Below are positions 1-48,285 of a DNA stretch of 48,285 nt, piece by piece. The translations under genes were made by a program, and so were the position numbers. How positions within the stretch are numbered: position 1 is the stretch's first letter; every line of letters starts with the position of its first letter. A model generated the notes under the pieces. That model was not told the origin of the DNA and made no database searches. It saw only the letters and a list, made by a program, of their open reading frames with translations. The DNA is from an uncultured Syntrophaceae bacterium (GTDB lineage Bacteria; Desulfobacterota; Syntrophia; Syntrophales; UBA2210), in assembly GCA_964387765.1 (NCBI GenBank), contig CAYLXS010000002.1:1-48285 (forward strand), read 5' to 3'.

Positions 1-109
1 TCTTGATCCAGAAGGTGCTGAAGGTGAGGTAAAATGTGGCAAACCAGAGTACATTAGCGAGGATAATCGTTACCAGTAACGGCTTCCATGAAGTCTCGGT
101 TTGTTTCAA
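1..109 (-). CDS. partial CDS: about the first 36 codons of a hydrophobic (membrane) protein that continues beyond the window start
   Basis: Hand translation of the minus strand. A TTG at 109..107 overlaps the TGA stop (108..106) of the upstream prenyltransferase gene (TTGA overlap). The frame stays open to position 1 and reads MKQTETSWKPLLVTIILANVLWFATFYLTFSTFWIK, which is TM-like. It is too short for the ORF track, and no family can be assigned. Confidence 0.25.
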   Translation of the reverse strand, partial: MKQTETSWKPLLVTIILANVLWFATFYLTFSTFWIK

Positions 110-993
110 GCCAGCCTCCCGATGATAAGTGAGATGAGGAGCAGGATGCCGAACACCGTGTTCAGTTTTGCCGTCTGCGCATCGGCATCAATGGGAGGAT
201 TTTTTATAATTTGGCGCAACAGCCTGAAGAACAGCGGAACTGAAACGAGTACCATCAGAGACCAGAGGTTCAGGGGTCCCGTAAAGGCCATCAGGATAAC
301 CGACACGTAGGCAAATACTACCAGTATTACATATATCCATATGCCCCTCTGACGGCCGGTTATGATCGGCAGGGTTTTTATGTCTCTTTTTTCGTCATCC
401 GCGGCATCTCGAATATTGTTGGCGAGTAGCACCAGGGCCACCAGCACACCAAAGGGAAGCGAAACCCAGAAGGCATCCATGCTCAGGGTCTGCCGCTGAA
501 CAAAGTATGCTCCCTCGACCATCAACGGCCCCCACATCAGAAAGGTTGATACCTCCCCTAATCCTCTATATTTATACCTGAAGGGAGGCGCCGTGTAAAA
601 CAACCCGGCAAAGGCCCCCGTCATCCCTATTATCAGAATTATCCATCCCCTGGTTACAGCGAGAAAAATACCAATGACCGCCGCGAGAATGAAAAGGCAG
701 ATCGCTTCGATCATCACTTCCATGGGCTTAAGCGTTCCTTCAACCAGTGGATGGGGACGGTACTGCGCAGTTGACACCTCAAGGGTATCGACTCCGCTCA
801 GAACATCATAGTAGTCATTAAAAAGGTTTGCCGCGGCGTGCATGAAAATTATACCGGCAAGGGTGATCAGGTAAAGAAACCATGAAAAGCCGCCATCCAT
901 GGCGCCAATAACGCTCCCCACGCTCACTGAGACAGCGGTCATCGTAAAGGACCACGGTCTGCTCGCCAGAAACCATATCTGGTAGCTATTCAT
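106..993 (-). CDS. UbiA-family aromatic prenyltransferase, MenA-like (1,4-dihydroxy-2-naphthoate polyprenyltransferase type)
   Basis: 295-aa polytopic membrane ORF. It has the first Asp-rich motif NLFNDYYD and the second motif NNIRDAADDEKRDIKTLP, both typical of MenA/UbiA enzymes. Confidence 0.8.
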   Translation of the reverse strand: MNSYQIWFLASRPWSFTMTAVSVSVGSVIGAMDGGFSWFLYLITLAGIIFMHAAANLFNDYYDVLSGVDTLEVSTAQYRPHPLVEGTLKPMEVMIEAICLFILAAVIGIFLAVTRGWIILIIGMTGAFAGLFYTAPPFRYKYRGLGEVSTFLMWGPLMVEGAYFVQRQTLSMDAFWVSLPFGVLVALVLLANNIRDAADDEKRDIKTLPIITGRQRGIWIYVILVVFAYVSVILMAFTGPLNLWSLMVLVSVPLFFRLLRQIIKNPPIDADAQTAKLNTVFGILLLISLIIGRLA

Positions 994-1035
994 CCTGTTT
1001 TTTCTCCTGTATTTTCCGTTAAAATGTATATCCCA

Positions 1036-1102
1036 GCGCTGTCATTTCGAAAGAGTTTTTACGCCTGAGAAATCCTGGATTTTCCCCTGTAGTCGAAATG
1101 AT
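1036..1102. repeat. small palindromic intergenic element (family B), bounded by GTCATTTCGA ... TCGAAATGAT
   Basis: 10-bp terminal inverted repeats at 1041..1050 and 1093..1102. The interior matches the reverse complement of 12206..12262 (shared blocks gtcatttcgaa, gagtttt, ctgagaaat, gattt). Confidence 0.55.
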
Positions 1103-1122
1103 ATTTCTTGATTGAAACGACG

Positions 1123-1506
1123 TTACATGATCCCGGGAGAAAAAACGTCATATACCAGCAGTTCATTGCTCACATCGAATATCCTGTGTTTCGTGTTTCG
1201 TGGAACACGAACGACCACATTTTTTTGAAGTTTCAAATTCCCGATACCATCTATCCATATAGTCGCTTTTCCGACTAATATAAAAAGAATGTCTTCACTT
1301 TCTTCGTGGATATGTTCCGGTACTTCGACCCCGACAGGGATTCTTACCATTATTATGGATGGGCTGTCCTTTCCAAATTGCCCCGTCGTAATTATTTTTT
1401 TTATGAAAACATCTTTGACCGCGGGGTGATTTTCCCACGACAGGTTTTCCACATTAAAAAGGGCCTCCATGACAACCGCCTCTCGGGGTCTTAAAAAGAT
1501 ATCCAT
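1123..1506 (-). CDS. cupin-domain protein
   Basis: 127-aa ORF with a cupin-like His/Glu metal motif (PEHIHEESEDILFILVG ... VRVPRNTKHRI). The internal ATG at 1470 (MEALFNV) has a better-spaced GAGG and may be the true start. Confidence 0.6.
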   Translation of the reverse strand: MDIFLRPREAVVMEALFNVENLSWENHPAVKDVFIKKIITTGQFGKDSPSIIMVRIPVGVEVPEHIHEESEDILFILVGKATIWIDGIGNLKLQKNVVVRVPRNTKHRIFDVSNELLVYDVFSPGIM

Positions 1507-1556
1507 TCCTCAACCGGAAAAGGGGCACGGCACCAACCGCAACCCCTTGATTTTCA

Positions 1557-1631
1557 TGGTAGGCGGTACTGGATTTGAACCAGTGACTTCTACCGTGTGA
1601 AGGTAGCACTCTCCCGCTGAGTTAACCGCCC
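1557..1631 (-). tRNA. tRNA-Val (anticodon CAC), CCA encoded
   Basis: The reverse complement folds by hand as a cloverleaf: GGGCGGT TA ACTC AGCGGGA GAGT G CTACC TTCACAC GGTAG AAGTC ACTGG TTCAAAT CCAGT ACCGCCT A CCA. The D, anticodon and T stems are all Watson-Crick, and the T-loop is TTCAAAT. The anticodon loop is TT-CAC-AC. The first acceptor pair is G1-U72. Confidence 0.9.
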
Positions 1632-1823
1632 AGAATTCACCTCGCTAATATCCCAAAGAAGCTCTTTTTTCAAGATAAAAAAATGTCTGTGCCATTCGTA
1701 CATAATATGACGTTTCGGGATTGCGTGTATATACGATTTCGAGGTATACTTGTTCTACCTCAATAGTGAGGCTTGTTTAAATTTCGTATTCCTGCCATCA
1801 GACAGGGAAAGGAGGGTTCAGTC

Positions 1824-2117
1824 ATGAAAACCAGCATAATATTCACGGGCACAGGGCCCATTCTTATTATGACCTCGTACGAGTCCTTAACCAACTCTGA
1901 TTTTGTAGAAAAGCTGGCGGCAAAGGGGATAAAAAAATTCATTGCTTCTGATCTACCAGTAGAAACGGTAAAGAAAAGGTATGGCAAACACTTCGACATC
2001 GTGATGAACGATCTGTACCAGGAAGATGATCTGAGGGTCCTTGACTATAACGGACACAGCATCTTCCTGAACTTTTCCTTCGCGGAAATGGGCAAACCCG
2101 TTTATTACGAACCTTGA
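1824..2117 (+). CDS. small hypothetical protein (97 aa)
   Basis: The ATG at 1824 is preceded by GGAAAGGAGGG (SD). The ORF-track start at 1773 lacks an SD. I recognise no family. Confidence 0.5.
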   Translation: MKTSIIFTGTGPILIMTSYESLTNSDFVEKLAAKGIKKFIASDLPVETVKKRYGKHFDIVMNDLYQEDDLRVLDYNGHSIFLNFSFAEMGKPVYYEP

Positions 2118-2133
2118 ATTGAACAGCGCTCGC

Positions 2134-2155
2134 TAATCCCGCTTATACGGGATTA
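2134..2155. repeat. REP-like hairpin TAATCCCG-cttata-CGGGATTA between convergent genes; it may also act as a bidirectional terminator
   Basis: Perfect 8-bp stem seen directly. An outer 7-bp complement (aattgaa / ttcaatt) flanks it. It belongs to the ATCCCG-N6-CGGGAT hairpin family found at five or more other intergenic sites in the window. Confidence 0.5.
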
Positions 2156-2187
2156 AGAGAAGATTCAATTGCCCGGCAGAGAATGCC

Positions 2188-2961
2188 TCAAAACTTCCCG
2201 TGACGTCCGGTTCCAGCGGCGAATCGACCTGCACCCGTTTCCGTCTGACCGCTGGAAATGACCCGCAGGCCCATCTGAATTTCAATCTCCATCGCCTTAT
2301 CAAGAGGCATGTTAAATCCGCGATAAACCGCTTCTCTGTCACTGCACATACAGCGCTGAGGAAATTCAGTGATTTCAGAGGCGATCTTTTCCGCCTCTTT
2401 CCTCGCTGTTCCGGTCTTTACTACCCGGCTTGCAAGCCCCATGGAAAGGGCTTCTTCTGCGCCCACAGGTCTCCCCGTCAGGATCATATCGAGGGCCCTG
2501 CCCACTCCTATAAGCCTTGGCAGGCGCTGTGTTCCCCCATCTATCAAGGGAACTCCGAATCGCCGGCAAAATACACCCAGAATCGCGTCTTCCTCTACAA
2601 CCCTCAGATCACACCAGCATGCCAGTTCGAGTCCTCCCGCCACGGCATACCCTGATACAGCGGCTATCACAGGTTTGGACAGCATCATCCTGCTCGGTCC
2701 CATGGGAGCATCTTCTGTCATATTATCACTCAGGTGATTTGCCGTTTCCATATTGTCGGAGATTGCCTTCAGATCCGCTCCTGAGCAGAAATTGCCCCCA
2801 TTCCCGCACAACACCGCCACAGAAAGATCATCATCTCTGTCGAACGAGCGAAAGGCGTCTGCCAGTTTATCGGCTGTGCTTCTGTCCACCGCGTTCCGCA
2901 CATCGGGACGATTGATAATTATCGTGCAGATACTGTCCTGTTTTTCAATCAATACTTCCAT
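2188..2961 (-). CDS. enoyl-CoA hydratase/isomerase (crotonase) family protein
   Basis: Crotonase fold signature: IIINRPDVRNAVD ... VLCGNGGNFCSGADLKA ... AAVSGYAVAGGLELACWCDLRV. The start is taken at ATG 2961 (MEVLIEKQ), preceded by GGGGAGGAAAGC. The ORF-track extension to 3147 has no support. Confidence 0.85.
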   Translation of the reverse strand: MEVLIEKQDSICTIIINRPDVRNAVDRSTADKLADAFRSFDRDDDLSVAVLCGNGGNFCSGADLKAISDNMETANHLSDNMTEDAPMGPSRMMLSKPVIAAVSGYAVAGGLELACWCDLRVVEEDAILGVFCRRFGVPLIDGGTQRLPRLIGVGRALDMILTGRPVGAEEALSMGLASRVVKTGTARKEAEKIASEITEFPQRCMCSDREAVYRGFNMPLDKAMEIEIQMGLRVISSGQTETGAGRFAAGTGRHGKF

Positions 2962-3247
2962 GCTTTCCTCCCCTACAGGCAAACACCCTGTTACCACACA
3001 TCCATTGTTTCCAAGTTGTCTCGGTAGTTGCGCCATTACAGACTGTTTTATCTTTGGTCGCATTTCCGGCAGGAATACTGCCGCTGAAAAGATTTGATCC
3101 AGGGAAACGTTCCCTCCAGACCTATTCCCCTTACAATATTTATTCAATAATTATTTTTCTCAGACTTGCCAGTCCAGTGCCCGTAAAACACACAAGTCCC
3201 TGAGACCAGCAAGTGCTTTTGTGCTCACTCATAGAATACGCTCATTA

Positions 3248-4147
3248 TCAATAGACGCGCCTGCTCCCGTGTCGATAACCCAGGACTTCCAGGGTGTCGT
3301 TGATTACCACAAACGCATGCGGGTCAATCTCGAATATCAGGTCCTTCATGCGTGCAAGCTCCGTCAGGGAGACTATACTGAAAATTATGTGCTTGGATTT
3401 GTGGGTATATGCACCCTCTCCTTCGAGAAAGGTTACCCCCCTGTTGAGGTGTTTTAAGATCTCCTGAGCCAGCAGATCAGGCTGGTCCGAAATGATAAGG
3501 ATCTGCTTGCGCTGGTTGAAACCGGTTATCACCGCATCGATAACCTTCCCCATGGTAAAGATATAAATCAGCGTGTAAAGCGCCATCTCCAGGGAAAATA
3601 TTATTGCTCCTCCCACAAGAATTACGCTGTTGAACAGAGAATAGGTCCACCCAGGGCGGATTTCCCATTTCTTGTTGAGATAGACCGCAAGGATAGCCAG
3701 CCCGCCGCTCGAACCGGCCGAACGCAGGATAATCCCTACGCCAATCCCGCAGATTATTCCTGCCAGGACAGCTGCCAGTATCTGGTTGTCTATGTTAAAC
3801 AGCGAAGTAGAAGGAATCACACTGGCGGCAAAGGAAAAGACGGCAATTCCAAAAGCTGTATAGTACATAAAGCGCCGGCTCACACTGAACCAGCCGAGCA
3901 GAGCAAAGGGTATGTTGGCAAGGAGATAGAGGAAGCCCACGCCGATATGGGGAAGAAGATAGTGAAGAATCAAGGATATCCCCAAGGCACCACCGGACAG
4001 AAATTGTTGTGGAATCAGTATCGTGTTAACTCCAAAGGCCAGAATGAAGCTACCCACTGTGAGCAATCCGAGATTCATCAACAAACTTTTGGTAGGAAGA
4101 AATCTTTTGATAACCTCTGCTTTGTTTTTTTGCGGATTTTCGCCCAT
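3248..4147 (-). CDS. YitT-family membrane protein (C-terminal DUF2179-type domain)
   Basis: 299 aa, with about 5-6 TM segments followed by a soluble C-terminal domain (VTFLEGEGAYT...VVINDTLEVLG). The SD GGGAGA lies upstream of the ATG. The stop of the upstream M16 peptidase gene is 12 nt away, so the two are probably co-transcribed. Confidence 0.65.
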   Translation of the reverse strand: MGENPQKNKAEVIKRFLPTKSLLMNLGLLTVGSFILAFGVNTILIPQQFLSGGALGISLILHYLLPHIGVGFLYLLANIPFALLGWFSVSRRFMYYTAFGIAVFSFAASVIPSTSLFNIDNQILAAVLAGIICGIGVGIILRSAGSSGGLAILAVYLNKKWEIRPGWTYSLFNSVILVGGAIIFSLEMALYTLIYIFTMGKVIDAVITGFNQRKQILIISDQPDLLAQEILKHLNRGVTFLEGEGAYTHKSKHIIFSIVSLTELARMKDLIFEIDPHAFVVINDTLEVLGYRHGSRRVY

Positions 4148-4159
4148 ATTCGTTCTCCC

Positions 4160-7090
4160 TCAAAGCACCTTCAACTTTTCCAGAAACAACTGTCCACCGG
4201 CTGTGGCCTCTCTGATGGCATTCTCCGAGCCAAGAACTTTCACTAATCCGCTCTTTGCCACCCTATCTATTACATCCGCGAACCGTTTGAAATCTTCTGC
4301 AGTTGTAGAAAAGATTTCGTCCCGCGTCCGCTGGATGTCCTCTTCGGTGTTGCCTGTCAGATAACGAATCATTGAGGCATACCCCCTGGCATCGGGAAAC
4401 ATATACGCATCCATATCCCCTATGGCGCCGATAATTCCCTTCGTAAGCTCGTCATTGCTCAGATCACAATTACGCAGAAATCCGGCCGTTTCGTCGAACG
4501 CCTCGATGGTTTTCAGAAGATTCGGGTCACGGTACGACAGAAAGGTCAGCACACCGGAAAATTTATCAAAATTACAGAATGCCCCGTAGGCTCCCCCCCG
4601 TACGCGTACACTGTCCCACAGCCAGGAAGCCCTGAGATAGCGGGTAATAACCCTGATAGAGCCGTGATAGGTGTAACCTGATCGGTAAAGATTCGCTCCC
4701 TTGCCCACATAGTTGATCTGAGAGGGAACGATAAGTCCCTCATGCTCAGGAATATTCATACCAGTCGAAAAATCTCCGGGAATACCAGCCTCTGCACCTG
4801 TTGATCCTGCCGGTATTTTGCCTGTAAAGTCGGTAAGATGGGGCCGTACTTTTTTCCAACCTGCTTCGTCAACGGTAACGTTGAATAACATAGCCTCTCT
4901 GTTTACAAGGACATGCCGCATCTCCTCAAGGGTAGAATAAACTGAAGGCCAGTCTTGATCTATCCTGCCGGCAAGTTCACGGAGAAAAAAGAGATAACTT
5001 ACCCCGCTTAACTGTTCCGCCAGCCGGCCGGCTTCGCTGAAGTGTGCCCTCAGACGCAGGTTAACTGCCTGATGCCCGCCGGGTACCAGTTGCTGCTCCT
5101 GCCGGGCCTTTTCTTCCAGAACCATCTGCCTGAAACGCTCCCTGTTATCCAGCGCGACATCCATAAGAAGATCCCTGATAATATCAAAAAGTTCCCCCAC
5201 CTGCGGAAGTATCGCCTTTCCGCAGAGGAAAAGCCTGGCCTTGGCCTCTTTTGTATCATTAGCCCCTGATATAAACAGGGATGGATGAATCCCCCCTGTC
5301 TTCCGGTCGATTCTACGGGAAATCTCAACATAATCTTCCTTCTTTGTACCCATTTCAAGGAGCGCCCTGCTGAACAGGGGAATATACTGGACATATTTGC
5401 GGAGCAATGGGCGCAAATCTAGGCCGATTTCGATGTACACGATATTGTTTGTCGATATGTCATGGTACAAAACCGTGGCGCCTTTTTCCTCCAGAACGGT
5501 GATCGGTATCGTCCTGTTTTTCTTCTCCAGCTCGCCAAGTTTCAGAGTCGGGATAGTTGCAAGAGCTGCCGGGGAATCCGGCGTTTCCTGGATTTTTTTG
5601 AGCCGTTCGGCGTTTTTAAAGATATTTTCCAATTCCTCCGGACCGGCAGTCTTGCGCACATCATCGAGTTTCTGCCTCTCCGCCGCATCCATCTTGTCCT
5701 TCAGATTCGTATCCGGTTCCATAACAACAGTTGTGCGATGTGGATTATCCAGGAAATATTTCCTTATCATACCTGCAAAGAATGATCGCTCCGAAGCAAT
5801 ATGAGCCTTGACCTCCGACATGAGGGGCTCAAAAGAGAGTAACGTAAGAGGATCAGCATCATACAGCCATGTGGTCATCGCTCTTAACATCAGCACCAGC
5901 CCGCGAGGGTAACTGCCTGTGTTGTTTTCACGCAGGCCGAATTCTATGGTATTAACGGCCGCCTCCACTGCATCGGGCTCAATGCCGTCGGATGCCAATT
6001 CTTCCAGTGTCTTCAATATCAGTGCCTCGACAGCATCCGCCTTCCCGGCGCCAATTCCTTTCAATCCCACAGAGAAAAACAGCTGCCGCAATTCTCCCTC
6101 CATTCCGCCTCCTGTAATATCCTCTCCCAGACCAGATTCAATGAGCGCCTTGCGCAGAGGAGACCCGGGAGTACCGAGAAGGATATATCCCAGGATATGG
6201 AGCGCCATATTTGTGACGGCATCTTTTGTCTCGCTGAACATCCAGTTTACCGTCATCATGGCCCTGGACGAATCATCGCCAGAGGCAAAAGAACGCACAA
6301 TCCGCCTGGGACTGTCAAATCGCGGCTGGATATGTACCACTGAATCTATTTCTATTTTTTTGTAATCTTTCAGATAGACATCTACGAGGCGCAACCTCTC
6401 TTCCGGGTCATCATCGCCGGCAAAGAAAATGCGTGCATTGGAGGGATGATAGTACCTCCTGTGAAAATCTCTGAACTGTTCATAGTTCAGATCGGGGATA
6501 ACCGCGGGATCTCCCCCGGAATTCAGTCCGTATGTCGTATCGGGAAACAGAGACTGTTGTGAATATTCGGCGAGAAGGCTGTCCGGAGATGAGTTAGCAC
6601 CCTTCATCTCATTGAAAACCACACCCTTGTATGTCAGGGGGTCGTCCCGCTTCTCCCTCTCGTAGTGCCATCCTTCCTGCTGAAAGATCTCGGGCGTAAT
6701 GCGCGGGTAAAAGACCGCATCGAGATAAACATCTATAAGGTTGTAGAAATCCTGGATATTCTGACTTGCCACAGGATAACAAGTCTTGTCCGGATAGGTG
6801 AATGCGTTCAGAAAAGTCTGCAGAGATCCCTTTAATATTTCCACAAAGGGTTCCTTCACCGGATACCTGCGGGAACCGCAGAGGACCGAATGTTCCAGAA
6901 TATGGGCTACGCCCGTCGAATCACGGGGTGGTGTCCGAAAAGTGATACCAAACACCTTATTCTCATCATCATTTATCATCGATAAAATCTCGGCGCCCGT
7001 CTGGATATGCCTGTAAAACCTTGCGAGCGTCTTCAGCTCAGAGATATACCTTTCCTGTAAAAGCTCAAATCCATAAGAAACTTCTGTCAT
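4160..7090 (-). CDS. M16-family zinc metallopeptidase (insulinase / PreP-like, M16C)
   Basis: HxxEH zinc motif (HILEHSVLCGS), about 976 aa, typical of PreP-like peptidases. The start is taken at ATG 7090 with SD GGAGG 5 nt upstream. The ORF-track start at 7123 is a TTG without an SD. Confidence 0.85.
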   Translation of the reverse strand: MTEVSYGFELLQERYISELKTLARFYRHIQTGAEILSMINDDENKVFGITFRTPPRDSTGVAHILEHSVLCGSRRYPVKEPFVEILKGSLQTFLNAFTYPDKTCYPVASQNIQDFYNLIDVYLDAVFYPRITPEIFQQEGWHYEREKRDDPLTYKGVVFNEMKGANSSPDSLLAEYSQQSLFPDTTYGLNSGGDPAVIPDLNYEQFRDFHRRYYHPSNARIFFAGDDDPEERLRLVDVYLKDYKKIEIDSVVHIQPRFDSPRRIVRSFASGDDSSRAMMTVNWMFSETKDAVTNMALHILGYILLGTPGSPLRKALIESGLGEDITGGGMEGELRQLFFSVGLKGIGAGKADAVEALILKTLEELASDGIEPDAVEAAVNTIEFGLRENNTGSYPRGLVLMLRAMTTWLYDADPLTLLSFEPLMSEVKAHIASERSFFAGMIRKYFLDNPHRTTVVMEPDTNLKDKMDAAERQKLDDVRKTAGPEELENIFKNAERLKKIQETPDSPAALATIPTLKLGELEKKNRTIPITVLEEKGATVLYHDISTNNIVYIEIGLDLRPLLRKYVQYIPLFSRALLEMGTKKEDYVEISRRIDRKTGGIHPSLFISGANDTKEAKARLFLCGKAILPQVGELFDIIRDLLMDVALDNRERFRQMVLEEKARQEQQLVPGGHQAVNLRLRAHFSEAGRLAEQLSGVSYLFFLRELAGRIDQDWPSVYSTLEEMRHVLVNREAMLFNVTVDEAGWKKVRPHLTDFTGKIPAGSTGAEAGIPGDFSTGMNIPEHEGLIVPSQINYVGKGANLYRSGYTYHGSIRVITRYLRASWLWDSVRVRGGAYGAFCNFDKFSGVLTFLSYRDPNLLKTIEAFDETAGFLRNCDLSNDELTKGIIGAIGDMDAYMFPDARGYASMIRYLTGNTEEDIQRTRDEIFSTTAEDFKRFADVIDRVAKSGLVKVLGSENAIREATAGGQLFLEKLKVL

Positions 7091-7163
7091 TGATTCCTCC
7101 AGTTTTTTATTAGTAAAACTCAAATTTGACAGTCTCGTAAGAAGTCAAAATATGCACAATTTT

Positions 7164-7240
7164 GTCATTCCCGTGAAAACGGGAATCCAGTTTTTTTAAA
7201 TAGTTATACGCTTCTGGATTCCCGCCTACGCGGGAATGAC
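7164..7240. repeat. inverted pair of REP-like hairpins (GTCATTCCCG-tgaaaa-CGGGAATCCAG and CTGGATTCCCG-cctacg-CGGGAATGAC)
   Basis: Two 27-nt units at 7164..7190 and 7214..7240. They are reverse complements of each other in the arms, and each is itself a hairpin. They lie in the 316-bp spacer between meaB and the M16 peptidase gene. Confidence 0.7.
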
Positions 7241-7372
7241 AGACTTTTTACAAAGCCATCAAATTTAGTGGTTTATAAAAAGTTTATGGAAACCGGTCAA
7301 CTTCTGATTATCATAGAGTAAAAACAATTTGAAGAAACGCAGTAGAGAGGGTTATCCTTTTCAGCAATATCA

Positions 7373-7394
7373 AAGGGGGCAAATAAGCCCCTTT
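7373..7394 (-). terminator. candidate intrinsic terminator after meaB
   Basis: The hairpin AAGGGGGC-aaataa-GCCCCTTT has 8 bp including one G-U. On the minus strand the 3' arm runs into a UUU-GAUAUU tract. It lies 46 nt downstream of the meaB stop. Confidence 0.4.
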
Positions 7395-7439
7395 CCCATG
7401 TTCTCTCTGTGCGGGAAAATCCGACTTCTTGGGAAATCG

Positions 7440-8423
7440 TCACTTATCGTTCAGGAAAAAAAGCAGCTTGTCTGCAGCGGCGGTCGGCGTTGTTGTTCCC
7501 TCTTCCACTTCTTTCTCCATTCCCGGCATTATCTTTTTGACATAGGGATTTTTATAAAACCACTCGACAAGACCTTCTTTTACCAGAAACCACATCCAGT
7601 CAAGCGTCTGCTTTTCCCGATTCATCTCCAGCTCTCCGGTAGATGACTTTTTTCCTCTGTGTTCCAGGACCGTATCCCATATTTCATGTATGCCCGTTAA
7701 ATTCAAGGCGCTGCAGGTAAGGACAGGTGGAAACCAGTTGTGGGAAGAAGGGGCTGAAAAATGAAGGGCTGCCTCGCACTGCTTTTTTGCAAAATTTGCC
7801 CTTTGAATATTATCGCCGTCCGCCTTATTAACGGCAATGGCATCAACGAGTTCCAAGACGCCTTTTTTCATTCCCTGAAGCTCATCTCCTGCCCCGGATA
7901 TCATTAACATCAGGAAGAAATCAACCATGGAGGCCACCGCAACCTCGGATTGACCGGAGCCTAACGTTTCGACAATCACTACATCAAAGCCGGAGGCCTC
8001 ACAGACAAGTATTGTTTCTCTGGTCTTGCTTGCAACGCCCCCGAGGGTACCTCCCGAGGGAGAAGGCCGGATAAAGGCATTTTCCTCAGCAGAGAGTTTT
8101 TCCATGCGGGTCTTGTCGGCCAGAATACTTCCTCCACTCCTTATGCTGCTCGGATCAACAGCAAGAACAGCCACGCTATATCCTTTTTTTATCAACAGCA
8201 TACCGAGTGCCTCTATGAAGGTGCTTTTCCCCGCACCCGGCACCCCCGTTATCCCGAGTCGTATCGCCTGCCCTGCGTGAGGGAGCAGTTGATCGATAAC
8301 AAGCCGCGCCATTTTTTTGTGAGCAGGGAGCGTGCTTTCAATCAGTGTAATGGTCTTGGAAATCATACGCCTGTCATGTTTCAGCACACCCTCTATATAA
8401 GGCTGAATATCGTTTGATATCAT
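7440..8423 (-). CDS. meaB: methylmalonyl-CoA mutase-associated GTPase MeaB/ArgK
   Basis: P-loop GVPGAGKST and the NKAD G4 motif. Its ATG overlaps the stop of the mutase gene (ATGA at 8420..8423). Confidence 0.9.
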
Positions 8424-10549
8424 GTTCTCTGCTCCAGGATGTTTAGAGTCCTGTTTGCGGAATCCAGAATGGGTGTCCCCGGACCAAATATCGCCGCCAC
8501 ACCTGCATCATAGAGAAAATCATAATCGCTGTGGGGGATTACCCCACCGGCAACTACCTTGATATCTTCTCCGCCCTCTGCCTTAAGGCTTTCTAAAAGC
8601 TGGGGAATAAGGGTCTTGTGCCCGGCAGCCAGGCTTGAAACGCCGATGACATGAACATCATTTTCCACAGCCATTCTGGCCGCCTCCCCCGGAGTCTGAA
8701 ACATGGGACCGATATCCACATCAAACCCAAGATCCGCATAGGCGGTAGCGATCACCTTGCTCCCCCGGTCATGACCATCCTGACCCATCTTGACAACAAG
8801 AATCCGTGGCCGTCTGCCTTCCCTATCCATAAAATTACTTGTTCTCTTTTTTACAGCGGCGAATATTTCATTGTCTGTATATTCAGAAGCATATGCCCCG
8901 GATATACACTGGGTTGTCGCTGTATATCGTCCGAAGACTTTTTCCATGGCGTTTGAGATCTCTCCAACCGTTGCCCTGGCCCGTGTGGCAGATATTGTCA
9001 CTTCCAGAAGATTCCCCCCGGATTCGGCACAGTTTGTTACGGCCTCCAGGGCCTTCAACACAGCGACAGGGTCTCGTTTTGCCTTCAGCTCTTTTAATCT
9101 CGCAACCTGCTCATCCCGAACAGCCTCCGATACTTCACGAATATCATCAAGGGACTCTTCCTCTATCTGATACTTGTTCACCCCCACGATCACATCCAGA
9201 CCCTGGTCTATCCGGGCCTGCTTTCTGGCCGCCGATTCTTCTATTCGCATCTTTGGCATTCCGGTTTCGATGGCCTTGGCCATCCCGCCCAGCTCTTCGA
9301 TCTCATCAATAATCTTTCGCGCCCCCCGGATAATCCCATCTGTCAGAGTCTCAACATAATAGGAGCCGCCCAGCGGATCAATAGCGTGACATGTTTGAGA
9401 TTCTTCCTGAACAATAATCTGAGTATTCCTGGCAATCCTGGCGGAAAAATTCGAGGGTGTGGCCACAGCCTCATCGAATGAATTGGTGTGGAGAGACTGG
9501 GTCCCGCCCAGAACTGCGGCCATACATTCAATGGTGGTGCGTACGATATTATTATATGGATCCTGCTCCGTCAGACTCCAGCCCGATGTTTGGCAATGGG
9601 TCCTGAGTATGGCGGATTTCGGGTTTTGAGGGTTGAACTTGCTGATTAGTTCGTACCAGAGAAAACGGGCGGCTCTCAACATGGCAATCTCCATGAAGAA
9701 ATTCATCCCGATTCCGAAAAAAAATGAGAGTCGCGGCGCAAACGCGTCTATGTCAAGCCCTGCGTTAAGGGCTGCTCTCACATATTGCACCCCATCGGCC
9801 AGGGTAAATGCGGTTTGAAGTATGGAGTTTGCTCCGGCCTCCATCATATGGTAACCGCTTATGCTGACGGTATTATATTTGGGCATATTTTTCGAACAGT
9901 ACCCAATAATATCGGACACAATCCGCATGGAAGGCTCCGGCGGATAGATATATGTATTACGTGTCAAATATTCCTTTAAGATATCATTCTGAATGGTGCC
10001 CGCGAGTTTATCCTGGGTCACACCCTGCTCTTCTGCCGCAACTATGTACCCGGCAAGAATTGGTAGAACGGCGCCGTTCATGGTCATGGAAACCGACATC
10101 TTATCCAGCGGAATCTGATTGAAAAGAACTTTCATGTCCTCCACAGAATCTATTGCAACGCCGGCCTTTCCGATATCGCCAATCACCCTGGGATGATCAG
10201 AGTCATAGCCCCTGTGAGTCGCAAGGTCAAAGGCCACCGAAAGCCCCTTTTGGCCTGCCGCAAGGTTTCTTCTGTAAAACGCATTCGATTCTTTTGCGGT
10301 TGAAAAACCGGCATACTGGCGAATGGTCCAGGGTCTTCCAGCATACATGGTAGCCATGGGACCTCTGGCAAAGGGCGGAAGTCCTGGAAGTGTATTAACG
10401 CATTCCAATCCCTCGATATCCTCGGCAGTATACACGGGTTTGACCTGTATTCCTTCGGGTGTATTCCAGTTGAGTGACTCAAGGGGGTTTCCCCTCAACT
10501 GTTTCGTTGCAAGTTCTCTCCATTTTTTTATATCAGGATGTTCTGACAT
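8420..10549 (-). CDS. scpA: methylmalonyl-CoA mutase, single-chain form (catalytic barrel plus C-terminal B12-binding domain)
   Basis: 709 aa. The N-terminal part has MCM-type substrate-barrel sequence ([27 protein letters not shown]). The C-terminal part has the cobalamin-binding DxHxxG motif ([11 protein letters not shown]). The SD is AGGAGA. Confidence 0.9.
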
Positions 10550-10576
10550 AGTATAATTTCTCCTATATCTGAGCTT

Positions 10577-12112
10577 CTATAAAGGTATATTTCCATGTTT
10601 CCTGTAAGGACGGTCTTCCTTTTTGTTTTTCAACATCTTCAACGCGCTTATTATAACAGGCCTTGTTTCTTTCGGTTCAATAATCTGCTCAATCATCGCA
10701 TGTTTGGCTGCCTGGTAAGGGGTGGCAAATTCCGCGACATACTCATCTTTTTTCTTCTGCTTGGATTCTGAGGATTCTTTCCGGTATATAATGTCCGCCG
10801 CACCGTCGGCTCCCATCACGGCAATCTCGGCCGTCGGCCATGCAACAACCATGTCGGCGCCGGATTCACCGGAACACATACCGAGATAAGAACCACCATA
10901 AGCCTTACGGATTACAATAGTTATTTTCGGCACCGTCGCTTCCGGATATACGTACAACAGCTTGGCCCCATGTCTTATTATTCCACCAAACTCCTGCCTC
11001 GTACCGGGCAGATACCCCGGTACATCGACAAAAGTAAGTATGGGTATATTAAAGCAGTCACAGAACCGGATGAAACGGGCCGCCTTATCAGATGCATCGA
11101 TATCGATACAACCCGCCAAGAATCGCGGCTGATTTGCTATGATTCCAACAGAAGAACCATTCATTCGTGCAAAACAGGTGATCATATTCGGGGCAAAGAG
11201 CTTTTGACTTTCATAGATTTCACCATTATCGACAACCATCTTTATCAATTTTTTCATATCATATGGACGATTGCTGCTTTCCGGTACTATTGTATTAAGT
11301 TTTTCTTCCATGCGACCTGCTGGATCATCACATTTGATAACAGGCGGTTTTTCATTGTGATTTGCCGGCAGGTAACTCAACAATATTTTGATTTGATTGA
11401 TGCAGTCCTCATCGGTATCCGCCATAAAGTGGGAAACGCCACTCTTCTGGTTATGAGTCATTGCGCCTCCAAGTTCAACAGCGGAAACATCTTCACCGGT
11501 AGTGGCTTTAACCACAACAGGACCGGTAATGAACATCTGCGCGTAGTCCTGCTTGACCATATAGACAAAGTCCATCAATGCAGGTGAATAAACTGCTCCA
11601 CCCGCTGACGGACCCATAATAGCACATATCTGAGGGATTAATCCGGATGCCATTGTGTTTTTGTAAAATATTCTTCCGTATCCGGCAAGGGAATCGACCG
11701 CTTCCTGAATTCTTGCACCGCCGGAATCATTCAGCCCGACTACGGGACAACCGGCAAGCATGGCTTCTTCCAGACACTTTACGATCTTAGTAGCATGCAT
11801 CTCACCGAGAGAACCGCCTATTACACCAAAATCCTGCGCATAGGCAAATACCGTTCTCCCGTCGACATCACCATAACCTGTTACGACTCCTTCACCGAGA
11901 ATCTCTTTATCGGCCATACCAAAATTCACGCATCTGTGTTCAACAAACTTATACAGTTCCGTAAAAGTGCCTTCATCAAAGAGCAGGGCCAGTCTTTCGC
12001 GGGCAGTTAATCTCCCTGTTGCATGCAATTTTTCGACAGCTTTTTCTCCGCCACCGGCCTCGATCTTCCTTGCTTTTTCCTTCATTAATTCTAATTTTTC
12101 CTGATTCGTCAC
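10577..12112 (-). CDS. acyl-CoA carboxyltransferase (methylmalonyl-CoA carboxyltransferase 12S / decarboxylase alpha / propionyl-CoA carboxylase beta family)
   Basis: Carboxyl-transferase family sequence throughout (GRLTARERL, NDSGGARIQE, RKAYGGSY). The start is taken at GTG 12112 (VTNQEKLEL), 8 nt after AGGAGGAGGA. The ORF-track start at 12199 has no SD. Confidence 0.85.
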   Translation of the reverse strand: MTNQEKLELMKEKARKIEAGGGEKAVEKLHATGRLTARERLALLFDEGTFTELYKFVEHRCVNFGMADKEILGEGVVTGYGDVDGRTVFAYAQDFGVIGGSLGEMHATKIVKCLEEAMLAGCPVVGLNDSGGARIQEAVDSLAGYGRIFYKNTMASGLIPQICAIMGPSAGGAVYSPALMDFVYMVKQDYAQMFITGPVVVKATTGEDVSAVELGGAMTHNQKSGVSHFMADTDEDCINQIKILLSYLPANHNEKPPVIKCDDPAGRMEEKLNTIVPESSNRPYDMKKLIKMVVDNGEIYESQKLFAPNMITCFARMNGSSVGIIANQPRFLAGCIDIDASDKAARFIRFCDCFNIPILTFVDVPGYLPGTRQEFGGIIRHGAKLLYVYPEATVPKITIVIRKAYGGSYLGMCSGESGADMVVAWPTAEIAVMGADGAADIIYRKESSESKQKKKDEYVAEFATPYQAAKHAMIEQIIEPKETRPVIISALKMLKNKKEDRPYRKHGNIPL

Positions 12113-12205
12113 TAAACTTATCCTCCTCCTGTAATGACTCCAATATTTTTTAAAAAACCGAGGCTTTAGTATCATGTCAATCAAGGCATATAATTGCAAC
12201 CGCAG

Positions 12206-12262
12206 AAAGAAATCTAAAATTTCTCAGTCGTGAAAACTCCTTCGAAATGACAGGGTATCGCT
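12206..12262. repeat. second copy (opposite orientation, one end only) of the family-B element, located inside the methylmalonyl-CoA operon
   Basis: The reverse complement, gtcatttcgaaggagttttcacgactgagaaattttagattt, aligns with 1041..1085. It lies in the 159-bp spacer between the epimerase stop and the carboxyltransferase GTG. Confidence 0.5.
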
Positions 12263-12271
12263 GACACAACT

Positions 12272-12676
12272 TTAGTCTCTCTGACACAATTCCAAAAGGA
12301 TCCCGTTCGTAGCCTTGGGATGTATGAAAGCAATCTTTGTACCACCCGCGCCACGTCGCGGCGTTTCATCAATCAGCCTGACCCCTTTGCTTTTCAGTTC
12401 TTCGAGAGCAGCTTCAACGTCATCGACTCTCAGTGCTATGTGTTGTATCCCTTCACCATTTTTGGAGATATACCTGGCAATGGGTCCATCCGGAGCGGTC
12501 GATTCCAGTATCTCAAGCTCGGATTCTCCAACCGGCAGGAAAGCGGTTCGTACCTTCTGCTCTGTCACTTCTTCGGTTCCAACCAATTTCAACCCCAGCA
12601 TCTGCGTATAGAAATTTACACTTCCGTCTATACTGTTGGCCGCGATACCAATATGATCCACACACAAAATCTTCAT
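12272..12676 (-). CDS. mce: methylmalonyl-CoA epimerase (VOC/glyoxalase fold)
   Basis: 134 aa from ATG 12676 (MKILCVDHIGIA), preceded by GAGGAG. It has the VOC-type H...E...H...E metal-ligand spacing (DHIGI, ELLE, QHIAL, LELC). It is the first gene of the methylmalonyl-CoA operon. Confidence 0.8.
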   Translation of the reverse strand: MKILCVDHIGIAANSIDGSVNFYTQMLGLKLVGTEEVTEQKVRTAFLPVGESELEILESTAPDGPIARYISKNGEGIQHIALRVDDVEAALEELKSKGVRLIDETPRRGAGGTKIAFIHPKATNGILLELCQRD

Positions 12677-12809
12677 ATAAAATCTCCTCAAAACAGGACT
12701 ATGCCACGGGTAAGGTCTCTTAATGTGACAAAAATTCGGCTTGTTCTTATTACTTACCACAATGGATTTGACATACAAAGTATTTTTGTAATGGGAAAAT
12801 GGTTTTTAC

Positions 12810-12836
12810 TTGACCTCACACAATATATGGTATGAT
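12810..12836 (+). promoter_or_regulatory. candidate sigma70 promoter for the 2-oxoacid oxidoreductase operon
   Basis: TTGACC (12810..12815), a 15-nt spacer, then TG-n-TATGAT (extended -10, 12831..12836), 76 nt upstream of the korD-like ATG. The spacer is short. Confidence 0.3.
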
Positions 12837-12911
12837 AACAATATCAGAAAAGATAATGAAATAAACAAAGCAGTGGTTGGCAAAACTTTTTAATGTGATA
12901 GAAAGCGCGTC

Positions 12912-13115
12912 ATGGATACGGAAACGAAAAATAGGAAATTACCTGTTATCAGAAGAGGCTGGTGCAAGGGGTGTGGAATTTGTGTTGAGTTTTGTCCACA
13001 GGATGCTTTGTCAATGGATGATATGGGAAAGGCTATACTTGAATATCCAGAAAAGTGCAATGGCTGTGGAATGTGCGAGCTACGCTGTCCTGATCTTGCG
13101 ATTGAGCTGGAATAG
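12912..13115 (+). CDS. 2-oxoacid:ferredoxin oxidoreductase delta subunit (2x[4Fe-4S] ferredoxin domain)
   Basis: 67 aa with two CxxCxxCxxxCP motifs (CKGCGICVEFCP and CNGCGMCELRCP). It is the first gene of a delta-alpha-beta-gamma set. Confidence 0.8.
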   Translation: MDTETKNRKLPVIRRGWCKGCGICVEFCPQDALSMDDMGKAILEYPEKCNGCGMCELRCPDLAIELE

Positions 13116-13204
13116 AATATCTTATTGACCTTTTTCTGATACCTTATCCGACTGAAAAGCAAGACAAAACTAAGCATCTATTTAGTAAGGAGGTAATTTT
13201 CGAA

Positions 13205-14353
13205 GTGAAGAAAGATGTCAGGTTTGTTCAAGGTAATGAAGCTTGTGTCAGGGGAGCTCTTTATGCAGGGCTTGATTTTTTTGCCGGTTACCCGATAACC
13301 CCTTCCACAGAAATTGCAGAGCTGCTCTCGCGTCGTTTGCCCGCGAAGAGAGGAAAATTTATTCAGATGGAGGATGAACTTTCCTCCATGTGTGCCGTAA
13401 TCGGCGCCTCGCTTACAGGGAAAAAGGTTATGACCGCAACCTCGGGACCCGGTTTTTCCTTGAAGCAGGAGGCCCTTGGTTTTGCTGTGATGACTGAAAC
13501 TCCATGCGTTGTCGTTGATGTTCAGCGGGGAGGCCCTTCGACGGGTCTCCCTACAAGTGGAAGCCAGGGAGATGTTATGCAGGCGCGCTGGGGAACCCAT
13601 GGAGATCACGCTATTATCGTTTTAACTGCATCCAACAGCCAGGACGTTTTTGCAATAACGGTTGAGGCCTTTAATCTGGCGGAAACCTTCAGGACACCGG
13701 TTATTTTGCTTCTCGATGAAGTCGTTGGCCATACGAGGGAAAAACTTATGGAGCCGAGGGCAGGGGAGATTAATGTGGTAGATAGATTAAAAACGTCCGT
13801 GCCGGCAGGAACCGATTACCATCCGTATCTGCCAAGGGAGGATGGCCGCCTGCCCATGTCTGATTTCGGAGGTGACCACCGGCATAATGTCACAGGACTG
13901 GCGCATGACATGTGGGGATTTCCTTCAAATAAACCGGATATTGTATATGGGCTGATGCACCATCTGGTAGACAAGATTGAAACCCATGTAAATGAAATCA
14001 CGAGAATAAAGGAATTCTTTGTTGATGATGCGGAATGCCTCCTGATTTCTTATGGGTCCTCCGCCAGAACGGCCCTTCACATTGTAAAAAACAGGAGAGC
14101 ACGGGGTGAAAAACTTGGGCTGTTGGAATTACAGACTCTCTGGCCCTTTCCTGCCAAACTTGTCAGGGAGCGATGTGCCTCTGCGAATCATATAATTGTG
14201 GTAGAAATGAATATGGGCCAGATACTTGGTGAGGTAAAGAAGGCAGTCAAGAATCCTGACAGGGTTTTTCTTGCCAACAGGATCGACGGTGGATTTATTA
14301 CACCTACCAATGTTTTGAATATCATAAGAATCACCCAGGGGAAAGGGGTGTAG
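13205..14353 (+). CDS. 2-oxoacid:ferredoxin oxidoreductase alpha subunit (Oor/Kor-type; substrate not determinable from sequence alone)
   Basis: 382 aa with N-terminal alpha-subunit sequence (GNEACVRGALYAGLDFFAGYPITPSTEI). GTG start at 13205, downstream of AAGGAGG. Confidence 0.85.
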   Translation: MKKDVRFVQGNEACVRGALYAGLDFFAGYPITPSTEIAELLSRRLPAKRGKFIQMEDELSSMCAVIGASLTGKKVMTATSGPGFSLKQEALGFAVMTETPCVVVDVQRGGPSTGLPTSGSQGDVMQARWGTHGDHAIIVLTASNSQDVFAITVEAFNLAETFRTPVILLLDEVVGHTREKLMEPRAGEINVVDRLKTSVPAGTDYHPYLPREDGRLPMSDFGGDHRHNVTGLAHDMWGFPSNKPDIVYGLMHHLVDKIETHVNEITRIKEFFVDDAECLLISYGSSARTALHIVKNRRARGEKLGLLELQTLWPFPAKLVRERCASANHIIVVEMNMGQILGEVKKAVKNPDRVFLANRIDGGFITPTNVLNIIRITQGKGV

Positions 14354-14356
14354 GAA

Positions 14357-15160
14357 ATGGCAGTTAAAGACTATATCAGAAAAAGATTTTTCCCTCATAT
14401 GTTGTGCCCCGGTTGCGGTCACGGCACTATAATGACTGCCATTATCCGTGCGATTGAGAACCTCGGTTTGGAAAAAAATCATATTGCTGTAATTTCGGGT
14501 ATTGGATGTTCTGCCCGTATCAGTGGCTACCTCGATTTTCATACCCTGCATACACTCCACGGCCGGGCCCTTGCCTTTGCCACCGGTGTCAAACTGAGCA
14601 GACCGGAACTTACAGTAATAGTCCCCATGGGGGACGGTGATGCCTGTGCTATCGGAGGTAACCATTTTATCCATGCCGCGAGACGCAATATCGATGTAAC
14701 TGCCATTATCATGAACAACAGCATCTATGGTATGACAGGAGGCCAGTACTCTCCGTTGACAGGATACGGAGAATTTGCCACGACCGCACCCTATGGAAAT
14801 ATAGACCATTCTTTTGATGTGGTTAAGCTTGCAACCGGTGCAGGCGCCTCCTTTGTTGCCAGGACGACAACCTATCACGTCAATGCAATGGTGAAGATAT
14901 TTGAGAAGGCCATTGCGCATAAAGGATTTTCGGTTGTCGAAGTCCTGTCTCAGTGCCCAACACAGTTTGGCCGAAGAAATAACATTCCCAGTGCAGTGGA
15001 TATGCTCAATGGTTATAAAACCAATACGACTCCCATAGGGAGTAAGGAAAAGGAGAAAAACCCCGATCTCATAGAACGAGGCATATTTGTCCAGGAAGAA
15101 CGGCCAGAGTACTGTGCTGAATATGACAAAGTTATAGAAAGGGCGTCTAAAGAAAGGTAA
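14357..15160 (+). CDS. 2-oxoacid:ferredoxin oxidoreductase beta subunit (TPP-binding)
   Basis: 267 aa with CPGCGHG near the N-terminus and the TPP motif GDGD...GGNH...NN. It starts 3 nt after the alpha stop. Confidence 0.85.
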   Translation: MAVKDYIRKRFFPHMLCPGCGHGTIMTAIIRAIENLGLEKNHIAVISGIGCSARISGYLDFHTLHTLHGRALAFATGVKLSRPELTVIVPMGDGDACAIGGNHFIHAARRNIDVTAIIMNNSIYGMTGGQYSPLTGYGEFATTAPYGNIDHSFDVVKLATGAGASFVARTTTYHVNAMVKIFEKAIAHKGFSVVEVLSQCPTQFGRRNNIPSAVDMLNGYKTNTTPIGSKEKEKNPDLIERGIFVQEERPEYCAEYDKVIERASKER

Positions 15161-15163
15161 ATT

Positions 15164-15721
15164 ATGGAAAGACGTAGAATCATTCTCTCCGGTTCAGGCG
15201 GACAGGGTGTGATTACAGCGGCCATTATACTGGCAGAGGCCGCTCTCCTTTATGAAGGGTTGAACGCAGTCCAATCCCAGTCATACGGCCCTGAAGCCAG
15301 AGGAGGAGCGAGCCGTTCAGATATTATCATTTCCGATACGGATATACTGTTTCCCAAGGTTGTCGAGCCAAACATTTTAGTGTGTCTTACTCAGGAGGCA
15401 TATGATAAATTCTCCGGGCTTATCCGACCCGGAGGTCTTCTTCTGACCGACAGCCATTATGTCAAACAAAATGAAAAGGTTGATGCGAAGCAGATAGAAC
15501 TTGATATGTATACAGAGGTTATCGATAAGATCGGGAAGCCAATTGTCTTCAACATATGCATGCTAGGGGTCTTGATTACCTTCTTAAAGATAGTTAGCCC
15601 GAAGTCCATAATGAAGGTACTGGAGGTCAGGATTCCTTCCGCTTTTTTACAGATTAACCAGGATGCCCTCGACCTTGGAATCAAAATGGCTGAAAATTAT
15701 TCAGCAAAGGTGACAGGATAA
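15164..15721 (+). CDS. 2-oxoacid:ferredoxin oxidoreductase gamma subunit
   Basis: 185 aa with the GSGGQGV motif. It starts 3 nt after the beta stop. Confidence 0.85.
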   Translation: MERRRIILSGSGGQGVITAAIILAEAALLYEGLNAVQSQSYGPEARGGASRSDIIISDTDILFPKVVEPNILVCLTQEAYDKFSGLIRPGGLLLTDSHYVKQNEKVDAKQIELDMYTEVIDKIGKPIVFNICMLGVLITFLKIVSPKSIMKVLEVRIPSAFLQINQDALDLGIKMAENYSAKVTG

Positions 15722-15741
15722 CAGGTGTTATATTTCGCTCT

Positions 15742-15756
15742 TGGCAGGCGATTTGC
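15742..15756 (+). promoter_or_regulatory. candidate sigma54 (-24/-12) promoter
   Basis: TGGCAG-gcgat-TTGC matches TGGCAC-N5-TTGC with correct spacing. It lies in the 162-bp spacer, about 128 nt upstream of the ATG at 15884. No enhancer-binding protein gene is in the window. Confidence 0.35.
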
Positions 15757-15883
15757 CGGTAATTTCTTTTACCGATAAATCGCTTTCCCTGTTCCTGCCC
15801 CATCCGGTACGTCCTGCCGGTTGTTATAGAAGACTGTTCGTAAACAGTGGTGTATTATCGGACAGTTTCCTGGATAAAAAGAG

Positions 15884-16510
15884 ATGAAGATGATTATGAC
15901 CGGACAAATATTAAGAGAATTAAAAAATCACGCCCCCTTTACTCTCCTCGGTGCAGTTACCGGTATGGTACTTATGGTTCTCTTTCAGCATGTACCCCAC
16001 ACAACTGCCATGAATATATTCTATGTTCTCCATCCAATACACGTTGTTCTGAGTGCCCTTGTCACGGCATCCATGTATGAACTTCACAAATGTGGAGGGG
16101 TCGGAGGTAAATGCAATATCTGGATTCTGCTGGTTATCGGTTATGCAGGCTCTATAGGCATTGCCACTATAAGTGATTCCCTGATCCCCTATCTTGGCGA
16201 AGTTATGCTTAATATGCCTAACAGGGGTCTTCATATCGGCTTTATCGAAAAGTGGTGGCTGGTAAATCCCCTGGCAATACTGGGAGTAGCCATAGCTTAT
16301 TTCCGGCCGTCAACAAAGTTTCCTCATGCGGGACATGTTCTCCTGAGCACATGGGCCTCAATCTTTCATGTTATCATGGCTGTGGGAGGTACATTAAACT
16401 GGCTGTCGTACTTTGCCGTCTTCATCTTCCTGTTTATTGCCGTCCTGATACCCTGTTGTGTCAGTGACATCGTATTCCCGCTGTTGTTCACGGGAAACTC
16501 AAAAAAATAA
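15884..16510 (+). CDS. hypothetical polytopic membrane protein with several intramembrane His motifs
   Basis: 208 aa with about 6 predicted TM helices. Recurrent His motifs: HVPH, HPIH, LHIG, PHAGH, FHV. I recognise no family. The start is uncertain among ATG 15884, 15890 and 15896. Confidence 0.5.
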   Translation: MKMIMTGQILRELKNHAPFTLLGAVTGMVLMVLFQHVPHTTAMNIFYVLHPIHVVLSALVTASMYELHKCGGVGGKCNIWILLVIGYAGSIGIATISDSLIPYLGEVMLNMPNRGLHIGFIEKWWLVNPLAILGVAIAYFRPSTKFPHAGHVLLSTWASIFHVIMAVGGTLNWLSYFAVFIFLFIAVLIPCCVSDIVFPLLFTGNSKK

Positions 16511-16550
16511 CGGATATATACCCGTTTTCAGGGGAATAAAGCGAAATCCG

Positions 16551-17285
16551 ATGATCATTCAAACTCTCTCAGATGCGAAAATCCTGTCTGAAAAAATCGC
16601 CGGCACATTTGCCGCTCCTCGTTTTTACCGGGAGAAAAAGACTGAGATCCGTGAATCTCTCCTTCTGTTTGAAAACAATCCGATAGTCACAGCATGTATT
16701 GAGATAATAACCGCGAGGGTAAACTTCTCCGGTCATGGATTGTCTCATGCAAGGAAGGTTGCGATAGACGCGGGGACCATAATTCTCATCGAAGGGCGGC
16801 ATACAATGGAAGCGGACAATGTAAATCGCTCTGTTGCCCTGGCACATATAGCCGGCATTCTGCATGACATAAAAAGATCAAGCAAAAATCACGCCCGGCG
16901 GGGAGCTGAAGAAGCGAAGACGATACTCAGGAAATTTGACCTTACAGATAAAGAACAAACGTCTGTGGTCAACGCGATAGGAAATCACGAGGCCTTTCAG
17001 TCATGCACCTCTATTGCCGATCCGGACGCTCAGCTCCTGTCTGATGCCCTGTACGACGCAGATAAGTTTCGGTGGGGCCCCGATAATTTCACGGAAATGA
17101 TATGGGATATATCAGATACCTTTAATATCCCAATTGAAATTTTATTAGACCATTTTCCCGCCGGATTGAAAGCCCTGGAAAAGATCAGGGATACCTTCCG
17201 CACATCTACAGGCAGGGAGTACGGCCCCGACTTCATCGCCCTTGGTCTGAAGATAGGGGAAAGACTATACACAGAACTCCGATAA
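16551..17285 (+). CDS. HD-domain phosphohydrolase superfamily protein
   Basis: H...HD...D pattern (GLSHARKV, GILHDIKR, NHEA, YDADK). The start is taken at ATG 16551 (MIIQTL), after the stop of the preceding gene. The ORF-track start at 16458 overlaps that gene. Confidence 0.65.
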   Translation: MIIQTLSDAKILSEKIAGTFAAPRFYREKKTEIRESLLLFENNPIVTACIEIITARVNFSGHGLSHARKVAIDAGTIILIEGRHTMEADNVNRSVALAHIAGILHDIKRSSKNHARRGAEEAKTILRKFDLTDKEQTSVVNAIGNHEAFQSCTSIADPDAQLLSDALYDADKFRWGPDNFTEMIWDISDTFNIPIEILLDHFPAGLKALEKIRDTFRTSTGREYGPDFIALGLKIGERLYTELR

Positions 17286-17299
17286 GAACATCTCCAGAA

Positions 17300-17324
17300 T
17301 TCCCCGCCGCAGTCCGGCGGGGAA
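17300..17324. terminator. GC-rich hairpin between the convergent HD and KamA genes (possible bidirectional terminator)
   Basis: TTCCCCGCCG-cagtc-CGGCGGGGAA, a perfect 10-bp stem. There is no clear U tract on either side. Confidence 0.4.
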
Positions 17325-17338
17325 CGGTACTGAAGACC

Positions 17339-19153
17339 CTAAAAATAATACAGCGCGGAGAGATAATCGTTAACATTCTCGCCGTCTTCCTGCAGTCTTT
17401 TGAAATAATCATAAAGGGACACATCTGTATAAAGGTAATCCCTTGCCGTCGTAAGCTTTGTTTCCCATGAATAGAATCTGTATACCCTCCGGCCATCGGG
17501 CAGAATCATTATGACCTCATGATCCTGCCACGCCCTCAAATGTGATTTACCCAACCTCGGCACATTGAAGACCGGTTCATCTGTTCTGACAAGGCCGGGC
17601 AAGAGCCTCGCCTCCTCCTTGTTCTCCTGTAATATCCTTGCTATGGGGACTCTGAAATCCACTGTTTCGTCCTTGCCCTGGCAGTTGAATGTATAGTAGG
17701 GATCAATACCGCAAACCTTGAGTGTTTTCCGCAAGAAGGCTGTTTCAAATTTTCTGCTGTTATAATAGGTAAAGACCTGCTGATTATAGATATTGATTCC
17801 CAGCTTTCTTATCTTTTTCACGGCATCCAGGACTTCCGGGCATATCTCGGTGGGGTGTTCGATATGCGTAACTATAGCGATTTCTCTTTTCCCCCACTCG
17901 TGGTATTTCGCAAGTATTTCAAGCAGACCGTCATTTATCCTCTGGGGCAGGGTTACAAGTGTTCTGGTTCCGATTCTTATCCTGTCTACATGATCTATTG
18001 CCGCGACCTCTCCGATCATCCAGTCAAGGTACTCGTTGTTGAGTGTAAAGGGGTCTCCGCCGGTTATAAGAATCTCTGAGAGATTTTCATCCTCCCTAGC
18101 CCAGTTTATCATCTCTTCCACCTTGTCCCTGGGCATCATGGGATTGTCGTCAATATCTGTTATTTCCCAGTTTCTCTGACAATAAACACATATCTGCGGG
18201 CATGAATTAAACGGTTTCATAATGATAATCTGAGGGTATCTGCGCGTGACTCCATCTATCGGACTCGTCGCATGCTCACCCATAAAATCCATGTCTCTTC
18301 CATCACCCTGATTTGCGAGGACATTGGTGCAATACCTGGGACTCTGAATGACCTGCGCTCGAATGGCGCGATCATGCAAAGTCATCCCTTCTTCATTAAA
18401 AAGCGACAGATAATGGGGTGTTATTTCAAAAGGAATATGATTTTCCGTCGCCAGTCTTAACCCTTCCATTTCATCATCATTCAACTCGACAAGAGCAGAC
18501 AGTGTCTCGATGTGTTTGATGATGTGTTTCATGTGCCAGAGATAATTTCCCCAGTCTTCTTCTCCAGCCCCGAAATAGTTCAATATCTTATCTTTCAGTT
18601 TTTTCCTCTTTTTTACCAATTTAGGATTAAGTCCAGTTCTGTACCGCCCGAAATATTTTCTCATCATTTTCCCGTAAGCATCTAGCTGGGAAGATCGTTC
18701 AATGGCAGCGCCTCTTCCTTCTTTCTGCTTCAGGAGCTCGTGGTGTTGAGAATGTTTTCCATAGCTTCCCCTGATACCCTCCAGCAGGGCAACGTATTCC
18801 AGCAAAAACCCCTTGCTTACCTTCTCAAGAGCTCCTTTTTCATCATTCGCAAGGTTATACAAAAGATTCATAGGCGAGACCTGCGTAAGATGTTCGTTTT
18901 CTGTCCGCATTGTATTTGCGAGCACACGGATACATTCCCTGGCATTCCTTCTCTCTACAACATTAAGATCCGCAAAGGGTGTATCGGCTTTCATGTTGTA
19001 TAGATCTCTTCCGAAGCGATCAAGATAATCGAAAAATACATACCGGGCTTCTTCCACATGTCTGGCATTGCGAAGAATACCCTTGAGTCTGGGCTCAGTT
19101 TTCCATATCCTTTCGAGAAGTTTTTCCTTTGACAAATCAATCAATCTTTTCAT
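17339..19153 (-). CDS. KamA-family radical SAM aminomutase (lysine/glutamate 2,3-aminomutase-like) with a long N-terminal extension
   Basis: CxxxCxxC at residues 318/322/325 (CPQICVYCQR), preceded by the KamA-type ITPHYLSL segment. The ORF is 604 aa, against roughly 416 aa for clostridial KamA (from memory). SD GAGG upstream of the ATG. Confidence 0.75.
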   Translation of the reverse strand: MKRLIDLSKEKLLERIWKTEPRLKGILRNARHVEEARYVFFDYLDRFGRDLYNMKADTPFADLNVVERRNARECIRVLANTMRTENEHLTQVSPMNLLYNLANDEKGALEKVSKGFLLEYVALLEGIRGSYGKHSQHHELLKQKEGRGAAIERSSQLDAYGKMMRKYFGRYRTGLNPKLVKKRKKLKDKILNYFGAGEEDWGNYLWHMKHIIKHIETLSALVELNDDEMEGLRLATENHIPFEITPHYLSLFNEEGMTLHDRAIRAQVIQSPRYCTNVLANQGDGRDMDFMGEHATSPIDGVTRRYPQIIIMKPFNSCPQICVYCQRNWEITDIDDNPMMPRDKVEEMINWAREDENLSEILITGGDPFTLNNEYLDWMIGEVAAIDHVDRIRIGTRTLVTLPQRINDGLLEILAKYHEWGKREIAIVTHIEHPTEICPEVLDAVKKIRKLGINIYNQQVFTYYNSRKFETAFLRKTLKVCGIDPYYTFNCQGKDETVDFRVPIARILQENKEEARLLPGLVRTDEPVFNVPRLGKSHLRAWQDHEVIMILPDGRRVYRFYSWETKLTTARDYLYTDVSLYDYFKRLQEDGENVNDYLSALYYF

Positions 19154-19194
19154 GGGAACTGCCTCACTTGATGTTTTATAATTGTTAACGGTTT

Positions 19195-19212
19195 ATCCCG
19201 ACTCGCCGGGAT
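19195..19212. repeat. REP-like hairpin ATCCCG-actcgc-CGGGAT
   Basis: 6-bp stem of the same family as the hairpins at 2134, 7167, 7217 and 29852. It lies in the 176-bp spacer between the amine-dehydrogenase-like gene and the KamA-like gene. Confidence 0.5.
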
Positions 19213-19329
19213 TTACGGTTGAAAAACAGAAGCTTAAAATCAATATCCAAAATGTTTCGATCGCTACATACTTTATCGGAAAACTGTAAACTGTGAATCG
19301 ACAACTGTGAGCGGTTACGATGTTTTTAC

Positions 19330-20328
19330 CTACCAGATCGTTACTATTGGCAGGTCACGCATGGTAACCAGACCGGGCTGTGCCTCAAATACACGCCGCA
19401 CGGCATTAACCGCAATGGCCACTGTCGCGATGTCGCCATTGGTGCCCTTCATCCTGACTTCCAGATCCGGTTTCCCGGTAATCAGGATGATATCTTCATC
19501 CACTTTTTCATCCAGCGCGGCTATGAAGGTAAGGGTCATAAATTCGCCCTCACCGGTATACCCGCGGGCTACCTGCTTAAGTCCCCTTACTTGACCGGGC
19601 TTTACCTCAAAGTAGTCGGTTTGGACTAGAGAATCGGCTACTACCGGTTCGATACTGGATTCATATTTTACCAGATTTCTGCCTAATGTGGAGAAGACCA
19701 TTCCCATGGATTCCGGAAGCCCGACATGTCCCATGCGTCCCGTTTTCGTTTTTGCTCTAAAGTCTTCCACCGTCATTCCTGAACCTATCTTTGCCTGGAA
19801 TGGTCCACGCCGCAACGAGGCATCCTGGCGACGCGTCACGTCGATGCGATCCACCCGCTGACAGATAGCCGTGAGATTAAGGGGCAGTGAATCCATGATA
19901 AAACCGGGATTAACACCCGTGCCCAATACTGTTTTGCCTGCATTTCTAGCGGCAGCGTCTATCCTAGCGGCGGCATCCGGGTGAGCCAGCCAGGGGAACG
20001 AAAGTTCCTCGGATGTTGAGACAATATCCAGGCCGGCTCCCAGGATTTCCATAATCTGAGGCTCAAAAAAAGCAGCAAAGGAGCCGGTAGTGTGAAGCAC
20101 CACATCCGCCTCTGTTTTCTCCAATACCCGGGACAGGTCTTTAACCACGGGGAATCCAACAGGACTGCTGAGACCGATTACCTCACCGATATCCCTGCCT
20201 GTCTTTGTCTCGTCAACCTCCACTCCACCAACCAGTTCTATTCCATCCCGCTCTACAACGTGGCGTGCCATAGCGCTGCCGATAGGTCCCAATCCATATT
20301 GCACCACCCGTATTATCTTACTGCTCAT
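19330..20328 (-). CDS. NAD(P)-dependent amine dehydrogenase / 2,4-diaminopentanoate dehydrogenase-like protein (DapB-like N-terminal Rossmann fold)
   Basis: 332 aa with the N-terminal dinucleotide-binding segment IRVVQYGLGPIGSAMARHVV. Its overall length and layout match my recollection of the DapB-like amine dehydrogenase family. Its ATG overlaps the end of the TRAP permease gene by 11 nt. Confidence 0.55.
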   Translation of the reverse strand: MSSKIIRVVQYGLGPIGSAMARHVVERDGIELVGGVEVDETKTGRDIGEVIGLSSPVGFPVVKDLSRVLEKTEADVVLHTTGSFAAFFEPQIMEILGAGLDIVSTSEELSFPWLAHPDAAARIDAAARNAGKTVLGTGVNPGFIMDSLPLNLTAICQRVDRIDVTRRQDASLRRGPFQAKIGSGMTVEDFRAKTKTGRMGHVGLPESMGMVFSTLGRNLVKYESSIEPVVADSLVQTDYFEVKPGQVRGLKQVARGYTGEGEFMTLTFIAALDEKVDEDIILITGKPDLEVRMKGTNGDIATVAIAVNAVRRVFEAQPGLVTMRDLPIVTIW

Positions 20329-23050
20329 CTTGTTTCTCCTCCAGATTTTTCTTATTTCTCCTGCCTTGAACTATATAAAGAAATGCCAATATGGCGATTC
20401 CTGCCAGATCACTGTAAACCTCCGGGGAAAGAAGCGTAAAGGCGGCAATTGCAGTAAGCGCCCTTTCGAACAGAGTTGACCTACTCCTGAAATATCCTAT
20501 CACTGTAGCTCCAAGGGCCACCACTCCTATCAGCAGCGTTATAAATATATGTGCGAATCTGAGATAGTCAAATGAAGCTTCAGGGTCGAGAAGCGTCGGC
20601 AACCAGAGAATTATGGGTGCAGACACAATAACAAATGGAACGACGAAACCGGCGGAAGCCAGCCCGAAAGCGGTAAATCCGGTCTTAAACGGATTGGCAC
20701 CGGAAATTCCCGATGCCGCATAGGCAGCAAGGGCAACGGGCGGCGTTACGTCTGCGAGAACGGCGTAGAACAGCACAAACATGTGAGATACCAGCGGGTG
20801 AATGCCCCACTGCATAAGCGCCGGAGCGGCTATCATTGATGCTATTATATACTGCGCCGTTGTGGGAATTCCCATGCCGAGGACAAAACATGCTACTGCC
20901 GTAAGTATGAGGGTGAAGAACAACGCGACAGAATTCGCGCTCAGGAGATGGAGTACGTCAAGGTTCATAACTACGGTTGTTATCACATGGGCGAGTTCAA
21001 TGACCGCTGCCGCAAACTTGAGTCCCAGGCCGGTAAGGGTAGTTGCCCCTACAATAAAACCTATACAGGCACACGCCGCCCCGATGGCGAGGGCATTTTT
21101 TGTTCCCAGTTCCAGTGTGTCCATTATATCCGGTATTCTCATTTTACTTTCCCTGTAACAGACCCCTGTAGCAATCACTGTCATCATCGCCCAGAATGAG
21201 CAGAGGGATGGCTCCAGTCCCCATGAAAGCAACCATACCAGGACAAAGGCCGGCAGCAGTCCCGGAAGCCAGGAGGATCTTTCCGTCTTGATGAATGTTC
21301 CGACAAATCCGGCGGCGAGCAGCGCAAACCAGATAATTGAAAAGAGAGAAATCTCTTCCATCGGATTGACCCTTACCAGCACAGACGGAATCGACAGGAA
21401 GATTGTAATCAGCAGCGGATATGTTTTCTTGTGTACCTGGCCTGTTGCAACCGAGTAAATGATTCCCCAGAAGGCGGCCAGAAACGGGCTGCTTCCTGTG
21501 ACCAGGAGATATATAATAATAACAAGGGGTGTCAGCAGCAACCACCCATCTTTTATCACCTTCCACAGTTTGGGCAGCGTCTCTCGTGGAAGCCCCTGCA
21601 GGCCCTGTTTCTTGGCTTCGAGATGCACCATGGTGCCCACAGCAAAGAAATAGAGTATGGCGGGGACAACAGCACACGCGGCAATCTTGATATAGGGTAT
21701 CCCCAGAAATTCCGCCATTATAAATGCTGCAGCGCCCATAATAGGTGGCATCAGTTGACCTCCCGTCGACGAAGCCGCTTCAACGGCTCCGGCAAACTGG
21801 GCAGGATACCCGACACGTCTCATGAGGGGAATCGTAAACGCCCCAGTAGTGACGGTATTCGCTATGGAACTCCCGCTTATGGAACCCATGAATCCGCTGC
21901 TTATAACGGCAACCTTGGCGGGACCACCGGCAGACCACCCGGCAATAGCCATCGCGCAATCCATAAAGAACTGTCCCAGGCCTGTCTTGGATATAAAGAT
22001 CCCGAACAATACAAAATGAAACACAAAAGTGGCTACAACCCCGAGCGGAATACCATAGATGCCCTCCGTGCCAAGATACATGTGCTCAATGATCCGCTGA
22101 ATGGAATACCCCCTGTGCGCGAAAAAACTGAGTCCGGGAATATCAATAAAATAGGGACCCAGATAACAGTTTAGCAGAACAAATAAGGAAATAATGGGAA
22201 GAGGAGGCCCTATACTGCGTCGTGCCCCCTCCAATACCAGTAAAATGGCAAAGGCGCCCACAACAACATCCATCTTGAGAGGAAGCCCCGCGCGTATGAC
22301 CAGACTATTAAATTCCAGAAATATATAAACAGAGATAAAAGATGCGAGAATTGCAAGAAATACATCAAAATAGGGGATATTGTCCTGTTTATAGCCGAAA
22401 TCTGCGCTCTTTACCAGGGCAAGCAGTGCCCTGAACCACTGAACAGCAAAGAGCAATATCATGCTGAAAAATACACCAAACAGGAAAACGCTCCAGAAAA
22501 AGAGGGATATGCCGGAATTATCAAATGATTCTCTAAGGTGCATATACTGAAAACCGAGGCGCGCACCCCAGGCCAGCACGACGATCATTATGGTAAATAT
22601 AACAAAATCTACATATACAAAAATCCTGTTCGATAGGAACTCCCTGCGCTTGAAATAGATGACAAACAGGAATACTGCTGCCGACAGGATAAACGTGGCA
22701 TATCCTGAAAGTTCCAGGATCTCGCGAAACATGGCGCCGGCAATGGCGGCACCGATAATACCGTAGATGACATCATAGACAAGATGTTTCCTGGATTCCG
22801 TCTTGTCTTTTCTTATCGTATAAAGAAAAAACACAAGTGGCAAGACGAAGGCCAAGTGAAAAGCCCTATGTCTCCACTCCTGAAAAACGCCGAAGCCGGC
22901 CGTATAAATATGAAATATCGAAAGAACCTGCGTCATAAAGAAGGCAAGCTTCAGCGTAATGCCTGTGAGCTTTCGGAATCGAAACTCAGGATCGTATTTG
23001 GCAATTTCTTCTATGTCTTCAGAGATAGTCACCGTTTCCTGCGGTTCCAT
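20318..23050 (-). CDS. TRAP transporter fused permease (TAXI-associated, small plus large membrane components fused)
   Basis: 910 aa with more than 18 hydrophobic segments. It is adjacent to the DUF1850-like gene and the TAXI binding-protein gene. SD AGGAGA 8 nt upstream of the ATG. Confidence 0.85.
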   Translation of the reverse strand: MEPQETVTISEDIEEIAKYDPEFRFRKLTGITLKLAFFMTQVLSIFHIYTAGFGVFQEWRHRAFHLAFVLPLVFFLYTIRKDKTESRKHLVYDVIYGIIGAAIAGAMFREILELSGYATFILSAAVFLFVIYFKRREFLSNRIFVYVDFVIFTIMIVVLAWGARLGFQYMHLRESFDNSGISLFFWSVFLFGVFFSMILLFAVQWFRALLALVKSADFGYKQDNIPYFDVFLAILASFISVYIFLEFNSLVIRAGLPLKMDVVVGAFAILLVLEGARRSIGPPLPIISLFVLLNCYLGPYFIDIPGLSFFAHRGYSIQRIIEHMYLGTEGIYGIPLGVVATFVFHFVLFGIFISKTGLGQFFMDCAMAIAGWSAGGPAKVAVISSGFMGSISGSSIANTVTTGAFTIPLMRRVGYPAQFAGAVEAASSTGGQLMPPIMGAAAFIMAEFLGIPYIKIAACAVVPAILYFFAVGTMVHLEAKKQGLQGLPRETLPKLWKVIKDGWLLLTPLVIIIYLLVTGSSPFLAAFWGIIYSVATGQVHKKTYPLLITIFLSIPSVLVRVNPMEEISLFSIIWFALLAAGFVGTFIKTERSSWLPGLLPAFVLVWLLSWGLEPSLCSFWAMMTVIATGVCYRESKMRIPDIMDTLELGTKNALAIGAACACIGFIVGATTLTGLGLKFAAAVIELAHVITTVVMNLDVLHLLSANSVALFFTLILTAVACFVLGMGIPTTAQYIIASMIAAPALMQWGIHPLVSHMFVLFYAVLADVTPPVALAAYAASGISGANPFKTGFTAFGLASAGFVVPFVIVSAPIILWLPTLLDPEASFDYLRFAHIFITLLIGVVALGATVIGYFRSRSTLFERALTAIAAFTLLSPEVYSDLAGIAILAFLYIVQGRRNKKNLEEKQDEQ

Positions 23051-23062
23051 ATAAAGTGTCTC

Positions 23063-23563
23063 CTATGTTTTTGCCCTCAAATACAAAAATTTGATAAATG
23101 GCAGTCTTTCTACAATCACTCGCAAAAGGGTATCTCCCGCGAGAGAGGGGAGTTTAAGCATCTCACCATCTCCCAGCGTCAAGGTGTTGTCGTATTTTTT
23201 ATTGACCCACAGGTTAAGCTCCGGTAATACCCTGTGCATGTCGGAGATACGCAGATGATCCCCATCGATATAAAGCTTTTCATCTCCGGAGAGGGTAGTT
23301 GGAAGGCCGGTATTACAGGAAGAGAAGGTCGTTTCATAAAGAACGATCCTGAAGTTTTTGTCTATTTTGAAATATTCCCGGACAGGGGACAATTCAACCG
23401 AATGAATATATTCGGTTGAAAATATGTAATCTGGGCGGATTATCTGAATAAAGACCGTTCGATTTTTCCTTGCCGCCTCTATTCTCAATACATGACAGGG
23501 AATAAGAGATAAGAGAAAGAGGCCTGCAATAGAAGAGAGAATGATTATTCTTTTCTTATCCAT
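23063..23563 (-). CDS. DUF1850-like small membrane-anchored protein commonly found in TAXI-TRAP operons
   Basis: 166 aa with an N-terminal TM segment. It sits between the TAXI SBP and fused permease genes, as in other TAXI-TRAP loci (assignment by context and memory). No SD is visible upstream. Confidence 0.55.
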   Translation of the reverse strand: MDKKRIIILSSIAGLFLLSLIPCHVLRIEAARKNRTVFIQIIRPDYIFSTEYIHSVELSPVREYFKIDKNFRIVLYETTFSSCNTGLPTTLSGDEKLYIDGDHLRISDMHRVLPELNLWVNKKYDNTLTLGDGEMLKLPSLAGDTLLRVIVERLPFIKFLYLRAKT

Positions 23564-23571
23564 AAAAAAGA

Positions 23572-23597
23572 CCGGGCACCGGAAAACCGGTGCCCGG
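23572..23597 (-). terminator. intercistronic intrinsic terminator/attenuator hairpin after the TAXI binding-protein gene
   Basis: CCGGGCACCGG-uuuu-CCGGUGCCCGG, a perfect 11-bp stem with a tetraloop. On the minus strand it is followed by UCUUUUUU, which abuts the next ATG. Confidence 0.55.
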
Positions 23598-23623
23598 ATA
23601 CCTCCTGAAAGATCAATTTCTTG

Positions 23624-24649
23624 CTATTTTATCAAACCCTTCTCCCTGTAAAATTTCGCTGCGCCCGGATGAAGGGGAATCGCTACGCCGTCAAGCGCTG
23701 TTGCGAGGGTAACATCTTTACCCTTGGAATGGGCCTTCGCCATAATTTCAGCTCCGCTCGGAGCCGCGGCAGCCTTGCCACCCTTTTTACGCAGGACAAA
23801 AGATCCCTTATCCCACAGTGCCTTTGTAAGGTTGTAAACCATCTCTTCCGGGACGGCAGCATCAACAACCCACTGAGCCATCGTGGTGATGGTGGGAATA
23901 TCTGTATCCACCCCTTTGTAAGTGCCCGCAGGGACAATGACCTTTGCATAGAAGGGATGCGCCTTGATGATCTTTGCTATGGTTTTGTCATCCAGCGGAA
24001 CAAGTGTAATATTTGATGTTGTGGCCAGCTCTGTAACGGATGCCGTGGGCCATCCTGCTGTAATGAACGCCACATCGGCCTGCCTGTCTTTCAGCCTTTG
24101 GGTGGCGCCAGCAAAGCTGAGCCAGTCTACACCGGCGAAATTATCATAGGTAAGGCCGAGACCTGAAAGAACCGCCAGGCAGTCCACTTCGGTTCCACTT
24201 CCTCTGTCACCAGGGACCAGCTTTTTCCCCTTCAGATCCTTCGCGTTTTTAATGCCGGCTCCCTCTCTGGCAATAATCTGGATTGTCTCAGGGTAGAGAG
24301 AGGCGATGGCCCTCAGGTTTTTAACGGGTTTTCCATCAAACTGCTCGACCCCGTTATACGCATAGTAGGCAACATTGTTCTGCACGAACCCCGATTCGAT
24401 CTGGTGTGTCTTTATAAGGTTGCAGTTCGCGACAGACGCGTTACCCGACTGGGCGGTAACAATAACATTGGGGAGTTTGTTGGACAGTGCCTGAGCCAGA
24501 ACCCCCCCCAGGGGATAGTAAGTGCCCCCCGTGCCACCCGTGGCAATCGCGAAGAAACTTTTCTTCGCTGCAAACGAAGGACCGATAAAGACCATTGACA
24601 AAGCCACAATCAGCACAACAAACAGTACAAGGTTTCTCTTCTTAAACAT
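23624..24649 (-). CDS. TAXI-family TRAP transporter solute-binding protein
   Basis: Signal peptide MFKKRNLVLFVVLIVALSMVFIGPSFA followed by the TAXI hallmark ATGGTGGTYYPLGG. The start is taken at ATG 24649 with SD GAAAGGAGAGG. Confidence 0.85.
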   Translation of the reverse strand: MFKKRNLVLFVVLIVALSMVFIGPSFAAKKSFFAIATGGTGGTYYPLGGVLAQALSNKLPNVIVTAQSGNASVANCNLIKTHQIESGFVQNNVAYYAYNGVEQFDGKPVKNLRAIASLYPETIQIIAREGAGIKNAKDLKGKKLVPGDRGSGTEVDCLAVLSGLGLTYDNFAGVDWLSFAGATQRLKDRQADVAFITAGWPTASVTELATTSNITLVPLDDKTIAKIIKAHPFYAKVIVPAGTYKGVDTDIPTITTMAQWVVDAAVPEEMVYNLTKALWDKGSFVLRKKGGKAAAAPSGAEIMAKAHSKGKDVTLATALDGVAIPLHPGAAKFYREKGLIK

Positions 24650-24717
24650 AACGCCTCTCCTTTCAAATAGTTTTAACAGCCTGACATTTCTTTTCAACAG
24701 AACGCACATTATTCTAA

Positions 24718-24746
24718 AAGATAAAAGATTTACAGGCCATTGTCAA
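24718..24746 (-). promoter_or_regulatory. candidate sigma70 promoter of the TAXI-TRAP operon
   Basis: On the minus strand: TTGACA (24746..24741), a 17-nt spacer, then TATCTT (24723..24718), about 70 nt upstream of the ATG at 24649. Confidence 0.4.
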
Positions 24747-24850
24747 GCTTTTTCAGGCAGGATGTCATCGCCAGAACATGGCATCATATGTGATAGCGAG
24801 CACCATCCGGAAAGGGAACATCCTACAGAACCATTGCGGGAATAAAACAT

Positions 24851-24878
24851 TTGACAATTCGCCTGTTCCGCCTATAAA
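24851..24878 (+). promoter_or_regulatory. candidate sigma70 promoter of the acyl-CoA synthetase-like gene
   Basis: TTGACA (24851..24856), a 16-nt spacer, then TATAAA (24873..24878), 37 nt upstream of the ATG at 24915. Confidence 0.45.
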
Positions 24879-24914
24879 GAAGACTGCTAAAAAAGAGTAC
24901 TGGAGTGAATTCTA

Positions 24915-26312
24915 ATGAATTGCTTTTTCAATCCCGACGGGGTGGCAATAATCGGCGCCTCGGACAATCCCGCAAAAGGCGGATATCACATCCTTAACAA
25001 CATATCCGGTGGGTACAAAGGCAGGATATATCCCGTAAATCCGAAGCATGATTCGATCCTCGGAATGAAATGCTATCCCGATATCTCATCCATCCCCGGT
25101 GATGTTGACCTGGCCATATACTTCATCCCGGCCACATTTCTTCCCTCTGTCATAGACGAATGCGCGAAGAAACATGTCAGGGGAATCATTATTGAGTCGG
25201 CGGGATTCGCGGAAGTGGGTGAAGAAGGAAAAAAACTCCAGGAAGAATGCACGGCCCTCGCCTGCAAATACAACATAAGACTGTGGGGACCCAACTGCAT
25301 GGGTCTTCTCGACGGTCATTCGAGGCATGTATTTTCCTTCATGTATACAGATGTATGGAAGACGTTGATGGTCCCCGGAAACGTTTCGATGATCGTTCAA
25401 AGCGGCTTTCTCTCCGCTATCTTTCTCATGATGATACTTGAGCGGGGGGGGATGGGTATCAGCAAGATATGCTCTATCGGTAACAAGAGTGACGTCAATG
25501 AAACCGATTTACTGGAATATCTGATAGATGATCCCCTCACCGGGGTTATCGGATTGTACGCCGAATCCATTGTCGATGTCAGGCGTTTTATGAAGCTGTG
25601 CCGATCCACCACGAAACCCGTTATTGTTCTTAAGGGGGGGAGAAGCCCATCGGGAGCCCGCGCAGCCGTGAGTCACACAGCCAGTCTGGCTGGTAATTAC
25701 ACAATCATGAAACACGCCTTCACACAATCAGGTGTGATACCGGCGTATGACTTTAACGAACTTATGGACCTTCTCCGGGGTTTTTCCAAAACCGGATACC
25801 GCAAGAGTGATGGTGGAACGGCTGTTATTACCTTCTCGGGTGGAGGAGGAATCGTCACCGCCGATTTCATGCATGATCTTGATCTCCCTCTGGCCACGTT
25901 ATCCGAAGAAACCTTGAAATCCATAAAAGAGGTGTTCCCAGACTGGATGGATCCCTCAAATCCCGTAGATATATGGCCTGCCGTCGAAAAAAATGGAATA
26001 GAGGCCGTTTACACAAAGGTGGTGGACGCCGTCATGCACGACAGGGGAGTGGACTCTCTTATCGTACACATCTTTTCAGGAAACTGTGACAGCGGTATGT
26101 TTCGCCATCTGAGCAGGCTGAAGGAGGAACTGGCAAAACCTGTCATCGTATGGCTGGCGGGGGTGGGAGAACCCTTCCACGCATTCAAAAGAGGTCTGGA
26201 AGAGATGGGCCTCCCCGTTTTTGAAGAGATGGGCCGCGGGGTACGCTTCCTCCACGCCGTGAAACAGCATTACAGCAAAAAACCCTACAATTTTAGCGGG
26301 TCCGGATTGTAA
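24915..26312 (+). CDS. ADP-forming acyl-CoA synthetase family protein, alpha-type (CoA-binding plus CoA-ligase domains; no ATP-grasp part)
   Basis: N-terminal CoA-binding sequence (GVAIIGASDNPAKGG ... YPVNP) and a phosphohistidine-loop-like SHTASLAG. Tandem stops TAA-TGA end the ORF. Confidence 0.7.
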   Translation: MNCFFNPDGVAIIGASDNPAKGGYHILNNISGGYKGRIYPVNPKHDSILGMKCYPDISSIPGDVDLAIYFIPATFLPSVIDECAKKHVRGIIIESAGFAEVGEEGKKLQEECTALACKYNIRLWGPNCMGLLDGHSRHVFSFMYTDVWKTLMVPGNVSMIVQSGFLSAIFLMMILERGGMGISKICSIGNKSDVNETDLLEYLIDDPLTGVIGLYAESIVDVRRFMKLCRSTTKPVIVLKGGRSPSGARAAVSHTASLAGNYTIMKHAFTQSGVIPAYDFNELMDLLRGFSKTGYRKSDGGTAVITFSGGGGIVTADFMHDLDLPLATLSEETLKSIKEVFPDWMDPSNPVDIWPAVEKNGIEAVYTKVVDAVMHDRGVDSLIVHIFSGNCDSGMFRHLSRLKEELAKPVIVWLAGVGEPFHAFKRGLEEMGLPVFEEMGRGVRFLHAVKQHYSKKPYNFSGSGL

Positions 26313-26378
26313 TGACTGAAACCCTGTACCCTGGGGCATATGGCATCTGTTCTTATTGCCAAACCACTCCCGGGAACT

Positions 26379-27713
26379 TCACAACTTTTTCTCCAGGATC
26401 TGAGCTGCTGTATGAATCATATCCCACGCCCCGCTAAAATATGGGCTGTAGGCAAGATCCATGTAGCCGATCTCGTCAAGTCCTATCCCTGACCACAAAC
26501 ATGCGGACAGGACGTTAATACGGCTCACCGCTCCGCTCTGTCCCACCGCCTGCGCGCCCAGCAATTTCCCCGAACCCCTGTCCGCGATCAGCTTGAGTCC
26601 AAGTTTCTGCCCTATATTCATGGAGCGCGCCACAGGACTTCCCCAGATTACGTTGCCTGCGGGAGAATATCCGCTCTGTTCCGCCATTTTCTCATCAAGG
26701 CCGGTCATGGCGACTTCCAGGTCAAATATCTTAAAGGATTGTGCGCCGACAACCCCGGGAAATACCAGGGGATAGCCGGCAATATTACGACCGGCTACTC
26801 GGCCCTGTTTGTTCGCCATATCCCCCAGAGGGATATACACCCATTTTTTGCTCACCCGGTTATATGACTCACAGCAGTCACCCACGGCGAATATCTCCTC
26901 GCGTGATGTATGCTGTGAAGGATCCACCTCGATGGCGCCGGATTTGCCTGTCGTAAGACCCGCTTCGCGTGCCAGTCGGGTATTTGGCTTTACACCCAGG
27001 GCGAATATGATAATGTCGGTCTCTATCCTCCCTTTGTCGGTAATCAAACACAGTCGGGCATCTGAGCCTTTCTCAACGGCAACCGGAGAATTATGGGCGA
27101 TAAAGGATACCCCGTTTTTTGTAAGCTCTTCCAGTACCATCCCGGAGAATACCGGGTCCCATTTTTTGACAGGAAGTTCACCCCTGTACACGATACTGGT
27201 CTCAAGATCGAGATTCCTCAGGGCTTCGCTCATCTCCATGGCGATAAACCCGGCTCCGACTATCACCGCCTTGCGGCAGTCGTTCTCCTTTATATATTTC
27301 CTGATATTGATGCCATCTCGCAGGTTTTTCAGTGTAAAGATTCCATCCTGCATCGTGCCCGGTATATCGGGTAAGGTTGCTTCAGCACCGGTCCCCATGA
27401 CAAGGACATCGTATGACAGCCTTTCGCCGCCCGTCAGCAGAATCTCGCCCCTGTCGGCCTCGATACCCTCAACATGGGTATTGAGTCTCACTTTTATTCC
27501 CGTCTCTTCAAATTTTTCGGGGGTTCTCGCGATAAGCTTTTTTGGATCTTTGATTACATCGCCGATGTAATAGGGCATGGGTCAGGCGGCATATGAAACG
27601 AATTCACCCCTCTCCAGCATCGTTACATCCAGGGACGGATCTCTTCTCTTGGCCTCCGCGGCTGCGGAAGGTCCCCCCGCACCACCTCCAACTACTACCA
27701 GTTTTTTGTTCAT
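26379..27713 (-). CDS. CoA-disulfide reductase / NADH oxidase family flavoprotein with an in-frame TGA (selenocysteine, codon 44) replacing the redox-active Cys; 444 codons
   Basis: The ORF track reports only codons 46-444 (26379..27578). Hand translation upstream gives ATG(27713) MNKKLVVVGGGAGGPSAAAEAKRRDPSLDVTMLERGEFVSYAA-TGA(27584..27582)-PMPYYIGDVI in the same frame. This adds the missing GxGxxG FAD motif and the family active-site context (S-[FY]-A-x-C-x-[LM]-P-Y-Y-I-G). The ATG overlaps the lgt stop (ATGA). A SECIS-like hairpin starts 11 nt after the TGA. Confidence 0.85.
27553..27571 (-). promoter_or_regulatory. candidate bacterial SECIS hairpin
   Basis: mRNA: UGA-CCCAUGCCCU-AUUACAUC-GGC-GAUGUAAU. 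The stem is 7-8 bp and the apical loop contains GG, about 18 nt after the UGA. That distance is within the range I recall for bacterial SECIS elements. Confidence 0.6.
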
Positions 27714-28561
27714 CCGTTTTCTCCTCGCCCTTTTTTTATAAGAATGACGGCAATACCGAAGATAATCATCGTAATACAGAGTATCTGCCCCATGCTGAGC
27801 ATCCCCGCGATAAGGCCCACTTGGGGATCCGGTTGTCTTAAAAATTCAATACAAAAACGCACAGATCCATAACCGATAAGATACAGGCACAATAGAGATC
27901 CGTCAAACCAGCTTTTTTTTCTGACACTCCACAGGATCGCGAAGAGAAATATGCCTTCAAAAAAGGCCTCATAAAGCTGGGATGGGTGCCGAAGCCGGAA
28001 AAGAGGGTCCAGAGGGAAATACATGCCCCACCATACATCCGTTACGCGCCCGTACAGCTCCCCATTTAGAAAATTGCCGATTCTTCCGAATGTATACCCG
28101 AGCGGTATCGCGGGGCAGAAAAGATCCGCGAACCGCCAGAAATTTATCTGGCGCCGACGGCAGAACCAGACAGATGCCACGACAATACCCGCAAGACCAC
28201 CATGGTACGACATGCCACTGATTCCAACAAACCGGAACCCGCCGGAAATGTCAAAGGGAAATATAATGTAAAGGGGATGCGCCATGTAGTATTCAAGATT
28301 ATAGAAGAGAACATATCCCAGCCGCGCCCCTATCAGAAGGCCCGCTATTGCCCATACAAAATAGTCCTGGATAGTTTCCTTAGACCAGTCAATGTTCTCG
28401 TCTTTTATTCTGTAGATGACAAGCAAATAGACAATGAAAAAGGCGACAAGGTACATAAGCCCGTAATAACGGATCTGAAAGGATCCTGCCTCCAGAAACG
28501 CCGGGTTGATATGTTCCGGAATATGTTGCCAGAAATTGACTATTTGGTTCACTGTAACCAC
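27710..28561 (-). CDS. lgt: prolipoprotein diacylglyceryl transferase
   Basis: Lgt signatures: IRYYGLMYLVAF and GRIGNFLNGELYGR. GTG start at 28561, or alternatively GTG 28552 with an AAGGTGG SD. Confidence 0.9.
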   Translation of the reverse strand: MVTVNQIVNFWQHIPEHINPAFLEAGSFQIRYYGLMYLVAFFIVYLLVIYRIKDENIDWSKETIQDYFVWAIAGLLIGARLGYVLFYNLEYYMAHPLYIIFPFDISGGFRFVGISGMSYHGGLAGIVVASVWFCRRRQINFWRFADLFCPAIPLGYTFGRIGNFLNGELYGRVTDVWWGMYFPLDPLFRLRHPSQLYEAFFEGIFLFAILWSVRKKSWFDGSLLCLYLIGYGSVRFCIEFLRQPDPQVGLIAGMLSMGQILCITMIIFGIAVILIKKGRGENG

Positions 28562-28604
28562 CTTTTATGTCTGAAGCCCCGACCCGTCGGGGCATGAATC
28601 AGCT

Positions 28605-28799
28605 TCAGGTAAAAGGGGACCCTCCCCCTCCCGAACAGGATTGACAGGATCCCTGCAAGCCGACAGGGGAGGACACGACCTTATCGGCATTTTTCTCGCC
28701 ACATCCGGGACATTCTATATCGCTGTCATTATCACTCGCGAACCGGATTAATTCAAACTTATTACCACAGTCTTTGCAGACGTATTCATAAATCGGCAT
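28605..28799 (-). CDS. FmdB-family zinc-ribbon protein
   Basis: MPIYEYVCKDCGNKFE ... CPGCG gives two CxxC pairs. The start is taken at ATG 28799 with SD GAGGAG. Gly/Ser-rich C-terminal tail. Confidence 0.75.
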   Translation of the reverse strand: MPIYEYVCKDCGNKFELIRFASDNDSDIECPGCGEKNADKVVSSPVGLQGSCQSCSGGGGSPFT

Positions 28800-28824
28800 T
28801 TTTCTTCTCCTCAAGAATATTGAT

Positions 28825-29790
28825 TTAGTATGCCTGTCCCTTCAGTTCATCAACATGCAGCGAAGCATTGTGCGCAGCCGTCGCCCCATCGCCGCAGGCG
28901 GTTACTACCTGCCTCAGGGACTTGCTGATGCAATCTCCACATGCGAAGATACCTTCGGCCGATGTTCTCATGTCTCTATCTGTAATGATATACCCTTCCT
29001 TATCCAGATCGACAACTCCCTTGATAAAAGCCGTATTCGGTACAAGACCAACAAAGATAAAGACACCATCGACAGGAAGCTCTTCATGACGATCGGAGGT
29101 TTTTATATTTCTTATCCTTACCCCGGTTACAACATCCTCCCCCAAGATCTCCTCTACGGTGGAATCCCAGGCAAATGTGATTTTTTCGTTGGCAAAGGCT
29201 CGCTGCTGAAGTATGGCCGTCGCGCGCAGGCGGTCTCTTCTGTGAATCACTGTAACCTTTGAGGCAAATTTCGTCAAATAGAGGGCCTCCTGGATGGCGG
29301 TGTCTCCGCCTCCTACTACGGCAACTTCACTGCCCCTGTAGAAGGGAGCATCGCAGGTGGCACAGTATGATATTCCTCTGCCGATAAATTCCTGCTCCCC
29401 CGCTACTCCCAGACTGCTCCAGGCTGCTCCTGAAGAAATAATAATAGAAAAAGTCCGATAGACATTATCATCGGTTATAATCTCCCATTCTTCAACATCT
29501 CCTGATTTTTCTCTGTTTATGCGGTTCGCCTGTTCCGGTCTGATCTCCAAACCAAACGAGATTGCCTGCTTTTTGAACGTATCGTTAAGTTCAAAACCGC
29601 TGATCTCAGAAACACCGGGGTAATTTTCTATCATATCCGTCATGGTTATCTGGCTGGCCTGGGCATTTCCCTCCAGCAACAGAACTTTCATGTCGGCCCT
29701 GGCCGCGTACAGTCCCGCGGTAAGTCCACCAGGTCCTCCTCCCACAATAATGGTATCGTATGTATCCTCCGGTATGTTTATATCAGGCAT
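28825..29790 (-). CDS. trxB: thioredoxin-disulfide reductase
   Basis: 321 aa with FAD motif IVGGGPGGLTA, redox-active CATC (ISYCATCDAPFY) and NADPH motif VVGGGDTA. SD GGAAGGAAGGTG. Confidence 0.9.
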   Translation of the reverse strand: MPDINIPEDTYDTIIVGGGPGGLTAGLYAARADMKVLLLEGNAQASQITMTDMIENYPGVSEISGFELNDTFKKQAISFGLEIRPEQANRINREKSGDVEEWEIITDDNVYRTFSIIISSGAAWSSLGVAGEQEFIGRGISYCATCDAPFYRGSEVAVVGGGDTAIQEALYLTKFASKVTVIHRRDRLRATAILQQRAFANEKITFAWDSTVEEILGEDVVTGVRIRNIKTSDRHEELPVDGVFIFVGLVPNTAFIKGVVDLDKEGYIITDRDMRTSAEGIFACGDCISKSLRQVVTACGDGATAAHNASLHVDELKGQAY

Positions 29791-29830
29791 TATTCACCTT
29801 CCTTCCCTAAGAATTTATAAATCCAGCTTG

Positions 29831-29900
29831 TATCTATTGAAGTTCTCCTCAATCCCGTATACGCGGGATCTCCGCTTTTGCTCCGACAGTTGCGGGGAAT
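29831..29900 (-). repeat. copy 1 of a roughly 70-nt two-hairpin element in the trxB 5' leader
   Basis: 61 of 71 hand-aligned positions are identical to 35833..35903. It contains the hairpins ATCCCG-N6-CGGGAT and CCGC-N16-GCGG. Its proximal end lies 40 nt from the trxB ATG. Confidence 0.75.
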
Positions 29901-29993
29901 GCGCTTACTGTCTAATTCAATATCCGGCTGTCGGAAATCGGTTTTTAGAACAGAAGCAGCTCTCTCTTTTTCTACTTTCCGAACCACTACTTC

Positions 29994-30021
29994 AAGTTAA
30001 TCATATTCTATATTTTGTCAA
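29994..30021 (-). promoter_or_regulatory. candidate sigma70 promoter for trxB
   Basis: On the minus strand: TTGACA (30021..30016), a 16-nt spacer, then TAACTT (29999..29994). This would give a roughly 195-nt leader that contains the shared element. Confidence 0.3.
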
Positions 30022-30258
30022 GCACTGCCCATACCTGAACTCAAAATTGCTGTTCCGAGTGGCGTCTTTTTATTCTTCCCCCCTATTCATCCCTGATTCT
30101 ATTGAGTTATGAGGCTTTTCGTTCAAGATCAAGACCTGCGAAAAAATAGCCGCAGGTGCCCCGCAGGAAATGTCCTTGGGGTGCATATAGTTGATATTCC
30201 AAGGATTATTTTTGAGCATAACGCAGAGATCGGGTGAAAAGGTCATTAATCAGCAGAA

Positions 30259-31704
30259 TCATCCCTTGATACAGCCGACGGCTCTGAGCCTCGCGACTTT
30301 TCTGGATAGACCAGCCCGATGGACAATGTTTACAACGTCTTCTATATCTTTATATGCGTCGGGCATTTCCTCGCGAATGGTTTTTTTACCCGCAGCCATA
30401 ACCACAATGCCCCTGTCGGCCATCTCTTTTTCTATTGATCTGTTTTTGCTCTCCTTCATCGCCCTGCCACGACTCATCACACGCCCGGCACCGTGACAGG
30501 TACTGCCGAATGTCTCCTCAAAGGCCTTCTCTGCTCCCGCAAGTACATAGGATCCTGTCCCCATATCCCCCGGTATCAGTACCGGTTGGCCCACCTCGCG
30601 ATAAACATCCGGCAGGGCAGGATGATGTGGGGGAAACGCCCTTGTGGCTCCCTTGCGGTGCACGCACACCTTCTTTATCACACCAGCGACAGGAAATTCT
30701 TCTATCTTTGCAATATTATGAGATACATCGTAGACTAGTCGCATTCCCATTTCGCGTGGAGACATCTGCAGTGTCTTTTCAAAAACCTGCCTGGTCCAGT
30801 GCATCAGTATCTGTCTGTTCGCCCAGGCATAATTGGCGGCGCATGCCATGGCAGACATATATTCCTTTCCCTCATCAGAGGCAATATACGCGCAGGCGAG
30901 TTGCCGGTCAGGCAGCGGAAAAATCATTCTGCTGCTGAGCTTGACCATCCTCGAGAGATAGTCGTCGCATACCTGGTATCCAAAACCCCGTGATCCTGTG
31001 TGAATGGCGACGGCAACCTGGCCCTCTGCCATCAGTCCGAATGTGGAGGCAATTTTCCTGTCAAAAATCTCCTCCACAACCTCTATCTCCAGGAAGTGAT
31101 TCCCGGACCCAAGTGTTCCCAGCTGTCTCCTGCCCCTCTCAAGGGCCCGCTCGCTCACGCAGGAGGGGTCCGCCCCATCCATCCTGCCGCGATCCTCAAT
31201 AGTCATCAGATCATCACCGGAACCGTACCCATGTTTCACCGCCCATCCGGCTCCTTCCCGCAATACTCTTTTTTCTTCATCCACAGAAAGCTTAACGGAG
31301 CTTTCAGATCCCACTCCGGCAGGTATTCCCCTGAAAAGGGCGATAACAAGATCTTTCACTCTGTTTTTGATTTCGTCGAACTGGAGATTTGTTACCATGA
31401 GGCGAACACCGCAGTTTATGTCATAACCTACCCCTCCCGGAGAAACAATCCCATCCTCCATATCGAAAGCAGCAACACCACCTATTGGAAAACCATAACC
31501 CCAGTGAATATCAGGCATGGCCAGGGAATGTCTTACTATGCCAGGAAGGTGTGCCACATTGGCAACCTGTCTGAGGCTTTCATCTTTTTCTACACTTTTC
31601 ATCATTCGTTCATCGGCATAGATAATTCCGGGAACACGCATGCCACCCGTAGGAGGTATGATCCAGCGGAATTCGTCAAGTTTCTCAACTCTGATATCAG
31701 ACAT
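30259..31704 (-). CDS. rtcB: RNA ligase RtcB (3'-phosphate/5'-hydroxyl RNA-splicing ligase)
   Basis: RtcB motifs: GYDINCGVR, GSGNHFLE, HTGSRGFG and CHGAGR (guanylyl-His region). The start is taken at ATG 31704 (MSDIRVEKL), overlapping the archease stop by 8 nt. Confidence 0.9.
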   Translation of the reverse strand: MSDIRVEKLDEFRWIIPPTGGMRVPGIIYADERMMKSVEKDESLRQVANVAHLPGIVRHSLAMPDIHWGYGFPIGGVAAFDMEDGIVSPGGVGYDINCGVRLMVTNLQFDEIKNRVKDLVIALFRGIPAGVGSESSVKLSVDEEKRVLREGAGWAVKHGYGSGDDLMTIEDRGRMDGADPSCVSERALERGRRQLGTLGSGNHFLEIEVVEEIFDRKIASTFGLMAEGQVAVAIHTGSRGFGYQVCDDYLSRMVKLSSRMIFPLPDRQLACAYIASDEGKEYMSAMACAANYAWANRQILMHWTRQVFEKTLQMSPREMGMRLVYDVSHNIAKIEEFPVAGVIKKVCVHRKGATRAFPPHHPALPDVYREVGQPVLIPGDMGTGSYVLAGAEKAFEETFGSTCHGAGRVMSRGRAMKESKNRSIEKEMADRGIVVMAAGKKTIREEMPDAYKDIEDVVNIVHRAGLSRKVARLRAVGCIKG

Positions 31705-32140
31705 CAAAAATAACCCTTCCAATCCATCTTCCTGAAATCTTTCTTATCTTCACACGGTGGTATGTAACCGCCTTTATCTCGATATTCATACGGTGTCTCC
31801 CCCGTGCAAACGGTTCCCCCCTCGCTGTCCCTTCTATATGAAAGTTGTCCATCCCGGAAACCGTAAATTCTTTTAACAACAAGCCTTCACCGTAGTACAT
31901 GTACAATATTTCTCTGAGAAAATTTACCAGAAGTTCCCCCAAATCACCACCTTCAGCGAAAATTTTCTTTTCTTTTCTTACACGTACAAGGCTTACGTCG
32001 GTCATTATATCAAAAACGGCAAAGGCTGAATTGCAAAAGAGTTCCTCCTTATTTATTCCATATATCTCTACTCCCAGATCGGCCGTATGATCAAATACCC
32101 TGTAAGGCGGGAATGCTGCCTGTCCTCTATTTTCATTCAT
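31697..32140 (-). CDS. archease (RtcB activator family)
   Basis: Archease N-terminal signature FDHTADLGVEIYG plus the C-terminal KAVTYH. The start is uncertain: ATG 32140 gives 147 aa, and the ORF-track start at 32215 is a TTG. Confidence 0.75.
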   Translation of the reverse strand: MNENRGQAAFPPYRVFDHTADLGVEIYGINKEELFCNSAFAVFDIMTDVSLVRVRKEKKIFAEGGDLGELLVNFLREILYMYYGEGLLLKEFTVSGMDNFHIEGTARGEPFARGRHRMNIEIKAVTYHRVKIRKISGRWIGRVIFDV

Positions 32141-32427
32141 ACCGGATACCAGCTTTTTTAAAGTATAGAGAGAAATGGAAGCGGGGATAGGGCGATTTTT
32201 GAAATCCAGATTCAAATCGGAACTTCAGCCTGACTACAAGAGTAGCATAGATTTTCGGCAAACTCTAACCGGGAAGATAAAGATGGGGGCATTTTCTTCT
32301 ATGTGAGATCTTCAAAAATGATGAGATAAAACTGGCAAAAGTCCGGGCATGGTTCGGCCAGCTTACCTGGGTTGTGGAAAACGCAAAAATTGTGAAAAGG
32401 GCATTTCTAAATGAAAATCAATTAATT

Positions 32428-33231
32428 CTAATCCCCCAGAAGCCCTTTTATCTTGCCCTTCAGGGCATCGGTTTCTTTCCTGATATCTTTTCTCAGGGTC
32501 TCGGTTTGCCCGGTTATATCCTTTCCCGCCTCATCAATATTTGAATCCAGTTCTTTGAGTCGGCTGTTAAGAATATTCGTAACGTCAGGGGAAATGATCT
32601 TTGCGTATAGTGTTGTAAATATCTCCTTAAGCGCCTCCGCCGGTGACGCACCATCATCTTTTTGACCTATGTTCGTGAGGTGTATATCGGGTAACGGTGA
32701 GAATATCCCTTCCCCCCCGAGTATGGACGTAACCAGTTTGATTTTTCCGTCTCTGAGAATGAAATTCTTTATTATTATCCTTTTCCCGTTGCCTTTTCCT
32801 CCGGATTTTTTCTCTGATCTTTTTTCCGCTCCGGCCGTCCTTTTTATGTTATTCAGGATGGTCTGAAAATTGTCTGTCCCGTCCATCTTTTCATAGGTAA
32901 TTTCAGGGGCAACCACTTCAATCTTTTCAATTATAATGGGGTTTTCGAGCAGCGATTTTTCATTCATATCAATGTAAATAGATCTAACTGTCATGGCTTC
33001 CGGGGACTTGAATTTAGCCGGATTCCCGAGATAGAATTTTCTTATTTCGGCTTGCGCGGACAGTAGAGAGACATCCACATCCGACAGATGAACATCTGTC
33101 TTTGTTATTTCCGGCCCATACGTGTTGACAGCCGTTTTTATCACGGGACCAAGATTCGAGATAACCACTACAAATAGAATTGCGACAACGACAATTACAA
33201 CACCTGCGATTATCATCACCCATTTTTTCAT
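32428..33231 (-). CDS. hypothetical membrane-anchored protein (N-terminal TM segment, Lys-rich linker, C-terminal coiled-coil-like tail)
   Basis: 267 aa: MKKWVMIIAGVVIVVVAILFVVVI, then a beta-rich region. It weakly resembles AsmA/DUF748-type proteins, but I cannot confirm this. Confidence 0.45.
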   Translation of the reverse strand: MKKWVMIIAGVVIVVVAILFVVVISNLGPVIKTAVNTYGPEITKTDVHLSDVDVSLLSAQAEIRKFYLGNPAKFKSPEAMTVRSIYIDMNEKSLLENPIIIEKIEVVAPEITYEKMDGTDNFQTILNNIKRTAGAEKRSEKKSGGKGNGKRIIIKNFILRDGKIKLVTSILGGEGIFSPLPDIHLTNIGQKDDGASPAEALKEIFTTLYAKIISPDVTNILNSRLKELDSNIDEAGKDITGQTETLRKDIRKETDALKGKIKGLLGD

Positions 33232-33330
33232 AACCTGTCACCTCCCTTAATTTTATCCCCTGTAATAAGCCGAACTTGCATTTGTAATTTTATAACTGTT
33301 TATGATCATGGGTTTACAGTGTATCCTGCA

Positions 33331-35814
<2,484 letters not shown>

Positions 35815-35832
35815 GATTTTTAAAAACCTTTC

Positions 35833-35903
35833 TATCTATTGAAGCTCCCCGCAATCCCGCATAAGCGGGGTCTTCGCTTTTGCTCCGACAAGTTGCGGAA
35901 AAT
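35833..35903 (-). repeat. copy 2 of the roughly 70-nt two-hairpin element, in the gyrA 5' leader
   Basis: Aligned by hand to 29831..29900 (61 of 71 positions identical). It has the same orientation relative to the downstream gene, and its proximal end lies 18 nt from the gyrA ATG. Confidence 0.75.
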
Positions 35904-35928
35904 CTCCGACTGTTTAGTAAGTTAGAAA

Positions 35929-35958
35929 TTATTTTCTGTGTTTTCCGGCAGAAAATAA
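35929..35958. other. AT-rich perfect 10-bp inverted repeat (TTATTTTCTG-N10-CAGAAAATAA) in the gyrB-gyrA spacer
   Basis: Seen directly. On the minus strand it is followed by TTTCTAAC. It could be a weak gyrB terminator or a protein-binding palindrome. Confidence 0.35.
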
Positions 35959-36071
35959 CTTCGTTAACGCACTTATCCCGATTATAGGGATTAAGGAAAA
36001 TGTTTATTTTTTACTCGCTGTTCAATACAGGGTGTTTTTAATGGCATGAATGCTCTTATTCGTCTCTGAAA

Positions 36072-39606
<3,535 letters not shown>

Positions 39607-39710
39607 TTTTTCACCTATTCCTTTAAAAGTTTATTGGTTTATAAAACTAGTAGTAATAGTAGGCAGTGTTAATTTGTTAATATAATCTATTTAACCTAAG
39701 TAATTTTTTA

Positions 39711-39739
39711 ACTATATCTCCATAAATTACACTTGACAA
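39711..39739 (-). promoter_or_regulatory. candidate sigma70 promoter for dnaN in the dnaA-dnaN spacer
   Basis: On the minus strand: TTGTCA (39739..39734), a 17-nt spacer, then TATAGT (39716..39711), about 105 nt upstream of the dnaN ATG. Confidence 0.45.
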
Positions 39740-39755
39740 GATGTTAAAACCCAGT

Positions 39756-41087
39756 TTACAAATCCATTTCTATCTCTTCCACCATTCTTTTCATCTCATA
39801 ATTTTTTTCCATCAACTTTTTTATCTTATTATTCGAATAGATAACAGTTGAGTGATCCCTTCCTCCAACCTTTTCACCTATATCCGGAAAGGAATTATTA
39901 GTCAGCTTTCTTGAAAGATACATTACAACCTGACGTGAAAGTACGAGGTTTTTGTTCTTCTTTCGGGATTTTATATCCCCTACTCTAAAATTAAACTTTT
40001 TTCCTACAGCTTTTATTATTTCATCTATTGTTATTTCTTTCTTTACTGTGTGATTGATTAAGTTTTTTATAACATCCTTTACTGTATCTATTGTTATTTC
40101 TTTTCCGGTAAGAGAAGAATATGCGGCTATTCTTGTTAATGTACCCTCCAATTCTCTTATGTTTGAGTCTGCAACGAAGGCTATATAATGCGTGATATCG
40201 TTCGATATATTAATATTATTTTCCTGTGCCTTCTTTTCTATAATTGCTATTCTTGTTTCTACATCCGGAGGTTGAATATCAGCTATTAACCCCCATTCGA
40301 ACCTTGATCTTAGTCGTCCCTCAAGATTCTGTATTTCTTTTGGAAATTTATCACTTGTAACAACTATTTGTTTTCTTGAATCGTGAAGGGTGTTAAAGGT
40401 GTGAAAAAATTCTTCCTGGGTTCTTTCCTTACCAGCTATGAACTGAATATCATCAATGAGAAGAGAATCTATCTTTCTGTATTTTTCCCTGAAATTGGAC
40501 ATTTTATCATATCTGATAGAATATATCAGCTCATTCATAAATTCTTCCGCCGATACATAGAGTACATTCTTTTGTGGATACAGGAGGGTAGTATGAATAC
40601 CAATGGCGTTTAACAGGTGTGTTTTTCCAAGACCGACACCGCCGTAAATAAACAGAGGGTTATAATTATGCCCTGGCTGCTCTGCTACGGAAAGGGCTGC
40701 GGCATGAGCAAACTGATTGAATGATCCTACAACAAACCTTTCAAAGCTATAGTTTGGATTGAGAGATGAGTGCAATCGCACCGGTCTGCTTTTTGTGGTA
40801 GTTTTGGCGCTCGTATCATGTGATATATCGGTTTTCTCCGGTTTATTTACAACAAAATTTATGTCTGCACCGATGCCAGACACAGTTGAGAGAGAGTTGC
40901 TGATAATATCGACATAGTTTTCGACAAGCCAGTCCTTAAAGAACTTATTGGGTACACCCAGAAGAACATTACTATCTTCCAGCGAAACAATCCTGATAGG
41001 TTTTATCCAGGTTTCAAAGTTTTGCTGACTAACTTTTTCCTTAATTATTTTAACAGTTTCATTCCAAAATGATTCCAATATTACCAA
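39756..41087 (-). CDS. dnaA: chromosomal replication initiator protein DnaA
   Basis: 443 aa with the AAA+ Walker A motif GGVGLGKTHLL, the box VII/sensor region and a C-terminal DNA-binding domain (HSTVIYS...). The apparent start is a TTG at 41087 or 41078; there is no in-frame ATG near the N-terminus. Confidence 0.95.
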   Translation of the reverse strand: MVILESFWNETVKIIKEKVSQQNFETWIKPIRIVSLEDSNVLLGVPNKFFKDWLVENYVDIISNSLSTVSGIGADINFVVNKPEKTDISHDTSAKTTTKSRPVRLHSSLNPNYSFERFVVGSFNQFAHAAALSVAEQPGHNYNPLFIYGGVGLGKTHLLNAIGIHTTLLYPQKNVLYVSAEEFMNELIYSIRYDKMSNFREKYRKIDSLLIDDIQFIAGKERTQEEFFHTFNTLHDSRKQIVVTSDKFPKEIQNLEGRLRSRFEWGLIADIQPPDVETRIAIIEKKAQENNINISNDITHYIAFVADSNIRELEGTLTRIAAYSSLTGKEITIDTVKDVIKNLINHTVKKEITIDEIIKAVGKKFNFRVGDIKSRKKNKNLVLSRQVVMYLSRKLTNNSFPDIGEKVGGRDHSTVIYSNNKIKKLMEKNYEMKRMVEEIEMDL

Positions 41088-41102
41088 CCTTTATAAACAA
41101 TG

Positions 41103-41123
41103 TTATCAACAAGTGTTGATAGG
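41103..41123. promoter_or_regulatory. two imperfect, inverted DnaA-box-like 9-mers just upstream of dnaA
   Basis: TTATCAACA (41103..41111) and TGTTGATAG (41115..41123). They have one and two mismatches respectively to TTATCCACA / TGTGGATAA. They lie in the 80-bp parB-dnaA spacer and are plausibly dnaA autoregulatory sites. Confidence 0.45.
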
Positions 41124-41168
41124 TTTTACGGCATACAGAAAAAACGCCTCTTTATAGAAGGAGACATC

Positions 41169-42029
41169 TTACCTGTCATCTCCACTCATGATGATATCCA
41201 CCAATCTATCCAGATCATCTGAGGATGAAAATCTAATTTCTATAACGCCACCATTCCTCAATTGTTTTACGCCTGTTTTTGCCATCAATCTTTCCGATAT
41301 CTTATTCTCAAGATCTGTAATGTATGTATCTTTTTCTACCTTTTTTTTCTTTTTGAGGTGAGTATCAATGGATCTTGCCAGCCTTTCAGTTTCCCTGACA
41401 CTGAGTTTTTTCTTTATGATTTCTGTTAACAGGGTGATCTGCTTTTCCCTCGAATCAACCGACAGGATGGCTCTTGCGTGTCCTGCGGAAATATCTTTTT
41501 TTATCAGCGCATCCCTTGCTTCTGTCGGAAGATTAAGCAGGCGAAGAGAATTTGCTATGGTTGACCTGTCCTTACCTACTCGCAATGATATTTCATCCTG
41601 GGAAAGGCGAAAATTTTTTGTGAGAGTCTGGTATGCCTCCGATTCTTCTATGGGATTCAGTCCCTCGCGCTGTATGTTTTCCACGAGAGACAACTCCGCC
41701 ACATCGATATCTTTTGCATTATGCCTGATAATGATCGGCACATTCATCAATCCTGCAATCTGAGCGGCTCTCCATCTGCGTTCTCCGGCGATAATTTCAT
41801 AGCCCGACTCGATCCTTCTCACAACAATCGGTTGCAATATGCCGTTTTTCTTGATAGATGCCGCAAGGCTTCTTTGTTCTTTTCCGTTAAATATCTTTCT
41901 GGGCTGGAATTTGTTTGGCGATAATTCCTCTATTCCGCACATCGCGAAATTTGGTTTGTCAGCGGGGTTGTCCATAAGATCGGTGAATATGGCACCAAGC
42001 CCTTTGCCCAAAGCGTTCTTCTTAGACAT
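41169..42029 (-). CDS. parB: chromosome partitioning protein ParB (Spo0J)
   Basis: 286 aa with the ParB box / arginine patch GERRWRAA and an HTH region. Its ATG overlaps the parA stop (TAATG). Confidence 0.9.
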   Translation of the reverse strand: MSKKNALGKGLGAIFTDLMDNPADKPNFAMCGIEELSPNKFQPRKIFNGKEQRSLAASIKKNGILQPIVVRRIESGYEIIAGERRWRAAQIAGLMNVPIIIRHNAKDIDVAELSLVENIQREGLNPIEESEAYQTLTKNFRLSQDEISLRVGKDRSTIANSLRLLNLPTEARDALIKKDISAGHARAILSVDSREKQITLLTEIIKKKLSVRETERLARSIDTHLKKKKKVEKDTYITDLENKISERLMAKTGVKQLRNGGVIEIRFSSSDDLDRLVDIIMSGDDR

Positions 42030-42799
42030 TATATCCTTCCATTGGTCATAATCTCCCTTGCCAGCGCCATATATGAAACAGCGCCACGGGATTTTATATC
42101 GTACAGTATAATAGGCAATCCATGACTTGGGCTTTCGGAAAGCCTCACATTTCTTGGTATAACTGTTTTAAATACGTTAGACCCGAAAAAACTCCTGGCT
42201 TCGTCGGCTACCTGATGAGAAAGTCGATTTCTCTTGTCGAACATGGTAAGCAATATGCCAGCCAATGACAGGGATGGATTAAGCCTTGCCTGTACAAGCT
42301 TAACGTTGTTTAGTAAACGACCCAGTCCTTCCAGTGCAAAATATTCACACTGTAGTGGAACTATAAGCAGATCGGATGCGACAAGAGCATTAACAGTCAA
42401 GAACCCAAGAGAAGGTGGACAATCAATTATAATAAATTCATAAGAAGAGTCAATTTTTTTTAAAAAGTTTCTCAGTCTCTTTTCCCTGTTACTTAGTGAT
42501 ACGAACTCTATTTCCACACCGATCAGGTCCTGGTTGGAAGGGATAATATCGAGAGTGGGAATTTGTGTTTTGAATACAGTTTCTTCGAACGGAGCGTCTT
42601 GAATAAGGGCATAGTAAAGATTTTTCTCATTTATCGTGGACGGGTCTATGCCTACACCGCTTGTGGCATTTCCCTGAGGATCACAATCTATCAGAAGAGT
42701 TTTTCTTTCCGCGGCAGCCAGGGAAGCTGACAGATTGATAGCGGTCGTTGTTTTGCCGACGCCCCCCTTCTGGTTAGCTATGCATATGATTTTTTTCAT
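42029..42799 (-). CDS. parA: chromosome partitioning ATPase ParA (Soj)
   Basis: Deviant Walker A motif NQKGGVGKTT. The start is taken at ATG 42799 (MKKIICIA). The ORF-track start at 42811 is a TTG four codons upstream. Confidence 0.9.
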   Translation of the reverse strand: MKKIICIANQKGGVGKTTTAINLSASLAAAERKTLLIDCDPQGNATSGVGIDPSTINEKNLYYALIQDAPFEETVFKTQIPTLDIIPSNQDLIGVEIEFVSLSNREKRLRNFLKKIDSSYEFIIIDCPPSLGFLTVNALVASDLLIVPLQCEYFALEGLGRLLNNVKLVQARLNPSLSLAGILLTMFDKRNRLSHQVADEARSFFGSNVFKTVIPRNVRLSESPSHGLPIILYDIKSRGAVSYMALAREIMTNGRI

Positions 42800-42905
42800 T
42801 TCTTCAGGCAATTCTTTCGTGATCTTTGAAGTAGAAATTGATTAGATAAAGTTAGCATATAAAGAGACATTTTAGAAGTAGTAATTTGGGACAGTAGAGC
42901 TTATT

Positions 42906-43583
42906 TTATAACAGGTTCTTATGAAAACAGAGTATTTTTCTTGATTCACCTGTGACCGGAAGTTTTATTTCATGGACGCACGTCAATTCAAAGCTCGTTT
43001 TCCTGATTGTATCAGCCGCCCGTTCAAGCTCGTCATTCACATTTTCCCCCTTCATGGCTATCAGGGTGCCGCCGTCGGACAAAAATTGCTCTCCCAATGT
43101 GAGAAAATAAGCGATTTTGAAGGCAGCCCGGGATATTACGATATCAAACGAACCTCTATAATTTTTCTCATGCGTCAATGATTCCGCCCTGCCATTCACA
43201 ACCGAGATGTCCCTTAGTCCAAGCTTCCGGATGACGCTTTTGAGGAAAGATGTCTTTTTACGGGATGAATCAAGAAGGGTGACATGGAGTGCCTCCATTT
43301 TTATCTTCAGCGGAATACCGGGAAGGCCGGCTCCTGTCCCTATATCCAACAGCTTTGAATTCTCTTTTTTTATAAATTTTGTGACTGTCAGAGAATCGAT
43401 AAAGTGTTTTGGTATGTCGAGAGGAGATTTTATTGAAACAAGAGACATTTTTTCATTCCAGAGCAACAGTTCCTTGTAATATTCAAAGAGAAGATCTATC
43501 TCATGATCGGTGAGAGTTATACCGATATTCCCGGCGGTTGTGGAGATTATGTCTTTTAATTTTTCCATTTGTAACCGGTTCAC
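42906..43583 (-). CDS. rsmG: 16S rRNA (guanine527-N7)-methyltransferase RsmG (GidB)
   Basis: 225 aa with the SAM motif LDIGTGAGLPGIPL. It lies upstream of parAB as in many bacteria. The start is GTG 43583 or ATG 43568. Confidence 0.85.
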   Translation of the reverse strand: MNRLQMEKLKDIISTTAGNIGITLTDHEIDLLFEYYKELLLWNEKMSLVSIKSPLDIPKHFIDSLTVTKFIKKENSKLLDIGTGAGLPGIPLKIKMEALHVTLLDSSRKKTSFLKSVIRKLGLRDISVVNGRAESLTHEKNYRGSFDIVISRAAFKIAYFLTLGEQFLSDGGTLIAMKGENVNDELERAADTIRKTSFELTCVHEIKLPVTGESRKILCFHKNLL

Positions 43584-43704
43584 AGGATTGAAGAATGGCC
43601 CATCATGACAGGCACTGGTAATTTATGGTATAAGAGATCACTGGTAATGAATGTTAGAATACGATCGGTTTTTATGCAACCATAAACAGAACAGGAGAGA
43701 TAAT

Positions 43705-44445
43705 GTGGAAAAAGCGAAGATGGAGAACCTGACGATAGTACTTAACAGGCCGAAACATCCGGGCAATATAGGAGCTGTCGCCCGGTGCGCTAAAAATATG
43801 GGGATAAGCAGTATTATTGTTGTCAATCCCCTGAATGCCGACAGAAAAAAGATTGAACAACTGGCAACACATTTCGCTTTGGATGTTGTGGAAAAAATCA
43901 AATATTTTGACAGACTGAATCTTGCGCTTGCCCCCTTTAATCATGTGGTCGGGACGACCAGTAGATCAGGCGATACAAGCCTCAAAAGATCAATCATATA
44001 TCCGGGGAAAATGGCGGAAGATGTCGTTGATATATCTCAGAACAACAGGGTGGCGCTGGTCTTTGGTCCTGAAGACAGAGGACTTACCAATAACGAACTG
44101 CAATATTGTGATGTACTGGTAAAAATTCCCTCGTCGGAAGGCCTGAAATCAATCAATCTTTCACATGCGGTAATGATCATTTGCTATGAAATCTTTACCG
44201 CGCGTTTTGGATTCAATTCGGTTTTTACCCCGAAGCTGGCTACTTCGGCAGAGATGGAGGCAATGTATGGTCATTTGAAGGAGATGTTTGTGCGTATAGG
44301 CTTCATAAAGACCCAGAATCCTGATTACTGGATGACAAATGTGCGACGTCTCTTTTCGAGGACAAAACTGCTTGCCAGAGATGTGAAAATAATCCGTGGC
44401 ATATGCCATCAGGTCGATCTGTACGGGAAAAGGAAGACCGGATAA
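43705..44445 (+). CDS. SpoU/TrmH-family RNA 2'-O-methyltransferase (TrmJ-like)
   Basis: N-terminal IVLNRPKHPGNIGAVARCAKNMG and the C-terminal knot motif NLSHAVMIICYE. The start is taken at GTG 43705, 6 nt after AGGAGA. Alternatives are ATG 43720 and the ORF-track start at 43651. Confidence 0.75.
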   Translation: MEKAKMENLTIVLNRPKHPGNIGAVARCAKNMGISSIIVVNPLNADRKKIEQLATHFALDVVEKIKYFDRLNLALAPFNHVVGTTSRSGDTSLKRSIIYPGKMAEDVVDISQNNRVALVFGPEDRGLTNNELQYCDVLVKIPSSEGLKSINLSHAVMIICYEIFTARFGFNSVFTPKLATSAEMEAMYGHLKEMFVRIGFIKTQNPDYWMTNVRRLFSRTKLLARDVKIIRGICHQVDLYGKRKTG

Positions 44446-44530
44446 GCCGGAACCCGGAAGACAATGTTTAATTTTGTTTGAGCCCGGCTTGTCCGGATTG
44501 GGGGATTTAGAGGTAAACGATATAAAAAAC

Positions 44531-44559
44531 TTGACATTACCTTGTTCGGAACTTAGTTT
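44531..44559 (+). promoter_or_regulatory. candidate sigma70 promoter upstream of hldD
   Basis: TTGACA (44531..44536), a 17-nt spacer, then TAGTTT (44554..44559). It implies a roughly 215-nt leader before the ATG at 44780. Confidence 0.35.
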
Positions 44560-44779
44560 ACCCTTTTAAATCACGGAGAAAACTTGGTATCAGGGCGTTT
44601 CCCGGAAGCCTGGTTGAGGCTCTCCAGGAAGTGGAAGTAAGTGAAATTATAAAGAAGGCCTGGGCGAGCATGCCTTTAATAAATTTATTGAGAATAAAAA
44701 GATTGAAAGAAAGCTATACAGAAGATATGTGTCGAAATATAAGCTGGAGAAAAATCTGCCGATATTATAGGGGATTAGA

Positions 44780-45751
44780 ATGATTGTAATAACCGGAGGA
44801 GCGGGATTTATAGGCAGCGCGGTTGTATGGAAGCTGAACACACAGGGGTTTGATGATATCGTCATCGTCGACGATCTTGGAATATCCGAAAAGTGGAAAA
44901 ACATGGTCAACAGACGGTTTGTGGATTATCTCGACAGAGACGATTTTCTTGAGATGGTTCTTGATGATGCGGTGCCTTTTGATGTTGAGGCTATTGTCCA
45001 TATGGGCGCGTGTTCTTCAACTACGGAAAGAGACGCGGGTTACCTTATGGAGAACAACTATCATTACACTGCCAGACTTGCCCAGTGGGCTGTTGAGAGA
45101 AACATCCACTTTATTTATGCAAGCAGCGCGGCAACGTATGGAGATGGCTCCGGTGGGTTTTCCGATGATAAGAATGTAAGCGAGGTACTTCGCCCCATAA
45201 ATATGTACGGTTATTCCAAGCAGCTGTTTGACCTGTGGGCCTTGAGGAACGGGCTGGAAAAAAAAATTACAGGGATAAAATTCTTTAACGTCTTCGGACC
45301 TAACGAATATCACAAGGGGGACATGAGAAGCGTTATTCACAAGTCTTTTGGACAGATTAGAGAAACAGGAAAGGTTAAGCTGTTCAAATCCCACAGGCCC
45401 GATTTCCGTGATGGCGAGCAAAAAAGAGATTTTGTTTATGTGAAAGATTGCGTGGAAGTGATCTGGTGGCTGCTTGAAAACAGGGATGTTACAGGGGTAT
45501 TTAATCTCGGTACGGGTCATGCAAGGACGTGGAATGACCTGATAAAAGCGGTCTTTGTCGCGATGGGTATAGAACCCAGGATCGAATATATAGAAATGCC
45601 TGAATCAATCAGGACGCAGTATCAGTATTTTACCGAAGCAAAAATGGATAAGCTTCTATCGGCTGGGTGTCCCGTGCACACTTCCTCGTTTGAAGACGCG
45701 GTTTCAGATTATGTGGTAAATTATCTTGAAAAAGACGAGAGATATTTGTAG
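44780..45751 (+). CDS. hldD: ADP-L-glycero-D-manno-heptose 6-epimerase
   Basis: 323 aa in the SDR fold, with MIVITGGAGFIGS, a YxxxK motif (YGYSK) and an HldD-like length and C-terminus. SD AGGGGA. Confidence 0.8.
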   Translation: MIVITGGAGFIGSAVVWKLNTQGFDDIVIVDDLGISEKWKNMVNRRFVDYLDRDDFLEMVLDDAVPFDVEAIVHMGACSSTTERDAGYLMENNYHYTARLAQWAVERNIHFIYASSAATYGDGSGGFSDDKNVSEVLRPINMYGYSKQLFDLWALRNGLEKKITGIKFFNVFGPNEYHKGDMRSVIHKSFGQIRETGKVKLFKSHRPDFRDGEQKRDFVYVKDCVEVIWWLLENRDVTGVFNLGTGHARTWNDLIKAVFVAMGIEPRIEYIEMPESIRTQYQYFTEAKMDKLLSAGCPVHTSSFEDAVSDYVVNYLEKDERYL

Positions 45752-45777
45752 CGGCTGAGAATCAGGGAGAACGTGTA

Positions 45778-46581
45778 ATGAAAGTCATAAGATTCCTCGC
45801 ACAGAGCGGAGAAAAGTTGTATGGGGTGTTTGATCCCGAGATACCGGATGAGGCCCGAATAATTGCAGGCGATATTTTCGGGGATATTGAAGTAACAAAA
45901 AGAGTGGAACGTATAGACAAATTTTTACCGCCCGTCTCTCCACCGAATATAATCGCCCTTGGCCTCAATTATGGCAAGCATGCCGACGAAACAGGTATAA
46001 AGCGCCCTGAGATTCCGGTAATGTTCCTTAAGGCCACAAGCAGTTTAATTGGCCATGGGACACCCATATTACTTCCCTCCGCGGGGCCTACCGAAGTAGA
46101 TTATGAAGCGGAATTAGCTGTAATAATTGGTAAAGAAGCCAAAAATATTTCGCGGGACGATGCAGGAGAATATGTGTTAGGATATACCTGCGCCAACGAT
46201 GTAAGCGCTCGTGACTGGCAAATCCACAAGCAGAAGAAACAATGGGCAAGGGGAAAGAGCTTTGACACCTTTTGTCCGATAGGACCATATCTGGTGACAA
46301 AGGATGAAGTGGTAAATGCGAATTGCCTGAGGGTATGTTCGATACTGAATGGGGAGATCATGCAGGATTCCGATACATCCGACATGTTTTTTGACATTCC
46401 GGCGATAATCAGTAATCTCAGTTGTTCCATGACACTTTTGCCCGGGACTGTAATACTTACGGGAACACCGGGGGGTGTGGGCTTTACCAGAAATCCGCCG
46501 GTATTTCTTCAAGATGGTGATATCATTACGGTTTCCATTGAGAATATTGGTGAGCTTACGAATTCCGTGAAGAGAGAATAA
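45778..46581 (+). CDS. fumarylacetoacetate hydrolase (FAH) family protein
   Basis: 267 aa with FAH-domain sequence: YEAELAVIIGK, GYTCANDVSARDWQ and TGTPGGVG. Confidence 0.8.
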   Translation: MKVIRFLAQSGEKLYGVFDPEIPDEARIIAGDIFGDIEVTKRVERIDKFLPPVSPPNIIALGLNYGKHADETGIKRPEIPVMFLKATSSLIGHGTPILLPSAGPTEVDYEAELAVIIGKEAKNISRDDAGEYVLGYTCANDVSARDWQIHKQKKQWARGKSFDTFCPIGPYLVTKDEVVNANCLRVCSILNGEIMQDSDTSDMFFDIPAIISNLSCSMTLLPGTVILTGTPGGVGFTRNPPVFLQDGDIITVSIENIGELTNSVKRE

Positions 46582-46630
46582 TTAACGGCCATTTCGGAAA
46601 TTTTTTATTTATATATCCTGGAGGAATTAA

Positions 46631-48115
46631 ATGCATTCTAAAGACACAAAAAGAAGACGGGTTTTGCTGGGTTTAATGGTGTTTCTTGTAACGATCTTTA
46701 TAATTTCTTTTGCGGGGACGGTTCACTTCTCTGCGATATCTTTAGGGGTTTCTTCCCATGATGCCATGGCGGCGGAAACGACAGAGACAGCAAGTGGAGC
46801 CCCGCCCTCTTTTGCGGATCTGGCCGAAAAGCTGAAACCCGCAGTTGTAAATATCAGCACGACAAAGACGATAACCACCGGAGGATTCAGGTCTCCTTTA
46901 AACGATCCACGATTGGACAGGTTTTTCGGCGGGGACGACTTTTTTAAAAAGTTTTTCGGTGATATGCCGGGGAGAGAATTCAAGCAGAGAAGCCTGGGGT
47001 CCGGTTTTATCATCAGCAAGGACGGATATATCTTTACGAATAATCATGTAGTTGAAAAAGCCGATAAGATTGTAGTCAAATTGTCCAGCGGAAAGGAATA
47101 CGATGCCACGGTAAAGGGCAGAGACAAAAACACAGACATAGCCCTGCTGAAAATAGAACCGGAGGATGATCTGCCAATTGTTAAACTTGGAGATTCGTCC
47201 AAGCTGCGTGTAGGGGACTGGGTTATTGCGATAGGAAATCCATTCGGTCTTTCTCAGACAGTGACGGCGGGGATCGTAAGTGCTAAAGGAAGGGTCATAG
47301 GCGCCGGGCCTTACGATGATTTCATACAGACTGATGCTTCCATAAATCCCGGGAATAGCGGGGGCCCACTTTTCAGTCTGAATGGAGAGGTTATTGGAAT
47401 AAACACAGCTATCGTTGCTCAGGGACAGGGAATAGGCTTTGCCATACCGATAGACATGGCAAAGGATATTCTCCCAAATCTTAGAACAAAGGGGAAAGTG
47501 GTCCGTGGCTGGCTTGGCGTTTCTGTACAGGGTATAACGGAAGACATCGCCGAACGTTTAGGACTGAAAACGACTGAAGGGGCCCTTGTTTCCAATGTGT
47601 TCAAGGGAGATCCTGCGGAGAAAGCGGGTATAAAGACAGGGGATGTTATTGCTGAGATTGATGGAAAAATTGTCAGAAATACACATGAACTTATAAAAAT
47701 AGTTGCAGGCGTTACCGTGGGCGATAAGGTAAAGATTAAGGTACTGCGAGACGGAAAGCAAAAAAACTTCACAGTTAAAGTAACGGAACGCCCGGAAACC
47801 AAAGAACTGGCCGAGATGAAACACGAAGAGAATGGAAAGTACTTTGGAATGACGGTCCAGGAAATAACCCCTGAAATTGCGGAGCATCTCGGGCTTCCAA
47901 ATGTGACCGGAGTCATTATTGCACAGGTGAAAAGAGGTGGTCCGGCCGATAAGGCAAGCATACAGACGGGGGATATCATACGACAGATTAATAGATCAAA
48001 AGTTTCTTCGTTGAAGGAATATCGGAGTGTAATGTCAAGAGCGGTTTCCGGGGACAGCGTCCTCGTGCTTATACAGAGAGGAAAGTCAAAGTTCTTTGCC
48101 GTAATTCGAAAGTAA
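46631..48115 (+). CDS. periplasmic serine endoprotease, HtrA/DegP (Do) family, two PDZ domains
   Basis: N-terminal TM/signal segment. The catalytic triad contexts are TNNHVV (His), DIALLK (Asp) and GNSGGPL (Ser). Two PDZ-like segments follow. SD GGAGGA. Confidence 0.9.
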   Translation: MHSKDTKRRRVLLGLMVFLVTIFIISFAGTVHFSAISLGVSSHDAMAAETTETASGAPPSFADLAEKLKPAVVNISTTKTITTGGFRSPLNDPRLDRFFGGDDFFKKFFGDMPGREFKQRSLGSGFIISKDGYIFTNNHVVEKADKIVVKLSSGKEYDATVKGRDKNTDIALLKIEPEDDLPIVKLGDSSKLRVGDWVIAIGNPFGLSQTVTAGIVSAKGRVIGAGPYDDFIQTDASINPGNSGGPLFSLNGEVIGINTAIVAQGQGIGFAIPIDMAKDILPNLRTKGKVVRGWLGVSVQGITEDIAERLGLKTTEGALVSNVFKGDPAEKAGIKTGDVIAEIDGKIVRNTHELIKIVAGVTVGDKVKIKVLRDGKQKNFTVKVTERPETKELAEMKHEENGKYFGMTVQEITPEIAEHLGLPNVTGVIIAQVKRGGPADKASIQTGDIIRQINRSKVSSLKEYRSVMSRAVSGDSVLVLIQRGKSKFFAVIRK

Positions 48116-48285
48116 CAGAAGAAATGACAAGGGCGGTCGCTCTTTACTGTTAAAGACCATTGCTGACAAGTTTGCAAAAAGTCAGTTTTCTTCGCTCAGA
48201 ACCATTTTGGAGATGCTGTCGCCTCCCGGCTAAAAATCTAAAACTCGTGCTTGTGCATTTCGAACAGTCAGATTTTCTTAACGCC

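Follow-up and report, generated by a model that had tools for sequence, protein, structure and literature searches.

Is the minus-strand locus 26379..27713 occupied by two open reading frames, or by a single gene that is translated through an in-frame TGA? The window (the whole stretch of DNA that was analysed, 48,285 nucleotides from an uncultured Syntrophaceae bacterium) came with a mechanical ORF list, in which the locus is split into 26379..27578 (399 aa, from Met46) and 27582..27713 (43 aa). The comparisons described below indicate that 26379..27713 is very probably one gene for a selenocysteine (Sec) containing flavoenzyme of the CoA-disulfide reductase (CoADR)/NADH oxidase type, in which the single catalytic Cys is replaced by Sec.

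Gene structure and the catalytic position

All features given here lie on the minus strand. The conceptual translation of the coding sequence (26379..27713) has 444 residues with Sec as residue 44, and the gene ends at a TGA stop of its own (26379..26381). Starting from the ATG at 27713 the frame reads MNKKLVVVGGGAGGPSAAAEAKRRDPSLDVTMLERGEFVSYAA-TGA(27584..27582)-PMPYYIGDVI... and continues to the stop at 26381..26379, the UGA of codon 44 (27582..27584) being its sole in-frame interruption. The true start codon (27711..27713) overlaps the lgt stop codon as ATGA (27710..27713) and is preceded by the Shine-Dalgarno sequence GAGGAG (27721..27726), 7 nt 5' of the ATG; a start about 43 codons 5' of the TGA was found in the related loci as well. 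The N-terminal 43 codons dropped by the ORF callers (27585..27713) hold the FAD-binding GxGxxG motif, which appears as GGGAGG (residues 9-14, 27672..27689) and is present only in the extended frame. The second dinucleotide-binding motif, GAGFIA (residues 153-158, 27240..27257), corresponds to the NAD(P)H site, and its G153 and G155 are invariant among the relatives. In the preliminary description the interrupted minus-strand frame had been read in the same way, the ATG at 27713 had been said to overlap the lgt stop, and a start at Met46 had been said to remove both the GxGxxG motif and the redox-active residue. The frame, the TGA and the start were all found as described, the coordinates of the overlap were confirmed (lgt, 27710..28561), and the 399-aa ORF indeed contains neither of the two elements.

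Characterised members of the CoADR/NADH oxidase (Nox)/NADH peroxidase (Npx) branch carry a single redox-active Cys at residue 42-44. Profile comparisons place the protein in this branch of the pyridine nucleotide-disulfide oxidoreductases: Pfam Pyr_redox_2 spans residues 4-286 and Pyr_redox residues 148-220, and these as well as Pyr_redox_dim score above their cut-offs. The NCBIfam models were scored with Cys in place of Sec. The CoADR model NF007123 could be aligned over profile positions 1-440 of 444, and the CoADR equivalog scores stayed below the cut-offs (383.4 vs 458 for NF007123, 377 vs 578.8 for TIGR03385 and 223.5 vs 394 for NF010037), as did the score of the H2O-forming NADH oxidase model NF046103 (230.1 vs 600). 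Since the CoADR equivalog scores are below cut-off, the protein was filed as CoADR-like and not as CoADR.

The solved Cys-type enzymes, that is those of Thermus thermophilus (6ruz), Archaeoglobus fulgidus (NoxA-3, 6pfz), Pyrococcus (CoADR, 5l1n/4fx9/3kd9) and Staphylococcus aureus (CoADR, 1yqz), could be aligned with the translation from end to end with E values of 4e-88 to 5e-50, the 6ruz match (E = 3.9e-88) covering residues 1-438. They share with it the two GxGxxG motifs, the dimerisation domain and a catalytic column within V-S-x-x-x-[C/U]-x-x-P-Y, and differ from it in having Cys instead of Sec, followed by Gly instead of Pro. The preliminary description had assigned the UGA to the position of the catalytic Cys, and this assignment held in the alignments: the UGA column is that of the catalytic Cys in 6ruz, 6pfz and 5l1n, and Cys stands there also in the close full-length homologues, which read FVSYAACPMPYYIGDVIKD at this point. 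Homologues of 56-68% identity with the same flanking peptide carry Cys in the same column, and FVSYAACPMPYY was found in the homologues P0031, P0049, P0050, P0063 and P0077. Sec44 fills the Cys column as the single redox-active residue, and the motif contains neither a second Cys nor a CxxxxC disulfide.

Judging from the scores against the profiles, from the solved structures that match best and from the first motif GGGAGG without His, a CoADR-like enzyme is more likely than one of the lactic-acid-bacterial Nox/Npx type, with low confidence on the substrate. The Npx of Enterococcus faecalis (1joa/1npx) has the same fold, and the alignment of residues 4-438 on Npx residues 2-440 puts residue 44 on Cys42; however, Npx (E = 3e-57) and the lactic-acid-bacterial Nox (230 bits with its model, as against 383 with that of CoADR) match less well. 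The catalytic His10 of Npx presumably corresponds to Ala12 of the GGGAGG motif, as in the CoADRs.

Conservation of the TGA codon and of the hairpin downstream

Codon 44 is TGA in 76 of the 80 related genome loci (species-representative, Syntrophales-type MAGs) and in 73 of the 76 resolved metagenome loci, the TGA prevailing in the latter even though one of the two metagenome search patterns required Cys. The chromosome OY761459.1 (84% identity) as well as OY764159.1 and CAXXKT010000001.1 are among the sequences with the TGA form. The remaining loci have TGT or TGC, so that genomes and metagenomes together give 149 TGA loci and 7 Cys loci; as unique genes these are 137 TGA forms and 6 Cys forms, the latter occurring in at least four lineages. 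By these counts the Sec form, and not the Cys form, is the norm for the CoADR-like enzyme in Syntrophales-type syntrophs.

A hairpin begins directly downstream of the UGA, its first stem base being the 11th nt after it, and occupies the nucleotides 11-29 downstream (27553..27571) inside the codons Y48-Y49-I50-G51-D52-V53-I54. This putative SECIS core consists of an 8-bp stem, AUUACAUC/GAUGUAAU, with the loop GGC; in the window the 5' arm is ATTACATC (27571..27564), the loop occupies 27563..27561, the 3' arm is GATGTAAT (27560..27553), and the spacing from the UGA to the loop is 18 nt. The consensus of the relatives is AUUACAUC-GGN-GAUGUAAU, the Gly codon of the loop varying as GGN. Folded as a single sequence the window hairpin reached -5.7 to -6.2 kcal/mol, which is no better than shuffled sequences (z = +1.1); thus its significance comes from comparative evidence and not from its energy. 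No double-sided covariation was detected in the stem by RNAalifold, because the stem never varies, and the covariation test was replaced by the entropy at synonymous sites and by the contrast of Sec and Cys forms.

Both measures revealed selection on the hairpin. Among 107 amino-acid-conserved degenerate columns of 73 unique TGA genes, zero synonymous entropy was found only at the stem codons 48, 49, 50, 52 and 53. Of the 137 unique TGA forms 136 keep all pairs of the stem, 134 of them without any base change; the three variants are two changes that preserve the pairing as G-U and one mismatch at the loop-closing pair. In the Cys forms the stem is mismatched in four out of six cases, by synonymous changes (Fisher p = 4.4e-6 vs the TGA forms), among them GUA to GUC at Val53 and GAU to GAC at Asp52.

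In the bSECIS model (PMC13188914) the criteria i-iii call for a loop of 3-9 nt with G in the first two loop positions, an upper stem of 4-16 bp and 16-37 nt between UGA and loop, while criterion iv requires that the minimum free energy be no higher than -7.5 kcal/mol. The window hairpin, with its 3-nt loop GGC, 8-bp stem and 18-nt spacing, lies within the limits of i-iii. Its energy of -5.7 kcal/mol (ViennaRNA) lies outside that of iv and is the weakest among 146 relatives, although the comparison with the -7.5 threshold is approximate, since bSECISearch has its own energy calculation. When the UGA plus 45 nt were folded, 94% of the 146 TGA-form relatives passed criterion iv, and most relatives add stability by a lower stem (CCC...GGG or AGG). 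The hairpin resembles the SECIS elements of E. coli fdhF and fdnG and the bSECIS model in that it follows the UGA immediately and is itself part of the coding sequence, in its 8-bp upper stem, in its small apical loop starting with GG and in the 18 nt from UGA to loop; it differs from them in its 3-nt loop and its short AU-rich stem of only -5.7 kcal/mol. At the gathering thresholds of Rfam neither a SECIS nor a tRNA-Sec family was detected in the window, the only hit being tRNA-Val.

A hairpin with a GG-containing loop starting 11 nt after the UGA had been proposed in the preliminary description as a SECIS element, and SECIS prediction and a search for orthologues with TGA or TGC had been suggested there. 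The hairpin is real, with 8 bp, a GG loop and a beginning at the 11th nt. It agrees with the bSECIS model in three respects out of four, the energy being the exception, its stem is retained by the TGA forms and decays in the Cys forms, and the orthologues are distributed between TGA and TGT/TGC as given above.

Decoding of the UGA codon

The following course of events would account for these observations. Translation would begin at the ATG 27713 with its own GAGGAG Shine-Dalgarno sequence, coupled to the lgt stop, and the ribosome would be recoded at the UGA of codon 44 with the hairpin AUUACAUC-GGC-GAUGUAAU as the signal. On the pattern of the established bacterial mechanism, SelB carrying Sec-tRNA(Sec) would recognise the GG-containing apical loop and deliver Sec, and we infer that the insertion of Sec at UGA44 is SelB-dependent. 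In the finished enzyme, as homology suggests, NAD(P)H would reduce FAD, and the reduced FAD would then reduce the oxidised selenium centre, which may be a selenenylsulfide (Sec-Se-S-CoA) in a reductase of CoA disulfide or persulfide, or a selenenic acid (Sec-SeOH) in a peroxidase or oxidase.

The components of this machinery were looked for in the DNA at hand. In the window ARAGORN found tRNA-Val only and no tRNA-Sec, and neither tRNA-Sec nor selC* was found by the same program in the window plus the 80 related loci. Matches of E. coli SelA, SelB and SelD (tblastn) were likewise absent from the window and the 80 related loci (about 0.5 Mb), and no sel gene was present in the 10 kb beyond each end of the window on contigs of the same organism. 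A molybdopterin oxidoreductase beyond the window end has Cys (QDVCHAP) and not Sec, which is uninformative on the use of Sec. In the literature, SelD and 19 selenoproteins are reported for Syntrophus aciditrophicus, and selA, selB, selC and selD are present in the composite genome of Smithella. The support for the Sec machinery thus comes from the literature on relatives within the lineage, and the sel genes of the same genome, if present, lie outside the scanned DNA.

The same literature provides the alternative that survives best, namely decoding of the UGA by a tRNA-Cys that resembles tRNA-Sec (selC*, with UCA anticodon and possibly a SelB* of its own), so that Cys, or facultatively Sec or Cys according to the selenium supply, is inserted. 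Genes of selC* tRNA-Cys have been reported in delta-proteobacteria, the composite genome of Smithella among them; in Syntrophobacterales and Desulfobacterales selC* is adjoined by a second selB copy, and insertion of Cys at UGA has been demonstrated in E. coli. Since this scenario also needs a SECIS-like hairpin, neither the conservation of the hairpin nor the contrast of Sec and Cys forms discriminates against it. Against it stand the reports that all genomes bearing selC* also had the complete Sec apparatus and that the UCA anticodon occurs in only some of the selC* species, as well as the lack of selC* and tRNA-Sec in the scanned window and related loci. Moreover, plain equivalence with Cys is hard to square with a UGA and SECIS kept in 137 unique genes, when Cys is one mutation away and is found in 6 unique genes. 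We consider decoding by selC* clearly improbable. A related proposal builds on the reports of selC*/SelB* from Smithella and Syntrophobacterales: UGA44 and its SECIS could be a facultative Sec/Cys site in Syntrophales, served by Sec-tRNA(Sec)/SelB together with selC*/SelB*. We regard this proposal as unlikely; if it were true, the selenium supply would decide whether the organism makes a CoADR-type enzyme that forms a selenenylsulfide or one that forms a disulfide, and the 19-nt hairpin would be nearly invariant (134/137, at protein identities as low as about 55%) because two elongation factors have to be satisfied.

Whether the TGA is simply a genuine stop has to be considered as well, with a product of 399 residues from Met46 (ATG 27576..27578) or a 43-residue peptide plus the 399-residue protein. 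This is the output of the gene callers in every public assembly, and the window does have an ATG two codons past the TGA. That product would have neither the FAD-binding GxGxxG nor the redox-active residue, and inspection of the sequence revealed no Shine-Dalgarno before the ATG at 27578 comparable to that of the upstream start. The ATG at codon 46 is not conserved, since 20 of the 137 TGA-form relatives have T, I, V or L there. The 43 codons upstream of the TGA stay in frame across relatives down to about 55% identity, and codons 3-43 gave a dN/dS of 0.15 (274 unsaturated pairs), that is, they are under purifying selection; the low dN/dS in these 41 codons indicates that the upstream segment is translated. 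On both sides of the UGA the amino acids are conserved while the synonymous sites vary, and the Cys-form relatives are uninterrupted 444-residue proteins. A genuine stop is very unlikely on these grounds, and Met46 is not the real start.

The hairpin might also be conserved for a reason other than Sec, as a ribosome pause or a binding site of a regulatory protein or RNA, with read-through of the UGA by some other route. A weak stem (-5.7 kcal/mol) and invariance without covariation would be expected of a sequence-specific binding site, too. The invariance is, however, tied to the TGA and is lost in the Cys forms, both stem substitutions observed keep the pairing as G-U, and the position, the loop size, the GG in the loop and the spacing fit the bSECIS model, so that this explanation is likewise highly improbable. 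A sequencing or assembly error or a recent pseudogene, which a lone in-frame stop near the 5' end may resemble as a base-call error or a nonsense mutation, is practically negligible: an error as the source of the TGA is excluded because six assemblies of the organism, independent and from different samples, share the identical 174-nt segment including the TGA, and the same TGA in 149 other loci of distinct species and metagenomes and the purifying selection on both flanks argue against either.

Reassignment of TGA in the genetic code was ruled out, since TGA is the stop of 12 of the 36 genes in the window, the Sec-CoADR-like gene among them. In a scan of the window for same-frame ORF pairs no other credible TGA-interrupted gene was found, the pairs being separate genes or antisense shadows.

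Relation to known selenoproteins and genomic context

The reading preferred here, Sec insertion at codon 44 of a CoADR-like flavoenzyme, falls within a family that is already known by prediction. The FAD-dependent CoADR/NADH oxidase oxidoreductase has been a predicted selenoprotein family in the literature since 2004, as had been suspected in the preliminary description. As of 2006 one bacterial genome sequence was the only known source of the selenoprotein family; a Sec 'NADH oxidase' has been listed for Geobacter metallireducens (WP_011365774.1) and for the Olavius delta-1 symbiont, and reviews of 2022 and 2026 list the selenoprotein CoADR/NADH oxidase family, the 2026 one as 'predicted with high confidence'. 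Biochemical characterisation of a Sec-containing CoADR, Nox or Npx was not found in the searchable literature, nor was any account of selenium detected in the protein by 75Se labelling or mass spectrometry. The gene is thus a well supported correction of annotation within a known predicted selenoprotein family.

The known Sec 'NADH oxidase' family and the present protein belong to the same fold family, in both of them Sec replaces the N-terminal redox-active Cys, and the SECIS lies directly downstream. The motif of the known family is U-G-x-P with homology of the TIGR03385 type, while the present protein has U-P-M-P, and four relatives U-L-x-P, in the same column with a different next residue, its TIGR03385 homology being sub-threshold; this comparison is with the family as described in publications. 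In contrast to the single-genome record of 2006, the Sec form is here the dominant one, carried by at least 76 Syntrophales-type genomes at species level.

The public calls for the window protein and for dozens of its relatives are truncations of 398-405 residues in which both FAD site and catalytic residue are missing, several of them named 'FAD-dependent oxidoreductase' at NCBI, and their re-annotation as 444-residue selenoproteins is due. Cys42 of Npx and of the lactic-acid-bacterial H2O-forming Nox cycles through sulfenic acid, and a Sec-SeOH cycle in the present enzyme would be the selenium analogue of this chemistry. The family may hence offer a clean comparison of selenium and sulfur in a single-cysteine flavoenzyme, that is of Sec-Se-S-CoA or Sec-SeOH with Cys-S-S-CoA or Cys-SOH. 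In addition, the set of 137 sequences, with a near-invariant minimal hairpin and the Cys forms as natural controls, makes up a dataset for defining the minimal bacterial SECIS.

In the window the gene directly follows lgt for prolipoprotein diacylglyceryl transferase (27710..28561; Pfam LGT and TIGR00544 above cut-offs), which is preceded by a gene for an FmdB-family CxxC zinc-ribbon protein (28605..28814; identified by profile matches) and by trxB for thioredoxin-disulfide reductase (28825..29790; TIGR01292 373 bits vs a cut-off of 343), all of them on the minus strand. Of 76 related genome loci, 45 have lgt as the immediate upstream neighbour in the same direction and 39 have trxB upstream in the same direction, and fmdB is present at 19 loci. 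The Sec-CoADR-like gene of Syntrophales-type genomes occurs in two genomic contexts, and the usual setting of the Sec form is the conserved string trxB-fmdB-lgt-SecCoADR, with trxB first and the FmdB gene as part of it. This string suggests a role of the enzyme in thiol-redox housekeeping in the strictly anaerobic Syntrophales.

Gene structure and conservation of the UGA codon

The frame of the predicted selenocysteine (Sec) gene could be read on the minus strand from ATG 27713..27711 through MNKKLVVVGGGAGGPSAAAEAKRRDPSLDVTMLERGEFVSYAA, the TGA at 27584..27582 and PMPYYIGDVIKD to the stop at 26381..26379; the TGA is the 44th of its 444 sense positions. In the mechanical ORF list it was split into a 43-residue ORF (27582..27713) and a 399-residue ORF from Met46 (26379..27578), which is the truncation that the preliminary description had pointed out; the 399-residue product would lack the FAD-binding GGGAGG motif and residue 44. 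The stop of the upstream lgt (27710..28561) overlaps the ATG of the Sec gene (ATGA), also as described before, and a Shine-Dalgarno sequence, GAGGAG, is located 7 nt 5' of this ATG; no comparable one was found in front of the Met46 ATG. Restart at Met46 is not a conserved option, since 20 of the 137 unique TGA-form genes have Thr, Ile, Val or Leu at this position.

The protein search yielded dozens of homologues with 62-100% identity, all 398-405 residues long, with exactly 90% query coverage and beginning at MPYYIG or MTYYIG, while the full-length homologues (443-450 residues, 54-68% identity) read FVSYAACPMPYYIGDVIKD. The truncated 398-405-residue protein is the gene-caller output in every source (NCBI, JGI, ENA and Logan; proteins P0002-P0047 and others), in some cases labelled by JGI as 'NADPH-dependent 2,4-dienoyl-CoA reductase/sulfur reductase-like enzyme'. 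Calls are even shorter in relatives with a residue other than Met at position 46, e.g. the 369 aa protein P0028 of chromosome OY761459.1.

Related DNA loci were compared in 80 species-representative genomes, all of them MAGs labelled Syntrophales, Syntrophaceae, Smithella, Syntrophus or Deltaproteobacteria. Codon 44 was TGA in 76 and TGT or TGC in 4 of these, and the 43-codon N-terminal segment was open and conserved upstream in every motif-matching genome locus. In an independent metagenome scan that started from Cys-form proteins, 73 loci had TGA and 3 had Cys. The dN/dS value of codons 3-43 was 0.15 (274 pairs with unsaturated dS), thus the segment 5' of the TGA is translated. The Cys forms (loci L047, L014, L038, L079, L157, L159 and L168) occur in at least four separate places nested among the Sec forms.

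The hairpin downstream of the UGA

A hairpin with a GG-containing loop had been noticed 11 nt past the UGA, and it is indeed present: its 5' arm AUUACAUC (27571..27564) and 3' arm GAUGUAAU (27560..27553) form 8 bp around a GGC loop, beginning at the 11th nt past the UGA. Folded alone, the window hairpin has a low stability of -5.7 to -6.2 kcal/mol, which does not surpass that of shuffled sequences (z = +1.1); therefore its significance must rest on the comparison with relatives.

Synonymous-codon entropy was calculated from 73 unique TGA-form CDS over the 107 degenerate columns in which the amino acid was at least 95% conserved. Besides the TGA, exactly five columns had zero entropy, namely Tyr48 UAU, Tyr49 UAC, Ile50 AUC, Asp52 GAU and Val53 GUA, and these five codons make up the hairpin stem. 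The third base of the loop codon, Gly51, varies freely (GGU, GGC, GGG, GGA), and nearly all other conserved codons had 0.7-2.3 bits, with lower values for Q303 (0.11) and Q438 (0.31).

The stem was intact in 136 of the 137 unique TGA forms from genome and metagenome loci, and its sequence differed in only 3. Two of these variants (GUA to GUG, GAU to GGU) turn an A-U into a G-U and keep the pair; the third (GAU to AAU) opens the loop-closing pair. In contrast, 4 of the 6 unique Cys-form genes have synonymous changes that break the stem, either GUA to GUC or UAC to UAU together with GAU to GAC (Fisher exact test, p = 4.4e-6). The stem is lost in the Syntrophus-type Cys forms. The Cys-form locus L047 (TGC, 3130-3177), 83% identical to its TGA neighbours, still has an intact hairpin, which suggests a recent Sec-to-Cys replacement. 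The RNAalifold consensus was the same 8-bp hairpin; double-sided covariation was not detected by this program in the stem, because nothing in the stem varies.

[quoted passage not shown] The suggestion that the hairpin is a SECIS element agrees with this in loop (3 nt, GGN), stem (8 bp) and spacing (18 nt), but not in energy, since the window copy reaches only -5.7 kcal/mol. Among 146 relatives no copy is weaker, and 94% of them pass the energy threshold because of an additional lower stem.

Protein family and decoding of the UGA

For profile scoring, Cys was put in at residue 44 of the conceptual protein. Pyr_redox_2 (from residue 4), Pyr_redox and Pyr_redox_dim were matched in Pfam, and the NCBIfam CoA-disulfide reductase models matched end to end, NF007123 with 383 bits (profile positions 1-440 of 444) and TIGR03385 with 377 bits, both below the equivalog cut-off. 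The streptococcal H2O-forming NADH oxidase model gave only 230 bits. The best match among solved structures was the Thermus thermophilus 'NADH oxidase' 6ruz (E = 3.9e-88, residues 1-438), and the other top ones were Archaeoglobus NoxA-3 (6pfz) and the Pyrococcus CoADRs 5l1n, 4fx9 and 3kd9.

The UGA was claimed to occupy the catalytic-Cys position of a CoADR/NADH-oxidase homologue, and the structures bear this out: in the alignments with 6ruz, 6pfz and 5l1n it stands in the column of the catalytic Cys (...VSYGAC-GLPY..., ...VSLGRC-GLPYY..., ...VSHAPC-GIPY...). By offset, residue 44 falls on Cys42 of Enterococcus NADH peroxidase (query 4 to chain 2) and Cys43 of S. aureus CoADR (query 4 to chain 3), the redox-active residues of those enzymes. 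The first motif, GGGAGG, has Ala where NADH peroxidase has His10. Together with the profile scores and the nearest structures, this motif favours a CoADR-like enzyme over a peroxidase/oxidase of the lactic-acid-bacterial type; with the CoADR profile scores sub-threshold, the substrate can be proposed only tentatively. Electrons would pass from NAD(P)H to the FAD and from there to a Sec-Se-S-CoA selenenylsulfide or a Sec-SeOH.

The Sec/Cys alignment, the conservation of the TGA and the selection on the hairpin thus uphold the proposal of a likely selenoprotein. tRNA-Sec and sel genes were found neither in the window nor in the 80 related loci, nor in the 10 kb past each window end on contigs of the same organism. 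The Sec machinery is supported at the lineage level only: SelD and 19 selenoproteins are known from Syntrophus aciditrophicus (PMC1794560), and selA, selB, selC and selD from a Smithella composite genome (PMC5389517). It is possible, though not likely, that Cys is inserted at some of these UGA codons, as a tRNA-Sec-like tRNA-Cys species (selC*) and a second SelB have been described in related delta-proteobacteria (PMC5389517). Genetic-code reassignment is ruled out, since TGA terminates 12 of the 36 well-supported window genes including the Sec gene itself, and so is a sequencing error, since six independent assemblies from different samples agree exactly over a 174-nt probe of the gene that includes the TGA.

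The caveat that such a selenoprotein family may already be known was justified. 'NADH oxidase' has been among the listed prokaryotic selenoprotein families since Kryukov and Gladyshev (2004), was recorded in Geobacter metallireducens (PMC1794560) and an Olavius symbiont, and appears in reviews of 2022 and 2026, in the latter as 'predicted with high confidence'. Our literature searches found no biochemical characterisation of the Sec NADH-oxidase/CoADR-type family, in line with the preliminary description. The Sec gene belongs to this known kind with small differences: its motif is U-P-M-P instead of U-G-x-P, and it is part of a large Syntrophales clade where the Sec form predominates. We regard it as a well-founded re-annotation that provides a useful dataset for comparison, and not as a system of a new type.

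Genomic contexts and the rest of the window

The Sec gene follows lgt co-directionally in 45 of 76 related genome loci, with trxB further upstream in 39 loci and an FmdB zinc-ribbon gene often between trxB and lgt, as in the window. Directly upstream of trxB the window carries an overlapping pair encoding RtcB RNA ligase and its activator archease (30259-32215); rtcB precedes trxB in 10 related loci.

Many of the remaining loci have a second arrangement, confirmed in five (L029, L046, L056, L068, L074), with a C_GCAxxG_C_C 'putative redox-active protein' and a PAS-LuxR regulator upstream. In L029 only the former is present, and its upstream partner is a TonB-dependent receptor. An HpaB-family protein, 4-hydroxybutyryl-CoA-dehydratase-like by our own reading, lies downstream in the other four, where the full order (e.g. 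L056:953-7330) is PAS-PAS-LuxR regulator, C_GCAxxG_C_C protein, Sec flavoprotein, HpaB-family protein and methylmalonyl-CoA-mutase-type gene. The second-context clade of Sec-form homologues reads DVIKDY/DVIKES. Both contexts are represented in MAG JAPLJM01 (L028 and L064), so the two copies look like paralogues.

About 6-10 kb past the left window end (L169:16729-20888, same organism) there is a second pyridine nucleotide-disulfide oxidoreductase (470 aa, with dimerisation domain), adjoined by a molybdopterin oxidoreductase having Cys, not Sec, at the metal-ligand position (QDVCHAP). A Y1 transposase gene adjoins both.

The window is chromosomal and origin-proximal, with gyrA, gyrB, dnaN, dnaA, parB, parA and rsmG (gidB) as consecutive minus-strand genes (33331-43583); oriC could be at the dnaA-parB intergenic region (41088-41168) or upstream of dnaN. 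Two overlapping plus-strand ORFs of 208 and 275 aa (15884-17285), lying between a 2-oxoacid:ferredoxin oxidoreductase operon (13205-15721) and an opposite-strand 604-aa radical-SAM gene, had no Pfam match at E <= 1e-5, and related contigs have called genes of 244 and 208 aa without any family at this site. The methylmalonyl-CoA pathway cluster (7440-12778) comprises a MeaB GTPase, a carboxyltransferase (540 aa), a fused B12-dependent methylmalonyl-CoA mutase (709 aa) and a glyoxalase-fold protein, probably methylmalonyl-CoA epimerase, and is in keeping with propionate-type metabolism in Syntrophales or Smithella. At 19330-24709, a 2,4-diaminopentanoate-dehydrogenase-like gene follows a TAXI-type TRAP transporter set, which consists of an NMT1_3 binding protein, DUF1850 and a fused DctM-type permease of 910 aa; this hints at uptake and fermentation of amino acids of the ornithine or lysine type.
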